Counted from the stretch's first letter, positions 1 to 64,000 are shown. The stretch is DNA of 64,000 nt from an uncultured virus (IMG/VR IMGVR_UViG_3300048576_000363) (IMGVR_UViG_3300048576_000363:62001-126000); one strand, 5' to 3'. The notes: a model not told the origin generated them from the letters alone. Numbers and translations: made by a program.

Positions 1-1692
1 GGATTGAATCCTTCAATTTTTATTCCTAGTGGTACAACAATAAGTGCTGCAACAAGTACAGACAGCTTACGTGCTGTGTATTGGTTGCCTAATGCTTCTA
101 CTGTTACTAATACGGGTGGTGCTGGATGTGCTATTGAAGATGAAGAATATACTGCGGGTACTGTATCTTCTACAGGAACTACAACAATAACAGGTTCTGG
201 GACTTCATGGAATTCAGTTGCTGGAAGAATAAACGCAGGGTCACGTATAGGTTTTGGCTCTACAAATCCTTTAAGTATTACAACATGGTACACAATTTCT
301 GCTGTTAACAGTACAACACAAATAACTTTAACCTCAGCACCTGCAACAATTCCTGCAGGAACTGCTTATTGCATTATAGACAACAGCATGCGAATTTCAT
401 ATGTTCTTGACACAGCAGGTAGAGTACACAAATATAATCTAAGATCTTCTTTAGGTACTATAACTTCAGGAAAAGCTTCTAATTACGCTGGCATTCAGTT
501 GTTAGCTACTGGTGTTCAAGCGTTGACAGGTACAATGCAAACTACTAATAATGGTAGATATGCAGTTTTACAAAGTGGTCCTGGAGCAAACATACCTTGT
601 TTATATTTTGTAACAACAACAAGAATATATAGATCTGTATTAACAGACATCACTTCTGGTTCGACTACATGGGCTTTTGATGCTATGGTAGAAGTTCCTG
701 CAGGTGGTGCAGCAACTTACCCAGTAACAGGCGCAATGTCGTCAGTAGAAGTTATTGACACTTTGAATAAACTTGTAATATCTACTACTCCAACAGTAGC
801 TGTAGGAAAAACTTATATTACTGGATACAAAACTGATGCTTCTCAATTTGACTACAATGTTTTTATTGACAATCATCAGCAAGATCAGTCAACAGCAGAT
901 AGTTCTGCAGCTATTATACCAAATCAAAACGGTCTAACATTTACAGCATGGTCTGAAAGTGGTGTTACGCACGTAATAAGACACCCAGCAGTAGGTACTG
1001 CTCCGACAGCTATTAATAATCAAATGTATGCTGTTCCAATAGGTGCTGATTGGGATTTTGCTGCAACAACTTTAAGCAGAATTATTACACCAAGAATAGC
1101 TACTCCTGAAGCTAACAATTTGAATACCGTTAGTGTCTTGTCTGCAAAATTTATTGGACAAAGTTCTTTGGGTATTCAACCTTTGCCTTATAGAGTATAT
1201 TGTCGTACTAGTGGAATAACAGACAATAGTGGTTCTTGGACTTTAATAGACGACTTAGGAAACATTTCAGGTGTAAGTGCTAGTACCCATGTACAGTTCA
1301 TGTTCGAATTTAAGACTATAAGTCAAGTTGTGCTCCCAGCAAGAATTTACGGTGTACATGTAAGTTACGATAATATAAGTCCTTTACCAAATTATCGAAG
1401 TGATGCAACAAGATCAAATGCAGCAAGTAAATTGTTTGCATTCAGATTTGTTACAGCTTTTGGAGAAACTGTCCCTGATCTTAGAATAAGAATCTATAAC
1501 GATATCACTGGTGGTTTATTAGTTGATGATAACACTGTAACATCTACAGGTACTTGGTCAAAATCTACTGATGGAGACAATTGGTCGACTTATAACACTA
1601 ATGATAAGACTAATGAAACAACTTACATTAGATATGCCCCTGCATCTATGGCATCAGGTGTAATAGCTCGTGCAGTAATAACAAGGATGTAA
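1..1692 (+). CDS. Phage tail/fibre-type structural protein, 5'-truncated by the window edge
   Basis: Open frame from the window start (the ATT start at 4 is probably an artefact). T/S/G-rich beta-type sequence with a YTAGTVS..TITGSGTSW segment typical of phage tail proteins. Confidence 0.55.
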   Translation, partial: GLNPSIFIPSGTTISAATSTDSLRAVYWLPNASTVTNTGGAGCAIEDEEYTAGTVSSTGTTTITGSGTSWNSVAGRINAGSRIGFGSTNPLSITTWYTISAVNSTTQITLTSAPATIPAGTAYCIIDNSMRISYVLDTAGRVHKYNLRSSLGTITSGKASNYAGIQLLATGVQALTGTMQTTNNGRYAVLQSGPGANIPCLYFVTTTRIYRSVLTDITSGSTTWAFDAMVEVPAGGAATYPVTGAMSSVEVIDTLNKLVISTTPTVAVGKTYITGYKTDASQFDYNVFIDNHQQDQSTADSSAAIIPNQNGLTFTAWSESGVTHVIRHPAVGTAPTAINNQMYAVPIGADWDFAATTLSRIITPRIATPEANNLNTVSVLSAKFIGQSSLGIQPLPYRVYCRTSGITDNSGSWTLIDDLGNISGVSASTHVQFMFEFKTISQVVLPARIYGVHVSYDNISPLPNYRSDATRSNAASKLFAFRFVTAFGETVPDLRIRIYNDITGGLLVDDNTVTSTGTWSKSTDGDNWSTYNTNDKTNETTYIRYAPASMASGVIARAVITRM

Positions 1693-1696
1693 TTGT

Positions 1697-1849
1697 ATGG
1701 ATGAACAAATAGCTGATAGTTTTATTATGTTGATTCCAGTTGAGTCTGGAGTTCCAAATACTATTGTTTCTTGTAATTTTGACATGGACATTGTTATTCC
1801 TAATGTTTTTTCTGGAGGCGGAGAAGTCTCTTCATTATTCTTTTTTTAA
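1697..1849 (+). CDS. Small hypothetical protein (50 aa), probably structural
   Basis: Read by hand: ATG 4 nt after the upstream stop, MDEQIADSF...GGGEVSSLFFF*. Below the ORF-track length cutoff. Confidence 0.55.
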   Translation: MDEQIADSFIMLIPVESGVPNTIVSCNFDMDIVIPNVFSGGGEVSSLFFF

Positions 1850-1874
1850 AGTTTTTTGCAAGTACTTATATTAT

Positions 1875-1912
1875 AAATCTTTTGCATAGTTACAAATTTA
1901 TGCAAAAGATTT
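1875..1912. terminator. 14-bp perfect inverted repeat, probable intrinsic terminator
   Basis: AAATCTTTTGCATA-10 nt loop-TATGCAAAAGATTT, running into T residues, between the structural genes and the GT cluster. Confidence 0.55.
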
Positions 1913-1938
1913 TTGTGCTATAGAATGATTAGGAAAAT

Positions 1939-2127
1939 ATGGAAATAAATATTTTAAAAGATAACGAAATTCTCATAATAGCTGAAACTGAATTTGAGAG
2001 AAGTTTTTGTACTCTTCTTGAAGGAAAAATTTTTGATACTACAGTTAAACGGGGTTTGTCTCCTGCTGATATTGTAGGGATTAAATTAACACCAAGACAA
2101 GAAAAGAAAGAAAAATGTCAAGCTTAA
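1939..2127 (+). CDS. Hypothetical protein
   Basis: AGGA SD before the ATG; overlaps the start of the next gene. Confidence 0.6.
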   Translation: MEINILKDNEILIIAETEFERSFCTLLEGKIFDTTVKRGLSPADIVGIKLTPRQEKKEKCQA

Positions 2128-3665
2128 GTTTTGCATTAATAGTAAAAAACGAAGAAGCAAGTCTACAAAAATGTTTAGACTCTATCAAATCTATTGCTGA
2201 CGAAATAATTATTGTTGACACTGGGTCAACTGATAGAACAAAAGAAATTGCATTACAATATACTAATAAAGTTTATGATTTCATTTGGATAGATGATTTT
2301 GCAGCAGCAAGAAATTTTGCTTTTAGTCTTTGTGAAAAAGAGTGGATTTTCTGGCTTGATGCTGATGATGAAATTCTACCTAAAGACAAAGAAAAAATAA
2401 AAAACTTAGATTTTTCTCCTGACAAAGAAGTATTTATTTGCAAATATCATTATTCACATGATCAGTTTGGTGTACCCGAATGCACTCTTGAACGTGAAAG
2501 AATTATTAAACGCTCTCTTAATTTAAAATGGGAAAAAGCAATTCACGAGTATATTGCTATTAATGGAAGAAACATAACAAGAACAGACATTGAAATCCAT
2601 CATTGGAAAAAACACGGAACATCAGAAAGAAACATACGAATTCTAGAGAAAATCGTAGAAAAAGACCAAGATCCAAGAAATCTATTTTATCTTGGAAAAG
2701 AGTATCTTGATTTTGGGAAAACAGAAGATGCAATCAAATATCTTGAAAGATTTGTTGTTTCAAATGGTTGGTGGGAAGATATATTTACAGCATACCAATT
2801 ACTTGCAAAAGCATATCTTTTCTTAAAAAACGAAAACAAATTTTTCGAAAACATCTTTCTATCTATCAAAATAGAGCCTCGTCGTGCAGAACCTTTTTAT
2901 GATATTGGAGATTTTTATTGTTCAAAAAGTGATTGGGCAAGAGCAATACATTATTATGAAATTTGTTTAAATACAAAACGTTCATCTGAGTTGATGTCAA
3001 CATTCTATCCTCAATATTATACATGGTTGCCAGCTCTTTCATTATGTAATTGCTATAACAATATTGGTGACATTCAAAAAGCTTATGAATACAATGAGTT
3101 GTTTCTAAAATTTAGACCAAATGATTCAAGAGGCATACACAATAGAGCTATTTTAAAAAATAGTCCACTAAGACTAATTAGAAAAGATGGACAAGGTAAA
3201 AAATTGAATCTTGGTTGTGGTAATAAACGGATGGAAGGATTTGTCAATTGTGACATTGTAGATATAAAAGAAGTCGATGAAATATTCAATTTTTATGAAA
3301 TACCCTATCAAGATAACACAATTTCTGAAATCTCTAGTGAACATGCGCTTGAACATGTTCCAAAAGAGAAAGCTAAACAAGCAATAAAAGAATGGTTTAG
3401 AGTTCTCAAACCAGGTGGAGTTCTTAATCTTTATATTCCAGATTTAGAACTATGTGCTCTTGGTTATGTGAATGGTGATAACAAAAGAACAGTAAATGGA
3501 TATCCTGAAAAAGAGTGGTATAAAATGACTTTGTTTGGTGCTCAAACAGCAGAAAATGGTAGTGATGCTGAACACCAGTTTCATTTGACAGGATTTTCTA
3601 AAAACGAAATCAGAGAGATACTTGAAGATGCAGGTTTTATTATAGATTACTTAAATAATTACTAG
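2115..3665 (+). CDS. GT2 glycosyltransferase + TPR repeats + class I SAM methyltransferase lacking its last beta-strand (fragment 1 of a split gene)
   Basis: LIVKNEE..IIVDTGSTD..DDFAAARN..WLDADD (GT2); helical TPR-like repeats; LNLGCG..HALEH..RVLKPGG..IPDL (Methyltransf_11-like). Stops at AGFIIDYLNNY. Confidence 0.85.
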   Translation: MSSLSFALIVKNEEASLQKCLDSIKSIADEIIIVDTGSTDRTKEIALQYTNKVYDFIWIDDFAAARNFAFSLCEKEWIFWLDADDEILPKDKEKIKNLDFSPDKEVFICKYHYSHDQFGVPECTLERERIIKRSLNLKWEKAIHEYIAINGRNITRTDIEIHHWKKHGTSERNIRILEKIVEKDQDPRNLFYLGKEYLDFGKTEDAIKYLERFVVSNGWWEDIFTAYQLLAKAYLFLKNENKFFENIFLSIKIEPRRAEPFYDIGDFYCSKSDWARAIHYYEICLNTKRSSELMSTFYPQYYTWLPALSLCNCYNNIGDIQKAYEYNELFLKFRPNDSRGIHNRAILKNSPLRLIRKDGQGKKLNLGCGNKRMEGFVNCDIVDIKEVDEIFNFYEIPYQDNTISEISSEHALEHVPKEKAKQAIKEWFRVLKPGGVLNLYIPDLELCALGYVNGDNKRTVNGYPEKEWYKMTLFGAQTAENGSDAEHQFHLTGFSKNEIREILEDAGFIIDYLNNY

Positions 3666-3675
3666 GAGGTATTCT

Positions 3676-3996
3676 ATTAATTTTTTTTTGTTTTTATGTA
3701 TTGTCACATTAACACATAACAAAGACAGTGTGTTAATTAAAACTCCTGTGTTCATTCAACAGCAAAGCAGCATAGAAAAAAACGATTGGTGTGTTTTTTC
3801 AGCATCAAAAGACTCTTCTTTTTTAAAAGTATCTTATCAAGAAAAATATGGTTTTGAAAAAACTATATTTTGTAAAGTTATTTTTGAAAATACAAAAACT
3901 GGTGAATATAAATGTATATCGCCAGAACTTGGTTGTTTAATTCTTCAAAAGTCAAACTTAAACTCTTTCAAAGTGACAGAAGTGAAAAATGAATAG
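3676..3996 (+). CDS. Hypothetical protein inserted between GT fragments 1 and 2; hydrophobic N-terminus
   Basis: The ORF track starts at TTG 3688. A perfect AGGAGGT SD (3664-3670) overlapping the upstream TAG favours the in-frame ATT at 3676 (MNFFLFLCIVTL...). Confidence 0.5.
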   Translation: MNFFLFLCIVTLTHNKDSVLIKTPVFIQQQSSIEKNDWCVFSASKDSSFLKVSYQEKYGFEKTIFCKVIFENTKTGEYKCISPELGCLILQKSNLNSFKVTEVKNE

Positions 3997-4426
3997 TTAT
4001 GGTACACCTTCAATAGAAATACGTGCATTCAAACCAGTCTCTGTAATTAAAATAGGTTGGATAGCACCTGAAAATTGGCTTGCTGCTCAAACACGTATAA
4101 GAGTTTTACGTGTCAACAAATGTCTTAGAAGTGTGGGATATCAATCTTTTATTGTTCAAGATGCACAAGAAATAATTGATAAAAATTATGATATTGCAAT
4201 AATTGGAAAAAGCTTTGATGAAAGCAGTTATAATAGTATCAAGTTACTTAAGCAACATAATAAAAAAGTAATATGTGATATATGCGAAGACGTTATTGGT
4301 TGGCCTTGGGTAAATGAAATTTTAAGAGATTCTGATAAGATTGTTTGCTGTTCATATAGACTTGAAGAAAAAGCCAAAACAGTAAACATGAACACTATAG
4401 TTATAGAAGATGCATTCGAAATATGA
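3989..4426 (+). CDS. Fragment 2: final methyltransferase strand + N-terminal Rossmann lobe of a GT-B glycosyltransferase
   Basis: Begins YGTPSIEIRAFKP (MTase beta7-like), then KIGWI..TRIRV..DIAII..VICDICED..IVCCS..VIEDAFE. Confidence 0.7.
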   Translation: MNSYGTPSIEIRAFKPVSVIKIGWIAPENWLAAQTRIRVLRVNKCLRSVGYQSFIVQDAQEIIDKNYDIAIIGKSFDESSYNSIKLLKQHNKKVICDICEDVIGWPWVNEILRDSDKIVCCSYRLEEKAKTVNMNTIVIEDAFEI

Positions 4427-4773
4427 GCGTTCCCATTAAATCATTAATCATAGATGCTTTTGCAAAAATTGAACGACAAGATCAAAGAGTAGTAAGAATA
4501 AGAGCAAATTATAGATCTGCGTATGCTATTAAACAGAGTTTCAACAGTGAATTTGACGAGATAACAAACGAACACTTACAACGTTTAGTTCCTAGTTGGT
4601 TTGGTTCTCTTTTTGGTGCACATATCTATATTGACAATGAGTTAGAACAAGTCGTTTTCGAAGGCGATCACGGCGCTACAACAAAACTTACATTTGAAAC
4701 AACAAAAAAAGAACCTGTCATTAAACTACAAGATACAAAAAGAAAATTCAAATTTATATTGGAGGAAAGATGA
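4423..4773 (+). CDS. Hypothetical protein (inserted between GT fragments 2 and 3)
   Basis: ATGA-coupled to both neighbours; no recognisable GT motifs. Confidence 0.65.
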   Translation: MSVPIKSLIIDAFAKIERQDQRVVRIRANYRSAYAIKQSFNSEFDEITNEHLQRLVPSWFGSLFGAHIYIDNELEQVVFEGDHGATTKLTFETTKKEPVIKLQDTKRKFKFILEER

Positions 4774-5483
4774 TGAATAACAAAGATACTTTTGTAGAAA
4801 AACTTGACGAATGCGGCGAAATCAAATATGAAATGTCTGAAGTTCATAGTAGAATTCTTGGTAAACTCAAAGCTGTCTATGGTCTTGTTTTTAAACGCGA
4901 AAAACGTGATTTTCTTTCTCTTAAAAACATGCAATATTTTAAAGGTGGTGTTGCTTCTCCAGATGCACGTCCAAGACTTCACGAAACTCTCGACACATTT
5001 ATCAATTTAGCTAATCATTATGAATTTCTTGGTGATGATGAATTAAAGTCTTACCTTGAAGCTCATGGCATTTCAATCACTATTACTACTCCTAATCTTG
5101 AAGATGGTCCTGTTGTTGTCGCAAAAGAAGATAACAAAGAGCTTGAAAGATCATGGCAATTCGCAATGTCTGGCGAAACAATGCCTGGAACAAAAAAAGA
5201 AGTACTAAACGCTATTCTTGATAGATCAATTGAAACACAAAAAGCAATTGAAGATAAAAAAGAAGAAATAGAGAAAAAAGCTGAAGATGTTAGTCTTGAA
5301 TGTCAAGTTAAAAAGCCTTTCTTTTTGAAAGCTGTAGCAATAAAAGTTCAAGAACTTAAGAAAAAATCTGTCGATAATGAACTTAAAAAAATAGAAGATG
5401 ATATTGAAGCATCAAATGATATCATTGGTATTTTTGACGCACTAAAAACAGTAGAAGCGCAAGAACAGGAAGAAAAAGCATAA
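4770..5483 (+). CDS. Hypothetical coiled-coil protein; C-terminal part resembles T4 DsbA/GapR-like dsDNA-binding proteins
   Basis: GGAGG SD. The helical pattern RSIETQKAIEDKKEEI..VKKPFFLKAVAIK is only a by-eye resemblance. Confidence 0.45.
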   Translation: MMNNKDTFVEKLDECGEIKYEMSEVHSRILGKLKAVYGLVFKREKRDFLSLKNMQYFKGGVASPDARPRLHETLDTFINLANHYEFLGDDELKSYLEAHGISITITTPNLEDGPVVVAKEDNKELERSWQFAMSGETMPGTKKEVLNAILDRSIETQKAIEDKKEEIEKKAEDVSLECQVKKPFFLKAVAIKVQELKKKSVDNELKKIEDDIEASNDIIGIFDALKTVEAQEQEEKA

Positions 5484-5485
5484 AA

Positions 5486-6760
5486 ATGAAATCTATCTAT
5501 TTTTTTGGATATGGAGGTTCTAGCGTCTTGTTAGAACCTTTAAGACCTATTATTGAAAAACTGGGTATGAAGCTCATTACTATCCATGAATGGGAAGATG
5601 CTGACATAAAATGGGAACTTTCAACATGGCTTGAGCATCTTAAAAAAGCTGATATTATAATTATACCTGCAAATTATGAAATACAGCCTTGTAAAAGCAA
5701 TACACGTTTGACACAAGCTCTTTCTTTAGGGAAACCCGTAATATGTTCTCCTCTTGATGCTTATTGGAAAGTAAATGAAAAATTTCCCGGGTGTTGCATT
5801 TTTGCGTCAAATCTTTCTGAATGGGAATTTCATCTTACAAGTTTAAGAGACGACGACAATTTATGTAAAATCATATCTGAAAGAGCTTTAAAAGCTGCCC
5901 AAAGTTATTCAATTGAAGAAATAACGAAAAAATGGATTAATGTTATTAATTATACTGATTCTTTAGATATTGTCATTCCTTCATATAACAATGTTGAATA
6001 TTTGAAGTTATGTATACAATCTATAAGAAAAAATACAAAATCATATAACATCATTATAAGTGATGCAGGTAGCAATGCTTCAACTTGGGAGTTTTATAGA
6101 ATTCTCAAAAATGTCACTATACTTGGTGAACAAGACAAAAGATTAAATTTTTCACAAACATGTAATGCTGGTATCAAGCACTCTACTTCAGAATATTTTG
6201 TTCTTTTAAATTCCGACACTATTGTTTCTAAAAATTGGGACGAAAATCTTCTCAAAAAAATGAAGGCTGATCAAAATCTAGCAGCTTGTGGTGTGCTTTC
6301 AAATTGTGATCGTTATTGGTTGCATGATGCTCCTGGTAAGCCTACTTATCCAATGAGTATTCCTGGTTTAGACCTTGTGCCAGGAATGAAAGCGTGTCAG
6401 TTAGAAGACAGACTAGAAAACTTATATAGTTTTATGGACAAATCAAATCAATCACACGCTGGGACTCTCGTTGAACAGGAATGGGTAGCGTACTATGCAA
6501 CCATGTTTAATAAAAAAATCTTTAACGAAGTTGGTTTGTTAGACCCAGGTTTTAAGAACGGGTGTGAAGATTTAGATCATTGTATTAGAATTAAAAAGAT
6601 GAAATATAAAATAGCGCAAGCTGTTGATAGTTTTGTTTTCCATTTTGGCGGAATTACTCGTGGAAGTTATGAAATTGAAGGTAGAGAACATTATCATCAA
6701 GAAGATAGAGAAAATCATGCTTACTTAAAACAAAAGTGGGGTGATTATCAAAAAGTGTAG
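5486..6760 (+). CDS. Fragment 3: C-terminal lobe of the GT-B glycosyltransferase + a GT2 domain
   Basis: IYFFGYGG..ADIIIIP..KSNTRLTQALSLGKPVICSP (GT-B C-lobe); DIVIPSYN..LLNSD..GCEDLD..VFHFGG (GT2). Confidence 0.85.
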   Translation: MKSIYFFGYGGSSVLLEPLRPIIEKLGMKLITIHEWEDADIKWELSTWLEHLKKADIIIIPANYEIQPCKSNTRLTQALSLGKPVICSPLDAYWKVNEKFPGCCIFASNLSEWEFHLTSLRDDDNLCKIISERALKAAQSYSIEEITKKWINVINYTDSLDIVIPSYNNVEYLKLCIQSIRKNTKSYNIIISDAGSNASTWEFYRILKNVTILGEQDKRLNFSQTCNAGIKHSTSEYFVLLNSDTIVSKNWDENLLKKMKADQNLAACGVLSNCDRYWLHDAPGKPTYPMSIPGLDLVPGMKACQLEDRLENLYSFMDKSNQSHAGTLVEQEWVAYYATMFNKKIFNEVGLLDPGFKNGCEDLDHCIRIKKMKYKIAQAVDSFVFHFGGITRGSYEIEGREHYHQEDRENHAYLKQKWGDYQKV

Positions 6761-7475
6761 TGTAGATAAACATGGACCAATCATAGAAGAATATTCTGTT
6801 CAAGCTAAGATTCATCCTGACATTTCAGGTACACACTGTTGGATTTTGTCAGCTAAAAGCTATTGCAGTTTTTCAAAATATAAAAAGATTTTTTGGGAAA
6901 AAGCAAAAGGAATTAGACCCAAAAATTTATTTCTTTGTCATAAATGCGATAACATAAACGGGTTTTGCGTAAATCCTGATCATCTTTTTTTGGGCACAGC
7001 AAAAGACAATTCACAAGATGCATCAAAAAAGAAAAGAATGCACGGTTCATATTCTGAAGATGTAAAAGATAAAAAAAGGGGCAAAAAACTTTCTGAAGAA
7101 ACTAAACAAAAAATTTCAAAAAAAGTGAACAAATTTTATAATGAAAATATTGATGCAAAAATAAATACTTCAAGAGCAACACAATTATCAATGTATGACG
7201 ACTTTGGCAATGTAAAAAGAAAATATAAAAATAGTTTAGGAATACAAAATATTTGTTTAAAAAACAACAAATATCAAGTTAGTGCAACAAAAAACTTAAA
7301 TAACGAAAACGAATCGACAAGTTTGTTAAACACATTAAAATGTTTTGATAATGATTTGAAATTTAAACCACCTAAAAAAATATTTCAAGTATCTGTATAT
7401 AAAAATTTTTTTAATTTAAACGAAGCAATTACTTACAAAGAAACTTTATTACCAATTATTCACAAAACATTATGA
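6741..7475 (+). CDS. Free-standing HNH homing endonuclease with NUMOD3 and AP2-like C-terminus
   Basis: HCW..LCHKCDN..CVNPDHLFLGTAKDNSQD (HNH_3 type); GKKLSEETKQKIS (NUMOD3). Confidence 0.85.
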   Translation: MIIKKCSVDKHGPIIEEYSVQAKIHPDISGTHCWILSAKSYCSFSKYKKIFWEKAKGIRPKNLFLCHKCDNINGFCVNPDHLFLGTAKDNSQDASKKKRMHGSYSEDVKDKKRGKKLSEETKQKISKKVNKFYNENIDAKINTSRATQLSMYDDFGNVKRKYKNSLGIQNICLKNNKYQVSATKNLNNENESTSLLNTLKCFDNDLKFKPPKKIFQVSVYKNFFNLNEAITYKETLLPIIHKTL

Positions 7476-8545
7476 AAAAATCTATTTGTTTTTTTTCAGG
7501 ACCCTCTTTTGAAAAATGGAACTATAATTCTTGTGAAACATCAGGAATTGGAGGTTCAGAAACTTGGGCTATAAAATTGTCTGAAGAACTTGCTACATTA
7601 GGTTACAGAGTTTTGAATTTCGCAGACTGTTCAATTGAAGGTAAATTCAATGGTGTCGAATGGTTTCATTTTTCTAAACTCACTGAATTTATAGAGTACA
7701 ACTGGTTTGACTATTTTATTTCATCAAGAACAACAGATGTTTTTCGTTTGAATATTAGAGCAGGTAAAAAATTCACAATCATTCATGATATTTGGTTGTC
7801 ATCAGAAAATACAATTCCTTATCAAGAAAAAGTCGATAAATTTCTTGTTCTTTCTGAATGGCATAAACAGTTTGTAAGTCAACATCATGGATTGTCTTTA
7901 GATCGTTTAATTATGACAACTAACGGTATTGATCTAAAAAGATACGAAAAGTCAGTCGAAAGAAATCCTTATAGATTACATTGGAGTTCAAGTCTAGATA
8001 GAGGTCTTGACACTCTTCTCTATTTATTTGACTTTATTAAGCAAAGTGTCCCAAAATTAGAATTACATATTTTTTATGGAATAGATAATTGGTTAAAAGT
8101 TGCTAAATATAAACATGGTGAATCTGAGAAAATAAGAAAACTCCAAGAAGCTATGAAAAAACCTGGTGTTTTTTATCATGGAAGAGTTGGCCAAGAACAA
8201 CTTGCCGAAGAACAACTTAAAGCTTCATTATGGGCATATCCAACTGATTTTGAAGAGACAAATTGTATTACTGCAATAGAATGTCAAGCTGCAGGTTTAC
8301 CAGTTATTGCTTCAAATTACGCAGGATTACAAACAACAGTTAATAGTTCTGGTATTTTATTAGGGCAAGGCAGAAAAGGTGAATCATCACTTTTAGATTA
8401 TAGACTCGAATTTGTTTCTAAATGCATAGAGTTATTAACAAATAAAGCTCTATGGCAAGAATGGTCGCAAAAAAGCCTCGAAAATGCTAGAAAATTTGAG
8501 TGGAGCAAAATTGCTAAACAGTGGTCAGAACAAATTTTGTGTTAA
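7472..8545 (+). CDS. GT4-like (GT-B) glycosyltransferase (possible fragment 4)
   Basis: GIGGSET..SSSLDRGL..YPTDFEETNCITAIECQAAGLPVI, with the E-x7-E motif. Confidence 0.85.
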   Translation: MKKSICFFSGPSFEKWNYNSCETSGIGGSETWAIKLSEELATLGYRVLNFADCSIEGKFNGVEWFHFSKLTEFIEYNWFDYFISSRTTDVFRLNIRAGKKFTIIHDIWLSSENTIPYQEKVDKFLVLSEWHKQFVSQHHGLSLDRLIMTTNGIDLKRYEKSVERNPYRLHWSSSLDRGLDTLLYLFDFIKQSVPKLELHIFYGIDNWLKVAKYKHGESEKIRKLQEAMKKPGVFYHGRVGQEQLAEEQLKASLWAYPTDFEETNCITAIECQAAGLPVIASNYAGLQTTVNSSGILLGQGRKGESSLLDYRLEFVSKCIELLTNKALWQEWSQKSLENARKFEWSKIAKQWSEQILC

Positions 8546-8567
8546 ATTTATTCTGACCACTTAATTT

Positions 8568-11500
8568 TTAAACCCCTACTCTTAGAGATTGATCAGATGT
8601 ATTTAACCAAACTTCCCCTGCAACAGCTCCAGCATTTGCTTGCGAAGTACCTGTTTTTATACCACTCAAAAACATATTACCTCGAATAGTTAGAGTGTTA
8701 TTTATAATATTATGTGTATGATTATTTTGAGTATCTAGTGTTTTAAGATACCCAGATGTCATCACTCTAGTATTTGTTCCACTATAACCTACTGCTACAA
8801 AAATCCCATTTTCATAACAAATCGATGCCCAAGAGTTATCTATCACAGATGTCTTTGATGTCCAAGTAATACCATCAGGAGATGTCATTACTCTATTACT
8901 TGTACCTGAATTTGACACAGCTACAAACAAACCATTGCCATAACAGACTGACACCCACTGATTATTCACAGCAGCTGACCTACTTGTCCAAGTGATCCCA
9001 TCAGGAGACGTCATCACTCTATCAGTACCGTTATAAGCTATAGCTACAAATAAACCGTTTCCATAACATATGTCATACCAATCATTGTCTGCTGCTGAAG
9101 TCTGTATAGTCCAAGTAATACCATCAGGCGAAGTCATTACTCTATTTCCTGTACCTGTTAAAGCTACAGCTACGAACAAACCATTACCATAACATACTTT
9201 ATACCAGTTGTTGTCAACAGGATTTGTTCTTGATGTCCAAGTGATACCATCAGGAGATGTCATCACTCTATTTCCTGTACCATTACTAGAGACAGCTACA
9301 AACAAACCATTGCCATAACATACACCGTCCCACTGATTTGCTGCTGCAGGTGTTACTAATGACCAACTTATACCATCATAAGAGATCATTGTTCTGTTAC
9401 TTGCGCCAGAATGTGCAACTGCAACAAAAACGCCATTTCCATAACAGACATCATACCAGTTGTTGTCAGCAGCTGACGTTCTTATTGTCCAGTTAACTCC
9501 ATCAGATGAAGTCATTACTCTGTTACTTGTACTTGATGATGCTACAGCTACAAACAAGCCATTTCCATAACATACACCATACCATAAGTTATCAGCAGCA
9601 GATGTTCTTGTTACCCAGTCATGTGCTGGATTTACTTTTAATCCAGAAAAATTCATGCTTCCAGTGATATTTTGTGTGCCTGTTATAGTTTGAATACCAG
9701 TAATGTTTTGCAAACCTGAAACAGTTTGAGTTCCTACTATATTTTGTGAACCTATCATGAGATCATGATTATGATTAGTCTGTTCCTCAAGAACATCCAT
9801 AGCACCAGATGTCATCACTCTATCACCAGTTCCTGAATAAGCTACGGCTACAAACATGCCTCTGCCGTAACATACTCCTCTCCAGTTATTATTTGCAGCT
9901 GATGTTCTTAAAGACCAAGTGATACCATCAGGAGATGTCATTACACGATTACCTGTTCCACTATAAGCAACAGCTACATACATTCCTTTTCCATAACACA
10001 CAGATGCCCAGCTATTGTCAGCTGCACTAACTCTTGATGTCCAAGTAATACCATCAGGAGATGTCATCACTCTATTTTTAACCCCTGAAGTTGAAACTGC
10101 TACAAAAAGACCATTTCCATAACATAAACCTCTCCAGTTATTATCAGCTGCACTTGTTCTAATAGTCCAAGTAATACCATCAGGAGATGTCATCACTCTG
10201 CTATTTGTTCCTGTTATTGATGTAGCTACAAACAACCCATTACCATAACATACAGCAAACCAATCATTATTTGCAGCACTTGTTCTAAGAGTCCAAGTAA
10301 TACCATCAGGAGATGTCATCACTCTATTTCCTGTGCCTGAATAAGCTACAGCTACAAAAAGACCTTCACCATAACAAATTGAAGTCCAATCATTATTTGC
10401 TGCACTCGTTCTACTTGTCCAAGTGATACCATCAGGAGATGTCATCACTCTGTTTCCTGTTCCAGTGTATGATACAGCTACAAATAATCCATTACCATAA
10501 CATACTGATATCCACTCGTTGTTAACTGGGTTTGTTCTTATAGTCCAATTAACTCCATCAGAAGAAGTTAATATTCGGTTATCTAAACCATCAACACTAG
10601 CCACAGCTACAAATATTCCATTGCCATAGCAGACGCCAAGCCATTGATTGTCTACTATAGATGCTCTTGTTGTCCATTTTATTCCGGGCATCATATCTAT
10701 ATTAGAAACAGTAAGACTTCCTGTTATGTCTAAATCATTATTGATTAACTTGTGACTATGTTTATTTTGCTCGTCTATAGTTTTTACAGCTCCAGAAGTC
10801 ATTGCTCTATTGCCCGTACCTGTATAAGATACTGCAACAAAACATCCATTTCCATAGCACACATTTACCCAACCATTGTCTACAGCACTTCTTCTAATTG
10901 TCCAAGTAATACCATCAGGAGACGTCATCACTCTATTTCCAACACCCGAATAAGCAATAGCTACAAACAAACCTTCTCCATAACAAACATTATACCAGTT
11001 GTTGTCAACAGGCGTTGTTCTGATTGTCCAATCAACACCATTTGGAGATGTCATTACGCGATTACTTGTCCCACTATAAGAAACAGCTACAAATAATCCA
11101 TCACCATAACACACAGATATCCAAGAATTGTCAACAGGTGTCGTTTGTATTGTCCAATTGATACCATCAGGAGATGTCATTACACGATTATTTGTTCCTG
11201 TTTCAGATACTGCTACAAATAAACCATTTCCATAACATACACCTACCCAACTGTTATCTACAGGTGTTGTTCTTAAAGTCCAATCAATACCATTAGGAGA
11301 AGTCATCACTCGATTTAGTGTTCCTGTGTAAGAAACAGCTACAAATAATCCATTACCATGACACACAGAAAACCAATAGTTATCAGCTGCTGAAGATCTA
11401 CTTGTCCAAACAATACCATCAGGAGACGTCATTACTCTATTGCCAGTTCCAGAATTAGATACTGCAACAAACAAACCATTGCCATAACAGACTTTATACC

Positions 11501-14500
11501 AGTTGTTGTCTGCTGCTGATGTTCTACTTGTCCAGTTAGCGCCATCAGGCGAAGTCATTACTCTATTTCCTGTACCTGTTATAGATGTAGCTACAAACAA
11601 ACCGTTTCCATAACATACTCCATACCAGCTATTGTCAACAGGTGTTGTTCTTGATGTCCAGCCTGTACCCGACAATGTAACGTTTTTACCAGAAACTACT
11701 AGATCCCCTTCAATGTCAACATCATTATTGAAAATACTATGACTATGATTGTCTTCAACATCTATTTGTTTTACAAAACCTGATGTCATCACTCTACCTG
11801 TAGTTCCTGAACCAGCTACTGCAACAAACATTCCATTGCCGTAACATGCACCATACCATAAAAGGTCTGCAGCAGTTATTCTTGATGTCCAGTTGATTCC
11901 ATCAGGTGACGTCATTACTCTACTACCTGTTCCTGAATAAGCTACAGCTACAAACATTCCATCACCATAACAAATACTATAAAATGCGACGTCAATAGGT
12001 GTTGTCCTTACTGTCCAATTGATACCATCAGGAGATGTCATTATACGATTATTTGTCCCTGATGATGCAACAGCAACAAACAAACCTTTTCCATAACATA
12101 CTGCTTGCCAGTTATTATCGACAAGTGTCGTTTGTATAGTCCAAGTAATACCATCAGAAGAAGTCATCACACGATTATTTGTTCCTGTTGCTGCAACTGC
12201 AACAAAAAGACCGTTTCCATAACATAGTCCTGCCCAACTATTATTAGCTGCTGATGTTCTAGTTGTCCAAACAATACCGTCTGGAGACGTCATCACTCTA
12301 TTTCCTGTTCCAGATATTGCAACAGCTACAAACAATCCATTACCATAACAAATATTATACCATTGATTAGATGCTGCACTTGTTCTGTTTGTCCAAGTAA
12401 TACCATCAGGAGACGTCATCACTTGATTACCTGTTCCAGTGTATGATACAGCTACAAACAATCCGTTACCATAACATACAGCATACCATCCTATGTCTAC
12501 AGGATTATATCTTGTTGTCCAGTTGACTCCATCAGGGGATGTCATTATTCTGTTGTTTGTGCCTGTACCCTGATAAGCAACAGCTACAAATAATCCATTA
12601 CCATAACAAACTTTTGACCAATCAGCATCAACAGATGAATCTCTTAATGTCCATTCTATACCAGGAACAACTTCTAAATCTGATACATTAAGACTCCCTC
12701 GTACATTAAGATCATTGTTTATAAAATTGTGAGTATGATCATACTGTTCATCTATCTCTTCTATAAAACCAGATGTCATGACTTTATCGTTAGTTCCTGA
12801 GAAAGAAACAGCTACAAACATCCCGTTACCATAACATACAGCATACCAGTTGTTAGCAACTGTAGTTGTTCTTGTTGTCCAATTGATACCATCAGAAGAT
12901 ATCATTACTCTATTACCAGAACCTGTTTGAGCTACAGATACAAAAAGTCCATTACCATAACAAACTCCTAACCACTGGTTGTCTACAGGCGATGTTCTTA
13001 TTGTCCAATCTATGCCATTAGGTGAAGTCATTACTCTATTACCCGTACCACTATTAGCTACAGAAACAAATAGTCCATTTCCATAACATACATCAATCCA
13101 TGCATTATCTACAGGAGTTGTTCTTAAGGTCCAAGTAATACCATCAGGAGATGTCATCACTCTGTTGGGAACTCCTGTACCATTAGCAACAGCTACAAAT
13201 AAACCATTACCATAACAGACTGAAACCCAAGGGTAATCTGCAGGTGTTGTTCCAATAGTCCAAGTGATGCCATCAGGAGACGTCATCACCCTATTTCCTG
13301 TTCCCGATGCTGCAACAGCTACAAACAATCCATTACCATAACAAACTTTATACCAGTTATTATCTGTAGGTGTTGCTCTAGCTGTCCAATTAATACCATC
13401 AGGAGACGTCATAGCTTTATTTGGAGGTGATGAAGTACTAGCAACAGATACAAACAAACCATTACCATAACAAACTGATCCCCAACTATTATCTGCTGCT
13501 GAAGTTCTTGATGTCCAGTTTACGCCATCAGGAGATGTCATTACTCTATTACCAGTTCCAGAGTTAGATGTTGCAACAAATAAACCATTTCCATAACATA
13601 ATCCATAAAAATTATTTGTTGGTGTTGTTCTACTTACCCAATCATATCCAGCTATAACATTACCAACACCTGTTGCACCTTGTTGTCCACCAGAAGGTCC
13701 TGTCACTCCCTGAAGTCCTGTTGCACCCTGTGGTCCACCTGATGGACCTGTTGTTCCTTGTAATCCTGTAAAACCTCTTACACCTGTTATACCAAATAAT
13801 CCTGTGAAACCTTGAGGCCCTGTAATACCTTGCCCAGTAACACCTTGAACTCCTGTCGAACCCCGAAGTCCAGTTGCTCCTTGAGGACCACCAAATGGGC
13901 CTGTCACACCTTGAATACCAGTTGTTCCTCTTAAGCCTGTAATTCCTTGTAGACCTGTCTCACCAGTTATTGCAAGCCCAGTAAAACCCTGTTCCCCAGT
14001 AATACCTTGTACTCCAGTTTGTCCTGTTATTGAAAGTCCAGTAATACCTTGTGAACCAGTTGTTCCTTGAAGTCCAGTAACACCCTGTTGTCCTCCAGTT
14101 GGCCCTGTAACACCTTGAAATCCTGTAAATCCTCTTAAACCAGTGATTCCTTGAGTACCTGTACCTTGTATTCCAGTTACTCCTTGTATTCCAGTTATAC
14201 CTTGTGTACCATTAAGACCTGTTATACCTTGAATTCCTGTTTGTCCCTGAATTCCATAACCTGTAGTTCCTTGACTACCAGTAACTCCTTGTGAACCATT
14301 TAAACCTGTTGAACCCTGAAGACCTTGACTACCTGTGACTCCTTGAGTACCTGTCTGTCCTTGACTGCCTTCTAATCCTGTAAAGCCTTGTTCTCCTGCT
14401 AAACCAGTTGTTCCTTGAACTCCAGTCACTCCTTGAAGTCCTTCCAACCCTGTCAAACCTTGAGATCCAGCAGTTCCTTGTGCACCTGTTGCTCCTTGAA

Positions 14501-17500
14501 GTCCTTCAATACCTGTTATTCCTTGTTGACCTTCAAGACCTGTTATTCCTTGGAGACCAGTAGATCCTTGAAGACCTTGTGCACCTGTAGTCCCTTGGAT
14601 TCCATTAAGTCCAGTAGTACCCTGATTACCATTTAACCCTGTCAATCCTTGAAGTCCAGTATCTCCTTGAATGCCTTGTGGTCCTTCAAGACCTGTGTTT
14701 CCCTGAATTCCATTTTGACCTGTAGTACCTTGGATTCCAATTAAACCAGTCTCTCCTTGAGTACCATTTAACCCTGTCAATCCTTGGAGACCTGTGATAC
14801 CCTGATTACCGTCTAAACCTGTAAAGCCTTGTATGCCAATACCTGTAGATCCTTGATTTCCTTCAGCACCAGTTGCACCTTGTAAACCATTTAAGCCAGT
14901 TGCTCCTTGTTGTCCAGTTTCTCCTTGAATACCTTGATTACCATCAAGACCATTTAATCCTGTAGAACCTTGAACTCCTTCAAGTCCAGTAGTTCCTTGA
15001 TTACCTTGAGCACCTGCTAATCCTGTTTGACCTTGTATACCATCTAAACCTGTAATACCCTGTAAACCATTTGAACCAGTAACACCTTGAGTTCCATTTT
15101 GACCTGTCACACCTTGTGTTCCGTTCAAACCTGTGTTTCCCTGAATTCCTTCTAACCCAGTTATTCCTTGCAGACCTATTGTTCCAGTTTGGCCTTGTAA
15201 TCCTGTTAAACCTTGAATTCCAGTAGTACCTTGCAAACCATCTAAACCTGTGCTTCCTTGTGTTCCCTGTAAACCAGTAGAACCTTGAGTACCAACTAAA
15301 CCAGTTGTGCCCTGAATTCCTGTACTACCTTGTTCACCTTGAGCTCCTTCTAAACCTGTAGCTCCTTGATCACCTTGTAAACCTTGTACTCCAGTAACAC
15401 CCTGTGTACCATCAAGACCATTTAATCCTGTTAAACCTTGCGATCCAGTACTACCTTGTTCTCCCTGTAAACCATTAAGTCCTGTTTGGCCTTGTGTACC
15501 TGTCTCACCTTGATTACCAAGTAAACCAGTGACACCTTGTGAACCCGTAACTCCTTGATTACCATTAAGACCACTTAAACCTGTTTCACCCTGTAGACCA
15601 AGTCCTGTAGAGCCCTGAAGTCCTTGTGCTCCTGTTTCACCTTGAAGACCTGTTACGCCAGAAGTTCCTATAGTTCCTGTACTACCTTGAGAACCTGAAA
15701 CACCTGTGTTTCCTTGAATTCCAGTAACACCCTGTGTTCCATTTTCTCCTTGCAAACCAGTAAAACCTTGAAACCCTGTGACACCTTGAGTTCCTTTTAC
15801 AGCAAGACAAAAGTTTGTTTTAGAATTATCTGAAAAAGAATTGCTATGATTGATATAAGTTAAAGAAGGAAATCTAACATAACCTGTTGCGTCTTCAGCA
15901 TCAGCATTTATAGAATAACTAGCAATTCTTGAAGCATCTTTTTCATCTTGTATATAGATGTAAGAACCTGCTTTACCTAAAAAAAGTAAGAAACTAGAAA
16001 TATCTACTGCAGAATCATTTAAGTTGTCGACAAATGCTGCTGTAACCAAAGACAAATCTGAACTATTAAGTTTAAAATTTCCCGAACCTGGATCAGAATC
16101 TGAGGTATTATTAGCAAAACGATATAAAGCACAAGAAGCTGACACACCATCAAGACCTTGAGTACCTGTAACTCCTTGAATACCTGTGTTTCCTTGTGAT
16201 CCCTGTAAACCTGTTGAACCTTGAACTCCATCAACTCCTGTAATACCTTGAGTACCTTCTACACCAGTTGTTCCTTGTACTCCATTTATCCCAGTGTCAC
16301 CTTGCAGACCTTGTAAACCCGTAACACCCTGAAGCCCTTGAGAACCTGTATTTCCTTGAATTCCTGTTGCACCATTTAATCCTGTAAAACCTTGTAATCC
16401 TTGTCCAGTTTCGCCTTGAATTCCTGTTATTCCTCTTAATCCTGTCTGTCCTTGTCCCCCAGAAACTCCTGTTGAACCTTGTAGACCATTTAATCCTGTC
16501 AATCCTTGAGAACCAGTGTGACCTTGAACTCCTTCAAGTCCAGTAGTTCCTTGATTACCTATTAAACCTGTTTGACCTTGTGTTCCAGTTTGACCTTGTT
16601 GTCCCGTAGTACCTTGACTACCACTTAATCCTGTCAAACCTTGTAAACCTGTAGATCCTTGATCGCCTATCTCGCCTTGTGAACCTATTCCAGTTTGACC
16701 TTGTAAACCTGTTGTACCACGCAAACCTGTAACACCTTGTTCTCCTTGATATCCTGTAGATCCTTGAATACCAGTATTACCTTGACTTCCTGTAGCACCT
16801 TGAGGACCATTAAGACCTGTTATACCTTGAAGTCCTGTATTACCCTGTGCACCAGTCAATCCTTGTACGCCTTGAGAACCAGAAAGACCTGTAGTTCCTT
16901 GTTGACCATTTAAACCTGTGAATCCCTGTGAACCTGTAGATCCTTGTAATCCTGTAATACCTTGGTTACCTATAGTACCCTGTAATCCTGTTTGTCCTTG
17001 AAGGCCTGTCTGACCCTGTGAACCTGTGCTACCTTGAAGACCGTCAAAACCTGTTGTACCTTGTAATCCAGTATTTCCTTGAAGTCCTGTCTCTCCCTGA
17101 ACTCCAGCAGTGCCTTCTAAACCTGTAACACCTTGTATTCCTGTATCACCATTTGAACCTTGTAATCCTGTCACTCCCTGCAAACCAGTTGCACCAACAC
17201 CGGAAAGACCTGTAGTACCCTGAGCACCAGTTTCTCCCTGTTGTCCTTCTAAACCTGTTGCACCTTGAGTTCCTGCTTCACCTTGTAGACCTGTCTCTCC
17301 TTGTATTCCTGTATCACCATTGTTTCCAGAGACACCAGTTACACCTTGAAGACCAGTTTGACCAACTCCAGCAAGTCCTGTAGCTCCTTGAGCTCCAGTA
17401 ATCCCTTGTAAATTGCCTAAACCAGTAATATTACCAGTGATAGCCAAATTACCTTCTAAAAATAAATCTCCTGTTACAGTCAAACCACCGTTCAATTGAT

Positions 17501-20500
17501 TGTCAAGAGTCGTTATATTGGCTTTTTGTCTACCACTTGTAAGTATATATCCTTCTGTTGTTGTAGCAATGAAAACACCATTACCACTACAATTTGAGTA
17601 TATAGAAAGGTCAGGTGTTGTCCGTTCTGTCCATGTTATACCATCTGTAGAAGTCATAATTTTTTTTGTAGAAGTTTGATACGCTGCAGTAGCTACAAAA
17701 ATACCTTCACCATAACTAATACTTGTTATAGGTTGTGTAAAAGGCACAGTTTGTACAGACCAGTTTACACCATCAGAAGATGTAAGTAGAGAAGGATCAG
17801 AACCTATTTGAACACCACCTGCCATCACAAATTTTCCATTACCATAACATACGCCAAATATTGAAAGACTTGGCACTGGAGGTGCAACAGTTGTCCATGA
17901 AGTTCCTGAAGATGATAAAAACACACGACCATCTACACAAACAATTACAAAAGTGTTATTCCCGAAACAAGAAGTCGAAGGTGAGTTATCAACAGGTGGA
18001 ATTAAAGATGTCCAACTGACACCATCATGAGATGTCATAAATCTGTTTCCAGGTGTATCATATGCTGCTGCTACAAAAATACCATTACCGTAAGATACAG
18101 TAACCCAACCTAATGTGTTATCCGATGCAGCTCTACGTGTCCAGTTAATACCATCAGATGATGTTAAAACTCTATCATTAACACCATTTGTACTTACAGC
18201 AACAAATAATCCGTTACCATAACAAATTCCACCCCAAAAATCATCTCCAGTAATATTACGTGAAGTCCAATTAACACCATCAGGTGATGTTAATAAAACA
18301 TTACCTGAAGATGCTAAAGCAACAAACATGCCATTCCCATAACAACATCTCACTAAACTTAAAAGTTGATTTGGAGTTCTTGTTGTCCAAGTTGTGCCTA
18401 TAGTTGTATCAGCAGAAATACCAAAATATGAAGCAGGAACAGATTTTAAAATGTTAGAACCTTCTTCTTTTACAATAACACTCCCAGGAGAAGAAGACTC
18501 TTGCGTATTTAAGTCTACAGAATCAGTAAAGTAATGTAAACCATTATATTGATTAATAGATGAATTTGATTTATCTATAGAAAAGCCACTTGACATAACT
18601 CTATTGCCAGTACCACTATTTGCTACAGCTATAAAAGAACCATTACCATAACATATTGACGACCAATCATTTGTTGCTGAAGTCTTTATTGACCAAACAA
18701 TACCATCAGACGATGTCATGACGCGGTCATTTGTTCCTGTATTAGATATAGCAATAAAAAGACCATTACCATAACATACAGATTTCCAGTTATTATTTAA
18801 TGCTGAAGTTCTACTTGTCCAAGTAATACCATCAGGAGAAGTCATTACACGGTTATTCGTTCCTGTATCAGCAACAGCAACAAACAAGCCATTTCCATAG
18901 CACACTGAAGTCCAATTATTGTCTATTGCTGAAGTCCTGATAGTCCAAGTAAAACCATCAGGTGATGTCATCACTCTATTACCAGTTCCACTATTAGATA
19001 CAGCAACAAATAAACCATCACCATAGCATATCGAAGTCCAACTATTATTTGCTGCTGAAACTCTAGCTGACCAGTTATTACCATCAGGTGAAGTCATTAC
19101 TCTATTGTTTGAACCATTCCCGCTAGCTACAGCTACAAATAATCCATTCCCATAACAAACAGAAGACCAGTTATTATTATTAGTAGCATTTTTTACATAC
19201 CAAGTCACACCGTCACTTGAAGTTATTACTCTATTTGTTGCACCTGTATTAGCTAAAGCAACATATAACCCATCACCATAACAAACAGCGATGTAATTGT
19301 TATCAAGAATGTTGTTTCTTGTATACCATGTACAACCATCATGAGAAGTCATTATTCTATTAAGACTTCCTGATGTAGCTACAGCAACAAAAAGATCTTT
19401 ACCATAGCATACTGAAGACCAGTTGTTATCTGCAGCACTAGTTTTACTTTCCCAATTAATTCCTGATATTATATCTACACCTGCAACTTCAAGATTCCCA
19501 AACATTTTAACATCGTTATTAACAAACTTATGTGTATGTTTTTCTTGTTCATATGCTTCTTCTAAATCACCGGATGTCATGACAGGAGAATAAGCACCAC
19601 TACTTGCTACAGCCACAAATAATCCATTACCATAACAAACAGAACGCCACGTGTTATATTCTCTCAAATATCTTATAGTCCAAGTAATACCATCAGGAGA
19701 TGTCATCACACCATCACATTTACCTCCAGATGAAAGCTGTGCAACAGCTACAAACAATCCTTTACCATAACAAACGCAAGTCCAATAGTTATCTACGGGA
19801 GTATATCTTGAAGTCCAAGTGATACCATCAGGTGAAGTCATCACACTATTATTTGTCCCTGTAGCAGACACTGCTACGAACAATCCCTTTGCATAACAAA
19901 CACTAAGCCATTGATTAGGAGATGCTGGTGTTCTACTTGTCCAAGTAATACCATCAGGAGACGTCATCACACTTCCCTCTGCAGATACTGCTACAAATAA
20001 ACCATTACCATAACAGAGTCCCCACCAGCTGTTATCAGCTGCAGAAGTTCTACTTGTCCAAGTAATACCGTCAGGTGAAGTCATCACACGATTATTTGTT
20101 CCTGTTTGTGCAACAGCTACAAACAAGCCATTACCATAACATACAGACACCCACCCATTGCTTGAAGCAGGAACTCTACTTGTCCAAGTAATACCATCAG
20201 GAGATGTCATCACAGAGCCTGGTGAGACAGCAACAAATAATCCATTACCATAACATACTGCTATCCATGCAGTATCAATAGCAGGTGTTCTGCTTGTCCA
20301 GTTTATACCATCAGGTGAAGTCATTACTTGATTATTCGACCCACTAACTGAAACAGATACAAACAAACCATTACCATAACAGACACCAAACCAAGCATTG
20401 TTTGATGCTGCAGATCTTTTTGTCCAAGTTACTCCAGCATTGGTTGAAACACCTGATACATATAAATCATTTGTTATTGTTACTTCATTATTAATAAATC

Positions 20501-21908
20501 TGTGTGAATGTTGCTCTTGTTCATACATTTCTATTATTCTACCTGATGTCATTATTCTGCCCATATACTCGACTGCAACAAAGACACCGTTCCCGTAACA
20601 TACTGATGTCCAGTAACCTTGTAAAAGTTGTGTTTTTAATGTCCAAGTAACACCATCATTTGAAATCATCACAACATAATCTTCATCAGTAAATGCTACG
20701 ACAACAAACATCCCATTACCATAACACACAGTTTGCCAACCTGCAATAAAAGATGATGTAAGTGGAGTTATAGCTGTCCATGTAATACCATCAGAAGAAT
20801 ACATAAATGAATTACTATAAGTATTGTTTGCTACAGCAACAAAAACACCATTTCCATAACACACAGAAGACCAAGCATTATTATTAGGACTTGTTCTAAT
20901 TGTCCAAGTGACACCATCAGGAGATGTCATTATTCTATTATTTGTCCCTGACCTTGCAACTGCAACAAACAAGCCATTTCCATAACACACACATTGCCAA
21001 TCATTGTCAGCTGCACTAGCTCTAATTGTCCAGTTGATACCATCAGGAGATGTCATCACACGATTTCCAGTTCCACTCCATGCAACAGCAACAAATAATC
21101 CATTACCATAACAAATTCCAAGCCAATTATTATTTGCTGGTGCTATTCTAGTGGTCCAATTGATACCATCAGGTGATGTCATTATTCTATCGCCAGTTCC
21201 ACTCCATGCAACAGCAACAAATAGACCATTACCAAAACACACACAAGTCCAAGATTGATCTGATGGTGTAGATCTATACGTCCAATTAACACCATCAGGG
21301 GATGTCATTACAGAAGTATTTGTTTCACTAGCAGATAATGCTACGAAAGTGCCATTCCCATAACAAACACTCATCATCATCTCATTATAAGTGCTTGATG
21401 ATATTGACCAAGATTCTCCAGCTGCAGGTTGAACAATACCTGATTTTCCTGTAGCTCCTATATATCGGTAACCAGTTATTTTAAAAGGTTTAGCAAAAGC
21501 AGATGTAGAACCGTTAAAAGTTAATATACCAGTTTGATAATCAAAAATCCAAGATGATGCGTCTGTAGGGAATATCTCTGTGTTATTATTTTGAAAAAGT
21601 CTTATTTTATATGCTGTACCATATTTATCGCTTATCCAGTTTTTAAGACGAACACCACCGCTATAAGCATAATAACATTGTTGATTTGCAACAGAAGTGT
21701 CTTCAGTTAAAGTAAAAAGCGTATAATCTTGAGCTACATTCATTTTTGTAGCTTCAAAGGGAGTAGGGTCAATATTATCTGTCCACACTTCATTAATATT
21801 AATGTTTACAGTATTATCACCAATCTCTTCATAAAACCCTTTAGTGCTACTTGTTGTTCTTTTATTAATCAACGTCTTAAAAGATCGATCTTCTTTTGAC
21901 CAAGCCAC
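8568..21908 (-). CDS. Giant fibre/adhesin-like virion protein (4446 aa): 4 beta-propellers, collagen-like shaft, 5 beta-propellers
   Basis: About 41-aa Asp-box/BNR-like repeats (W..VCYGNGLFVAV..RVMTSPDGITW) in groups of 7; long G-X-T/G-X-Q collagen; HxH-containing linkers. Confidence 0.85.
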   Translation of the reverse strand: MAWSKEDRSFKTLINKRTTSSTKGFYEEIGDNTVNININEVWTDNIDPTPFEATKMNVAQDYTLFTLTEDTSVANQQCYYAYSGGVRLKNWISDKYGTAYKIRLFQNNNTEIFPTDASSWIFDYQTGILTFNGSTSAFAKPFKITGYRYIGATGKSGIVQPAAGESWSISSSTYNEMMMSVCYGNGTFVALSASETNTSVMTSPDGVNWTYRSTPSDQSWTCVCFGNGLFVAVAWSGTGDRIMTSPDGINWTTRIAPANNNWLGICYGNGLFVAVAWSGTGNRVMTSPDGINWTIRASAADNDWQCVCYGNGLFVAVARSGTNNRIMTSPDGVTWTIRTSPNNNAWSSVCYGNGVFVAVANNTYSNSFMYSSDGITWTAITPLTSSFIAGWQTVCYGNGMFVVVAFTDEDYVVMISNDGVTWTLKTQLLQGYWTSVCYGNGVFVAVEYMGRIMTSGRIIEMYEQEQHSHRFINNEVTITNDLYVSGVSTNAGVTWTKRSAASNNAWFGVCYGNGLFVSVSVSGSNNQVMTSPDGINWTSRTPAIDTAWIAVCYGNGLFVAVSPGSVMTSPDGITWTSRVPASSNGWVSVCYGNGLFVAVAQTGTNNRVMTSPDGITWTSRTSAADNSWWGLCYGNGLFVAVSAEGSVMTSPDGITWTSRTPASPNQWLSVCYAKGLFVAVSATGTNNSVMTSPDGITWTSRYTPVDNYWTCVCYGKGLFVAVAQLSSGGKCDGVMTSPDGITWTIRYLREYNTWRSVCYGNGLFVAVASSGAYSPVMTSGDLEEAYEQEKHTHKFVNNDVKMFGNLEVAGVDIISGINWESKTSAADNNWSSVCYGKDLFVAVATSGSLNRIMTSHDGCTWYTRNNILDNNYIAVCYGDGLYVALANTGATNRVITSSDGVTWYVKNATNNNNWSSVCYGNGLFVAVASGNGSNNRVMTSPDGNNWSARVSAANNSWTSICYGDGLFVAVSNSGTGNRVMTSPDGFTWTIRTSAIDNNWTSVCYGNGLFVAVADTGTNNRVMTSPDGITWTSRTSALNNNWKSVCYGNGLFIAISNTGTNDRVMTSSDGIVWSIKTSATNDWSSICYGNGSFIAVANSGTGNRVMSSGFSIDKSNSSINQYNGLHYFTDSVDLNTQESSSPGSVIVKEEGSNILKSVPASYFGISADTTIGTTWTTRTPNQLLSLVRCCYGNGMFVALASSGNVLLTSPDGVNWTSRNITGDDFWGGICYGNGLFVAVSTNGVNDRVLTSSDGINWTRRAASDNTLGWVTVSYGNGIFVAAAYDTPGNRFMTSHDGVSWTSLIPPVDNSPSTSCFGNNTFVIVCVDGRVFLSSSGTSWTTVAPPVPSLSIFGVCYGNGKFVMAGGVQIGSDPSLLTSSDGVNWSVQTVPFTQPITSISYGEGIFVATAAYQTSTKKIMTSTDGITWTERTTPDLSIYSNCSGNGVFIATTTEGYILTSGRQKANITTLDNQLNGGLTVTGDLFLEGNLAITGNITGLGNLQGITGAQGATGLAGVGQTGLQGVTGVSGNNGDTGIQGETGLQGEAGTQGATGLEGQQGETGAQGTTGLSGVGATGLQGVTGLQGSNGDTGIQGVTGLEGTAGVQGETGLQGNTGLQGTTGFDGLQGSTGSQGQTGLQGQTGLQGTIGNQGITGLQGSTGSQGFTGLNGQQGTTGLSGSQGVQGLTGAQGNTGLQGITGLNGPQGATGSQGNTGIQGSTGYQGEQGVTGLRGTTGLQGQTGIGSQGEIGDQGSTGLQGLTGLSGSQGTTGQQGQTGTQGQTGLIGNQGTTGLEGVQGHTGSQGLTGLNGLQGSTGVSGGQGQTGLRGITGIQGETGQGLQGFTGLNGATGIQGNTGSQGLQGVTGLQGLQGDTGINGVQGTTGVEGTQGITGVDGVQGSTGLQGSQGNTGIQGVTGTQGLDGVSASCALYRFANNTSDSDPGSGNFKLNSSDLSLVTAAFVDNLNDSAVDISSFLLFLGKAGSYIYIQDEKDASRIASYSINADAEDATGYVRFPSLTYINHSNSFSDNSKTNFCLAVKGTQGVTGFQGFTGLQGENGTQGVTGIQGNTGVSGSQGSTGTIGTSGVTGLQGETGAQGLQGSTGLGLQGETGLSGLNGNQGVTGSQGVTGLLGNQGETGTQGQTGLNGLQGEQGSTGSQGLTGLNGLDGTQGVTGVQGLQGDQGATGLEGAQGEQGSTGIQGTTGLVGTQGSTGLQGTQGSTGLDGLQGTTGIQGLTGLQGQTGTIGLQGITGLEGIQGNTGLNGTQGVTGQNGTQGVTGSNGLQGITGLDGIQGQTGLAGAQGNQGTTGLEGVQGSTGLNGLDGNQGIQGETGQQGATGLNGLQGATGAEGNQGSTGIGIQGFTGLDGNQGITGLQGLTGLNGTQGETGLIGIQGTTGQNGIQGNTGLEGPQGIQGDTGLQGLTGLNGNQGTTGLNGIQGTTGAQGLQGSTGLQGITGLEGQQGITGIEGLQGATGAQGTAGSQGLTGLEGLQGVTGVQGTTGLAGEQGFTGLEGSQGQTGTQGVTGSQGLQGSTGLNGSQGVTGSQGTTGYGIQGQTGIQGITGLNGTQGITGIQGVTGIQGTGTQGITGLRGFTGFQGVTGPTGGQQGVTGLQGTTGSQGITGLSITGQTGVQGITGEQGFTGLAITGETGLQGITGLRGTTGIQGVTGPFGGPQGATGLRGSTGVQGVTGQGITGPQGFTGLFGITGVRGFTGLQGTTGPSGGPQGATGLQGVTGPSGGQQGATGVGNVIAGYDWVSRTTPTNNFYGLCYGNGLFVATSNSGTGNRVMTSPDGVNWTSRTSAADNSWGSVCYGNGLFVSVASTSSPPNKAMTSPDGINWTARATPTDNNWYKVCYGNGLFVAVAASGTGNRVMTSPDGITWTIGTTPADYPWVSVCYGNGLFVAVANGTGVPNRVMTSPDGITWTLRTTPVDNAWIDVCYGNGLFVSVANSGTGNRVMTSPNGIDWTIRTSPVDNQWLGVCYGNGLFVSVAQTGSGNRVMISSDGINWTTRTTTVANNWYAVCYGNGMFVAVSFSGTNDKVMTSGFIEEIDEQYDHTHNFINNDLNVRGSLNVSDLEVVPGIEWTLRDSSVDADWSKVCYGNGLFVAVAYQGTGTNNRIMTSPDGVNWTTRYNPVDIGWYAVCYGNGLFVAVSYTGTGNQVMTSPDGITWTNRTSAASNQWYNICYGNGLFVAVAISGTGNRVMTSPDGIVWTTRTSAANNSWAGLCYGNGLFVAVAATGTNNRVMTSSDGITWTIQTTLVDNNWQAVCYGKGLFVAVASSGTNNRIMTSPDGINWTVRTTPIDVAFYSICYGDGMFVAVAYSGTGSRVMTSPDGINWTSRITAADLLWYGACYGNGMFVAVAGSGTTGRVMTSGFVKQIDVEDNHSHSIFNNDVDIEGDLVVSGKNVTLSGTGWTSRTTPVDNSWYGVCYGNGLFVATSITGTGNRVMTSPDGANWTSRTSAADNNWYKVCYGNGLFVAVSNSGTGNRVMTSPDGIVWTSRSSAADNYWFSVCHGNGLFVAVSYTGTLNRVMTSPNGIDWTLRTTPVDNSWVGVCYGNGLFVAVSETGTNNRVMTSPDGINWTIQTTPVDNSWISVCYGDGLFVAVSYSGTSNRVMTSPNGVDWTIRTTPVDNNWYNVCYGEGLFVAIAYSGVGNRVMTSPDGITWTIRRSAVDNGWVNVCYGNGCFVAVSYTGTGNRAMTSGAVKTIDEQNKHSHKLINNDLDITGSLTVSNIDMMPGIKWTTRASIVDNQWLGVCYGNGIFVAVASVDGLDNRILTSSDGVNWTIRTNPVNNEWISVCYGNGLFVAVSYTGTGNRVMTSPDGITWTSRTSAANNDWTSICYGEGLFVAVAYSGTGNRVMTSPDGITWTLRTSAANNDWFAVCYGNGLFVATSITGTNSRVMTSPDGITWTIRTSAADNNWRGLCYGNGLFVAVSTSGVKNRVMTSPDGITWTSRVSAADNSWASVCYGKGMYVAVAYSGTGNRVMTSPDGITWSLRTSAANNNWRGVCYGRGMFVAVAYSGTGDRVMTSGAMDVLEEQTNHNHDLMIGSQNIVGTQTVSGLQNITGIQTITGTQNITGSMNFSGLKVNPAHDWVTRTSAADNLWYGVCYGNGLFVAVASSSTSNRVMTSSDGVNWTIRTSAADNNWYDVCYGNGVFVAVAHSGASNRTMISYDGISWSLVTPAAANQWDGVCYGNGLFVAVSSNGTGNRVMTSPDGITWTSRTNPVDNNWYKVCYGNGLFVAVALTGTGNRVMTSPDGITWTIQTSAADNDWYDICYGNGLFVAIAYNGTDRVMTSPDGITWTSRSAAVNNQWVSVCYGNGLFVAVSNSGTSNRVMTSPDGITWTSKTSVIDNSWASICYENGIFVAVGYSGTNTRVMTSGYLKTLDTQNNHTHNIINNTLTIRGNMFLSGIKTGTSQANAGAVAGEVWLNTSDQSLRVGV
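13665..17430 (-). repeat. Collagen-like Gly-X-Y repeat region of the giant fibre, interrupted by a ~115-aa globular domain (~15795-16145)
   Basis: Continuous GxTGxQ triplets in the translation; 9/18-nt periodicity in the DNA. Boundaries approximate. Confidence 0.9.
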
Positions 21909-21926
21909 TTTATATCTCCTTAAAAA

Positions 21927-23771
21927 TTATGTTCCAGACACTTGCATTCTTGAAGCTTTACCCGTAGATGTATTTCTCAATGTAACTCTCATAAAAACAA
22001 CGCCACTAGAATTAGTAGATGTCATAGTTCCAAAAGACATATTCAAAGTGCTTCCAGAAGATGAACCTAATCTACATCCATTACCATCACCAAAAGCTCT
22101 ACCTGCATCTAACCAATTACTTTCGCCTGGCAATCTTACTTCAAAATTAAGACTACCAGAACCAACTGCTGATATTGCTGTATAAAGTATACCAGTAAAA
22201 ACGATACTCATACTTGAGTGTGCTACTCCAATGTTAGCAGCCCAAACACCTACTTGATTACCACTGAAAGTACTGTAATTGTTTCCTGATTGAGCAGGCA
22301 AATATCCTGAAGTAAAGTTAATATTTGGATAATCCCATACTGAATTATAAAGCATAAGATTTCCGTTCGAAAGCGCCAATGAACTGTTCCAATTACCTGT
22401 AGGATTACTATAATTCACTGGAATAACTGAAAAGTCTGTAGAAAGCAACCATCTGTAATTTTCATCAAACATATAGATATTTCCATTAGTACTATATGTA
22501 GACGAATAAGTGTTAATCAATCTATTTTCTGTACTTGATGTCGATGTTGCAGTTTTTGTCGATGGTTTTCTAGCAGTCACACTAAGTGTTGCATTTATAC
22601 TATAAACATTACTTACTGATATTGCAACACCAGATACGCTCAAATTAAAAGCTGCATTATATGCAAATGAACTACCATCTATAGGTACATCTACAGAAGA
22701 TATTCCTGACATAACATAAGAAACTGGATTTGTAGGTCTTATAGCTTTATTAGCTAAATTTGTTATAGTACATGAAACGTTAAAAGTATCACCATTTGAA
22801 TAATATCTTATTCCTGATAAATATCTTGTACTTGATAAAGTGTTTTGAACTACAGTAGCACCTGTAGAAAAAACTGGTGTAGGATCTTGGTCGTCATACC
22901 ATACTTTTGTTATTGATGTTACTTGATTGACGCTCGTTGAAAGATATCTCATTGTATGATATTTGTAACCTTCTGTTACTTGATTGTAATTTATTCGAGC
23001 ATTTGCTTTTCGCCAAATTGTATTGTAAGTAGCAACAGATAAAATTTCAATTGTATTTGTGACTCCAACACCAAGCGTAACATCTCTACTTGATAATAAC
23101 ACGCCATCTTCAAAATGTTGTACCGCTCCTTCATCACCACTAAATGTAGAACCAACTTTAAAGTCAGTAGACGTGTTAGGACTAGATAAATTATATGTTC
23201 CATCAATAACATAGTCAGTTATAGAATCACCTGCAACTTTTCCATCTTGATACCATGAAGATGCTAATCCTGTAGGTAATATTGCATTGAATTTTGTTGT
23301 GTTAGATAATACAAGTGAGCCAGATAAAGCATTAGGTGGTGCAGGAGATATAGCTAACAACAATTTGTTTGTATCATCAAGAGCATTTGCTGTTATTGTT
23401 TCTGATTCCCATGCAAAGATACCACCTGTATAACCTACACCTAAAGGCAAATCATTAGCAGAACTTACACCAGCAGCTCCTGTTACACCTTGTATTCCTG
23501 TATATCCAAAACCAGCTTGGCCTGTTATGCCTTGCAATCCTGTTGTACCCTGTAGCCCAGTTTCGCCTTGGATACCTGTACTACCTTGATTACCTATAAA
23601 GCCCTGCAACCCAGTGGCTCCTGAGGCACCCGTCTGTCCCGAGAGACCTGTTATGCCTTGAAGACCGTTTAAACCTGTAGCTCCTTGAATGCCTTCTAAG
23701 CCTGTTATACCCTGTAGACCAGTTGCACCATTACCAGAGCCACCAAAATTTGTTCTTAAAAAACGTGACAT
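21927..23771 (-). CDS. Fibre-associated protein with short N-terminal collagen and a beta-rich C-terminal domain
   Basis: About 30 GxT/GxQ triplets, then S/T/N-rich beta sequence; directly upstream of the giant fibre. Confidence 0.7.
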   Translation of the reverse strand: MSRFLRTNFGGSGNGATGLQGITGLEGIQGATGLNGLQGITGLSGQTGASGATGLQGFIGNQGSTGIQGETGLQGTTGLQGITGQAGFGYTGIQGVTGAAGVSSANDLPLGVGYTGGIFAWESETITANALDDTNKLLLAISPAPPNALSGSLVLSNTTKFNAILPTGLASSWYQDGKVAGDSITDYVIDGTYNLSSPNTSTDFKVGSTFSGDEGAVQHFEDGVLLSSRDVTLGVGVTNTIEILSVATYNTIWRKANARINYNQVTEGYKYHTMRYLSTSVNQVTSITKVWYDDQDPTPVFSTGATVVQNTLSSTRYLSGIRYYSNGDTFNVSCTITNLANKAIRPTNPVSYVMSGISSVDVPIDGSSFAYNAAFNLSVSGVAISVSNVYSINATLSVTARKPSTKTATSTSSTENRLINTYSSTYSTNGNIYMFDENYRWLLSTDFSVIPVNYSNPTGNWNSSLALSNGNLMLYNSVWDYPNINFTSGYLPAQSGNNYSTFSGNQVGVWAANIGVAHSSMSIVFTGILYTAISAVGSGSLNFEVRLPGESNWLDAGRAFGDGNGCRLGSSSGSTLNMSFGTMTSTNSSGVVFMRVTLRNTSTGKASRMQVSGT

Positions 23772-24100
23772 TATTCAGCCTCAAGGTTAAAATGGCCAAT
23801 AATTCTTACATCAGTTGAAGTCTCACTACTTATAAGAGAGATGCCTATATCTTGTTTTATTTTTCTATCAGCAGCATAGTATTGTTTAGGATATATCGGG
23901 ATTCCAGTAGAAAGTGTTGCAGTACCACCTGATATATTTAAAAAAACTGTTGCTGTTTCTGAGTTATTTGCAATTTCAATTCCCATAACATCTTGTGAAA
24001 ATTTAATAGTACTACTAGACATATTTATTAAACTTGACATATCTTCTGAGTCTGTGGGTTCATCTTGTCTAACAGGCATTGAACGATTGAATTCTGACAT
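23771..24100 (-). CDS. Small beta-sandwich structural protein (hypothetical)
   Basis: AGGAG SD; IEIANNS..VFLNI..GIPIYP pattern; stop overlaps the next start. Confidence 0.6.
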   Translation of the reverse strand: MSEFNRSMPVRQDEPTDSEDMSSLINMSSSTIKFSQDVMGIEIANNSETATVFLNISGGTATLSTGIPIYPKQYYAADRKIKQDIGISLISSETSTDVRIIGHFNLEAE

Positions 24101-24109
24101 ATCTTCTCC

Positions 24110-24751
24110 TTAAACTCTAGTACCTTTGTCTTCAAAATGTTTTTTCATCATGTACATAATAGCAAGAATTGCTGCATCATTTTTATTTTTTAAAGAATTC
24201 CAGATTCTATCAACAGTTATTCCCGGTACCATTATATCTGACATTTGTTTTGAGTCTTTTATTTGTTCAGACAAAAGTTCGATTAATGCTTCTAAACGAA
24301 CACTAACATTTTCAATCGATTGATTTGTTTCTTTATTTTTCTTGTTTAAGATTGCAATACTACTTCTAAAAGTATTCTGTGTTTCAACATCTTGCAACTC
24401 TTTTTTCTCATTTTCTGTTTCAAAATCTTTATGAAAGTCAACAATTTGATTCACGATTTTTTGAAGATCTTGCTTTTCTTTTTTTAATATTTCGACTTTT
24501 TCAACTAGTGATTCAATTATTTTTTGATTTTGCTTTTGTGCTATTTCAAGTCCATCGCAAGAAGTTTTTATTTTTGATATCACATCACCAGAAAGATAAG
24601 CTTCAGAAATTAGTTTTTTATCGACACCAAGTTTTTCCAAAGTCAACAAATCATTCGAAAATATTATGCCTTGAACTTGATCATAACAAAAGTTCAAAGA
24701 ACGTTTAAAATAATTAACTTTAAACTTTGTTCCAACGTTACACGAAAACAT
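24110..24751 (-). CDS. Hypothetical coiled-coil protein
   Basis: AGGAG SD; heptad-rich central region. Confidence 0.65.
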   Translation of the reverse strand: MFSCNVGTKFKVNYFKRSLNFCYDQVQGIIFSNDLLTLEKLGVDKKLISEAYLSGDVISKIKTSCDGLEIAQKQNQKIIESLVEKVEILKKEKQDLQKIVNQIVDFHKDFETENEKKELQDVETQNTFRSSIAILNKKNKETNQSIENVSVRLEALIELLSEQIKDSKQMSDIMVPGITVDRIWNSLKNKNDAAILAIMYMMKKHFEDKGTRV

Positions 24752-24773
24752 TTTTAATCTCCTTTAATTAATC

Positions 24774-25661
24774 TTAATATGTAAAACCAAACATACTTGT
24801 TTCATATGATTGGTTTACTTTTTCATTATGTTTTACTGTAACTGTTACAGTAGATGCTGCTGAACATTGAATTGATTTATCACTAAAATCAAAAACAACA
24901 TTTCTATTATTCCAACTATTTCTTAAAGCACTTATTGTCGTACCATTTATTTTCAATTTAAACAATGCATCAGCTGTTCCTGTACATAAAATTTTCTCAA
25001 TAAAAAATGAACCTGCGTTCGTATAAGTGTAAACAATAGTTTCTGTAGTTGGAACGTTAGAAGCTTCTTCATAACTTCTAAAACGACTAATCGATGTTGG
25101 ATCTTGTTTTACAACAAGTCTTCTGTCGTTATCAACAAGCAAATATTGTAATGTAGTGTTGTCAGCTAAAGCAGCTATTTTTACATTCTCAAGTGTTATG
25201 TCACCGATTTCAACATTTGCATCAACAGAAAGTTTACCATCAGGAGTTAAAAGAAATTTTTCCCAACGTTGATTTTGTTCAACCCAACCATAATTGTGGG
25301 TGTTTGCTTCTTCAGCTTCACCTTCATGATGTGGATCAACAGTTGGTGGATAAACTGTAGCAAATGGAGAAAGGTTAATATTGCTTTCAACACTTGATGC
25401 ATCTACAGCAGTGAGTTTGAAATAATATCTTGAATTAAGAGGAATTGGGACGTCAACATCTTTTACAAGAGCACAAACTTTCCCCTTGTAAGTTTTATCT
25501 ATAACATTTTGAATGCCTGATTTAAAAAGAGAATAAACACCTGCAGGAGTAGCTGAACTATAAAGATTATATGTCTTTGCTTCAGACTTGCTTAGAGGTA
25601 TCCAACCAAAAAATATGTCACCATTACGACGATACAACACTTGTAACTGTGGTACTGACAT
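24774..25661 (-). CDS. FN3/Ig-like virion protein
   Basis: YNLYSS..YYFKLTAVD..VES (FN3-like); paralogous to 25783-26205. Confidence 0.55.
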   Translation of the reverse strand: MSVPQLQVLYRRNGDIFFGWIPLSKSEAKTYNLYSSATPAGVYSLFKSGIQNVIDKTYKGKVCALVKDVDVPIPLNSRYYFKLTAVDASSVESNINLSPFATVYPPTVDPHHEGEAEEANTHNYGWVEQNQRWEKFLLTPDGKLSVDANVEIGDITLENVKIAALADNTTLQYLLVDNDRRLVVKQDPTSISRFRSYEEASNVPTTETIVYTYTNAGSFFIEKILCTGTADALFKLKINGTTISALRNSWNNRNVVFDFSDKSIQCSAASTVTVTVKHNEKVNQSYETSMFGFTY

Positions 25662-25723
25662 TTAACTTCTCCTTCGGTAAACAAAAGCGTAAAGTTCGCT
25701 ATCTTTGTTAGTCCGAAGTTCTG

Positions 25724-25757
25724 AAAAAAAGGGTCAGATCATGTCCAACCCTTTTTT
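25724..25757 (-). terminator. Probable intrinsic terminator
   Basis: Minus strand AAAAAAGGGTTGGACATGATCTGACCCTTTTTTT: stem-loop plus U tract downstream of the 25783-26205 gene. Confidence 0.6.
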
Positions 25758-25782
25758 GTCAAAGAACTTTTTTCAAACAAAT

Positions 25783-26205
25783 TTACGGGCTGGTTATGAT
25801 ATTACCTACATCATCAACAGCAATTGGAATAAATTTTTGTAACTCTTTACTAAATCCATACATAACTGAATATTCTTTGGGCACAATCATTTCAGAGCGT
25901 GGCAGAATTACTAAAGGACCCTCTTGTGCACCTTCAATATCATTAACAACTGGAGCGAGTTTGACGTAATTTCTAGTTTCATTATTCCAATTTACTAAAC
26001 CATCTGTTATAAATTCGAAAACAACTTTACCTCTAGAAGCAGGAGCTATAGAAGGATTGTTTAATGTCGAACCTATAACAGTGTAACTTCCACCTTCAGT
26101 ATTTGAATAATACAAGTTGAAAGAATCGACACCTGCACGGTAATCTATAAACAGACGTACAATCTGTTTTAAACGATAAATTATTTGAACACCTTGAATT
26201 GCCAT
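25783..26205 (-). CDS. FN3/Ig-like virion protein, paralog of 24774-25661
   Basis: FNLYYS..SRGKVVF..NYVKLAPV aligns by eye with YNLYSS..YKGKVCA..YYFKLTAV. Confidence 0.55.
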   Translation of the reverse strand: MAIQGVQIIYRLKQIVRLFIDYRAGVDSFNLYYSNTEGGSYTVIGSTLNNPSIAPASRGKVVFEFITDGLVNWNNETRNYVKLAPVVNDIEGAQEGPLVILPRSEMIVPKEYSVMYGFSKELQKFIPIAVDDVGNIITSP

Positions 26206-26874
26206 TTATTTTTCCTGTGAAGTTGTTTCAACTTTCTTACGTCTTTTTGCTCTTTTTTCAATTTCTTGATTTATCTCGACTTTAGCTTCTTGCTTCTTTT
26301 CATCGAAATTAGGAGTAGATAGTTGTGAATTATCAGCACCCAAATCTTTTGCAAGATCAGCTACAACATCTTTTTTTTCAGCAACTACAACTACAGTTTC
26401 TTTCTCTTTAACTTGTACTGGACTTTTTAAAATTTCATCAGAACCTTTAGTTGTAATATCAGCCTGTCTTTCCCTCATTCGTCTCTCAGCTTCATTAAAA
26501 TTAGGAATTGAAGGCTTGTCTTCATCTTTCTGTTTTTGCATTGGAGACTTCCTAAAGTTTCTTGCAGTCTGTCTAGACTCTAAACTTTTATTCATCTCCT
26601 TTGCATCAACACATGCTTTACTTGGGAGAGCTTTTTTCATTGCAATAGAAACGATTTTTTTATCTTCACTACACGTTTGAGGTGTCGAAATATTTTGTGA
26701 TGCTTCTTCCTCTGTCACTTCTAACATCCATTTTGCTTTTAAACCAGCTTTAATAGATCTAGAAGTATCGCACACGTGAACATCGTAATAGAAATACTCG
26801 TCAGTTTGAATCTTTCTATTTTGATCAGTTAGTCTAAAGCCACCAAGTCTATTGCACTTGAAAAAACGATACAT
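26206..26874 (-). CDS. Hypothetical protein with charged low-complexity C-terminus
   Basis: GGGAG SD; abuts the next gene. Confidence 0.65.
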   Translation of the reverse strand: MYRFFKCNRLGGFRLTDQNRKIQTDEYFYYDVHVCDTSRSIKAGLKAKWMLEVTEEEASQNISTPQTCSEDKKIVSIAMKKALPSKACVDAKEMNKSLESRQTARNFRKSPMQKQKDEDKPSIPNFNEAERRMRERQADITTKGSDEILKSPVQVKEKETVVVVAEKKDVVADLAKDLGADNSQLSTPNFDEKKQEAKVEINQEIEKRAKRRKKVETTSQEK

Positions 26875-26924
26875 TTTAATCTCCCTTTAATCTTAATTTA
26901 ATTTTTTATGCTTTAAACAAGTAA

Positions 26925-27431
26925 TTAGCTCTTAGCAGCTCTACCAATTTCGTCTCTAGTATCATTAAAGCTACCAGGACCAATTGAAATCCATTCGTCA
27001 TCACCCATTGATGATGGTGCAAAAGCTGCAGGATCATCTTTGTTGGGATCATGTTCAATAGGATGTGATGCTTCTTTGCCATCAGGATCTAACCACTGTT
27101 CAGTTCCCATTTCCATAGCCATAGGATCTCCACTTGTATCGTCAGTGTCGTCATCAAGCATTTCATCGACGTTTTCCTGATATTCTTCTTCCATCTTTCC
27201 CAGAGCTTCAAGTTCTCTAGAAATTCTCATAAGCTTTTTTGCAATTCTTTTCTTTCTATTTGCAATTGTTGCAGCTCTTCCAACTGCGTCTCTCTGGTCA
27301 CTTCCCCAGTTGTTTGCAGGTGCAACTTCTTCTTCATGAGCTAAACCTTCTTGTGGTCCATCATAACCAATTGCTTCGCGGCATGCGCCAATTTCATCAA
27401 GATACGAAGCTGTTTTTTTAGTGTTCATCAT
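26925..27431 (-). CDS. Acidic putative internal head protein
   Basis: GGAGG SD; N-terminal KKTAS; internal repeat RDAVGRAA / RDEIGRAA. Confidence 0.6.
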   Translation of the reverse strand: MMNTKKTASYLDEIGACREAIGYDGPQEGLAHEEEVAPANNWGSDQRDAVGRAATIANRKKRIAKKLMRISRELEALGKMEEEYQENVDEMLDDDTDDTSGDPMAMEMGTEQWLDPDGKEASHPIEHDPNKDDPAAFAPSSMGDDEWISIGPGSFNDTRDEIGRAAKS

Positions 27432-27478
27432 ATTCCTCCTTAAGGGATTTTAACTTGTAAAATGTATATATAAAAGAC

Positions 27479-27772
27479 TTATCCAAACCTGTGATAATGT
27501 CTTAACCCTCTTCTTCTTTTCAACTGCATTCTATGCAATGAACGATATCTTTTCATTCTTGTTCTTAAATGTTGACGATGAGTTTTATAGTAAAACTTCC
27601 TTCTTGTCTTTGTTGTTCCACGACTCTTTCTTGGTCTTTTTATTCTAATTCTGTAACGTGCAACAACATAAGAAGCAACTTTGTCAAGAATATCTGCTAA
27701 ATCAGAACGACCATGTTTATCTTCCAACTGGTCTGCGTAATCATGCAGTTTTGCTATAATAGAAAACATCAA
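27479..27772 (-). CDS. Arg/Lys-rich protamine-like protein with a helical N-terminal leader
   Basis: The C-terminal ~58 aa are dominated by R/K/H and contain no acidic residues; preceded by LADILDKVAS. Confidence 0.6.
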   Translation of the reverse strand: MMFSIIAKLHDYADQLEDKHGRSDLADILDKVASYVVARYRIRIKRPRKSRGTTKTRRKFYYKTHRQHLRTRMKRYRSLHRMQLKRRRGLRHYHRFG

Positions 27773-28110
27773 TCGCCCTCCATAATTTTCAACTTTGAAT
27801 AATAATCAGAAATCTCAGATAGATGATCAAGAGCAATTCTCTTTGCAACATCATCGTCAGGAGTATGCTCATGTTCAACATCAATTCCCATTTTTAATTG
27901 TTCAGCATCAACATCTTCTTCTGTAACACCAAGTTCGTTAGCTCTACCATTAGTCAAAAAAGTAACAAACTTAGTAGCAAGTTTATAAATTTCAGTTTCA
28001 GCTTTATCAACATCATAACCCATAGACTCAGCCCACGCATGTAAATCAACATCTAATGGATTTGGATTTGTTTTCAAAAAAAATATTACATCTTCTCTTA
28101 ACACTGTCAC
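27769..28110 (-). CDS. DUF5661-like phage protein
   Basis: QLKMGIDVEHEHT..AKRIALDHLSEI.DYYSKL motif. Confidence 0.7.
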   Translation of the reverse strand: MTVLREDVIFFLKTNPNPLDVDLHAWAESMGYDVDKAETEIYKLATKFVTFLTNGRANELGVTEEDVDAEQLKMGIDVEHEHTPDDDVAKRIALDHLSEISDYYSKLKIMEGD

Positions 28111-28294
28111 CTCTTGCTAAAAGACTATTATTGTAGTACTAATAAAAACAGTAGAATATTTAGGTTTTTCTACAATGACTAGAATTCAGTCTAGCATATC
28201 CAAAATGTTTGTCTATATAGTTTAAAATGGTAAAAAACTAAATAAAGTCGAGGGTATAAAAAGACACTCTTTAGAAGCTCAATTATGTAGCTGT

Positions 28295-29374
28295 TTATTG
28301 TTTAATATACAATGAAGGATGTGTTCTTAAATTCTTTACACTTGTCTCCCATAAAGGAATCAAAACTGAATATTGTTCTTCTATTTTTCTCCATTCAATT
28401 GAATCAGCGTATAAAATCTTAATTTTTGCTGTAGGATACTGTTCTCTTGTTAATTCAATTTTTCTTATATCTCTTCCCATGAAGTTCTTTGTCTCAACCC
28501 ACTCATCAGTTTGCGACAAATAAAAATCTATCCAACAATTCTCTTTTCCCTTATCAGAAATCACTTCAAAAGGTTTTAACTCAAACATGTATTTGATTTT
28601 ATTATAAATAAGATATCTAGCATAATTAGCTTCAAGTGTAGAACGCACACTATGTCCAATGTCGTTTCTATAACCATGTATTGAAAATGCAGTTTTAATA
28701 TCTGGCTGTTTTCCAAATCTATGGTTTTTACTTCCCATTCTACTTTCACTCATCTTGCTCTTTGTCTGTTCTGTATGTGTTCTTCCTTTATTATGATGAA
28801 TGATGTTTTTTGAATTGTTTTTCTTTATTGTATCACTAATGCTTTTCCTAGATTCTTCTGAATGACATTTGCCATAAAAAGGATTTTTTTCTCCCTTGAA
28901 AATTTCTTTACTTACACTTTTGCCTGCTATAGTAGTCTTCTCTATAAAATTGTTACTATACAAAGGGTCAGGATATTTAGAAGTATATTCTTGTTTTGTA
29001 ATTTTGTGATCTATTTTTAAGTGAAAGTCTATTCTTCCTTTCCTCATCCCACATATTTTACACTCAACCCATTCATTAGAATTTGTACTATTAAAAATCA
29101 AATGACTATGTTTAGGGTCTTTAGAATAAAAACAATGCTTATATAAAGAAGGCTGTGTTACACATGCTTCTCCACATATCTCGCACTTGAATTGTTTTGT
29201 TTCTTGATTTGTTTTTCTTCTTGAAGCTCCACGTTTCATTCTCTTTTCTTCATCAATCACATATTTAACATTAAACATTTCTTTATACTCTTGAATTGAC
29301 AACTTGTGATCTAATCTAATATGCTGCTGTAGATCTCCTCTCTCTTCCTGACATCCTTCAATTAAACATTTCAT
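28295..29374 (-). CDS. Free-standing homing endonuclease: Zn fingers + NUMOD3 + PD-(D/E)XK nuclease
   Basis: CxxC..H fingers; KNPFYGKCHSEESRKSIS; RSTLEANYARYL..IDFYL..VETK. Start at ATG 29374 with AAGGAG SD. Confidence 0.75.
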   Translation of the reverse strand: MKCLIEGCQEERGDLQQHIRLDHKLSIQEYKEMFNVKYVIDEEKRMKRGASRRKTNQETKQFKCEICGEACVTQPSLYKHCFYSKDPKHSHLIFNSTNSNEWVECKICGMRKGRIDFHLKIDHKITKQEYTSKYPDPLYSNNFIEKTTIAGKSVSKEIFKGEKNPFYGKCHSEESRKSISDTIKKNNSKNIIHHNKGRTHTEQTKSKMSESRMGSKNHRFGKQPDIKTAFSIHGYRNDIGHSVRSTLEANYARYLIYNKIKYMFELKPFEVISDKGKENCWIDFYLSQTDEWVETKNFMGRDIRKIELTREQYPTAKIKILYADSIEWRKIEEQYSVLIPLWETSVKNLRTHPSLYIKQ

Positions 29375-29401
29375 ATTGCTCCTTTGTTTTATAGAAGTAA
29401 T

Positions 29402-29430
29402 ATAATACTTTAAATCTAACAACTTGTCAA
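29402..29430 (-). promoter_or_regulatory. Sigma70-type promoter for the endonuclease gene
   Basis: TTGACA-17 nt-TATTAT on the minus strand, 28 nt upstream of ATG 29374. Confidence 0.7.
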
Positions 29431-29471
29431 CTATATTAAACTGTTATCGCATAAAATATTATTAAGATAAA

Positions 29472-29504
29472 CAAAAAGCCCCATCTTGTTTCCAAGACAG
29501 GGCT
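29472..29504 (-). terminator. Intrinsic terminator after the major capsid gene
   Basis: GCCCTGTCTTG-GAAA-CAAGATGGGGC-TTTTT. Confidence 0.85.
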
Positions 29505-29527
29505 ATAAGTTGTTGAATTGTAACTAA

Positions 29528-30406
29528 TTATGGACGAGTGACTTCAATGAGACTTACGCCTCTTGGGTTCCATACACCAATTCCAATTTGTTCAAAAATT
29601 GACCAACCAATTAAACGATTGTCAGGATCATCAGCTGGAAGAACTGTAACATCAATTCTCTGAGGCATAACAGCAAGGAATTTCTCCTCTGTGCAAACAA
29701 AGATTGTACCAATAGGCACGACTCTGCTTACGATAATGTCTGCTCCCCAGATCTGAGCCATCAAACCAGTGTTTAACAAACTCTTCTGTGTTACTGGGTC
29801 CAACTGATCACGACCAAATTTACGAATGTCAGAGTAATCTCTAGCATTCATGAACATACGAGCAACGCGAAGGTCATGTTTTTCAACTTCTGCAAAAGCA
29901 TCAGCAAGTGCATCTCTGTCAAGAGAGCCTGAAGCAGGTGTAATTGCGTTGAAAGGAAGACCTGTGTTAGGATTGATCTGTGCTGCAGCAACCTGGAGAG
30001 CGCTGAAACCAAGATCATCTTCACTTGCCTGAATGTCCTGTTTTGCTTTGTCCTGAGCACGGTCGATCAGGTTATATCTGCGTTCTTTGATCTGTGTGAA
30101 CGGAATCTTCGGGTTTGAAGCAAGTTCAAACAGAGGAACGAGAATTCTTTTACCTTTTACGATTGTCTCAGGTGTCTGACCTTCTTCACCAATAACGATT
30201 GCCGGAACATCGACGTCTCTGTCATAGTAAGGAAGAGCACCCTGTGGCAGGGGATCTACAACTGCTGCACGACGGAACACACCTTCGTAATCAAGACGTT
30301 CACGAAGAGGATTCTGCATTGAAGCAGCAAGCTTCATCTTACCTTCTGGGGTAAGCAAGAGCTTCTCAATGGCTCTTTCTTTATCAGCTGCTGTCGTAAT
30401 TTTCAT
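29528..30406 (-). CDS. Major capsid protein (compact HK97 fold)
   Basis: Lies after the scaffold and decoration genes, has a strong SD and terminator, and is visibly more GC-rich. HK97-like segments LDYEGVFRR..GEEG..VPLFELASNPKI..IFEQIGIGVWNP. Confidence 0.85.
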   Translation of the reverse strand: MKITTAADKERAIEKLLLTPEGKMKLAASMQNPLRERLDYEGVFRRAAVVDPLPQGALPYYDRDVDVPAIVIGEEGQTPETIVKGKRILVPLFELASNPKIPFTQIKERRYNLIDRAQDKAKQDIQASEDDLGFSALQVAAAQINPNTGLPFNAITPASGSLDRDALADAFAEVEKHDLRVARMFMNARDYSDIRKFGRDQLDPVTQKSLLNTGLMAQIWGADIIVSRVVPIGTIFVCTEEKFLAVMPQRIDVTVLPADDPDNRLIGWSIFEQIGIGVWNPRGVSLIEVTRP

Positions 30407-30485
30407 GGAAAACTCCTTAATTAACTGTTGCTTTGTTTTTGTTTTTTGTTTTAATCAATAGTTCTATTAAATCTCACTGATGATC

Positions 30486-30980
30486 TTAGATATAAAGATC
30501 AAAACCAAGCCAAGGATCAGTAGGTGACGGAGCCTTTGAGACTCTACCAACAACTGGACATGTGGCAGAAAGATCTTCAGATGTGAGAAGACCGAAATCA
30601 CTAGCATAAAGAAGATCACCTGCAGTGTAAGTGACATCGAGTGTGTCAGCTTCATTGCGTGTCTCATAAATGTCAGTTTCAAACGATCCCATAGAACGCA
30701 TGACTGTGATTTTTCCCGAAGCAACAGCCGGGGTGTTTTCGAACGGTGAGCCTGCAGCATCGTTGAGGAAGATTCCAACAGGTGCATGAGTCGTACAAAT
30801 GTCGACTTCATAATTGTCGGAATACATCGCAACCATACCTGCCAGGACTCCGTCCGGTGAGTCAGCTGTAATTCGGTCTGACGTACAACCAGCAGCGCCA
30901 AAATTCTGACGAGTAAAAGCGCCAGGAGCCAATGTTGACAGAGAATTTCTGTCACCTGGGAACAGGATACGAAGTGCCAT
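30486..30980 (-). CDS. Capsid decoration/cement protein
   Basis: Directly upstream of the MCP; beta-tulip-like PVGIF..SGKITV..YTAGDLLYAS..GLLT..VVGRV. Confidence 0.7.
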   Translation of the reverse strand: MALRILFPGDRNSLSTLAPGAFTRQNFGAAGCTSDRITADSPDGVLAGMVAMYSDNYEVDICTTHAPVGIFLNDAAGSPFENTPAVASGKITVMRSMGSFETDIYETRNEADTLDVTYTAGDLLYASDFGLLTSEDLSATCPVVGRVSKAPSPTDPWLGFDLYI

Positions 30981-31072
30981 GGAGTAACTCCTTAAGTTAA
31001 ATTGGTACTTGTTATTAACAAAACTAGCAAATCTTTAAACATTAATTCTGTGTTTATAAAAGGATTAGAAAA

Positions 31073-31098
31073 AACAAGGAGAATAAATTCTCCTTGTT
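31073..31098 (-). terminator. Terminator-like hairpin after the scaffold gene
   Basis: AACAAGGAGAAT-AA-ATTCTCCTTGTT inverted repeat, followed by a T run on the minus strand. Confidence 0.6.
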
Positions 31099-31108
31099 AA
31101 TATCTAAT

Positions 31109-32599
31109 TTATTCGTCCTGAGGTGCGCCTCTCCACATTTTTGAAAGAACTTCAACTTCAGGATCTCCAGAGAAATCATTTTGTTCAACCAAAGATGCAT
31201 TTTTGTCGATACCAAAACTGCTATCTTCGACAGCTTCATTATCTCTCTTAAGAGGTTGATGCTTTGATGATGTAACAGTTTTTCCAGGTTCTCTTGAAGA
31301 CTCTTTTGCAGGAGCTTCAGTAGATTCTTCTTCTGGAGTCTCTGCAGCTTCTTCAGCTGGTGTTTCTGCATCAGCTTTCTCTTCTTCAACAACAGGAGCA
31401 GCTGAACATTCAGCAAGTTTTTTCTCGACTTCTTCAGCATTTTCTTCAGCTGCATCACCAAGAGAGTCATGCTTATCAGCAGCACCAATATCACCTTTTG
31501 ATTCAGCTTCTTCAGCTAGTTTGCGATGATGTGATGCAATCAGACGATAATTACGAGCAAGTTCAGCAAGTTTGTTTGAAGCTTCAACTGGTGTTGCAGG
31601 AGTTTCTGTCTCTACAGGTTCCGTAGCATCAGCTTTTTCTTCTTCTTTTTTTTCTTCAACTACAACAGGAGTTTCTGTTACAGGAGGAACTTGTGAAGCA
31701 GCTTCTTTCTCATCTTTTTCGACAGCAGGAGTTTCTGTAGTCTCAGGTGTTTCAACAACTTCAGGTTTCTCTTCAGTTTCTTCTTCAGCAGATTTTGTCA
31801 TTGTTTCAATAACGCTCTGAATATGAGCAACTTTTGCTTCAGCTTCATCAGCTTTACCGTCAAGCATTTCTGCTTGTTCAATGTCATCATCTTCTTGTGC
31901 TTCAGCTGCAGCCTGACGATTGATTCTTACAATGCGTGACTGGCGACGGAGTTCTTTTTGTGCATCATCAATAGAAATAAACTCATGCTCACCAGCAACT
32001 TTACGTTCAAGTCTATCAATTTCGCTATCTTCAAGTTTTACGATAGAAGCAATTTTAGATTTAATAGCTTCATAAGAATCTTCAAGTTTTCCTTCAGCAA
32101 CAAGTTGTTTTGCAATAGCAAGACCTCGACGTGCCTTACGTTCTACAACTCTATCATTACGTTCTGAAGCAAGTTTTTTCTTCAAAGATGCAACAGTATT
32201 CATAAGATTTGCATATTTTTCTTCATCATCTCCTTCAGGTACTTCTGCTTCACTTCCTTCAGTGTTTTCTTCAGAACCTTCATCGAGTTCTTCTGGTACG
32301 ACTGGAGCAGCAACAGGTGCAGCACCAGCACCAGCACCTTGTGCTTGTGTTGTTACAGCATTTAATACAGCACTTTGAAGCTCGCCTTCAGTTGTTACTG
32401 CAGGTTGTTCGCTGGGTGCACTCATTTGCGATGATGTTTTTCCAGCAAGTTCATTTACCAAGTCTTCAGCAAATTTCTGTGCTTCAGCTGGTTCAAAAGT
32501 CTCTTTCGAAGCTTCTACGACCTTAACCAACTTTGACCCATTAAATACTGCGACTTTAGATCCACTTTTATGCACTTTTGCATGCCATGACCAACTCAT
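31109..32599 (-). CDS. Prohead scaffolding/core protein
   Basis: E/A-rich coiled coil located between the protease and decoration/MCP genes. Confidence 0.7.
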   Translation of the reverse strand: MSWSWHAKVHKSGSKVAVFNGSKLVKVVEASKETFEPAEAQKFAEDLVNELAGKTSSQMSAPSEQPAVTTEGELQSAVLNAVTTQAQGAGAGAAPVAAPVVPEELDEGSEENTEGSEAEVPEGDDEEKYANLMNTVASLKKKLASERNDRVVERKARRGLAIAKQLVAEGKLEDSYEAIKSKIASIVKLEDSEIDRLERKVAGEHEFISIDDAQKELRRQSRIVRINRQAAAEAQEDDDIEQAEMLDGKADEAEAKVAHIQSVIETMTKSAEEETEEKPEVVETPETTETPAVEKDEKEAASQVPPVTETPVVVEEKKEEEKADATEPVETETPATPVEASNKLAELARNYRLIASHHRKLAEEAESKGDIGAADKHDSLGDAAEENAEEVEKKLAECSAAPVVEEEKADAETPAEEAAETPEEESTEAPAKESSREPGKTVTSSKHQPLKRDNEAVEDSSFGIDKNASLVEQNDFSGDPEVEVLSKMWRGAPQDE

Positions 32600-32612
32600 G
32601 TTTTCTCCTTAG

Positions 32613-33350
32613 TTAAAGTAAAACTTGTTTTTTCTTTATTTGTTTTTCTGTTATGACAAAAAAATTCATATTATTTTCACTAGCATATTTTCTACCTGCT
32701 TCAAATTTTAAAATATTGCTAGTTAATGCTATATGAGATTTTGGCTTAACTTCAATTAAATCTTTTGAATTATCAATATAAGTAATTAAAATATCAGGCC
32801 TATAACCTCTTTTTTTCTTATTTTCATCAAAATATTCAATACTCATTGCCTCAGATTCATAAAACTTTACTTTAGAAATTTGTTCCAAAATTTGATAAAC
32901 TTGCAATTCCCATGATGATCTATAATGAATTTCTTTATTATTCTTGTTTGAAAAAAACATTCCTTGCTTGAATCTTTTAGATGTATTGACGTTTCTAAAC
33001 TTCCCTAATTTATGAGCTTGCGAAGTTTTTTCACTTAATTTTTCTCTACATTCTTGTGTTATAACTTTGCCTTTTCCAATTTTACTTAGTTTTTGACGAG
33101 TTTCAAGTGAAACAGTTCTTTTTCTTGATTTTTGAGCTTCACTTATCTTTCTTTTACCTTCTTCTGAAATTTTCCAGTGTGAAGAATGTTTTTTACCTTT
33201 TCTTAATAAACTCAGCTTTGCTTTAAGTTCAGGAGAATGTTTTCCTCGTTTTTTGCCAGTAAGAGATTCACTTATCTTTAATCTAGTTTCTAAAGACATT
33301 TTTCTGCCTTTTAAACTTTGACTTATTTTCTTTTTTGTCTCTTCTAACAT
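32613..33350 (-). CDS. Free-standing NUMOD3 + TnsA-like PD-(D/E)XK homing endonuclease
   Basis: Multiple SxETxxKIS repeats; YRSSWEL..YESE..YRPDILI..LIEVKP. Confidence 0.8.
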   Translation of the reverse strand: MLEETKKKISQSLKGRKMSLETRLKISESLTGKKRGKHSPELKAKLSLLRKGKKHSSHWKISEEGKRKISEAQKSRKRTVSLETRQKLSKIGKGKVITQECREKLSEKTSQAHKLGKFRNVNTSKRFKQGMFFSNKNNKEIHYRSSWELQVYQILEQISKVKFYESEAMSIEYFDENKKKRGYRPDILITYIDNSKDLIEVKPKSHIALTSNILKFEAGRKYASENNMNFFVITEKQIKKKQVLL

Positions 33351-33351
33351 A

Positions 33352-33990
33352 TTACAATAGTTTAATTAACTGGTTACAATGTTGACAAACGACATAATTT
33401 GAAGTATAACTTGTTTTTTTGTTTTGGTCTACAAGATCATCAATAGTATAATTTTCTTCATGCTCACAGTGTTTACAAGCAACCTTCACATAAGAATTTT
33501 CTAATACAAAAGCGTTAATTTCTTTTGAAACTTTTTCTAAACTTGAAATCTTGATACGATTTATAATAGAAGTACCAAAACGCGCAGAAAAAAAATAAAT
33601 TTTATCTTCTAACGAACCATTTTTAAAAACTTCTTCAAAACTTGCTGTCATTTTAGGTTCGCTGTTTCTATACCAAACCCAACGTGCTTCATCATCTCTG
33701 AAACCACATGTCCATATATCTGATTTTTTGTTGATTTCTGTTTTTGTTTCTTCGATAGATGAAAGTTTTAATTGCTTTAAAATTTCTAAACTTGCACGAA
33801 CAGGATTTGTTGGGAATGTGTCTTTTAAACGTTGTATTGTTTTGTTTTTTGATGCATCTACAATAACAACATCTTTTTCTAAACGAAATGCTTTCAAATT
33901 TTTTTGCAAATCTAATACTTCTTTTGCTTCTCGCTCAAGTTTTTTTATGTTTAACGAATTAAAACTGAAAAAATTTGAAATAAACTGCAT
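33352..33990 (-). CDS. Head-module hypothetical protein with C-terminal Zn ribbon
   Basis: CKHC...CQHC after YVKVA; located between protease and scaffold. Confidence 0.6.
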   Translation of the reverse strand: MQFISNFFSFNSLNIKKLEREAKEVLDLQKNLKAFRLEKDVVIVDASKNKTIQRLKDTFPTNPVRASLEILKQLKLSSIEETKTEINKKSDIWTCGFRDDEARWVWYRNSEPKMTASFEEVFKNGSLEDKIYFFSARFGTSIINRIKISSLEKVSKEINAFVLENSYVKVACKHCEHEENYTIDDLVDQNKKTSYTSNYVVCQHCNQLIKLL

Positions 33991-33998
33991 AATTATCC

Positions 33999-35774
33999 TT
34001 AACTTTTTCTTTTATTGACATAAGACAGAGGCATGTAAAAATCTTCACCTGTCTCTGTAATAAATAAACCGTACTCACCGTTATCAACAGAAGCAATAAA
34101 TGTTACTTTCTCACCTTTAGTTATAACTGAATTCCCTTGTTCGTCAAACCAATATGTTCCTTCATCGTTTTCAACTGGAATATCTTGCGAAACAACAAAA
34201 ATACTTGATTTTTTTGTTTCTACTTTTTCAACGTTAAGATCATTAGGTGTTTTCCAAACAGTCTTTCCATTTTCAAGTTTAACAATTGCAAGAGGACCAC
34301 GTAAAGAAACAATAACTCCCTTTTGTCCTTTTTCTTTTCCTTTATTGATTTCAACTTTATCTTTGGGTTTTACTTTTATTTTTGATGCTGTTTTGTAGAG
34401 AGATTCTTCTGCGGAATAAAAACATCGTGGACATTCAAGAACAGATGTTTGTCCTGCATCTATTGTAGATGCTTTCACTTTCCAAAGATCAGTTTTAAAT
34501 CCACATTTTATACATTCAAATTCATCAACTCTAGATATAACAGAAGTATTTGATGTAGGTTTTATTTCAAGAATAACAATTGGTTGTTGTGGCTTGAGCT
34601 CTAAATAAGTAGTTTTTGTATCTTCTAAACCTGCTTCATCTTTAATATCATGCGGGTTGTTATATGGAATATCTGTGTAATCATGATCTGAAATAGAGAA
34701 GTCTTTATTTCCAGATTCGTTTTGTATAGGGTGCGTTGCTTGTTTTTTTCCAAACATTTTTTCGAAAATACTTTCAAGTGAAAAACTTGATTTTTGTTGT
34801 GGCACAAATGCACAAATACTTTCTATTTCTTCTTTAGAAAGAACTTCACTTGCTTTAAATGTTTGTTTAAGTGCTTGATTTGAAGTATTGATTTCAATTG
34901 AACCATCTTCTTTAATTGAAATGTTAGCAACATCATTGTTCTTAGAAGCAGCTTTTAAGACTAAACCGTCATCTTTATACATAGCTTCAATTTTTGAATT
35001 AAGAATATTTGCAAGTAGATGATTACTTACTTCAGAAGAAGACAGGATTTTTCTAAAAACAGCACCTGCAAAAGCAGGATTTGCAACTAGTGAAACATCA
35101 AAAAAAGTATTGTTTTTACAAATTTCTGCAGAACGTCTTTTTGTTCCATCAGCAAGAGTAAAAGTACTTCCTTTATTTCCTCTTTTTAAATGGTCGCAAT
35201 AAGTTGTTGGATCATTTGCTGTATTACCACAAATGCTACAAACTGTTTGTGCTGTAGTGCAACCCATAGAAACAGCATTGATAATTCCATTTTCAATGTT
35301 AGCAACAAGATCTTTATGACGTTTGTCTACAGAAAACAAAACGTCAATAAGTAGTGTATCACCCATATCTCTTGCTATAACATCAATGCATTTCCCTTTT
35401 GCATTTTCAAGACGTTGATCATGCTCAACAAACGTTGTTGCTCTCTTAAACGATTTATAATCTTTTAAGAGATCGTTACAAGTCCAAGCATCATGGTTGT
35501 CGTTTATAAACTTTTCAGATTCAGCAGTTATATTAAACCCGTTTTCTTCAGTTTTTACGCCTGCCATAATAGTAGTATGAATATAAATAAATTTTTCGGG
35601 ATCAATAGTAGCAACAACTTGAAAATCAGCTTCTTTTTCAACAGCTTCTTTTTTTGATTCTTCAGCTAATACTGGTTTGTTTGCTTTTTTGCATAGAACA
35701 TCCCAATTCTTTAAATTCCCTCCCAGGATTTCTATTTTTGCTGTCTTAAGCATCCCAGTTTTCGTAAATGACAT
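33999..35774 (-). CDS. Prohead maturation protease (HK97/assemblin-like) with C-terminal Zn-ribbon and KOW/SH3-like domains
   Basis: FVEHD (His), AVSMGC (Ser), CSICGN..CDH insertion, FDVSLVANPA. ATG 35774 has a GGAGG SD. Confidence 0.8.
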   Translation of the reverse strand: MSFTKTGMLKTAKIEILGGNLKNWDVLCKKANKPVLAEESKKEAVEKEADFQVVATIDPEKFIYIHTTIMAGVKTEENGFNITAESEKFINDNHDAWTCNDLLKDYKSFKRATTFVEHDQRLENAKGKCIDVIARDMGDTLLIDVLFSVDKRHKDLVANIENGIINAVSMGCTTAQTVCSICGNTANDPTTYCDHLKRGNKGSTFTLADGTKRRSAEICKNNTFFDVSLVANPAFAGAVFRKILSSSEVSNHLLANILNSKIEAMYKDDGLVLKAASKNNDVANISIKEDGSIEINTSNQALKQTFKASEVLSKEEIESICAFVPQQKSSFSLESIFEKMFGKKQATHPIQNESGNKDFSISDHDYTDIPYNNPHDIKDEAGLEDTKTTYLELKPQQPIVILEIKPTSNTSVISRVDEFECIKCGFKTDLWKVKASTIDAGQTSVLECPRCFYSAEESLYKTASKIKVKPKDKVEINKGKEKGQKGVIVSLRGPLAIVKLENGKTVWKTPNDLNVEKVETKKSSIFVVSQDIPVENDEGTYWFDEQGNSVITKGEKVTFIASVDNGEYGLFITETGEDFYMPLSYVNKRKS

Positions 35775-35829
35775 GGAACCTCCCAAGTATCCCCGAATTG
35801 ATACAAAATTTTGATAAAAGTTTCAGATT

Positions 35830-35845
35830 ATAAAAACTTTAGAAA
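35830..35845 (-). promoter_or_regulatory. Candidate late-promoter motif TTTCTAAAGTTTTTAT
   Basis: 15/16 match to the recurring intergenic 16-mer; upstream of the protease gene. Confidence 0.5.
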
Positions 35846-35850
35846 AAATA

Positions 35851-36324
35851 TCACCACTTCAATTTGACTCGCATCCAGCCATTAAGGTCGCTGGGTAATG
35901 CAGCAACAACTCCAACACAATCTCCACCACCATTGACATTTGTGACAAGGCCATTAGCACTTGCATAAAGTTTTTGATTGTATGTATAAACAAGATTTTC
36001 ATAAGCATTTTTGTTTAAATCAAACATACCATCATCAGACAGCATGACGACTTTATGACTTCCATTTACAGGATTGTTTTCATACCGATAAGGTCGAATT
36101 GGAGCTGCAAGTCCATCCATATCTTTAAAGTTATAAGGCTTTCCATCATAGTCTTCAAGTTTATAACCATTTATAAGAACACCTGCAACATCAGTAGGTG
36201 TCGCTTTTTCAACGATCATATTTCCGACAAATTTAACTATTTGTCCACCATACCAACCAGTTCTAAGAAGTTCAGGTCCAGGGTAAACATTTATTCCCCA
36301 GTATCTAAAATGAATTTTTATCAT
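35851..36324 (-). CDS. Second decoration-like protein (paralog of 30486-30980)
   Basis: YTYNQKLYASANGLVT..VGVVAALPS..GWMRVKL parallels YTAGDLLYASDFGLLT..VGRVSKAPS..PWLGFDL. Confidence 0.6.
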   Translation of the reverse strand: MIKIHFRYWGINVYPGPELLRTGWYGGQIVKFVGNMIVEKATPTDVAGVLINGYKLEDYDGKPYNFKDMDGLAAPIRPYRYENNPVNGSHKVVMLSDDGMFDLNKNAYENLVYTYNQKLYASANGLVTNVNGGGDCVGVVAALPSDLNGWMRVKLKW

Positions 36325-37046
36325 GGTTTTTGTCCTGGTCTGATAGGTCCAATTTTTGTTGGCCTAACTGTTTGAGGTTGTTTGACTTTACTAGGTCCTA
36401 TCTGAGGTGTTCTTAATTGTCTTAACAAAGGTTTTTTCTCGACAGGTTGCTTTTCAGTAGGTTGCTTTTTCTCTGGAACAACAGGTGTTTTAGGTTTTAA
36501 TTTAGGTGGAGTTATTTTTTTAGGTTCAGGTTCTTTAAAACCCTCAGGTACAATGAATTTCTTAAACAAAGGAATACTTGCAGCAACATGTTTGCAAATC
36601 AAATATCTTCTTTGTGGATCTCTTTTGTTTGGAGGTTGTCCATCAGAGTATTGTCGTTCTGAATAGTCTTTATCTAAAGCGTTAAAGTCAGCACCGTTAT
36701 ATTTCCAAGCATTACAATTACAAGAGACTTCAACTTCTCTACCTAGCATTCCTTGTGTTTTGCTTCCTTTTCCTGGAACTAACTTAAATCTTACATCATA
36801 AGGACCTTTACTCCAGTTTTGATTGCATCTCACACTGAAAGCCCATCTGCCATTTTTAGGGTCATTTCTTTTTGTTGTTGATATACAACCTTTTGCATAT
36901 TTTATCGAACGTTGATTTGTTCTAAAAATCAACTCTCCTGCTGTCATTGCTATTTTTGCAAAAGGATGTTCGAACAATTCATCTACTTCAATAGTTCTTG
37001 TAGATAGAATTTCATTAGCTAATTTTTTTATAAAATCTTTATTCAT
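36321..37046 (-). CDS. SWIM-type Zn-finger head-module protein with Pro/Lys-rich tail
   Basis: VSCNC..W...ICKHV; carries the N-terminal KLANEIL leader. Confidence 0.65.
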   Translation of the reverse strand: MNKDFIKKLANEILSTRTIEVDELFEHPFAKIAMTAGELIFRTNQRSIKYAKGCISTTKRNDPKNGRWAFSVRCNQNWSKGPYDVRFKLVPGKGSKTQGMLGREVEVSCNCNAWKYNGADFNALDKDYSERQYSDGQPPNKRDPQRRYLICKHVAASIPLFKKFIVPEGFKEPEPKKITPPKLKPKTPVVPEKKQPTEKQPVEKKPLLRQLRTPQIGPSKVKQPQTVRPTKIGPIRPGQKP

Positions 37047-37444
37047 TAGTAATCTCTTGCGTTACCTGTTATTGTACCTAACGTTCTTGCTTCATTCCAC
37101 TCAGGTATTGCACCTAACTTTTCTTCACTTGTTTTTAAAATTTCTTCATAAAGTTTTTTAGAAGGGAAAATATAAGCAGAACCTGAACGATATACATCTG
37201 AATCAATATACTTGTCATTTAAATCGAAAATAATTTCAAACTTTATTTTCCAATGTTGATAAGGTTGTTTTGTTTTATCTTCAGAAAAACTTGTACTAAT
37301 TAAGTTTAATTTTACAAGACTAGATTTAATAGAACTTACAAAACTACTTGCCTTTGTTTCGAAATCTGTCTTATCAACAAATTTTTGTTTCGAAACAGTC
37401 CTTACACTACTCAATATTTCATTTAAGACAAGTTTAACATTCAT
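37046..37444 (-). CDS. Hypothetical protein with VLNEIL leader
   Basis: Coupled to both neighbouring genes. Confidence 0.6.
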   Translation of the reverse strand: MNVKLVLNEILSSVRTVSKQKFVDKTDFETKASSFVSSIKSSLVKLNLISTSFSEDKTKQPYQHWKIKFEIIFDLNDKYIDSDVYRSGSAYIFPSKKLYEEILKTSEEKLGAIPEWNEARTLGTITGNARDY

Positions 37445-39704
37445 TGTTGTTCTCTAAAAAAGTATTTTTTAGTGTTTCACGTATTACATTTTTTATCTTG
37501 CTGATATCATGAGTCTCACTTAATTTCGACTCAAGTTCAAAAGTTATTTTTGAAATATTTTCTGAATAGAGTTCTTTTGCAGCACTTACTTTTTCAGAAA
37601 TAGGAATATCTTCCTTGATTTTTGAAGCAAAAATCTGGGGAATATATTTTACCATTGTTTCAATTCTTGTCTTACTACTTGATGTTCCGTTTAATGTCAA
37701 TATTTCGTTTTCTAAATTAAGAGCAGCTCTTCTAGCATTTTGTGAAAACTTTAAGTCGTTAAGCATTAAATCAGACCATGCTTTTTTCGAATTCTCTTCG
37801 ACAATAACTTTAGCACCTATTTGTTCAGCTTTATCTGGATCAACAAATGGAATATCAGGTATTTCTACTTTATTTTCTGTTTCAGCAAAAAGCTTGACTT
37901 TTTTTACATCAGTTCTTTCTGGTTTTTGTCTTTTTTGAAGAGGAACTTCTAGTTCTTCAACGTCATTTTCTCTTTCTTTATCTTTTGCGTTCTCTTGTCT
38001 TTCATAACGTCTTTGTTCTCTTGTCTCACTTGTTTTAACTATCTTTTCGTCTTTTTTTGCAAACATTTCAGTTGAAGCATCAGGTATATATTTTAAACCC
38101 AACTCTTTTGCTCTAATTTCAGCAATTGCTGGAGCAAGAGTTCTACCTGCTTCAGTAGATGCACCATTCATCATTGCAAAATAATTAATATCAAGGGGTG
38201 TACCCTCAAATTTCTTAAGACGATCTTTAACAGTTTCAGCATCAAGGCCAAAACATTCAAGCCAAGTTTGCATATCAACTTGACCTTGTGTAACCATCTG
38301 AGCAAGCATTTGCTTATGTGCTGTATCATCAACAAAATTGAGTCTATTCCATTTTATTCTTGGATATAACCATCTAACTTTCTTATCTTTTTTAGCTGTT
38401 CCTTCTTCATACTCTGCCCAGTCGTTTCTTTTAGCCATTGGAAGAAACAAATTTTGAATTACATAACTTTCGATTCTTTCACGATAGATAGAGTATTTCT
38501 GATTCATAACTTCAAGAACTGTCTGACCATTTGCATAAGAACCTTCTCCTAACAAAAAGCTCTTATTAATCATTAACCCTATCAACAATTCTTCGTTTAT
38601 CCAGTTCCATTCTGACTCAAGTTGCATAAGACCTTGACTTGTACCTATAAGATCCCAATGTAACTCATAGTTTGTAATAATTGCATAGTCAGGATCAGCA
38701 AAAGCATTATCGATTTGCTCTCTTATTTGGTTAAGATCAGCCATTCCTGCAGCTTCTGTCCAAATCAAGTGTTTTGGTGTCAAATGTCTTGCTGCAATAG
38801 CATCTTGTGATTGTCTTAATCTGTCTTTATAAATAAGAGTTTTAAAATTTCTTTCAATAATTCCAGTACCTACAAGATCATAATCAGCCATTTTATAAGC
38901 AACATGTGCAACATGGCTTCCATGATTAGGATCAGTGTTTAATGGAATTTTTTTCCCAGCTTGTATAAGTTCAATTACATCTTCAGGTATAGCTTTAAAA
39001 AGCGTACCTGTTTTGGGATTATCAGGACCATTATTAACAATTTTTTTCATTTGCTCGTTAGGAAGCAAATCTACACGCATAATATCAGTAAATTGTAATT
39101 TTTCAAGTTCTATATAATCAGGATCTAAAAGAGTAAGTTTTGACCATCTATTTTTTGTTTCACTCCAACGAGCAAAAGGAAAGATATTTCCTAATTTATA
39201 GTATTCAACACCCATTTGCAGAAGTTTATTAAATAAATCAATACCTTCTGTTGAACACATCTCTTCATACTCTTCTTGAATTTTTCGCGTCTTAATCTTG
39301 TCTCTGCTTGGAGGTAATGTCATTCTTATACTTGATATAGGCAGTTCAGCATGACAATCTATAGCAGTACTTACAAGAGGATCATATTTATAAAAATATC
39401 TACACCACGCATTTATTTCTCTATAATCTCTAGGTAATAATATTGAGCTTGGTTCAAATTCAGGATGATAAAATCCTGGCATCGAATTTTTTACGCTTGC
39501 ACCACCACCACAAACATTTGCTGTCTTGTTCATAGTTTTCGACATTTGATCTACAACATGAAGCAAACGTTTGTTATATTTACGAGGCTTTCCCTGGTAA
39601 AATTCTGAATCTATAATTGTAGTGTCATTTCCAAACTTAATTGTAGCGCCATTTTTTTTCATACCGCTAGTATCAAGTTCAGAAAGTTTTTTTCTTTTTA
39701 TCAT
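37434..39704 (-). CDS. Portal protein
   Basis: Lies between TerL and the protease; WCRYFYKYDPLVSTAID..EYYKLGNIFP..LLDPDYIE portal-like segments. Confidence 0.75.
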   Translation of the reverse strand: MIKRKKLSELDTSGMKKNGATIKFGNDTTIIDSEFYQGKPRKYNKRLLHVVDQMSKTMNKTANVCGGGASVKNSMPGFYHPEFEPSSILLPRDYREINAWCRYFYKYDPLVSTAIDCHAELPISSIRMTLPPSRDKIKTRKIQEEYEEMCSTEGIDLFNKLLQMGVEYYKLGNIFPFARWSETKNRWSKLTLLDPDYIELEKLQFTDIMRVDLLPNEQMKKIVNNGPDNPKTGTLFKAIPEDVIELIQAGKKIPLNTDPNHGSHVAHVAYKMADYDLVGTGIIERNFKTLIYKDRLRQSQDAIAARHLTPKHLIWTEAAGMADLNQIREQIDNAFADPDYAIITNYELHWDLIGTSQGLMQLESEWNWINEELLIGLMINKSFLLGEGSYANGQTVLEVMNQKYSIYRERIESYVIQNLFLPMAKRNDWAEYEEGTAKKDKKVRWLYPRIKWNRLNFVDDTAHKQMLAQMVTQGQVDMQTWLECFGLDAETVKDRLKKFEGTPLDINYFAMMNGASTEAGRTLAPAIAEIRAKELGLKYIPDASTEMFAKKDEKIVKTSETREQRRYERQENAKDKERENDVEELEVPLQKRQKPERTDVKKVKLFAETENKVEIPDIPFVDPDKAEQIGAKVIVEENSKKAWSDLMLNDLKFSQNARRAALNLENEILTLNGTSSSKTRIETMVKYIPQIFASKIKEDIPISEKVSAAKELYSENISKITFELESKLSETHDISKIKNVIRETLKNTFLENNNEC

Positions 39705-39753
39705 TTTATTACCTTTATAAAAAGTATTAATCTGATTAATTCTTTAGAAAAAA

Positions 39754-40437
39754 TTAATCTAAAATATTCCAATCAATGACAGAAGATTCATGGGGTCCAT
39801 GTCTATGACGAAATCTAAATTCAGAATTTCTAATATAATCAATTATGTCTTGTTCATTTGCTCCTGTACTAGATGCTATATCTGCTGCTATCTCTTGAAA
39901 AGACATAGTTGGATGTTGCTCAAGTTTTAAATTTATTTCAGTCTGTTGTTCTCCAGTAAGTGATGTTTTCTTAAGTTGATAACGTCTAATTGCTCTCTTA
40001 ATATAATTTATTTGAGTTGATGCAGACTGGTTCAAACTATCGTTTAAGTCAGCATCATCAAGTGTTTGAAGATTATCTAGTCTCTTTTTCAATATTTCTA
40101 TTTGACCTTCCATGTCATAATCAGATTGCAAATCTTCAAGTTGCTTTTTCAAATCATCAATTTCAGTTTGCATGTTGTCGACAGCACTTGTGTCTACAGG
40201 CTCAGTACCCGTATCAACAGATTCTGTTCCTATATCACTAAGAGGATCAGACTGAGTAATGTCTTGTGCAAGATCAGGATTAGGTTGATCATCTGGATTA
40301 GCAGAATCAGCTGGCACATCAACAGGTTCGTTTGTTCCAGTAGCTTCGTCAGGAAGTGTGTCTTCAACAGGTGGTTCTAAAGGCATATCTTCAGGTGCTG
40401 CATGCATAACAAATTTATCAAGCCATGGATATTCCAT
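39754..40437 (-). CDS. Acidic/coiled-coil hypothetical head-module protein
   Basis: D/P/E-rich N-terminal half, coiled coil, helical C-terminus; GGAG SD. Confidence 0.6.
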   Translation of the reverse strand: MEYPWLDKFVMHAAPEDMPLEPPVEDTLPDEATGTNEPVDVPADSANPDDQPNPDLAQDITQSDPLSDIGTESVDTGTEPVDTSAVDNMQTEIDDLKKQLEDLQSDYDMEGQIEILKKRLDNLQTLDDADLNDSLNQSASTQINYIKRAIRRYQLKKTSLTGEQQTEINLKLEQHPTMSFQEIAADIASSTGANEQDIIDYIRNSEFRFRHRHGPHESSVIDWNILD

Positions 40438-40438
40438 A

Positions 40439-40681
40439 TTATCTCTCCTTTTTTCTTTTTAGTCTTTCTAATGAACTTTTTTTGTATTCATAAAGTTTTA
40501 CTTGTTTTTCCATTGCATTTAAAAGATCTAAAGCTTGCAATGAAAGTTTTTTTAAGCATAAAATATGAAAGTTTGTCGATATTTCTTCTTCTTTTTTTAA
40601 AGAACTAACATTTGAATTTAACTCTTGCGAATTTCTTTTCAATCTTTCTAATGCGTTTTTTACTTGCTCAATCTCTTTCAT
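40439..40681 (-). CDS. Small coiled-coil hypothetical protein
   Basis: Fills the gap between TerL and the next gene exactly. Confidence 0.55.
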   Translation of the reverse strand: MKEIEQVKNALERLKRNSQELNSNVSSLKKEEEISTNFHILCLKKLSLQALDLLNAMEKQVKLYEYKKSSLERLKRKKER

Positions 40682-42547
40682 TTAGCGGGACCTTAATTGT
40701 GTTACTCTTTGCAAGTTTGTCACTGTTTTATGTGTTATTAAACGTCTTTTGTAAGCTTGATGACTAGATACTCTATCACCAGTAGCTACATAAGTTTGAC
40801 TACCGTTTGTTCCAATAATACTTGCAGCACTAAAACCAAGTTCATTTCCTGTTGCAATATAAGAAGCATTTGCTAGAACATCACATAAGTCGTCTGTTGT
40901 TACCTCACCTTGTGTAGGTGCTTCAATAACAAATTGTTTTTTCCCGACTTTTTTCTCTTGCAAATTCTTAAGTTCTTTAATTCCTCTTTCAAGATAAAAC
41001 AAGTCTAATCTTTCATCATAAATCAAATCTCTTAAATTTTTAAAGATTTTCGTATTATAGTGTCGACTAAATGGTGTTTTTGATGCATTCACACCCATTT
41101 TTTTAAATTTCATTACAGCTGCTGTACTGTCAAACTGGTCATAAACAATTTTTACAACTCTAAATCTTTGACACAAACCCTCAATATATTCATGAATAAT
41201 ATCTTCATCTATATAAGGCAATCCTTCAAACTCAGGATCTTTTAACGACCATACTTTCCATCTGTCTAGAACAACTATTGCTTTCTTTTCTTTTTTCTCT
41301 TTGCCATCTACAAGTCTTGTTCTTTCACGTTGTTCAACATGAACCATTGCTAGTGCGTAACCATTATGAGAAGAAGATGGATCGACAGCGATATAATGAC
41401 CAGAATTATTATTGGGAGCTGTAGTTTCTGAATCTCTTTGTATGCAAGTGTCTATCTTTTCAGGATATCTAAAAAACCCAGATACAACAGAAGAAAATTC
41501 AGCACCAAACTCAGAGTCAAAAGACTCTGGGTTTCTTTTCTTTTCAGACTCTAAAAACTCGAAAGTGATTGTTTCGTTCATTTCCCAAGTTGGGATTCTG
41601 AACATTGCTTTGTTATGATCACCTTCTTCGTTTTCTCTTCCTACAGCATCTAAATACAGATCGTAAAAAATTCCTGCTTTAATATAAGGAGATGAAATAC
41701 AAAGGATTTTGCCATCTGCACCAAAAGTAGCAATAGATGGAGTGAGCGCTTCATAAATCTGATCACCAGATCTATTTCCTTCATTATCAATATAATGTGC
41801 TATTTCATCAAGAATACCAATAATGATGTTTCCACCACGAATACCACGAGCTGTACAAGGCATTGCTTGAATCTTTAGAGAAACATGAGGGTCTAGAGCT
41901 TTTCCGTGTATTCGCATTTCTTGAGTATAAAGTTCAAGGTCGCGTTTTGTCCTTAAACGAATCTCAGATTGATTTTTACCTTCAAGATAAGGTGTAAACC
42001 ATTTTGAATTAAGAATTCTGTTTTGTGTTGCTTTTGCTAAAATAAGTGCTTGATCTGTAGTACTAGCAATGTTGACAATACGTATTTCTTCACCTTGAGG
42101 CAATTTATAGTGTTTTTGAGGATCTACTTTTAAGATTAATTTATAAGCTTCATATGAAGAAATAACAGACGCAATAAAAGTTTTTCCAGAACGTCGACCA
42201 CAAATAAGAACAAGTTCTATAAACTGTTTAGGTGTTAAATTTTTGATATTAGTTCTTGATTGTTGCATGAGATAGTTAAGGTAACCAACTTCAGTAAAAT
42301 GTTTACCTTCTCTATCAAAAGGAAAAGATCTAATTTTTATAGATTTTTCAGTATCATCTAAAGGAAGCCCATAATAAATTTTTAAAACAAATTTTTCTAC
42401 TGAATGTAATGGTTGGTCTAGATAAAATGGGTGCTCGCAAAAAGTGATAATATCAACTTCTTGTTCAGAATCATCAATGAGTCCCTTTGTTGCTTCAGCA
42501 AAAAGGGACTCAAACGTGAATGAAGTGTCTAATGAATCAATTGGCAT
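40682..42547 (-). CDS. terL: Terminase large subunit
   Basis: Walker A GRRSGKT, Walker B ILDEIAH, motif III ISSP, nuclease IAVDPS and DDLCD. Confidence 0.9.
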   Translation of the reverse strand: MPIDSLDTSFTFESLFAEATKGLIDDSEQEVDIITFCEHPFYLDQPLHSVEKFVLKIYYGLPLDDTEKSIKIRSFPFDREGKHFTEVGYLNYLMQQSRTNIKNLTPKQFIELVLICGRRSGKTFIASVISSYEAYKLILKVDPQKHYKLPQGEEIRIVNIASTTDQALILAKATQNRILNSKWFTPYLEGKNQSEIRLRTKRDLELYTQEMRIHGKALDPHVSLKIQAMPCTARGIRGGNIIIGILDEIAHYIDNEGNRSGDQIYEALTPSIATFGADGKILCISSPYIKAGIFYDLYLDAVGRENEEGDHNKAMFRIPTWEMNETITFEFLESEKKRNPESFDSEFGAEFSSVVSGFFRYPEKIDTCIQRDSETTAPNNNSGHYIAVDPSSSHNGYALAMVHVEQRERTRLVDGKEKKEKKAIVVLDRWKVWSLKDPEFEGLPYIDEDIIHEYIEGLCQRFRVVKIVYDQFDSTAAVMKFKKMGVNASKTPFSRHYNTKIFKNLRDLIYDERLDLFYLERGIKELKNLQEKKVGKKQFVIEAPTQGEVTTDDLCDVLANASYIATGNELGFSAASIIGTNGSQTYVATGDRVSSHQAYKRRLITHKTVTNLQRVTQLRSR

Positions 42548-42549
42548 AA

Positions 42550-43539
42550 TTAACTATGTTGTGCAACAATTTCAAAAACCATATCTTCAGTTGTTTTATA
42601 TTTTGACATAGCAACTTTGACAAGTACTTTTATCATACTTGCTGTATAGAGTTCTTTAAGCTTAGGACTTTCTCTTAATTTCTCTCTACCAATTGCAATC
42701 CAATGTCGAACCATACGTTCAGTAAACGAAGGATCGACTTCTTTTTGTAGTTTTTCTGCAAGTTGATTGCTTGTCAACATATCAGCATTAGGATCGTCAG
42801 GATGATAATACATCATTAAAACTTTTTGTTCTCTTTCAGGAAGTTTTTTAATTTCATTCATAAAAACTTGCATAATCTGTTTATTTCTTAAAACTTCATC
42901 TGGCAAAGGTTCATTGCTCTTAAGAGTGTCCATAAGAGTTATTGCATCACCACCTTTGTCGTCGCCACCAATTTCCTCAGACATACTTTTTATTGTGTCA
43001 GAACCAAATAGCTTAAGAACTTCTAAAACTTTATCGACAGGCATCCTGATAATTTTAGCAAACTCTTCTAAATCTGCTTTATTTTCATTTCCTTCGTCAT
43101 CAACATTGTTAAATTCTGGCATTCTCTTGTTTTTTTCATAAAATGCTCGAAGAGCATTCTTAAATCTAATCTTGTACTTGTTGATATCAGAAACAATTTC
43201 GCCTTTTCCCAAAAGATTTCTAATAGAATGTTTATTAACTTTTGTGTTAAAAGCTTTAGCTATATAGCCTACAATTTCGCCTGCAGACTTTGGTGTGAGA
43301 TCCATGAGAATTTCAAGAAAACTTGTTTCAATGTGGTGTCTTATTTCGTTTCTCTCTTTAGTATTTGAAGCAAGTTCAGAAACAGACTTCATCTTTTTAC
43401 CAATAAGACCACCAAAAGTCTCTCTTAAGTCTTCAAACGCTGTGTTTTTCTCTCTCCTTGAACTTTTAGAATCCTGCAAAATTTTCACTGCATTTACAAG
43501 ATCTTCATTTTCGAGTTTTTTTGATTTTAACCAGAACAT
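42550..43539 (-). CDS. Phage sigma70-family (FliA/WhiG-like) sigma factor with C-terminal extension
   Basis: Region 3 (LEEFAKIIRMPVDKV..SMSEEIG..TLMDTL) and region 4 (LPEREQKVLMMYY..LTSNQLAEKL..ERMVRHW). Confidence 0.7.
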   Translation of the reverse strand: MFWLKSKKLENEDLVNAVKILQDSKSSRREKNTAFEDLRETFGGLIGKKMKSVSELASNTKERNEIRHHIETSFLEILMDLTPKSAGEIVGYIAKAFNTKVNKHSIRNLLGKGEIVSDINKYKIRFKNALRAFYEKNKRMPEFNNVDDEGNENKADLEEFAKIIRMPVDKVLEVLKLFGSDTIKSMSEEIGGDDKGGDAITLMDTLKSNEPLPDEVLRNKQIMQVFMNEIKKLPEREQKVLMMYYHPDDPNADMLTSNQLAEKLQKEVDPSFTERMVRHWIAIGREKLRESPKLKELYTASMIKVLVKVAMSKYKTTEDMVFEIVAQHS

Positions 43540-43540
43540 C

Positions 43541-43795
43541 TTATGCTCCTTCTGTTTGTTTTGCTTTTCGTTTTTCTTTTCGTTTCTCTAAAATCCCTCT
43601 GCGCTTATCAGCATCTTCGCCAACTACACAATCAAGTAACCTATGTTCACTTCCTTTAACAACCCCTGAAAACATCGACATAAGTTTTTCAACTTCACCT
43701 TTACACTCAGGACATTCAGGAATTGGTGAACTTACATGCAAATAATCTTCAAATTTATGTTTGCATTTTTTACACAAAAACTCATAAATAGGCAT
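43541..43795 (-). CDS. FmdB-family zinc-ribbon protein
   Basis: MPIYEFLCKKCKHKFE..CPECKG.VEKLMS. Confidence 0.85.
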   Translation of the reverse strand: MPIYEFLCKKCKHKFEDYLHVSSPIPECPECKGEVEKLMSMFSGVVKGSEHRLLDCVVGEDADKRRGILEKRKEKRKAKQTEGA

Positions 43796-43827
43796 AGACT
43801 ACTCACTTTTTTAATTTCATTTAATTT

Positions 43828-43998
43828 TTAAACGTATACGCGTATCTTTTGACGCTCTTTGTAACGTTTTTTAATACATTCAACACAAATGACTTCACCA
43901 TACATCGTTTCAATTATTTCTCTTGACTTTTTATCTATAATCTCTACTTTAATACGTGCATAATCTTCTTTTTCTAGATTGCAATTCGAGCAATGCAT
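43828..43998 (-). CDS. Small Zn-finger protein (56 aa)
   Basis: Read by hand: MHCSNC...ICVECIKKRY..*; AGGGA upstream. Confidence 0.6.
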   Translation of the reverse strand: MHCSNCNLEKEDYARIKVEIIDKKSREIIETMYGEVICVECIKKRYKERQKIRVYV

Positions 43999-44015
43999 CG
44001 TTTAATCCCTGTTAA

Positions 44016-44285
44016 TTATTTTATGTCAGACATTTTTGTCGTGCCTTCTCCAGATCTTTCTCTATCAATCATTTTCGTCTTCATTCTTGCATTCTTTTTA
44101 AGCATTTGATCTTTCAATTTGAAACTCTGACTTGGACCATCACATATAAAGTTTGTTGTTGGTGTAAAAATTTTCTCACAAGTTCCTTTGCAAACTTCAC
44201 AACTTACTTCTGGTGTAGATGCCATTGAATGAAATGCTTCCTGAATGTTCATACAAGATTTGCACTGGTATTCATACGTCGGCAT
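44016..44285 (-). CDS. FmdB-family zinc-ribbon protein
   Basis: MPTYEYQCKSC..EAFHSM..CEVCKG.CEKIF. Confidence 0.85.
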   Translation of the reverse strand: MPTYEYQCKSCMNIQEAFHSMASTPEVSCEVCKGTCEKIFTPTTNFICDGPSQSFKLKDQMLKKNARMKTKMIDRERSGEGTTKMSDIK

Positions 44286-44413
44286 ATATTAATCCCCTTT
44301 AATTTTAATTTAATTTGTTTGTACTACTAAATTATATCTTGTTTTCAAGACTCTTGTTCTTTAAGTTGCAAGAAAACACAATATAGTCTCATAGCTTATT
44401 AGAAGAAGCGAGT

Positions 44414-44429
44414 ATAAAAACTATAGAAA
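44414..44429 (-). promoter_or_regulatory. Candidate late-promoter motif TTTCTATAGTTTTTAT (exact copy 1)
   Basis: Exact 16-mer also at 49865-49880 and 60205-60220; intergenic. Confidence 0.55.
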
Positions 44430-44502
44430 TGAGAAATAATCTAATCTAAAGATGAGTTTGTAGAAGCATTGTTTTGAAGTTAAAATCCAAATGTTTCTTG
44501 AA

Positions 44503-44754
44503 TTATTTGAGTGTTAAATATTTGTCGATTAGTTTATGAATTTTGCTGTTGAAAGTGAAGCCAAGTTGATGAAAGAAGAAATGTAAAAATTCGTGAAATA
44601 GAATAAATAAGTTTTGATCATTTCTTATATAGATAGTATTAGATGCAGGATGATAAGCAGCTCTGTCGCTTTCGACTATCCATTGTGGTAGTTCTTTGCA
44701 AGTGACAATTTTGGGTAGTTTTATAAGTTTTAAAATATTTTTTCTTGATAACAT
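44503..44754 (-). CDS. Small zincin-like (HExxH) metallopeptidase
   Basis: AAYHPASNTIYI..LFHEFLH. Confidence 0.55.
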   Translation of the reverse strand: MLSRKNILKLIKLPKIVTCKELPQWIVESDRAAYHPASNTIYIRNDQNLFILFHEFLHFFFHQLGFTFNSKIHKLIDKYLTLK

Positions 44755-45671
44755 AAAACAGACTTTAAAAAAGTGACAACAAATTGTGAAATTCCAGGCG
44801 ATGTTTGCTCACTATTACCTGCAATATTTAATGTTTTTATAGTATTACATTTTAACCAACTAACAAATTGTTTTTGTTGAAGCTCTAAATTTTTATTTAT
44901 ATCAACATCAAAATAAGGTTTATCATATTGTGTAATTGCTTTTAAAGTACATTTTTCGCCAGAAGAATCAAAGTTTGTAGCAAATCTAACTGTCCCATCA
45001 GACTCTTTTACGTTTTGAAAAGTTCTTGGTGGATAATAATATGAAGAATGCTCTTGCATTCCATACAAACTTTTAAACTCGTGTTTTCTTCCTTCTTGTG
45101 TTCTAAAACTTGCTGGCATCCAACCTCCTGTTTGTAATCCAAGAGATTTTGCTGCAATTAATCCAGCTTCATTAGCTCCTGTTTGTCCACCTGATATAAT
45201 TTTCTCTACTTGAATTTTGTACCAGTCAATTGTACTTGGAATACTTTTTGTTTCTCTTGCATAATCTAATTTTACAATTAAATCAGGTCTATGAATTTTG
45301 ACCATTTTGCCGATAAGTGTCGTATGACAAAAAAAATTCCCATCACGTTCAATTTGCTCTTTTGATGAAGAACTACTTGGGCACCAACAACAAAGTATGT
45401 ATTGTTGATTTTTGTCTAAACTCTCAAGCCAAGCTTCTATAGTGTCCCAACGATCTGAATAACTTTCTCTTAAAACATTTATGTATTCATCGACAGAACT
45501 GTTACAATTTCCAAGTCTAATTCGAATTCCATTTATGTCTAAAGGAAATAAAAAATCTAGTTCTTTATATTTGCACCATTCAGGCTTCCAGCAAGCAACA
45601 CTAAACTTATTGTCTAGTTCGTATTTTTTTGCTTCAAAAAACGATGTAAGTAAAATATTGAATTCTAACAT
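44730..45671 (-). CDS. DUF488-like N-terminal domain fused to a SLOG (putative molybdenum carrier/YpsA-like) domain
   Basis: LCCWC..FCHTTLI; KIISGGQTGA..GLQTGGWMP..YPPRT..NVKESDGT..LNIAGN. Confidence 0.7.
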   Translation of the reverse strand: MLEFNILLTSFFEAKKYELDNKFSVACWKPEWCKYKELDFLFPLDINGIRIRLGNCNSSVDEYINVLRESYSDRWDTIEAWLESLDKNQQYILCCWCPSSSSSKEQIERDGNFFCHTTLIGKMVKIHRPDLIVKLDYARETKSIPSTIDWYKIQVEKIISGGQTGANEAGLIAAKSLGLQTGGWMPASFRTQEGRKHEFKSLYGMQEHSSYYYPPRTFQNVKESDGTVRFATNFDSSGEKCTLKAITQYDKPYFDVDINKNLELQQKQFVSWLKCNTIKTLNIAGNSEQTSPGISQFVVTFLKSVLCYQEKIF

Positions 45672-45685
45672 AGAACTTTATATAC

Positions 45686-45722
45686 AAAAAGAGCTGACAA
45701 GAAATTTATTTGTCAGCTCTTT
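45686..45722 (-). terminator. Intrinsic terminator
   Basis: 13-bp perfect stem AAAGAGCTGACAA/TTGTCAGCTCTTT ending in a U tract, right after the 45726 stop. Confidence 0.8.
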
Positions 45723-45725
45723 GTT

Positions 45726-46145
45726 TTAATTTATATGTTTATGAATCTGAATTACACGCTCTTGACCTAATGCTTTTTCTTTTGTGGGATGTCTACCCAA
45801 TAATCTATCTTCATCATGTGTATATAAACACCATTGTTGCTCAGAATCAGGTCTTTCATCTTTATCTTTTTTAGGACATCTTTTAATTATTGCTATTTTG
45901 CTAGAACTATCTATAGCATCACTATTCGTATTCAATCTAGAAACCAATTGACTTATAAAGGATGTCAAATCTAGATAACTCGCGTTTTCTCTAAGTTTGA
46001 ACTGTTTGATTAGTTCCTTAGACAGTTTTTTCTTTTTATAAAGAATTTCAGCATTTTGCTCTAACATGTCTTTGCCATTTTGAGCGTAATCGCGTCTTTC
46101 TTTTAAAGGTTCTAAGATTTGTGCAATAATTTTCTCTGTATTCAT
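45726..46145 (-). CDS. Putative internal head protein (leader KIIAQIL)
   Basis: Shared leader; C-terminal WCLY..LLGRHPTKEKA..QERVIQIHKH module. Confidence 0.55.
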   Translation of the reverse strand: MNTEKIIAQILEPLKERRDYAQNGKDMLEQNAEILYKKKKLSKELIKQFKLRENASYLDLTSFISQLVSRLNTNSDAIDSSSKIAIIKRCPKKDKDERPDSEQQWCLYTHDEDRLLGRHPTKEKALGQERVIQIHKHIN

Positions 46146-46474
46146 CTTAAAACTTCAAACCTGAAATGTTTTTTTAAAATCTCGTTTTTTAAATTATTTT
46201 CAAACTGTGTTGCTGTTGTTTTTAAACTTGGATTAATTCCAATTGTGAAAGTTATTATAGGCGGTTTAGCAGCAAAATTTGCAGGTAGTTTTTCTTCAAT
46301 TGAAGCAAACCCTTTTGTTTGACGGATAGTTTCAAGCAAAATTTTTAAACTTTCAGCAGTCAAACCTAAGCTTATTGACGTGCTAATCTCTTTAGTATTT
46401 TGACCAGGATCAGTTGGTAAAATAGCTTCTTTTAAAATTTCATTTGCTATTTTCTTGACTTGCTTCTGTTTCAT
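46142..46474 (-). CDS. Putative internal head protein (leader KKIANEILKEA)
   Basis: Shared leader motif. Confidence 0.55.
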   Translation of the reverse strand: MKQKQVKKIANEILKEAILPTDPGQNTKEISTSISLGLTAESLKILLETIRQTKGFASIEEKLPANFAAKPPIITFTIGINPSLKTTATQFENNLKNEILKKHFRFEVLR

Positions 46475-46721
46475 TAACTTCTTCTACTTCTTCTTCTATT
46501 TGTTGATTATTTGATACTCTTTTTTTTATAGCAGCATGACCCAAACCTAAAGCTGAAAGCAAAAATCCAAAAATTGTTACAGCTTTATAAAAATTTAACG
46601 CAAAGCCCTCAGGAAATCCATTAGGCCAAATAACCAACATACTTGGAACAAGAACAGACCAATAGAGAAGCGCAATTGTTCTTTTTTTGCCATTAAGAGT
46701 TTGCCAAAAACTTTTTAGCAT
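46440..46721 (-). CDS. Holin-like membrane protein
   Basis: LNGKKRTI followed by two hydrophobic helices and a charged tail; near the endolysin. Confidence 0.6.
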   Translation of the reverse strand: MLKSFWQTLNGKKRTIALLYWSVLVPSMLVIWPNGFPEGFALNFYKAVTIFGFLLSALGLGHAAIKKRVSNNQQIEEEVEEVNETEASQENSK

Positions 46722-46739
46722 AAGTACCCCCTCCAGATC

Positions 46740-46997
46740 TTATCGACTTTTGTATTTCCAAACTGAGTAATTATACTCAGTCTTCATGGTTGTAGGAAAT
46801 AATTTAAAAATTTCTTTGATTTTATCTGCTGATAAACCAGCTTCTTGTGCATAAAAAAGCGTGTCATGAAGTCTAGAAAGTTGTTGTTCTGTGTGATCTT
46901 CAGGAGGACTTTGATCTGTTGTGCCCATGGGTTTATCTGGCACACCTTCTTTAATACTTGTTTTTAAAATTTTATCAGCAACTGCTTGCACATTCAT
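46740..46997 (-). CDS. Putative internal head protein (leader AVADKILKTS)
   Basis: Shared leader motif; GGAGG SD. Confidence 0.55.
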   Translation of the reverse strand: MNVQAVADKILKTSIKEGVPDKPMGTTDQSPPEDHTEQQLSRLHDTLFYAQEAGLSADKIKEIFKLFPTTMKTEYNYSVWKYKSR

Positions 46998-47443
46998 TAT
47001 GATTCCTCCGTTGTTTCACCATCAAACTCTTCATCATCTTCTAAAGCATCTTTTTTTGTTTTATGAATTGTCTTATCTTTATGATGAGGTGGTGAATATA
47101 TACTATACATTTTTAAATCTTCTTTACCAGTATTTACTATGTTGTGTGTTGCACCTGCAGGAACTACTACAGCTGATCCATTTTTTAAAGCATAAGAAGC
47201 ACCATTAATTATTGCTTTACCTGAACCAGAATCAACTCTAAAAAATTGATCAACATCATGTACTTCTTCGCCAATATCTTCACCAGATTTTAACGACATC
47301 AAAACAAGTTGACAATTTTCAGCTGTATAAAGGACTTTTCTAAAATTCGTATTATCTACTGTATTTTTTTCAATATCAGTAACAAATCCTTTTGCTTTTG
47401 ATTCCTTAAATAAATTGCTAAAAACATTTGACTCGTATCTCAT
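46997..47443 (-). CDS. Cupin-domain protein
   Basis: NFRKVLYT..QLVLMSL..GEDIGEEVH..DQFF..VPAG..HN..YSPPHH; start at ATG 47443 with AAGGA SD. Confidence 0.85.
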   Translation of the reverse strand: MRYESNVFSNLFKESKAKGFVTDIEKNTVDNTNFRKVLYTAENCQLVLMSLKSGEDIGEEVHDVDQFFRVDSGSGKAIINGASYALKNGSAVVVPAGATHNIVNTGKEDLKMYSIYSPPHHKDKTIHKTKKDALEDDEEFDGETTEES

Positions 47444-47453
47444 TTTTATTTCC

Positions 47454-47942
47454 TTATACAACTTCAGAATCTTCAAAATGTGGATAATCCTTGAAATTTT
47501 TCCAAGAACCTCCCCAAACAAGACCAACACTTTCTCCAATTTTACCAGCTTCAAAATAATCGCATATTTCGTTTTGGTTTACATTAACTTTCAAATCCCA
47601 AGTTGCTTTTCCATCTTTTGTGATAGCTATATCGAAAGCTCTTGATTTGTCGTTTTCTGTAACACTATCATCTAAATCTATTAAATGTTTACTTTTTAAC
47701 GTTGATGTCACTTTATTTTGTGCTTCAGAAGCAGAAATTGGAGCAAGACCAGCAATTTTTCTGATAATATTTACTCTATCTGGAGGTTGACGACCTTGCG
47801 CATACAACGCTTGCTGTTCTTTCACTGTTCTTGCTGTACATGTAACAACAAAAGGTATCTTAGCAGCGTCCATCTTTTCTTTAAAAAGAGCAAATTTCTT
47901 CTGCATTGACAATGTTAAATCTTCTATTTTTCTTGATGCCAT
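47454..47942 (-). CDS. Endolysin, peptidase M15 (L-Ala-D-Glu endopeptidase, CwlK/Ply500-like)
   Basis: RT..EQ.ALYAQGR..SKH..AFDI..WGGSW..FKDYPHFE. Confidence 0.85.
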   Translation of the reverse strand: MASRKIEDLTLSMQKKFALFKEKMDAAKIPFVVTCTARTVKEQQALYAQGRQPPDRVNIIRKIAGLAPISASEAQNKVTSTLKSKHLIDLDDSVTENDKSRAFDIAITKDGKATWDLKVNVNQNEICDYFEAGKIGESVGLVWGGSWKNFKDYPHFEDSEVV

Positions 47943-47944
47943 AG

Positions 47945-49372
47945 TTATGCTACCTGATAAGAATCAATTGACACGCCTTCATTTTTCTGAAATTGCTTTT
48001 GTATTTTATTACTATCTGCTTTAGAATTAAGTTGTTGGAGAGCAAGCAATGCATCTTCCCAATATATCCCTTTGTCAATCAAAGTTTTAAGTTCACTAAC
48101 AAGTTTGTCATAGTCTGTAGAATTTCTTGTTTTTACAAGTTTTTTTATTTCTTCTCGATTCAAAGCAATAATTTGACTTGCAACTTTCTTAATGTTATTG
48201 TTTAAAACAGATGCAGTTTTGATTTGTGCTTTTTCCATAAAATGTTTTTGTACTGAAGCTTTAATTTCGATTGTCGTTTGACCAGGAAAGAAATTTTCAC
48301 GAATAATTTCGCATGCTTCTTTTAAACAATCAATAGTTTCTTTGTTTTCGTTTGTTGCAAGAATTTTAGCAGTATTTACAGTTTCAACAACATGAGAACC
48401 AGTAAAATCTTTTGAAAGGGAAATAATATCATCATCAACATTCTTACTCAGATGTTTAAAATACATCATTTTTAAATTTTCAGCATTTGGTAGACCAATT
48501 TCAATTCTTCTATCAAAACGACAAGGTCTTGAAGATAAAGCAGAATCAAGCATCTCGATTTTGTTCGTAGAAGCCATAACTACAAGTGGTTCTCCAAATT
48601 TTCTCATACCATCAAGATTTGTAAGGAGATCACCAAGTTGATTTGATGCTGTAAAATTATCTCTATTACCACTCATAAAATCTATATCTTCAAAAGCTAG
48701 AACTGTTGGTCCAAGATAAGCAAGAAACTCAAATAATTTGCTTACAGCCATATATCTAAAAGATTCAGCTGTAACATAAATTCTACTTACATTTTTCTTA
48801 TCAAGATCATTAAAAACAGCTTTAACTATCGATGTTTTACCTGTTCCAGGAGGACCATACATAACAAGTCCTCGCTTATTTACTCCTGAAGCAGCAAATT
48901 TTGAATTTCCTAGAAAATCAGAAGTATTTAAACGAATATCTTTTTTTGCTTTTTCAGAAAGAACTACATCGTCCCAAGATACTTTAGGAACATCTTTAAA
49001 AAACATAGTTTCTTTCTCAGAATACAAACATTTTCCTCTATACTGGTTTTTCTTAACCATATCCATTTCAAAATTATCAATCCATTGTTTTGCTTCTTCA
49101 CGTGATTGAGCAAAACAATTTACATTGAAACTTCCATATTGCATATAAGCAGTTATAATTTTGTTATCATAAACAGCTGAAATATTTTCAATTGCAGGCA
49201 TTGTCTCATACACATCAATTTGCAAATCGTCAACAGCAGGTTTTTTTCCAAAATCTACGCTTGTAGCAATTTTTGGAGCTTGCTCTTTTATCAAATTTGT
49301 TAATGTATACTTTGCTATTGGAACTAGTAAACCATCATATGCTCGTGATACTGCTGTGAGTCCAAGAATCAT
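47945..49372 (-). CDS. AAA+ ATPase with a C-terminal extension
   Basis: GPPGTGKT, LAFEDID, LLTNLDG, STN, RPCRFDR (SRH). Confidence 0.85.
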   Translation of the reverse strand: MILGLTAVSRAYDGLLVPIAKYTLTNLIKEQAPKIATSVDFGKKPAVDDLQIDVYETMPAIENISAVYDNKIITAYMQYGSFNVNCFAQSREEAKQWIDNFEMDMVKKNQYRGKCLYSEKETMFFKDVPKVSWDDVVLSEKAKKDIRLNTSDFLGNSKFAASGVNKRGLVMYGPPGTGKTSIVKAVFNDLDKKNVSRIYVTAESFRYMAVSKLFEFLAYLGPTVLAFEDIDFMSGNRDNFTASNQLGDLLTNLDGMRKFGEPLVVMASTNKIEMLDSALSSRPCRFDRRIEIGLPNAENLKMMYFKHLSKNVDDDIISLSKDFTGSHVVETVNTAKILATNENKETIDCLKEACEIIRENFFPGQTTIEIKASVQKHFMEKAQIKTASVLNNNIKKVASQIIALNREEIKKLVKTRNSTDYDKLVSELKTLIDKGIYWEDALLALQQLNSKADSNKIQKQFQKNEGVSIDSYQVA

Positions 49373-49401
49373 AAGTCAAACTCCTATTTTAGTTAATTTA
49401 T

Positions 49402-49791
49402 TTACGGCGCAGATATAACATCATGTCTATCAAGTTTTTCTTCAACAGGTTGTTTCTTTAACTTCAAATTTGTTATGTGATGTTCTTCAATTGGAAAAGC
49501 TTTTATTCTTTTTAAAACATCTATTACTTTCTGTTCACTTTTAGCATCTGATCTAATTTCGAGTTCAAGTAAGTTTTTACCTTTAAATGTTGGAAATTCT
49601 TCATCATTTATATCGTAAACTCTTAACTCGACAACAAGTTTGCTTAAATGACGTTTTAATTCATCAAGTTTTGATTCGTCAATTCCCCAAGAACCAAGAT
49701 CTTTAGGGTATTTTGTTGAACCTAAATGAATACTAGGGTCAATAGATGCAGCTGTTTTTAAAAGAATATCAGCCATTTCTTTTGAATTCAT
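49402..49791 (-). CDS. Putative internal head protein (leader EMADILLKTAAS)
   Basis: Shared leader; GGAG SD; exact motif copy upstream. Confidence 0.55.
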   Translation of the reverse strand: MNSKEMADILLKTAASIDPSIHLGSTKYPKDLGSWGIDESKLDELKRHLSKLVVELRVYDINDEEFPTFKGKNLLELEIRSDAKSEQKVIDVLKRIKAFPIEEHHITNLKLKKQPVEEKLDRHDVISAP

Positions 49792-49864
49792 ATTTTCTCC
49801 CGTGTGTGCACAATAAAAAACTTTTACTCAATATATAAAAGTTTAGTATGTAAAATATTTCGAA

Positions 49865-49880
49865 ATAAAAACTATAGAAA
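49865..49880 (-). promoter_or_regulatory. Candidate late-promoter motif (exact copy 2)
   Basis: ATAAAAACTATAGAAA on the + strand; intergenic. Confidence 0.55.
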
Positions 49881-49894
49881 AAATCTATCTTAAA

Positions 49895-50284
49895 TTAAGA
49901 ACTTGAGTCTAACTCATCTAAGATTTTTTTAAGATCATACTTTGGTTTTAGTTTGTATTTGTGATGTGTTTCGTCATATTCAAGAAGGGGATGTGGTGAT
50001 GTTGTATCGACAAACATTTTTATAAAATTTTCACCACCTCGAAGCAAGTCATCTCTGCTTATTGTTTTTGCAGGATTTTTAATATGATATTTCCCAACTT
50101 GACCAAAGTCAGGCAACTCTATAGTGGGTTTATCGTCACTTGTCAAGTCTTTAAGAATTTCTTTTTTTTCTTTGGGCTCAAGAAACTCAAAATATAAATC
50201 AGCGCCACCTTTCTCTTTTAAAAGAACATGTGGCATTGCTTCTTTAAGAATTTCATCGACAATTTTATGCAACTTTAAATTCAC
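49895..50284 (-). CDS. Putative internal head protein (leader KIVDEILKEA)
   Basis: GTG start with GGGAG SD; shared leader. Confidence 0.55.
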   Translation of the reverse strand: MNLKLHKIVDEILKEAMPHVLLKEKGGADLYFEFLEPKEKKEILKDLTSDDKPTIELPDFGQVGKYHIKNPAKTISRDDLLRGGENFIKMFVDTTSPHPLLEYDETHHKYKLKPKYDLKKILDELDSSS

Positions 50285-50316
50285 GTTATTCTCCCATTTA
50301 ATAAAGAATAACGTGA
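50281..50316 (-). promoter_or_regulatory. 12-bp hairpin sequestering the start codon of 49895-50284
   Basis: TCACGTTATTCT (50281-50292) / AGAATAACGTGA (50305-50316); the mRNA 3' arm contains the GTG. Confidence 0.6.
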
Positions 50317-50327
50317 GAATAAAAACA

Positions 50328-50483
50328 TTATAAAACTTGAAATTCTTCTAATTGAACATGTACTGGTTGCAAACAGTTTACCTTTTCCCAACACTCAAAC
50401 GAGCAAAAACCATCATCAGCGTCAGTATCTTCAACGTGATACGTTTTATTACAATCAGGATTTGAGCATTTTGATTGAGACAT
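50328..50483 (-). CDS. Small Cys-rich Zn-finger protein (51 aa)
   Basis: Read by hand: MSQSKCSNPDC..GFCSFECWE..; AAGGAG SD. Confidence 0.65.
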   Translation of the reverse strand: MSQSKCSNPDCNKTYHVEDTDADDGFCSFECWEKVNCLQPVHVQLEEFQVL

Positions 50484-50510
50484 GTTTACTCCTTGTTAAA
50501 GTTTGTATTT

Positions 50511-53500
50511 TCAACCGCATCCTGAATAGTCAGCGCAATCAATGCACTTGAAACATCCAGCCTGCATTACTACTCTACCACCACATTGCGGACATTTTAA
50601 ACCTTTTAATTCAATACCATCACTTAATGTTTGTGATAAAAACTTTCTAACTGCTGTTAATAATGTAGAAATATTATCTCCATCAATTCCCATAAGAGAA
50701 ACAAGAATATCTTCTCTTGGAATATTATGTCGCAAACACAACGATATCATTCTACCAAGTCTGTTGTGAGGATAGTCAATATTTGCTTTACCAACTGTCT
50801 CTTTTACAATTTCATCAGAGACACCACAAGATAAAGCAAGTTTAGTTAAATTACGAGATGCTTTGTTACAAACTTTAAGTTCTTCGCCACCATATTGAGA
50901 ATTCGTATAAATCCAGATACAAATAGGAAATTCTTTACGAGAATCTTCAGGCAAATAAGAGAAATGCAAATAAAACTTCTTGCCTTCTCTCTTAATTATA
51001 TGAGTATCACCATTTATAAAAACATCAGGAAGTTTAATATCTTTTGCAATAATTTCTCGTTTTTCAGCTTTACCTATGTCTGATAAAACAGATTCCATAG
51101 AGCCTTCTCTATAAGTAGTAAAACCATTAAGGCCTAACTTCCAAGCTTTCAAATAAAGCTGTTTAAAATCTTCAAACGGATATTCATTTGGAAGGTTTGC
51201 TGTTTTACTAGTACTTTGATTATTATAAAACTGAACTACAGCTTGAATTGCAAGATGGTCATCAATATTCAAATCTTTAGTAGTAATTAAATATTTAGAA
51301 TGATCTTGTTCTGGAAAATTATCAAGTAACCATTGGTAACCATAATCTCTAACAATATTTATTTTACACAAACCTCGGTTATGAGGTTCATAGTAATATT
51401 CATAGTCACCAAATCTCCCTCTCCAATATTCATAATCTTTTTCTTTATAATGTTTAAGAATTTGTTTAACATTATCTTGACTCAAATCTTCTGGCCATGT
51501 TTGACAAACAACTTTCCTCTCATACTCGATTAAATAAACAGGCTCAATCCCGTTACTTGTAACATCAGATAAAATAGAACTATTACCAAGAGGTGGTACT
51601 GTTGTTGTTTTTGCATTTCTTGCACCATATTTTTTTAACAATTCGCGTGTTTCATCTGTTATTCTAGAAGAATTAAAAAATTCTGTTGCTTCAAATTGTT
51701 CTTTTATATATGCTCCAAAAACACCCTTTTCTTTTGCAAGTAATGCTGATGTTTGCCAAGTAAGGTTTTCTTTCAATTGACAGATTTTTTTTGCAAATTC
51801 TACAGCTTCTTTACTGTTGTAAGGGATTCTTAACATCATCAACGCTGAACCAAGTCCATTAATACCCATACCTATTTGACGTAGATTGTCTATAACCCAT
51901 TGATAACTTGGAAGTGGTGCATAAGTCAAATCATTAACGTTGTCTAACATTCTTGTAAAAATTCTAATATCTTCAATATACTCGTCAAAATCAAAATAAG
52001 TAGTTCCATCAGTTTTAATTCTGACATATTGTGTTAAATTCAAAGAACCAAGGAGACAAACAGTCCCTATACTTGCAATACCAGGAACTTCCCCACAATT
52101 ATTAACACATATTCCACTACTTCTTAAGAATTTATCGTCATTCCAAGAAGTAAGAACGATATAATTGTGATTGTCATCAACGGTTATATTGTAAACGTCT
52201 TCGTAACCATGAAACTCTACTTTCTTGACTTTATGATTGAAAAATGCTTCTGTTTCAAGTAAATTAGAAAATTCAGTATAATTGCTACAATTAAATTCTT
52301 TTTGTCTAAATTTTTGCGGATATGGTAAGTTATTTGATTTACAAAATCCAAATAATTCTTGTCTTTTAGGTTTTCTTCCTATGCTTCTAGTAAAACCTAC
52401 AAAATGCGATAAAAGCTCTTTTGATGTTATTTCATATGCTCTACCATTTTTTAAGCCTGATGTAGCTTTACTCATATTTTCACGATATTTCTGCTTATCT
52501 CGTAATCTATACATAGGATTGTTTTTACCAGATATATCGTGAAAACTTTGATGTTCTTGCTTTGTACACTTGACAAGGAACTCAGGTCTATCATCTAAAG
52601 AATTAAAATTACTATGATGAATTCTATCGTCTTTAGTTATCTCTATATCTGGATTAAAAAATTCAAATATTAATCTGTATTGTCTTCTACTTAATCTTAA
52701 ACCATTTGAGCGTTTTTTGTTTGAAGTATAAGAAATTTGACGATAACCATTACTTTCATGTGAATTAAAAGGAAGAAGACTTTCTCCTGGTTTTAAGTTT
52801 TTTAACTCGACATCACCCTTATATCTTGTAGGTATTTTATGGTCGGGTGTTGCAATAAAAACTGAATCATCATCGAGTGTAAGCTTCCAAACTTCTCTTT
52901 GTTCACCAGTAATTCTTGGGTTTCTACCCATCTTAATTTCAACTTTATCTGTGAGTTTATTTCTTGAATAAACTGGTAAATCTTTTCCTTCTTGCGCCAA
53001 TTGCTTGATTGACACGCCATTTCTGCCATCAGCTGTAGCAATAATTGAACTACCTATTATGCAAGGGTTTGTCGCTGTTACTCGACCAAGATAAGCAATA
53101 GGATTGTTCCTCATCATATTGTCAGCAAATAAAACACCAGGTTCAGCTCTATCATAACACGATAGCATTATCAAGTCGTAAAGTTCTCTTGCTTTTATTC
53201 TCTTGAAAACTTTTCCATTAAAACTTTGTTCAAAAAAATCATCATTCTCTACAGCTTTCAAGAAATCATCAGTTAAAACAACAGAAATATTGAATTTTGT
53301 AAGTTCACCAGAAGTTTGTTTTGCTCTAACAAATTCTTCACAGTCAGGATGTGTAACGCTTAAAGCAGCAAGCATTGCTCCTTTTCGTATTGCATTTTTT
53401 ATAACTGTTTTTGCTTCTTGAAATTTATCGTCGCCTAAATAATTTTTGATTTTATCTACATAACCATCAGCATCACCTTGAACAATACATTGCGAAACGG

Positions 53501-54059
53501 CATCCCATATTTTCATATAAGCAACAACGCCAGGGTGCTTGATACCAGTTCCTTTTATAATAGAACTTCGAGGCCTAATAAAATCAAAACTTAATCCGTA
53601 ACCACCTTCTGATGCAAGTGTTTTTGCTTGCTCTACAATAGTCAAAAATATGTTTATTAAATCATCAGGGGTATCATCAGTTTCATATTCAATTGGAAAC
53701 TTGATTAAGCCATTGTCAGTTTCACGCTTGTATGAGACTTTAGCATTACTAATGGGAGCAGCAACAAAACAATTTAACAATGTTGCTTTCTCGAAAATTG
53801 TACCTACGTTAGCAGTTATTCTACCACCAGTTGTACATTTAAGACCTACAGGTTCGTTTTCAATAGTACGAACTAAAGTGTTAAAAAACTTATCTACCCA
53901 ATCTTCAGGTTTTTTTTCAACAGAAGCAAGTGCTTGAGCAACTCTAAAAAAAGTTTCTTTAGGTGTTTCATTGTTATATCTGTATTTTGATGTCCAGATT
54001 TCTCTAGCAAGTTCAGTTTTGAACATGATTAGTTTTTCCTTAGCGTTAATAGCGTTCAA
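50511..54059 (-). CDS. nrdJ: Class II (B12-dependent) ribonucleotide reductase with an intein
   Basis: GGRI.AN, NCFV, EGGYG, EPGVLF, TNP/CGE, CLLGSLNL, PPLGNSS, TSNGIEP, SKTANLP; C-terminal Zn ribbon; no beta subunit nearby. The true start may be the second Met (AAGGA SD). Confidence 0.85.
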   Translation of the reverse strand: MNAINAKEKLIMFKTELAREIWTSKYRYNNETPKETFFRVAQALASVEKKPEDWVDKFFNTLVRTIENEPVGLKCTTGGRITANVGTIFEKATLLNCFVAAPISNAKVSYKRETDNGLIKFPIEYETDDTPDDLINIFLTIVEQAKTLASEGGYGLSFDFIRPRSSIIKGTGIKHPGVVAYMKIWDAVSQCIVQGDADGYVDKIKNYLGDDKFQEAKTVIKNAIRKGAMLAALSVTHPDCEEFVRAKQTSGELTKFNISVVLTDDFLKAVENDDFFEQSFNGKVFKRIKARELYDLIMLSCYDRAEPGVLFADNMMRNNPIAYLGRVTATNPCIIGSSIIATADGRNGVSIKQLAQEGKDLPVYSRNKLTDKVEIKMGRNPRITGEQREVWKLTLDDDSVFIATPDHKIPTRYKGDVELKNLKPGESLLPFNSHESNGYRQISYTSNKKRSNGLRLSRRQYRLIFEFFNPDIEITKDDRIHHSNFNSLDDRPEFLVKCTKQEHQSFHDISGKNNPMYRLRDKQKYRENMSKATSGLKNGRAYEITSKELLSHFVGFTRSIGRKPKRQELFGFCKSNNLPYPQKFRQKEFNCSNYTEFSNLLETEAFFNHKVKKVEFHGYEDVYNITVDDNHNYIVLTSWNDDKFLRSSGICVNNCGEVPGIASIGTVCLLGSLNLTQYVRIKTDGTTYFDFDEYIEDIRIFTRMLDNVNDLTYAPLPSYQWVIDNLRQIGMGINGLGSALMMLRIPYNSKEAVEFAKKICQLKENLTWQTSALLAKEKGVFGAYIKEQFEATEFFNSSRITDETRELLKKYGARNAKTTTVPPLGNSSILSDVTSNGIEPVYLIEYERKVVCQTWPEDLSQDNVKQILKHYKEKDYEYWRGRFGDYEYYYEPHNRGLCKINIVRDYGYQWLLDNFPEQDHSKYLITTKDLNIDDHLAIQAVVQFYNNQSTSKTANLPNEYPFEDFKQLYLKAWKLGLNGFTTYREGSMESVLSDIGKAEKREIIAKDIKLPDVFINGDTHIIKREGKKFYLHFSYLPEDSRKEFPICIWIYTNSQYGGEELKVCNKASRNLTKLALSCGVSDEIVKETVGKANIDYPHNRLGRMISLCLRHNIPREDILVSLMGIDGDNISTLLTAVRKFLSQTLSDGIELKGLKCPQCGGRVVMQAGCFKCIDCADYSGCG
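52098..53063 (-). mobile_element. Intein (322 aa) with an HNH-type endonuclease, inserted just before the catalytic Cys of NrdJ
   Basis: TNP|CIIGSSIIATADG...TPDHKI...DVYNITVDDNHNY...ICVNN|CGE; internal IHHSNFNSLDDRPEFL..EHQSFH. Confidence 0.9.
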
Positions 54060-54228
54060 ATTCTTTTATGTGAGTGGAGAGTAATTCCGAAGTAAAAATT
54101 AATGCTTGAAGCTCTTTGTTAGTGAACTTAAATCGTTCTACTTTTTCATTAGAACCTTCAATGATATTTCCAATATGTTCTAATGCATTAATGAAATCTT
54201 GTTTTTTTTCTAAAAGTTTGTCATTCAT
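54046..54228 (-). CDS. Hypothetical protein
   Basis: ATGA-coupled to the upstream Zn-ribbon ORF. Confidence 0.55.
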   Translation of the reverse strand: MNDKLLEKKQDFINALEHIGNIIEGSNEKVERFKFTNKELQALIFTSELLSTHIKEFERY

Positions 54229-54380
54229 GATAAAGATTCTTCGTGTATGTTTAATATATCTTTATGCTCATAACCACAGTTTAAACAAATAGAGACTTTC
54301 AATACTTTTTGAAAGTCTCCTTCAACATTTTTTGTATCGACTTTAATTTTTGAAGAACCGCATTTTGCACATGTTTTCAT
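54225..54380 (-). CDS. Small Zn-ribbon protein (51 aa)
   Basis: Read by hand: MKTCAKCGS...ICLNCGYE..; AGGAG SD. Confidence 0.65.
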   Translation of the reverse strand: MKTCAKCGSSKIKVDTKNVEGDFQKVLKVSICLNCGYEHKDILNIHEESLS

Positions 54381-54515
54381 TTTTTAATCTCCTTTAATAT
54401 TTCTATAAAAAGGAGCAATAAAAACACTAAAAAAACAAGTCTTTTGTTTATCAAAAGTAATAAGAAAAGAGAACTACGTTATGTCTGGAAGTGAATATTA
54501 GAAGCTAAAAGAAGA

Positions 54516-55091
54516 TTAATCTACATCAATTCCTTGCTCAACAAGTTTTTTTGCAGCTAAAAATTCTTGCGGATTATAACCTTTGAGTTTCTCTAACCAA
54601 TTCTCGTTATCTGGCAGTTTTTGCATTATTGTATATAATTCATCAAAACTAATAGGCATAAAACTATTGTTATCTACACCTACGTCATAAGATTTTCCCA
54701 AAGATGCTAATTCACCATGTGAGTGTCCATAACAATGCCAAGAATTAAAATGTGATTTTTCCCAAACGCGCATTGCAAAATGACAAAGAACTATAGTAGT
54801 TTTTTCTATTACAATAGTTTTCATCTTATGAACACTACTAAATCCTGTTAAATCACCTTTGTCGTGATTCCCTTCAATCAGAATAATGTTCCCGTTTAAT
54901 CTTCTTAAATAAATCAAAGGGTTCTTAAAGGAGAAATCTCCAAGGTGATAGACTGTGTCTGTCTTACTCACAACAGAATTCCAATTTTTTATTATTGTCT
55001 CATCCATTTCATCGACAGAAGCAAAAGGACGGTTACAATATCTAATTATATTATCATGACCAAGATGTGTATCAGCTGTAAAAAAAAACAT
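54516..55091 (-). CDS. Calcineurin-like metallophosphoesterase
   Basis: DTHLGH, LGDF, GNHD, LCH, GHSH, DVGVD. Confidence 0.9.
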   Translation of the reverse strand: MFFFTADTHLGHDNIIRYCNRPFASVDEMDETIIKNWNSVVSKTDTVYHLGDFSFKNPLIYLRRLNGNIILIEGNHDKGDLTGFSSVHKMKTIVIEKTTIVLCHFAMRVWEKSHFNSWHCYGHSHGELASLGKSYDVGVDNNSFMPISFDELYTIMQKLPDNENWLEKLKGYNPQEFLAAKKLVEQGIDVD

Positions 55092-55106
55092 AAAACCTCA
55101 TAAAAA

Positions 55107-57794
55107 TTATTTTAAAGCACTTCTATTATCTACTAGAACTTTATTATACAAAAATTCACCTAAAACTTCTTCAGCTATACGAGGTCGTCTTTTAAAATCT
55201 GAAATTGTTTTTATTCCTTCTTCAAATAACTTACGTACTCTTACACCACCAATACCTTTTAAAAGACAAAGCTCTGTTTGCTCGTTTGTTATTTCATATT
55301 CAATTCTTAATTGTAATCTATTCCAAAACTCAAACTTGTTCCAATGTGAATACATTTTATCGATCATTTCTAGAGCTGAACACATTCTTTCTGAATCGAA
55401 TTTCACTTGTCTTTTTTGATGTTCAGCAATTTCCTCTGAAAAAGAAAGGCATCCGTGAAATAAAACACCAATTGATGCACAAGCTTCTGATATAACTAAA
55501 TTCCTGTTTCGACATGATGTAACAAATCCTTTAACAAGATCTTGCATATCGCGTCCAGCAAAATTGTCACTATTATCAGGAATATTTGACAATGCCCAAC
55601 TTATCGAATAGTCGTCAAGTCTATCCTCAGCAAACAATCTATTAAAATTAAAATACCATCCAGCAATAGTATATGGGCTATAGTATAAATAAGCAGCAAC
55701 TTTCCCGAGTTTAGTTACACTATACTTGTTTGCTATTTTCTCTATAACTTTTATTTTTTCAAGTTTTGTAAGAAGCTCTTCAGCGTCAACTCGATCTAAA
55801 TAATTAGATTGAAAAGCAGCAAGACTTCTATTATACCATTCCATTAAAGTAGTAATATCATAAACTTCACCTTCAGAAATCTCTGAAATTATGTGAAAAG
55901 CAAGCACATTTGGATCGTTCATTGTAGACATAATGGGTGGAATATTTTGACACCAATTTTTATACCGCGTAAATTTTGTTTGAGGAAGAAGAACATGAGC
56001 ATCACCTCTTGGGTCTAAACCAACACGCCCAGCTCTTCCAACCATTTGTTTTATGTCTAAAGGTTCAACTTCACTTATACCTCTATGCACTCCTACTACA
56101 ATACATCTTCTTGCAGGCAAATTTATTCCCCAAGCAAGCGTAGATGTTGCAACTATAATTCTTACACCATCTTTTTCTTTAAAAGCATTAGGAATTCTAA
56201 CTCTATCTTCAAGAGTGAGTTCTGAACTGTGAAGTTCTACTTTCTCGTTCATTTGTTTAAGCTTATTAAAAATGACTTTGCCCATATTTTTTGAATGGAC
56301 AAACACAATAAATTTATCTTCTTTGAATTGCTGCGTAATTTCTACAGCTCTATTTACTTTATTTGTTTCAACAGCTTGATATTTTCCATAATCATCATAT
56401 TGCTCATAATGAATATCTAAAATACAAGGCCTGTAGTTAGAATTTATAAGTTCAGATTTTTTTCCATTTAAACTAGAAAGCCATCTTGAAAGTTCATCGA
56501 CATTTTGCATTGTTGCTGATAAAAAAACAATTCTACAAGAAGGATTTTGTTTTGTAAAACGCATTATAGCACTTTCAGCTTTATCACCTCTACCTTTAAT
56601 GCATAAAAGGTGTGCTTCATCTTGAACTATAGTTCCTGCTTCTAAAAGCCAACTATTCGATTCAATTGTTATACGACGTGTTCTGCTATCTAGCATTTCT
56701 GTCGTCATAATTATTATATTTGCATCATTAAGTTCTTTAACTCTTTCTTCAGTTAATTGATAGTCTCCTGTAACAATGCTTATGTTTAGTTTACTCCAAT
56801 CATGTTTTGGATCAGTCCAATCTTGATATTTTTCTTGAGAAACAGCTTTTAAAGGTGATAGAAAAATAGCTTTTCTACCATTCGCAATAGAATCAGACAT
56901 AAACATTTCTGCAACAGTTGTTTTTCCTGCTGAAGTAGATGCTGCAACTACGCAATTAACATCCTTATTGTAATATTGAAAAACTTCAGATTGTACTGGA
57001 TTAAAATTTTCAAATTTGAATTTCATGTGCGGGAAACTTGAAGTTTTCACTATCTCAATTTGTTTAGTTGGTGCTGCCGGTGCTTCAGCTTCTTTTTTTT
57101 GTTGTTCTTTTTTTACTTGAGGCATTTCAAATTCAAGTTTAAGTTGTGGTTCGTCTTCAATTCCTTGGCCATAAATCTCAACATCTCTTACTTCACGAAC
57201 ACCTTTGCACCCTGTTTTGAAAAAATTAGAACACCCATAAAATTCACCTTTTCTACCTGAGCGTTTTTGCATCAATGCATCACATTCAGGACAATGAACA
57301 ATTTCATTTTGTGATTCAGAAGTTAAAGCTGTTTTTGAATGAAATTCGCCAAACAAATTCATTGTAGATTTGCAAGTAGGATATGAAAGACAACCATAAA
57401 ATGGTCCCTTTGTACCTTCTCTTAAAACCATTGCACTATTGCATGTCTTACATATTTCTATTTTTTTGACTTCTTGTTTAAGTTCATCAAGTTTTTCTTT
57501 AAGACGTTCTCTCCAATTTGTCATTCTGTGAGTTCTTTTTGCTTTGTCAATTGTTTTTTGACTTATAAAATCAACAAGAACACATCTTATAGCATCTTCA
57601 CCAATCAATCTTGAAGAATTTACGAATTTATCTATTGATGAATAAATTCGAATATTGATAGTAGGTTTTTCTGTAGGAATCTCATATATAAGTTCATTTG
57701 CATTTTGCTGTTCAAAAACTGTAGGAACTTTTGATGAATATGAAGTAAGAAAACTTTCAAAATCTTTTATTGAAATCGTCACAAATTCAGACAT
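55107..57794 (-). CDS. Ski2/Hel308-like SF2 helicase with N-terminal domain and two topoisomerase-type C4 zinc ribbons
   Basis: TSAGKT, DEAH, LSAT, TSTLAWGINLPA, QMVGRAGR, C-terminal HhH (LKGIG); CKTC..FYGC..YPTC and CPEC..FYGCSNF. Confidence 0.85.
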   Translation of the reverse strand: MSEFVTISIKDFESFLTSYSSKVPTVFEQQNANELIYEIPTEKPTINIRIYSSIDKFVNSSRLIGEDAIRCVLVDFISQKTIDKAKRTHRMTNWRERLKEKLDELKQEVKKIEICKTCNSAMVLREGTKGPFYGCLSYPTCKSTMNLFGEFHSKTALTSESQNEIVHCPECDALMQKRSGRKGEFYGCSNFFKTGCKGVREVRDVEIYGQGIEDEPQLKLEFEMPQVKKEQQKKEAEAPAAPTKQIEIVKTSSFPHMKFKFENFNPVQSEVFQYYNKDVNCVVAASTSAGKTTVAEMFMSDSIANGRKAIFLSPLKAVSQEKYQDWTDPKHDWSKLNISIVTGDYQLTEERVKELNDANIIIMTTEMLDSRTRRITIESNSWLLEAGTIVQDEAHLLCIKGRGDKAESAIMRFTKQNPSCRIVFLSATMQNVDELSRWLSSLNGKKSELINSNYRPCILDIHYEQYDDYGKYQAVETNKVNRAVEITQQFKEDKFIVFVHSKNMGKVIFNKLKQMNEKVELHSSELTLEDRVRIPNAFKEKDGVRIIVATSTLAWGINLPARRCIVVGVHRGISEVEPLDIKQMVGRAGRVGLDPRGDAHVLLPQTKFTRYKNWCQNIPPIMSTMNDPNVLAFHIISEISEGEVYDITTLMEWYNRSLAAFQSNYLDRVDAEELLTKLEKIKVIEKIANKYSVTKLGKVAAYLYYSPYTIAGWYFNFNRLFAEDRLDDYSISWALSNIPDNSDNFAGRDMQDLVKGFVTSCRNRNLVISEACASIGVLFHGCLSFSEEIAEHQKRQVKFDSERMCSALEMIDKMYSHWNKFEFWNRLQLRIEYEITNEQTELCLLKGIGGVRVRKLFEEGIKTISDFKRRPRIAEEVLGEFLYNKVLVDNRSALK

Positions 57795-57854
57795 AATATT
57801 TCTCCTTGAGGTATTATATCTTAAAAACTGTCTAATAAAGCCAATTATAAAAAC

Positions 57855-57885
57855 AAAAAAGGGCTTAGATATTCATCTAAACCCT
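57855..57885 (-). terminator. Intrinsic terminator
   Basis: Minus strand AGGGTTTAGAT-GAAT-ATCTAAGCCCT-TTTTT. Confidence 0.75.
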
Positions 57886-57906
57886 ATAAACTTTATTTTG
57901 AGAAAA

Positions 57907-58434
57907 TTAATTTTGTTCTTTTTCCTGTTTTTCTTTCTCGAGTGTGCCTTGCGTACCAAAAGTATTATACAATCTACGTTCAGTAGTTAAAAGACGTTTG
58001 AATGCAGGTATACCATTGACAACACCAAAGTTTAAAATCTCTTTTAAAAGTTTTACAGCTGGGTATCTATCAACAGCAGTATATCTCATCAAAATTCTTT
58101 TAAGATCCATAATTGTTTGAGCAACATCTTTAGGGACTACCTGTTCGTCTTTTTTTCCTTGTTCAAGAGTAAGTAAAATTGCATTTCTTGCTTTTTTCAA
58201 TCTTGGATTATCAAAAAGCGGATTTAATTTTGCAAAAATTTTATCATTACCCTTAGGTTGTAAAAATTTCCTAATGAATGTTACATAAGCTTGAATTTCT
58301 TTTCCTATTCTCTTCTTTTCTTTATCATCAATAAGAATTTCATCTTTTGGATCTTGTTCTGGATTCTCAACTTCAGCTACAAGTTGTCTTGCAGTTTTTT
58401 TGATTTCATTCGCAAACAAAAATAAATCATTCAT
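57907..58434 (-). CDS. Putative internal head protein (leader FANEIKKTARQLVAE)
   Basis: Shared leader; AAGGAG SD. Confidence 0.55.
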   Translation of the reverse strand: MNDLFLFANEIKKTARQLVAEVENPEQDPKDEILIDDKEKKRIGKEIQAYVTFIRKFLQPKGNDKIFAKLNPLFDNPRLKKARNAILLTLEQGKKDEQVVPKDVAQTIMDLKRILMRYTAVDRYPAVKLLKEILNFGVVNGIPAFKRLLTTERRLYNTFGTQGTLEKEKQEKEQN

Positions 58435-58693
58435 GTATTATCTCCTTTGAAATTTTCTCATACTCAATTAAAATTTTTTCTTGAATTGTTTTTCTAAACT
58501 CTGTATTAAGGGGATGAACTAAATCTTTGAATTTCTCTCCAGATCGTTTAGAAGGCATTGCTACAAAAATACCTTTTACTCCATCTAAAACTTTAATCCC
58601 GTGAATGACAAGCATGTCATCAAAAGTTATGCTTACAAAAGCTTTGACTTTTTTGTCATTAGAAGGAGAGACACGTACTTCAGTTATTTCCAT
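58427..58693 (-). CDS. spoVG: SpoVG family nucleic-acid-binding protein
   Basis: MEITEVRV..KAFVSITFDD..VIHGIKV..G.FVAMPSKR..FKD.VHPLN..R..IQ. Confidence 0.9.
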   Translation of the reverse strand: MEITEVRVSPSNDKKVKAFVSITFDDMLVIHGIKVLDGVKGIFVAMPSKRSGEKFKDLVHPLNTEFRKTIQEKILIEYEKISKEIIHE

Positions 58694-58726
58694 AACCAAG
58701 AGTGTTTAAATAAATACTTTAGAAAA

Positions 58727-59257
58727 CTAGATACTAAAACCTGTAATAAGAGTTTCGCCCGTATGTTTGTTAATACGATACTCTCGTTTGTAGATAGGTA
58801 GTGAAAAAAGCTTTGAACCTCGTTCTGTGAGATAAATAACTTCTTGATTACTTGAACCTTTCCATTGAGATTCACATTTCTTGTCAATGTCAAAAGGTCC
58901 TGAACAAAGAAAGTCAATAGAAGACAAGATATCTTTATATTTTGTTGATATTATGTCATATGAATAACCTGAGCATAAAAAAATATCTTTATATGCAAAA
59001 ACTCTTTTTGTTAGCTCTAAAACAGAATCAAATTGGTCTAAAGGTTCACCACCAGTAATTGTCAAACTAAGATCTGATTTTATGATTTGTGATGCAAGAG
59101 AATCTATATCTTGAAGATATCCAGCAGAAAAATCCCAAGTATCAATATTTATGCAGTTTTTGCAATGAATACTACAGCCCTGTACCCATACAGTAAAACG
59201 TTCACCAGGACCTTGGACTTTACTTTTCTCAATAATATGGTTTAATCTTAAATTCAT
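58727..59257 (-). CDS. nrdG: NrdG-like radical SAM activating enzyme
   Basis: GPGER..VWVQGCSIHCKNC.N, ITGGEPLDQ, GSSNQ. Confidence 0.75.
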   Translation of the reverse strand: MNLRLNHIIEKSKVQGPGERFTVWVQGCSIHCKNCINIDTWDFSAGYLQDIDSLASQIIKSDLSLTITGGEPLDQFDSVLELTKRVFAYKDIFLCSGYSYDIISTKYKDILSSIDFLCSGPFDIDKKCESQWKGSSNQEVIYLTERGSKLFSLPIYKREYRINKHTGETLITGFSI

Positions 59258-59554
59258 TTACTCTAAAAAACTATCAACTATTTTTATTATCTCTTCAATT
59301 AATTCTTTTTTCTTCATTGTTTTTGTAAAATCTTTTTCAGAAGTTTTTGTTCCTGGCAAAACAGATTTTACAACTTCATAATTACTTTTCTTTTTCCAAA
59401 CATCGAGAGTCATTGAACTATTTGATAAAGAAAAACATGGTTCTTCGATATGGCTAGATTTAGAAGATAAAATTTGTTCAGCAATAAAAGATTCAAAATC
59501 AGAATCATTCATTGCATGAAGTTCTTCTGCGATTTTCTTTATGTTTTTTTTCAT
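59258..59554 (-). CDS. Putative internal head protein (leader KKIAEELHA)
   Basis: Shared leader; ATGA coupling. Confidence 0.5.
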   Translation of the reverse strand: MKKNIKKIAEELHAMNDSDFESFIAEQILSSKSSHIEEPCFSLSNSSMTLDVWKKKSNYEVVKSVLPGTKTSEKDFTKTMKKKELIEEIIKIVDSFLE

Positions 59555-59931
59555 ATTTTTTCAACTTTACTTAAAGGCACTTCATCCATAACAGAAATTG
59601 CATTTGACTGAACATGTGCTTCAACATTAGCTAAAGTCTGATCTGGTAAAATTACATCAAACCAAACTTTCACTCTATCTTCTGTTCTGTCAGGTATGAT
59701 TTCTTTAACGACTCCTTCAGAATTCATAGCCAATGCGCCATAAGTTTCTATTAACCTAACCCTATCATTAACTGCTATTTCTATATCATAAATATAATCT
59801 GATGAATCAATATTTAAACAAACAGGTTGGTCGAGGACAGTAAATTGAATTGTGCCTCGACCATCAGACTCAATGACAAGTTTAGCAGAATTTACGAGTA
59901 TAGAAATCGGGTCGTTTAAAAGAACATTCAT
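59551..59931 (-). CDS. Hypothetical protein with SH3-like C-terminus
   Basis: NDRVRL..EGVVKEI..VKVWFD; ATGA coupling. Confidence 0.55.
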   Translation of the reverse strand: MNVLLNDPISILVNSAKLVIESDGRGTIQFTVLDQPVCLNIDSSDYIYDIEIAVNDRVRLIETYGALAMNSEGVVKEIIPDRTEDRVKVWFDVILPDQTLANVEAHVQSNAISVMDEVPLSKVEKI

Positions 59932-60155
59932 CTCCTTGAACCAGGTCTTCTTTCACCATCAGCAATGCTCAGGTTCTTTTCTCTCTGACCACCAATAACA
60001 CCCATATTGTAAGTGAAAACCATATTCACAGTTTCAACAATATGTCCAGGTGTCAACGGTACACTCGTTAAGCGACCACCCTGGTCGTTAATTTCGTACA
60101 GATCTTTTGGTGTTGCTACTCCTGCATCAAACATGATTTTTTGTTTAATACCCAT
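59928..60155 (-). CDS. Hypothetical protein
   Basis: AAGGAGG SD; exact motif copy 50 nt upstream. Confidence 0.65.
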   Translation of the reverse strand: MGIKQKIMFDAGVATPKDLYEINDQGGRLTSVPLTPGHIVETVNMVFTYNMGVIGGQREKNLSIADGERRPGSRR

Positions 60156-60204
60156 TTTATTCCTCCTTAAAGTTTTTTTGTCAAGACTTTTAAAGAAGAT
60201 ATAG

Positions 60205-60220
60205 ATAAAAACTATAGAAA
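60205..60220 (-). promoter_or_regulatory. Candidate late-promoter motif (exact copy 3)
   Basis: ATAAAAACTATAGAAA on the + strand; overlaps the stop of the upstream gene. Confidence 0.55.
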
Positions 60221-60913
60221 ATTACTTTCTTTTGTAACTAAATCTATAAGAACTTTCATGTTTCCTGTTTTTATATTTTTCAAAAATCTTTTTTCTTTCT
60301 CTAAACGCTCTTCTGATTTTAACCAAATCTTATCTAAAATAATAAAATCATTATGTTTTAAAAAAGAAACCATACCAATATTTGTACAATCATGTTCTAT
60401 AACATAACATAAAAGTTTTGCATTGTCTTTTTTACATTCATAAAATAAATGTTTTTTAGAAACAAAAAACTCTTGATTGCAAAACTTAAAAGACTTAATT
60501 CCTGCACCATTGATTTTCACTTCTTCATTAGATAAATTTCTTGAAATATCAATTGCTTGCATTATAAAAAAGTCGTAAATGTTTCTGTTAAATTCTATTT
60601 CATTTGAGATTTTGATTAGACGCATACTTTCTAAAATAGAACTGCAATGCGTACAAGAACATAAATGCGTTAAAACAAGGTCTTTTTGATACTGAGGCAT
60701 ATAATCTAATTGTTTTTCTTTATTATCTGAATCAACAATTAGCATTTCTAAATATGGTTTTGTTATGTGTTTGTGCTCAAAAATATTTGAAATTAGCTCA
60801 GATTTACTTGCACATACTGGACAAACAAAAACAAACGTTTGTATATCTTCAAACCAAAAATTATCATCGACATTGTATATAGATAAAGGTAAATCACATT
60901 GTTTGCATTTCAT
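60212..60913 (-). CDS. Zn-ribbon protein with a zf-HC2 (anti-sigma-like) HxxxCxxC motif
   Basis: CKQC..CPVC, then HITKPYLEMLIVD..VLTHLCSCTHC; start placed at MKC. Confidence 0.5.
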   Translation of the reverse strand: MKCKQCDLPLSIYNVDDNFWFEDIQTFVFVCPVCASKSELISNIFEHKHITKPYLEMLIVDSDNKEKQLDYMPQYQKDLVLTHLCSCTHCSSILESMRLIKISNEIEFNRNIYDFFIMQAIDISRNLSNEEVKINGAGIKSFKFCNQEFFVSKKHLFYECKKDNAKLLCYVIEHDCTNIGMVSFLKHNDFIILDKIWLKSEERLEKEKRFLKNIKTGNMKVLIDLVTKESNFL

Positions 60914-61607
60914 CTTTACCCCGAATACCATATTTTTTACTGAGAGAATCTTTTACATTTTTTGCTTCACTCGTTGTTGTTTTTTGAAATTCAATCAATG
61001 AAACAGGTCTTCTTTCTTTGGGTCTTGTGTGACTCGAACCGCAACCTTGATTATGATATTTTATTGCTTTTTCTATGTTTGATGTTGCACCAACATAGAA
61101 TGTCTCGTCTTTACACTTTAAAACAAAAACAAAAAAGTCATTTTCAGAGAAACAATCGCTAGACATTACATTACTTATTGTATTTTGTTCTATTGAAGGT
61201 GTAATTACTTCTGAGTTTTGAATTGTTTCTGGCATTAAAGGTAGTTGTTGAATAGTTTCAACTTCTGAAGTTTGTTGTATTGTTACTAAAGTAGAAACTT
61301 GTTCAAGAGGTTTTGTGTCTAATTCTGTCTGTTGTGAGACAGGTATAGTTGTAGGTGTAGTAATACCAACATCTTGGAAAATTGAAACAAACTCAGTTTC
61401 TTTTGTTTGCGAATTGTTTTTTGCTAAACCATGAAGTTCAGCTTGAATTCCTAAAATTTTCGCACATTTCGAGCAAAGAAAAGTAGTGTTATTCACTTTA
61501 AGAATAGAGTTACCTATATCGTTTTGTTTGTATGCTTCTTGACATCCCCTTGTACAATAAACATATTTCTTTATTTGATCACCGTCTCTATAAAAATATT
61601 TTCTCAT
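60894..61607 (-). CDS. Zn-finger + T/Q-rich linker + GIY-YIG (UPF0213-like) domain, probably catalytically degenerate
   Basis: FVFVLKCKDETFYVGATSNIEKAIKYHNQG.GS.HT..RRPV; ATGA-coupled start at 61607. Confidence 0.65.
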   Translation of the reverse strand: MRKYFYRDGDQIKKYVYCTRGCQEAYKQNDIGNSILKVNNTTFLCSKCAKILGIQAELHGLAKNNSQTKETEFVSIFQDVGITTPTTIPVSQQTELDTKPLEQVSTLVTIQQTSEVETIQQLPLMPETIQNSEVITPSIEQNTISNVMSSDCFSENDFFVFVLKCKDETFYVGATSNIEKAIKYHNQGCGSSHTRPKERRPVSLIEFQKTTTSEAKNVKDSLSKKYGIRGKDEMQTM

Positions 61608-62530
61608 AATTTGATTAATGTGGAAACTGAATTCCAAGCTTTCTGTTTAAGAAGTAATGCGCTCCCCCAAAATAAAGACTCAAGATGGTTTGAGACTCTT
61701 TCTAAATTATCTTTACCTTTTGACAACCTTTCGTAATCTATAAAATTAACAATAGAATTGAACCATGCCCAAGCAGAATCTGCTGATGATGGGAATGTAG
61801 TAATTTCTTTTTCGTATTGTGTTTTTATTTTTTCAAAAGTGTTTTTAGTTCTTGTAGAATCAAAACTGTAATTTTCAAAACTATTTGAAAGAAATAAATC
61901 TACTTTTTTTGTGCTAAATTTCGATTTATATAAATTGTTCACTGCATCTTCAAATTTTTCATAAAAAATTTCTGATAATTTAAAAATCTTTGAAGCTTCA
62001 TCTATTCTTGTTTTGACATTTCCTACATGACGCATTTGAATTCCCTGTTCAACTCTTTTTCCGAAAGAAATATTCAATGCTGTCTCAGTTTTTGAACGTA
62101 AGGGAAAAAAATACGCTCTAATTGCACCTCTCCCATCATGAGCATTTGAAAATAAAATAAATTTTTGTATTGTATCGTTTGAAGGAAGTGAAATATCTTT
62201 GTTTAGTTTTAAAAGCAACCAAATTTTTTCACCTTTGCCTATATAACCAGCAGCATAAAATGTAGCATCACCTCGTTGAACTATATGATCTAAAAACGAA
62301 AAAACTTGCGTATTTTGAATACTTTTATATGTTGATGTTACAATACCTAAAGGTTGATTTGTATCTTTTCTTACTATTGCAACTTTTCCGTCTATAACCT
62401 GACCATCTACAATTTGAATTTGTCGTGATTCGACTTCCCAAGAAAGATTTGCTTTTTGCATTGCTGCTAACGAAGTTTTTGTTGTTTTAGGAACAAAACT
62501 CCCAAAATTATACCAAATTTTTTTACTCAC
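61604..62530 (-). CDS. DUF932/DUF945 phage-plasmid protein
   Basis: ANLSWEV..VRKDTN..LGIV...Y..IQN..F..GEKIW..NAHDG..MRH..SAWAWFN...F.DY. Confidence 0.8.
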   Translation of the reverse strand: MSKKIWYNFGSFVPKTTKTSLAAMQKANLSWEVESRQIQIVDGQVIDGKVAIVRKDTNQPLGIVTSTYKSIQNTQVFSFLDHIVQRGDATFYAAGYIGKGEKIWLLLKLNKDISLPSNDTIQKFILFSNAHDGRGAIRAYFFPLRSKTETALNISFGKRVEQGIQMRHVGNVKTRIDEASKIFKLSEIFYEKFEDAVNNLYKSKFSTKKVDLFLSNSFENYSFDSTRTKNTFEKIKTQYEKEITTFPSSADSAWAWFNSIVNFIDYERLSKGKDNLERVSNHLESLFWGSALLLKQKAWNSVSTLIKL

Positions 62531-62642
62531 TGTTGGTCCTTTTCTAACTATTTATATCTAAAACTATCTTTATATCGTACTATTTTTTTAAACAACCAAC
62601 AGATAATAAACGTACAACTAAAATACCAACAAGTGTTTTTTA

Positions 62643-62780
62643 TTATTCCCGAGATTCTTCGTCATCAAAATGTTCTTCAGAATCAAAACACAAACCATCT
62701 TCTGTTGTTCCAAACTTTTTTTCATCTTCATCGAAATCATCATCAAAAAGAAACTTATAAATATCATCTTCTTCTAACAT
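62643..62780 (-). CDS. Very acidic 45-aa protein
   Basis: Read by hand: MLEEDDIYKFLFDDDFDEDEKKFGTTEDGLCFDSEEHFDDEESRE*; AAGGAGG SD. Confidence 0.7.
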   Translation of the reverse strand: MLEEDDIYKFLFDDDFDEDEKKFGTTEDGLCFDSEEHFDDEESRE

Positions 62781-62833
62781 AAACATACCTCCTTAAAAAA
62801 AAGATATAAAGTATAGAAAAATCTAGCCACTGA

Positions 62834-62862
62834 TAGACAAAATTTTGCATTGTGTTTATTAT
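62834..62862 (+). promoter_or_regulatory. Possible sigma70-type promoter for the rightward genes
   Basis: TAGACA-17 nt-TATTAT in the divergent intergenic region. Confidence 0.35.
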
Positions 62863-62909
62863 TGTCTTAATTTAAAATTAATTGATATTAGATTTCATAA
62901 AGAGATAAA

Positions 62910-63191
62910 ATGACACAGATTAATAATGTAAAAGATATCAGTGTTTCTTCATTTAAAACATCTTGCTGCTTCACAGGCGCGCTCCTTGACGATTCTCTAG
63001 AGCAAAAGCTAATACCAATAAAAAAACGTTTAGTAAAACGAGCTTTACGTCAATATAAAACAATTTCAGCATGTACACCAATTTGCTTTCAAGTTTATGA
63101 ACAAAAACTTTTGTTCTGGTTCAATAGCAACGAAACCACAAAAACTCTTTCTCAATCAATTAACGAATCTATCGCTATTTCGACTTATTAA
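62910..63191 (+). CDS. Hypothetical protein
   Basis: ORF track; start of a + strand block. Confidence 0.55.
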   Translation: MTQINNVKDISVSSFKTSCCFTGALLDDSLEQKLIPIKKRLVKRALRQYKTISACTPICFQVYEQKLLFWFNSNETTKTLSQSINESIAISTY

Positions 63192-63229
63192 AAATAGAAA
63201 CTTGATTAAAAAAGTTTTAAAATTAAAAC

Positions 63230-63982
63230 ATGAAATGTACATCATGTAATTGGATAGGAAGTAGAGGCGAATTAGTCATAGATAGACGTCTTGGTCAAAA
63301 CTGTTTAGACGAGAATTTCTTTAAACTTACAAACTGGAACTGTTGTCCAAGATGTAATCGGACTTTAATAGTAAAAGATTCACATAATGAAATAAGTTTA
63401 GCTTTCAACAATTCTGTGTTTTGTATTGACTCTCCCTTACACAATAAACCAACTCATATTCATTTATGCAGGATTTTAGATTTTTCTGTCTCACCTTTTG
63501 GTATTTCGTTTTTAGGTTATAAAACACCTGCACATTTAGCACAAACTTTTAAACTAACTGTACTTTTAAACGGATTCGAAGATCATAAATTTGAATCTTT
63601 AATAATTTTAAAAATGCTTTATGAAGCTCATAAAAATAAATATCGTTGTGTAAGCAAAGACTATAATGGCTATAAATTGTTTGGAAATGAAGGAGGCATA
63701 CCTTCAGGCATATATCCTTTTATAAAGTGCTCCTTTTGTGCAAGATACTATGAATACACAACAAATCAAAAAAATGGTTGGCCCTTATCTATTGCTGAAA
63801 TAGAAAAAATCAAAACAAATAAAGTACGAAAACTTTTAGACTCTGTATCTCCTCGAAGTAATAACAAGTTTTCAATGTTGTTTGGTTCTAAAGAAATTGA
63901 AGAAGAACAAACAATTTGTTGTTGTAATGAAATCTCTAACACATTAGATTGTGCATTTCACAAACCTACAAAGTTACAATAA
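63230..63982 (+). CDS. Cys-rich hypothetical protein
   Basis: CxxC pairs (CTSC, CPRC, CSFC); no family recognised. Confidence 0.55.
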   Translation: MKCTSCNWIGSRGELVIDRRLGQNCLDENFFKLTNWNCCPRCNRTLIVKDSHNEISLAFNNSVFCIDSPLHNKPTHIHLCRILDFSVSPFGISFLGYKTPAHLAQTFKLTVLLNGFEDHKFESLIILKMLYEAHKNKYRCVSKDYNGYKLFGNEGGIPSGIYPFIKCSFCARYYEYTTNQKNGWPLSIAEIEKIKTNKVRKLLDSVSPRSNNKFSMLFGSKEIEEEQTICCCNEISNTLDCAFHKPTKLQ

Positions 63983-64000
63983 AATGTCATCTACAATGTT

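Follow-up and report, generated by a model that had tools for sequence, protein, structure and literature searches.

The window, a 64,000-nucleotide stretch of DNA from an uncultured virus (IMGVR_UViG_3300048576_000363:62001-126000), was found by ORF calling to carry the eight consecutive plus-strand ORFs of Table 1. They comprise four pieces of a glycosylation protein (ORF1, ORF3989, ORF5486 and ORF7472), three inserts (I1 to I3) and an HNH gene (ORF6741). The breaks between successive pieces are referred to as J1, J2 and J3.

Table 1. ORFs of the split gene and its inserts (positions in the window).
Feature	Position	Strand	Length (aa)	Description
Piece 1	2115..3665	+	516	GT2, TPR repeats, class I SAM methyltransferase without its last strand
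Insert I1	3688..3996	+	102	TTG start uncertain; conserved small gene
Piece 2	3989..4426	+	145	Methyltransferase beta7 strand and putative N-lobe of a GT-B-like enzyme
Insert I2	4423..4773	+	116	Fast-evolving; overlaps the piece 2 stop (ATGA)
Insert I3	4770..5483	+	237	Predicted all-helical; strong purifying selection
Piece 3	5486..6760	+	424	GT-B C-lobe, aa 1 to ~150 (..KSNTRLTQALSLGKPVICSP..), fused to GT2, aa ~160 to 420
HNH homing-endonuclease-like gene	6741..7475	+	244	GTG start
Piece 4	7472..8545	+	357	GT4-type GT-B glycosyltransferase

Pfam analysis of piece 1 returned GT2 (5.8e-22), TPR and Methyltransf_11/23, and a family search related its GT2 domain, with a low score, to SunS. Piece 3 matched GT2 (1.5e-19) and, weakly (0.0091), the C-terminal tail of Glycos_transf_1 at aa 49-135, and piece 4 matched Glycos_transf_1 (2.2e-9). 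The translation of piece 4 contains the stretch ..FEETNCITAIE.., which we take to be an E-x7-E motif. We found that SAM-motif, DxD-like and E-x7-E residues are kept in the pieces, that each piece has its own ATG and that ATGA-type overlaps occur between the ORFs; the HNH gene shares 20 nt with the end of piece 3 and also overlaps the start of piece 4 (ATGA).

The pieces were compared by BLASTP with a single 1575-aa ORF of a related locus, L004. Piece 1 (aa 4-360) matched L004 aa 9-368 (31%, 2e-43), piece 2 (aa 20-145) matched aa 408-541 (33%, 8e-15), piece 3 (aa 6-424) matched aa 561-999 (48%, 8e-137) and piece 4 (aa 3-354) matched aa 997-1369 (34%, 1e-67), so that the matches followed the order of the pieces and each adjoined the next. 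Furthermore, all detected domains lay in one open frame in 17 of 19 related viral-contig loci, and the continuous ORF of the relatives (1,300-1,750 aa) was colinear with the four pieces. A preliminary description of this DNA had read the locus as one multidomain protein cut into four ORFs, and these contiguous single-ORF homologues, which show that the domains are not always encoded by separate genes, bear this out. The domain order that it gave, GT2-TPR-MTase-GT-B-GT2-GT4, was likewise recovered: in six cluster representatives (P0020, P0025, P0026, P0045, P0046 and P0058), one protein of 1436-1755 aa contains GT2-TPR-MTase-Nlobe-Clobe-GT2-GT4 in this order. The representatives are metagenomic proteins, some of which contig ends may cut. 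Metagenomes were scanned with the pattern MNSY[GS]TPS[IL], which biases the sample to J1-split forms. The arrangement of the window was also present in L013, L014 and L035, which come from other assemblies, so the split is not an assembly artefact.

In class I SAM methyltransferases the sheet has seven strands, of which the last, beta7, is placed between beta5 and beta6. J1 falls in the beta6/beta7 hairpin of this fold. Piece 1 terminates at ..AGFIIDYLNNY, just past beta6, and in fused homologues ..IDYLNNY is directly joined to the start of piece 2 (YGTPSIEIRA..). In the AF2 model of a natural fused homologue (P0007, pLDDT 87.9), strands 163-172 and 175-183 flank the break point, and solved class I methyltransferases align to residues 18 to 184-189 of the model, strand 175-183 included; the best structure match was 3sm3_A (Z 15.4, rmsd 3.4, 154 aligned). 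The strand absent from piece 1 is found in residues 1-18 of piece 2, MNSYGTPSIEIRAFKPVS (nt 3989-4042). The Pfam matches, the glycine-rich SAM motif LNLGCG in piece 1 and the P0007 model together identify the C-terminus of piece 1 and the N-terminus of piece 2 as a class I SAM methyltransferase fold. Based on the alignment, the model and the structure matches, the proposal that piece 1 stops inside this fold and that its last strand opens piece 2 holds, and beta7 in piece 2 is, as modelled, part of the methyltransferase. All 19 representatives that have a methyltransferase upstream matched piece 2 from residue 8 or earlier; among representatives without one, 22 of 27 matched only from residue 14 or later.

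The position of J1 is kept in diverged relatives (L019, L035-L037, L042, L043, L048, L061 and L062), in which piece 1 ends in ..NY and a stop codon and piece 2 starts with MNSY/MNCW-GTPS. Both J1 and J2 recur at identical residues in relatives with N-lobe identities of 44-68%. L062 reads ..ENY TAA ATG.., a break without any insert, and L043 and L044 are similar.

Complex prediction for piece 1 aa 345-516 with piece 2 gave an ipSAE of 0.86, compared with 0.24 for the best of three controls; 116 of 157 solved complexes attain that mark, as do 2 of 215 mismatched pairs, counts that are approximate here, where our own alignments were used. The runs shared at least 97% of contacts, with a partner pLDDT of at least 79. 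Residues 4-18 of piece 2 were predicted to contact residues 431-443 and 507-516 of piece 1, with residues 9-15 touching 436-441 and 508-510, and the prediction inserts residues 4-18 into the truncated methyltransferase between its strands beta5 and beta6. The score may do no more than mirror the predictor's memory of single-chain methyltransferase folds. The prediction supports strand complementation in trans at J1, and with it the earlier suggestion that fragments 1 and 2 complete one fold.

At J2, the end of piece 2 (..VIEDAFEI) and the start of piece 3 (MKSIYFFGYGG) flank a linker of ~19 aa in the fused protein, which is lost in the window. The fused-homologue profile matched C-lobes of GT4/Gtf3-type structures (2jjm at 8.6e-9), the Glycos_transf_1 match to the C-lobe, weak in the window (0.0091), was 6.5e-19 in the L031 homologue, and hhalign aligned the C-lobe with the GT4 piece at a probability of 95 over 77 columns. 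Piece 3 thus begins with the C-terminal Rossmann-like lobe of a GT-B enzyme, with its nucleotide-sugar binding region, and J2 lies between this lobe and the putative N-lobe of a GT-B-like enzyme, as had been supposed. For the N-lobe, Pfam, PDB-profile and hhalign searches gave no covering match, only the C-lobe being matched, and an Atlas lead to Glyco_transf_4 / Gtf3_N scored 0.88, below 0.9 and to be read as a lead only. Strands and helices alternate in residues 190-304 of the P0007 model, and this region immediately precedes the C-lobe in fused homologues. Its position, predicted alpha/beta structure and the Atlas lead mark residues ~20-145 of piece 2 as a putative Rossmann-like GT-B N-lobe. 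The active site of GT-B enzymes lies between the two lobes. Among 59 cluster representatives, 24 end at most 12 residues from the end of the N-lobe and 31 continue past it as fused proteins. In L031 the lobes are parted by a separate break of its own, with only an HNH gene in the gap.

J3 lies between GT2 and GT4, confirming that this junction is between domains with the HNH gene in its gap. ORF6741 matched two PHROG endonuclease families (phrog_1872 at 1.2e-13, another at 3.2e-11), while its HNH_3 match (6.6e-4) was below the Pfam cut-off; the gene is single copy in G000 and G001. The J3 site of the window is ~25 residues away from that of L035, L019 and L043. When the window was compared with L035, identity was 95-100% in the other pieces but only 85% in GT4 and, for the HNH gene, 47-50%. 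These phages, otherwise ~99% identical, have two alternative J3 points, each next to a different HNH allele. HNH homologues occupy other junctions of the split gene in relatives, and the junction HNH genes belong to three PHROG families (phrog_1872 type, phrog_99 AP2-HNH and phrog_374). At J3 in the window, the gap contains an endonuclease gene that shares the strand of the pieces and has no intron or intein at its flanks; J1 and J2 of the window hold no endonuclease, and relatives have one at J1 (L036) or J2 (L019 and L031). The differing J3 module, the lower identity of the flanking GT4 and the HNH genes at varied junctions are sequence hints of putative homing of HNH genes into uninterrupted alleles.

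We found no match for I1 or I2 in Pfam, PHROG or NCBIfam. Homologues of I1 (45-57% identity) occupy the same gap in L042, L048 and L061, and lie on the opposite strand in L049. Elsewhere the J1 gap holds an unrelated 68-aa ORF (L019), an HNH gene (L036) or nothing (L043 and L062). I2 has homologues in L043 (31%, 5e-11) and L019 (32% identity when aligned) and is absent from L040, L048 and L049. I3 has 30 homologues (51-94% identity), none of them named, and a dN/dS of 0.14 against L019 and 0.13 against L043; its model (pLDDT 77.6) is all-alpha and gave no fold match at E<=0.001. It occurs in gap 2 of 7 of 8 clade relatives with downstream DNA, L036 having no I3 within 2 kb. I3 was seen nowhere but in the inter-lobe gap of the window clade, and a pure passenger model does not account for its constant position and strong constraint. 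Across relatives the J2 gap contains I2 and I3, I3 alone, I2 and I3 with an HNH gene, other genes, or nothing (L044). Judged by gene content, the gaps, which span 323-1059 nt in the window, behave like landing sites with changing content. The preliminary description had called it unusual that two inserts are not endonucleases; this stands for J1 and J2 of the window, but the puzzle is largely resolved because the same gaps in relatives hold HNH genes, other genes or nothing.

Between the window and L019, dN/dS was 0.12, 0.24, 0.20 and 0.16 for pieces 1 to 4 and 0.78 for the HNH gene, with similar values for L043; dS was 0.9-1.8, near saturation, so these ratios are rough. By this measure, purifying selection acts on each of the four pieces and not on the HNH gene. 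In a tree of 131 columns, fused forms were present in all deep branches and the J2-split group of the window was one nested set (31 rows, aLRT 91). L031 was split inside an otherwise fused group, with the HNH gene exactly in its gap. The tree is unrooted, came from a quick search and is weakly resolved, with many open forks that leave it uncertain how many fissions took place and in which order, and the fused-first direction of change rests on this tree together with the logic of the in-fold break.

Collectively, these data make it likely that the gene underwent fission associated with homing endonucleases and that its pieces are made separately and assemble non-covalently. An ancestral multi-enzyme glycosylation protein of large phages (GT2-TPR-class I methyltransferase-GT-B-GT2-GT4) would have been broken, in the window clade, in the methyltransferase hairpin, the GT-B inter-lobe linker and the GT2/GT4 junction, in association with free-standing HNH homing endonuclease genes. 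The opened gaps would have served as landing sites whose content (HNH, I1, I2, I3, other genes or nothing) turns over. In the window lineage, HNH genes may have given rise to J1 and J2 instead of entering the gaps afterwards. The start/stop overlaps suggest that the pieces are co-transcribed and that translation of each begins at a start codon of its own, without any later rejoining. The first 18 residues of piece 2 would supply beta7 between beta5 and beta6 of piece 1, completing the fold and tethering piece 2; the piece 2 N-lobe and piece 3 C-lobe would form a two-subunit GT-B enzyme, like Alg14/Alg13; and piece 4, a complete GT4 enzyme, may act free or loosely bound. The dN/dS values of 0.12-0.24, the conserved boundaries and the J1 complex prediction lend indirect support to a probable assembly of functional fragments in trans. 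As a speculation, the assembly may glycosylate a protein, and methylate the sugar on it, for example the neighbouring 4446-aa collagen-like fibre. It is possible, if doubtful, that fission, beyond being damage that the phage tolerates, gave a novel type of modular enzyme assembly, in which the donated beta-strand is a natural split-protein tag docking the GT-B subunit on the methyltransferase, I3 is a dedicated scaffold or regulator replacing the inter-lobe linker, and the gaps are a heritable HNH-serviced cargo-exchange site.

The pieces might instead act separately without reassembly, the methyltransferase being dead or dispensable, the strand of piece 2 a relic and the N-lobe inert or repurposed. 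GT2-TPR, GT2 and GT4 are indeed complete domains able to act alone, the internal methyltransferase is absent from 27 of 59 representatives and so is dispensable for the family, and the strand region is still matched in 5 of the 27. However, T6, P7, S8 and A13 of the strand are invariant in 21 sequences of stand-alone N-lobe proteins, the methyltransferase retains its motifs and the dN/dS of piece 1, taken whole, is 0.12; both GT-B lobes, with the active site between them, are constrained, and the J1 complex prediction favours complementation, which leaves separate action unlikely. The reverse course, from an ancestral split condition to long single ORFs by gene fusion, appears quite improbable. 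Neighbouring genes often fuse in the course of evolution, the split condition is widespread (24 of 59 at J2) and the tree is unrooted and weakly resolved, but J1 cuts a beta-hairpin within a single fold and so cannot be an original gene boundary. The fused forms in all deep branches, the nesting of the window J2-split group, the two alternative J3 points each adjoining an HNH gene, and L031 also argue for fission.

Decay of an insertion-inactivated gene would account for three interruptions in one gene and for the lost inter-lobe linker; it is highly improbable, since none of the four frames is disrupted in the window, L013, L014, L035, L019 or L043, the pieces are far more constrained than the HNH gene and the same boundaries are kept across 44-68% identity. 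Phage genes interrupted by endonuclease genes often contain introns or inteins, and relatives have contiguous inteins in their copies of this gene (GT4 of L031, GT2 of L032). Nevertheless, rejoining by group I or group II intron splicing, split-intein trans-splicing or ribosomal bypassing is hardly conceivable here. An Rfam scan of positions 1500-9000 gave no match at E<=1 and hence no intron RNA core, and the inserts are closely spaced ORFs whose ends overlap the flanking starts and stops, leaving no spare non-coding sequence and no room for such a core; group I and group II introns were rejected on these grounds. Inteins and split inteins were also rejected: in Pfam, Hint/intein families matched none of the window ORFs, the piece ends show no intein residues and abut in fused homologues with at most ~6 extra residues, too few for intein halves, and the L031 and L032 inteins are in frame elsewhere in the gene. 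The gaps far exceed the known 50-nt bypass (bioRxiv 10.1101/2022.08.31.505936), and gap content varies among relatives, some gaps being empty. The preliminary description had allowed either self-assembling fragments or rejoining at the RNA or translation level; the separate ATGs, insert-free breaks, selection and complex prediction favour the former, and the latter found no support.

With endonuclease-associated fission and assembly in trans as the preferred reading, the split locus is a multi-break case of the known phage 'genes-in-pieces' phenomenon, which Friedrich et al. in 2007 reportedly described for Aeh1 nrdA. As described for Aeromonas phage Aeh1, nrdA is split into nrdA-a and nrdA-b by the mobile endonuclease gene mobE, and the halves assemble non-covalently, which restores function (Crona et al. 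2010, PMC3045599). Both loci have a free-standing mobile endonuclease gene in a conserved phage enzyme gene and separate same-strand ORFs without RNA or protein splicing, non-covalent assembly being our reading for the window. The window differs in that a glycosylation multi-enzyme is cut three times into four pieces, that non-endonuclease genes occupy two gaps, that one break falls in a beta-hairpin where the strand itself is the predicted tether, and that the breaks are old and common to many lineages. In that account of Aeh1, insertion-derived tails are essential; the piece ends of the window have no long tails, only ~3-6 new residues. The 'fractured genes', known chiefly from phage and metagenome sequences, likewise consist of a conserved enzyme gene in two parts with an endonuclease gene between, but flanking split-intein halves ligate the protein (Dassa et al. 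2009, PMC2677866), and the piece ends of the window carry no intein sequence. T4 gene 60 / gene 39, as described, is also a phage topoisomerase gene disrupted in association with a mobile element, and is read by the 50-nt translational bypass (bioRxiv 10.1101/2022.08.31.505936). In the window bypass is neither needed nor plausible, the gaps being filled with ORFs and each piece having its own start codon. In Alg13/Alg14, each of the two Rossmann-like GT-B lobes is a separate polypeptide. This heterodimeric UDP-GlcNAc transferase (PMC9527342), a eukaryotic ER enzyme, resembles the window in having GT-B lobes on two polypeptides, which make up the active enzyme in Alg13/Alg14 and would do so here, and has no detectable sequence relation to the pieces. 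The split in the window, unlike that of Alg13/Alg14, would derive from fused relatives in one family, its C-lobe is fused to GT2 and its N-lobe bears the methyltransferase strand. Naturally split DNA C5-methyltransferases of the M.AquI type also build a Rossmann-fold SAM enzyme from two polypeptides, divided between large sub-domains, whereas in the window the second polypeptide carries just the final strand of a class I methyltransferase of the small-molecule type.

When the four pieces of the cluster (pieces 1–4) were compared with related loci (L numbers) and protein cluster representatives (P numbers), they aligned in order and end to end with one 1575-aa ORF in L004, bearing out the preliminary description of a single multidomain gene split fourfold. 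The domain order proposed there, GT2-TPR-MTase-GTB-GT2-GT4, was found exactly in six single proteins (P0020, P0025, P0026, P0045, P0046 and P0058, each reading GT2-TPR-MTase-Nlobe-Clobe-GT2-GT4) among the 70 matches to piece 2 (ORF3989) returned by phmmer from 1.84 billion cluster representatives; in other matches the internal methyltransferase was missing or a methyltransferase lay at the C-terminus (L004/P0001, P0064). Furthermore, viral contigs were scanned with a splitting-neutral motif taken from the GT2 portion of piece 3, and 22 loci were recovered (two from the same phage, one distant and 19 relatives). The contiguous single-ORF homologues sought for the pieces were found here, all detected domains lying in one open frame in 17 of the 19 relatives and being split in L019 and L031. 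From an annotated phage collection, blastn retrieved nothing beyond one 126-nt match at chance level, and tblastn retrieved nothing for ORF3989. In two representatives, P0010 (284 aa) and P0015 (405 aa), the C-lobe precedes the N-lobe in a single chain; either the GT-B enzyme would be circularly permuted, or a rearranged gene pair would have fused.

Features of the cluster and its flanks, with family assignments (Pfam, PHROG and NCBIfam for the eight cluster genes) and NG86 dN/dS against L019, ratios that are rough because dS was 0.9–1.8
Feature	Position	Strand	Assignment	dN/dS
562-aa ORF	4-1692	+	weak tail-fibre PHROG match (phrog_1591, 2.4e-6)	
Piece 1 (ORF1)	2115-3665	+	GT2, TPR, class I methyltransferase	0.12
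I1	3688-3996	+	no family match	
Piece 2 (ORF3989)	3989-4426	+	no family match	0.24
I2	4423-4773	+	no family match	
I3	4770-5483	+	no family match	0.14
Piece 3	5486-6760	+	tail of Glycos_transf_1 C-lobe, then GT2	0.20
HNH gene	6741-7475	+	HNH_3/NUMOD3 below Pfam cut-offs; clear PHROG match	0.78
Piece 4	7472-8545	+	GT4	0.16
4446-aa ORF	8568-21908	-	collagen-like G-x-y tracts, repeats	

The window belongs to a 130.6-kb viral record that is ~65% complete, and the same region occurs at 100% identity in a 210.9-kb record. The eight cluster ORFs are close-packed head to tail, with ATGA start/stop overlaps at 4423, 4770 and 7472, longer overlaps at 3989 (8 nt) and 6741 (20 nt), and 2 nt between the stop of I3 and the start of piece 3 (5484-5485). 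A terminator scan, a weak test, revealed no terminator-like sites between the pieces, and promoter and terminator scans gave chance-level results only. Because the 562-aa ORF with its weak tail-fibre match lies directly upstream, the glycosyltransferases are placed among structural genes.

The first break, J1, falls inside the methyltransferase fold. Fused homologues read without interruption (..GF.ID...NYDGWGTPS.EIRA.KP..), and in the window ..GFIIDYLNNY is followed by a stop and piece 2 then opens with MNSYGTPSIEIRAFKP. The AF2 model of a natural fused homologue, P0007 (pLDDT 87.9, pTM 0.84), showed a helix (residues 150-160) followed by two strands (163-172 and 175-183), with a Rossmann-like domain starting at residue 190; solved class I methyltransferases matched it from residue 18 to 184-189 (Z 12-15.4), often to their own C-termini. 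These strands and alignments therefore indicate that piece 1 stops after the penultimate strand and that the last one opens piece 2, as had been claimed. In agreement with this, the match to piece 2 began at or before residue 8 in all 19 representatives with an upstream methyltransferase, and only at or after residue 14 in 22 of the 27 lacking it. The donated strand was also conserved in stand-alone N-lobe proteins, T6, P7, S8 and A13 being invariant in 21 sequences.

The window's clade has a common boundary here, ..NY closing piece 1 and MNSY/MNCW-GTPS opening piece 2, as seen in L019, L035, L036, L037, L042, L043, L048, L061 and L062, whose N-lobes are 44-68% identical. The J1 gap held I1 in the window, L035, L042, L048 and L061 (on the opposite strand in L049), an HNH gene in L036, an unrelated 68-aa ORF without an NCBIfam, Pfam or PHROG family in L019, and nothing in L043 and L062; the two ORFs of L062 are in frame (..ENY TAA ATG AAT..).

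The second break, J2, was described as splitting a GT-B enzyme into its lobes. We found that the C-lobe of piece 3 is recognisably GT-B and that the ~19-residue linker between the lobes is gone. Piece 2 is probably the N-lobe of a GT-B-like enzyme, judging by where it lies, by the alpha/beta structure predicted for it and by a weak lead from the Atlas; it had no match in a PDB profile search or in hhalign against the GT4 piece. Of 59 cluster representatives, 31 run on into the C-lobe, and 24 stop no more than 12 residues from where the N-lobe ends. In L031, inside an otherwise fused group, one phrog_374 HNH gene (5e-44) lies exactly at the boundary of the two lobes and is all that separates them. 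In two loci a J2-split N-lobe gene is followed, ~1.6 kb downstream, by a second GT-B that is small and complete (N-lobe and C-lobe in one ~300-aa ORF; L054 10004-10933, L055 6256-7185; 23-30% identical), and the expected C-lobe partner was not found between the two genes.

Gap 2 gathers diverse cargo: I2 and I3 in the window, L035 and L043, I3 alone in L040, L048 and L049, I2, I3 and an HNH gene in L019, and a methyltransferase with other genes in L036. L044, from a sister group fused at J1, had an empty gap, and 0.3-2 kb of unrelated genes filled it in L039, L041, L045, L056 and L059 of that group. Similar stand-alone methyltransferases of ~191 aa are the first gene of the gap in L036 (1145-1720) and L041 (5016-5594), and a DGNHR motif is present in a further, 111-aa ORF of the L041 gap. 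I3 was present in gap 2 in 7 of the 8 clade relatives with downstream DNA, was under strong constraint and was modelled as all-helical. Its model gave no Foldseek match in the PDB at E<=0.001, and the Atlas gave only Phage_DsbA-type leads (0.84), within the range of shuffled proteins. Single-protein locus scans with I2 and I3 matched the same phage only, and I3 and the HNH gene had one copy each in the two records searched for extra copies (G000 and G001). A passenger model does not account for the strong constraint on I3 and its constant place in gap 2. One public source assigns I3 homologues (P0076, P0077), among them the one on the 424,144-bp contig of L019/L038, the closest split relative, to the MAG of a 'Candidatus Nanoarchaeia archaeon'; this contig has the look of a very large phage, and the binning may be wrong.

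As previously noted, the third break, J3, lies between domains, separating GT2 from GT4 with an HNH gene in the gap. Piece 3 stops ~25 residues short of its window end (..GGISR.SYE..) in L019, L035 and L043, and their piece 4 opens with M(M)SKY.QED..NHIYLKEKYDKKT, a segment that forms the tail of piece 3 in the window. In L035, pieces 1–3 and I1–I3 match the window at 95-100% identity; its HNH gene (6492-7233) is frameshifted and 47-50% identical to the window's, its break is ~25 residues away, and its GT4 is 85% identical compared with ~99% elsewhere. Judged from these alignments, the HNH allele and GT4 divergence look like a recent module exchange or a co-conversion tract; turnover at J3 is continuing. 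In sequencing data from two DNA contig sets, only an L035-like strain with the J3 segment replaced was seen; no joined gene form was seen in either set, bins without cover being left uninterpreted. In L019, J3 is occupied by a different gene, an AP2-HNH, and the window HNH has a homologue at J2; one HNH family occurs at J1, J2 or J3, depending on the genome. Furthermore, in-frame inteins interrupt GT4 in L031 (9980-13762, at ..FSETFC/C..HN/C..; Pfam Intein_splicing, Hint_2), with in-frame insertions at the same site in L017, L024 and L033, and the first GT2 domain in L032 (7154-12427, with LAGLIDADG_3). P0005, P0030 and P0033 carry insertions of a size similar to inteins. The gene is a hotspot for selfish elements.

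The dN/dS values of the pieces were similar against L043, and the SAM motif, DxD-like motifs and an E-x7-E stretch are kept, arguing that the pieces are functional genes. A metagenome scan returned 31 loci, a set unfit for frequencies since the scan used two patterns and one of these, the MNSY..TPS start, favours J1-split forms. In an N-lobe tree from a quick search, weakly resolved, the window fell within 31 rows that are all J2-split where known (aLRT 91), with further J2-split groups elsewhere; P0024 (start MSITLYDGYGTPS) was sister to the J1-fused P0036 (aLRT 99), indicating a separate J1 fission. The breaks are old, recurrent and stable, and the contents of the gaps changeable. Whether HNH insertion made J1 and J2 in the window's lineage or came afterwards, we infer from L031, L036, L019 and the two J3 positions.

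How could such pieces work? Rejoining at the RNA level had been put forward, but Rfam gave no match, an intron core has no space, and the gap is wanting in some relatives; with no intein halves at the ends, rejoining of the protein is likewise rejected. The pieces, not being rejoined, must therefore be made separately and act as subunits. In the proposed mechanism, pieces 1–4 would be translated separately, with the N-terminal residues of piece 2 supplying the last methyltransferase strand to piece 1. Complex prediction of ORF1 residues 345-516 with ORF3989, the suggested check of fold completion, gave an ipSAE of 0.86 against 0.24 for the best of three controls. Of the solved complexes, 116 of 157 attained that mark, as did 2 of 215 mismatched pairs, counts only roughly valid because our own alignments were used. 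The runs shared at least 97% of contacts, and partner pLDDT was at least 79. In the prediction, residues 431-443 and 507-516 of piece 1 are in contact with piece 2 residues 4-18, which would seat the piece 2 strand between the fifth and sixth strands; in class I methyltransferases the seventh strand lies between the fifth and sixth. The prediction supports binding of piece 1 to piece 2, but its passing the controls may come from what the model knows of the methyltransferase fold as one chain. The N-lobe of piece 2 and the C-lobe of piece 3 could form a two-subunit GT-B, by analogy with Alg13/Alg14.

The enzymes weakly resemble protein glycosyltransferases of the SunS, Gtf3 and SdgA/B types. 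The 4446-aa ORF, which converges on the cluster, carries dozens of ~45-aa repeats (..VCYGNGLFVAV...NRVMTSPDGI.WT.R..) besides long collagen-like G-x-y tracts, and may be a fibre modified by the neighbouring enzymes. From these two observations we speculate that the enzymes glycosylate a virion protein.

Collectively, these loci show one multi-enzyme protein in fused form and split once, twice or three times, a natural series in which the break points recur, one of them inside a Rossmann-type fold, and the break-associated mobile elements are still in place. The series offers testable material on how proteins survive fission and how homing-endonuclease gaps become cargo sites, suggests beta-strand complementation as a means to neutralise fragmentation, and bears on what a large, widespread, undescribed phage glycosylation protein modifies. 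Literature searches on glycosyltransferase, intein, jumbo phage, homing endonuclease and gene fission topics found no description of the split gene or fused family; the relevant part of PMC12619734 treats phage glycosyltransferases and endonuclease-cargo pairing in general terms only. The J2 division has a precedent in Alg13/Alg14, described as a GT-B enzyme divided into two polypeptides (PMC9527342), whereas the 'fractured genes', as outlined by Dassa et al. (2009, PMC2677866), rely on split inteins, which are absent in the window. The closest known system is Aeh1 nrdA/mobE, genes in pieces whose fragments are reported to assemble through tails (Crona et al. 2010, PMC3045599). Aeh1 NrdA is a nucleotide-metabolism enzyme with one break, and the present series widens that paradigm to a four-piece glycosylation machine, which we rate as set apart by its four pieces, an in-fold break with a donated strand, family-wide recurrent breaks and gaps with changing cargo.
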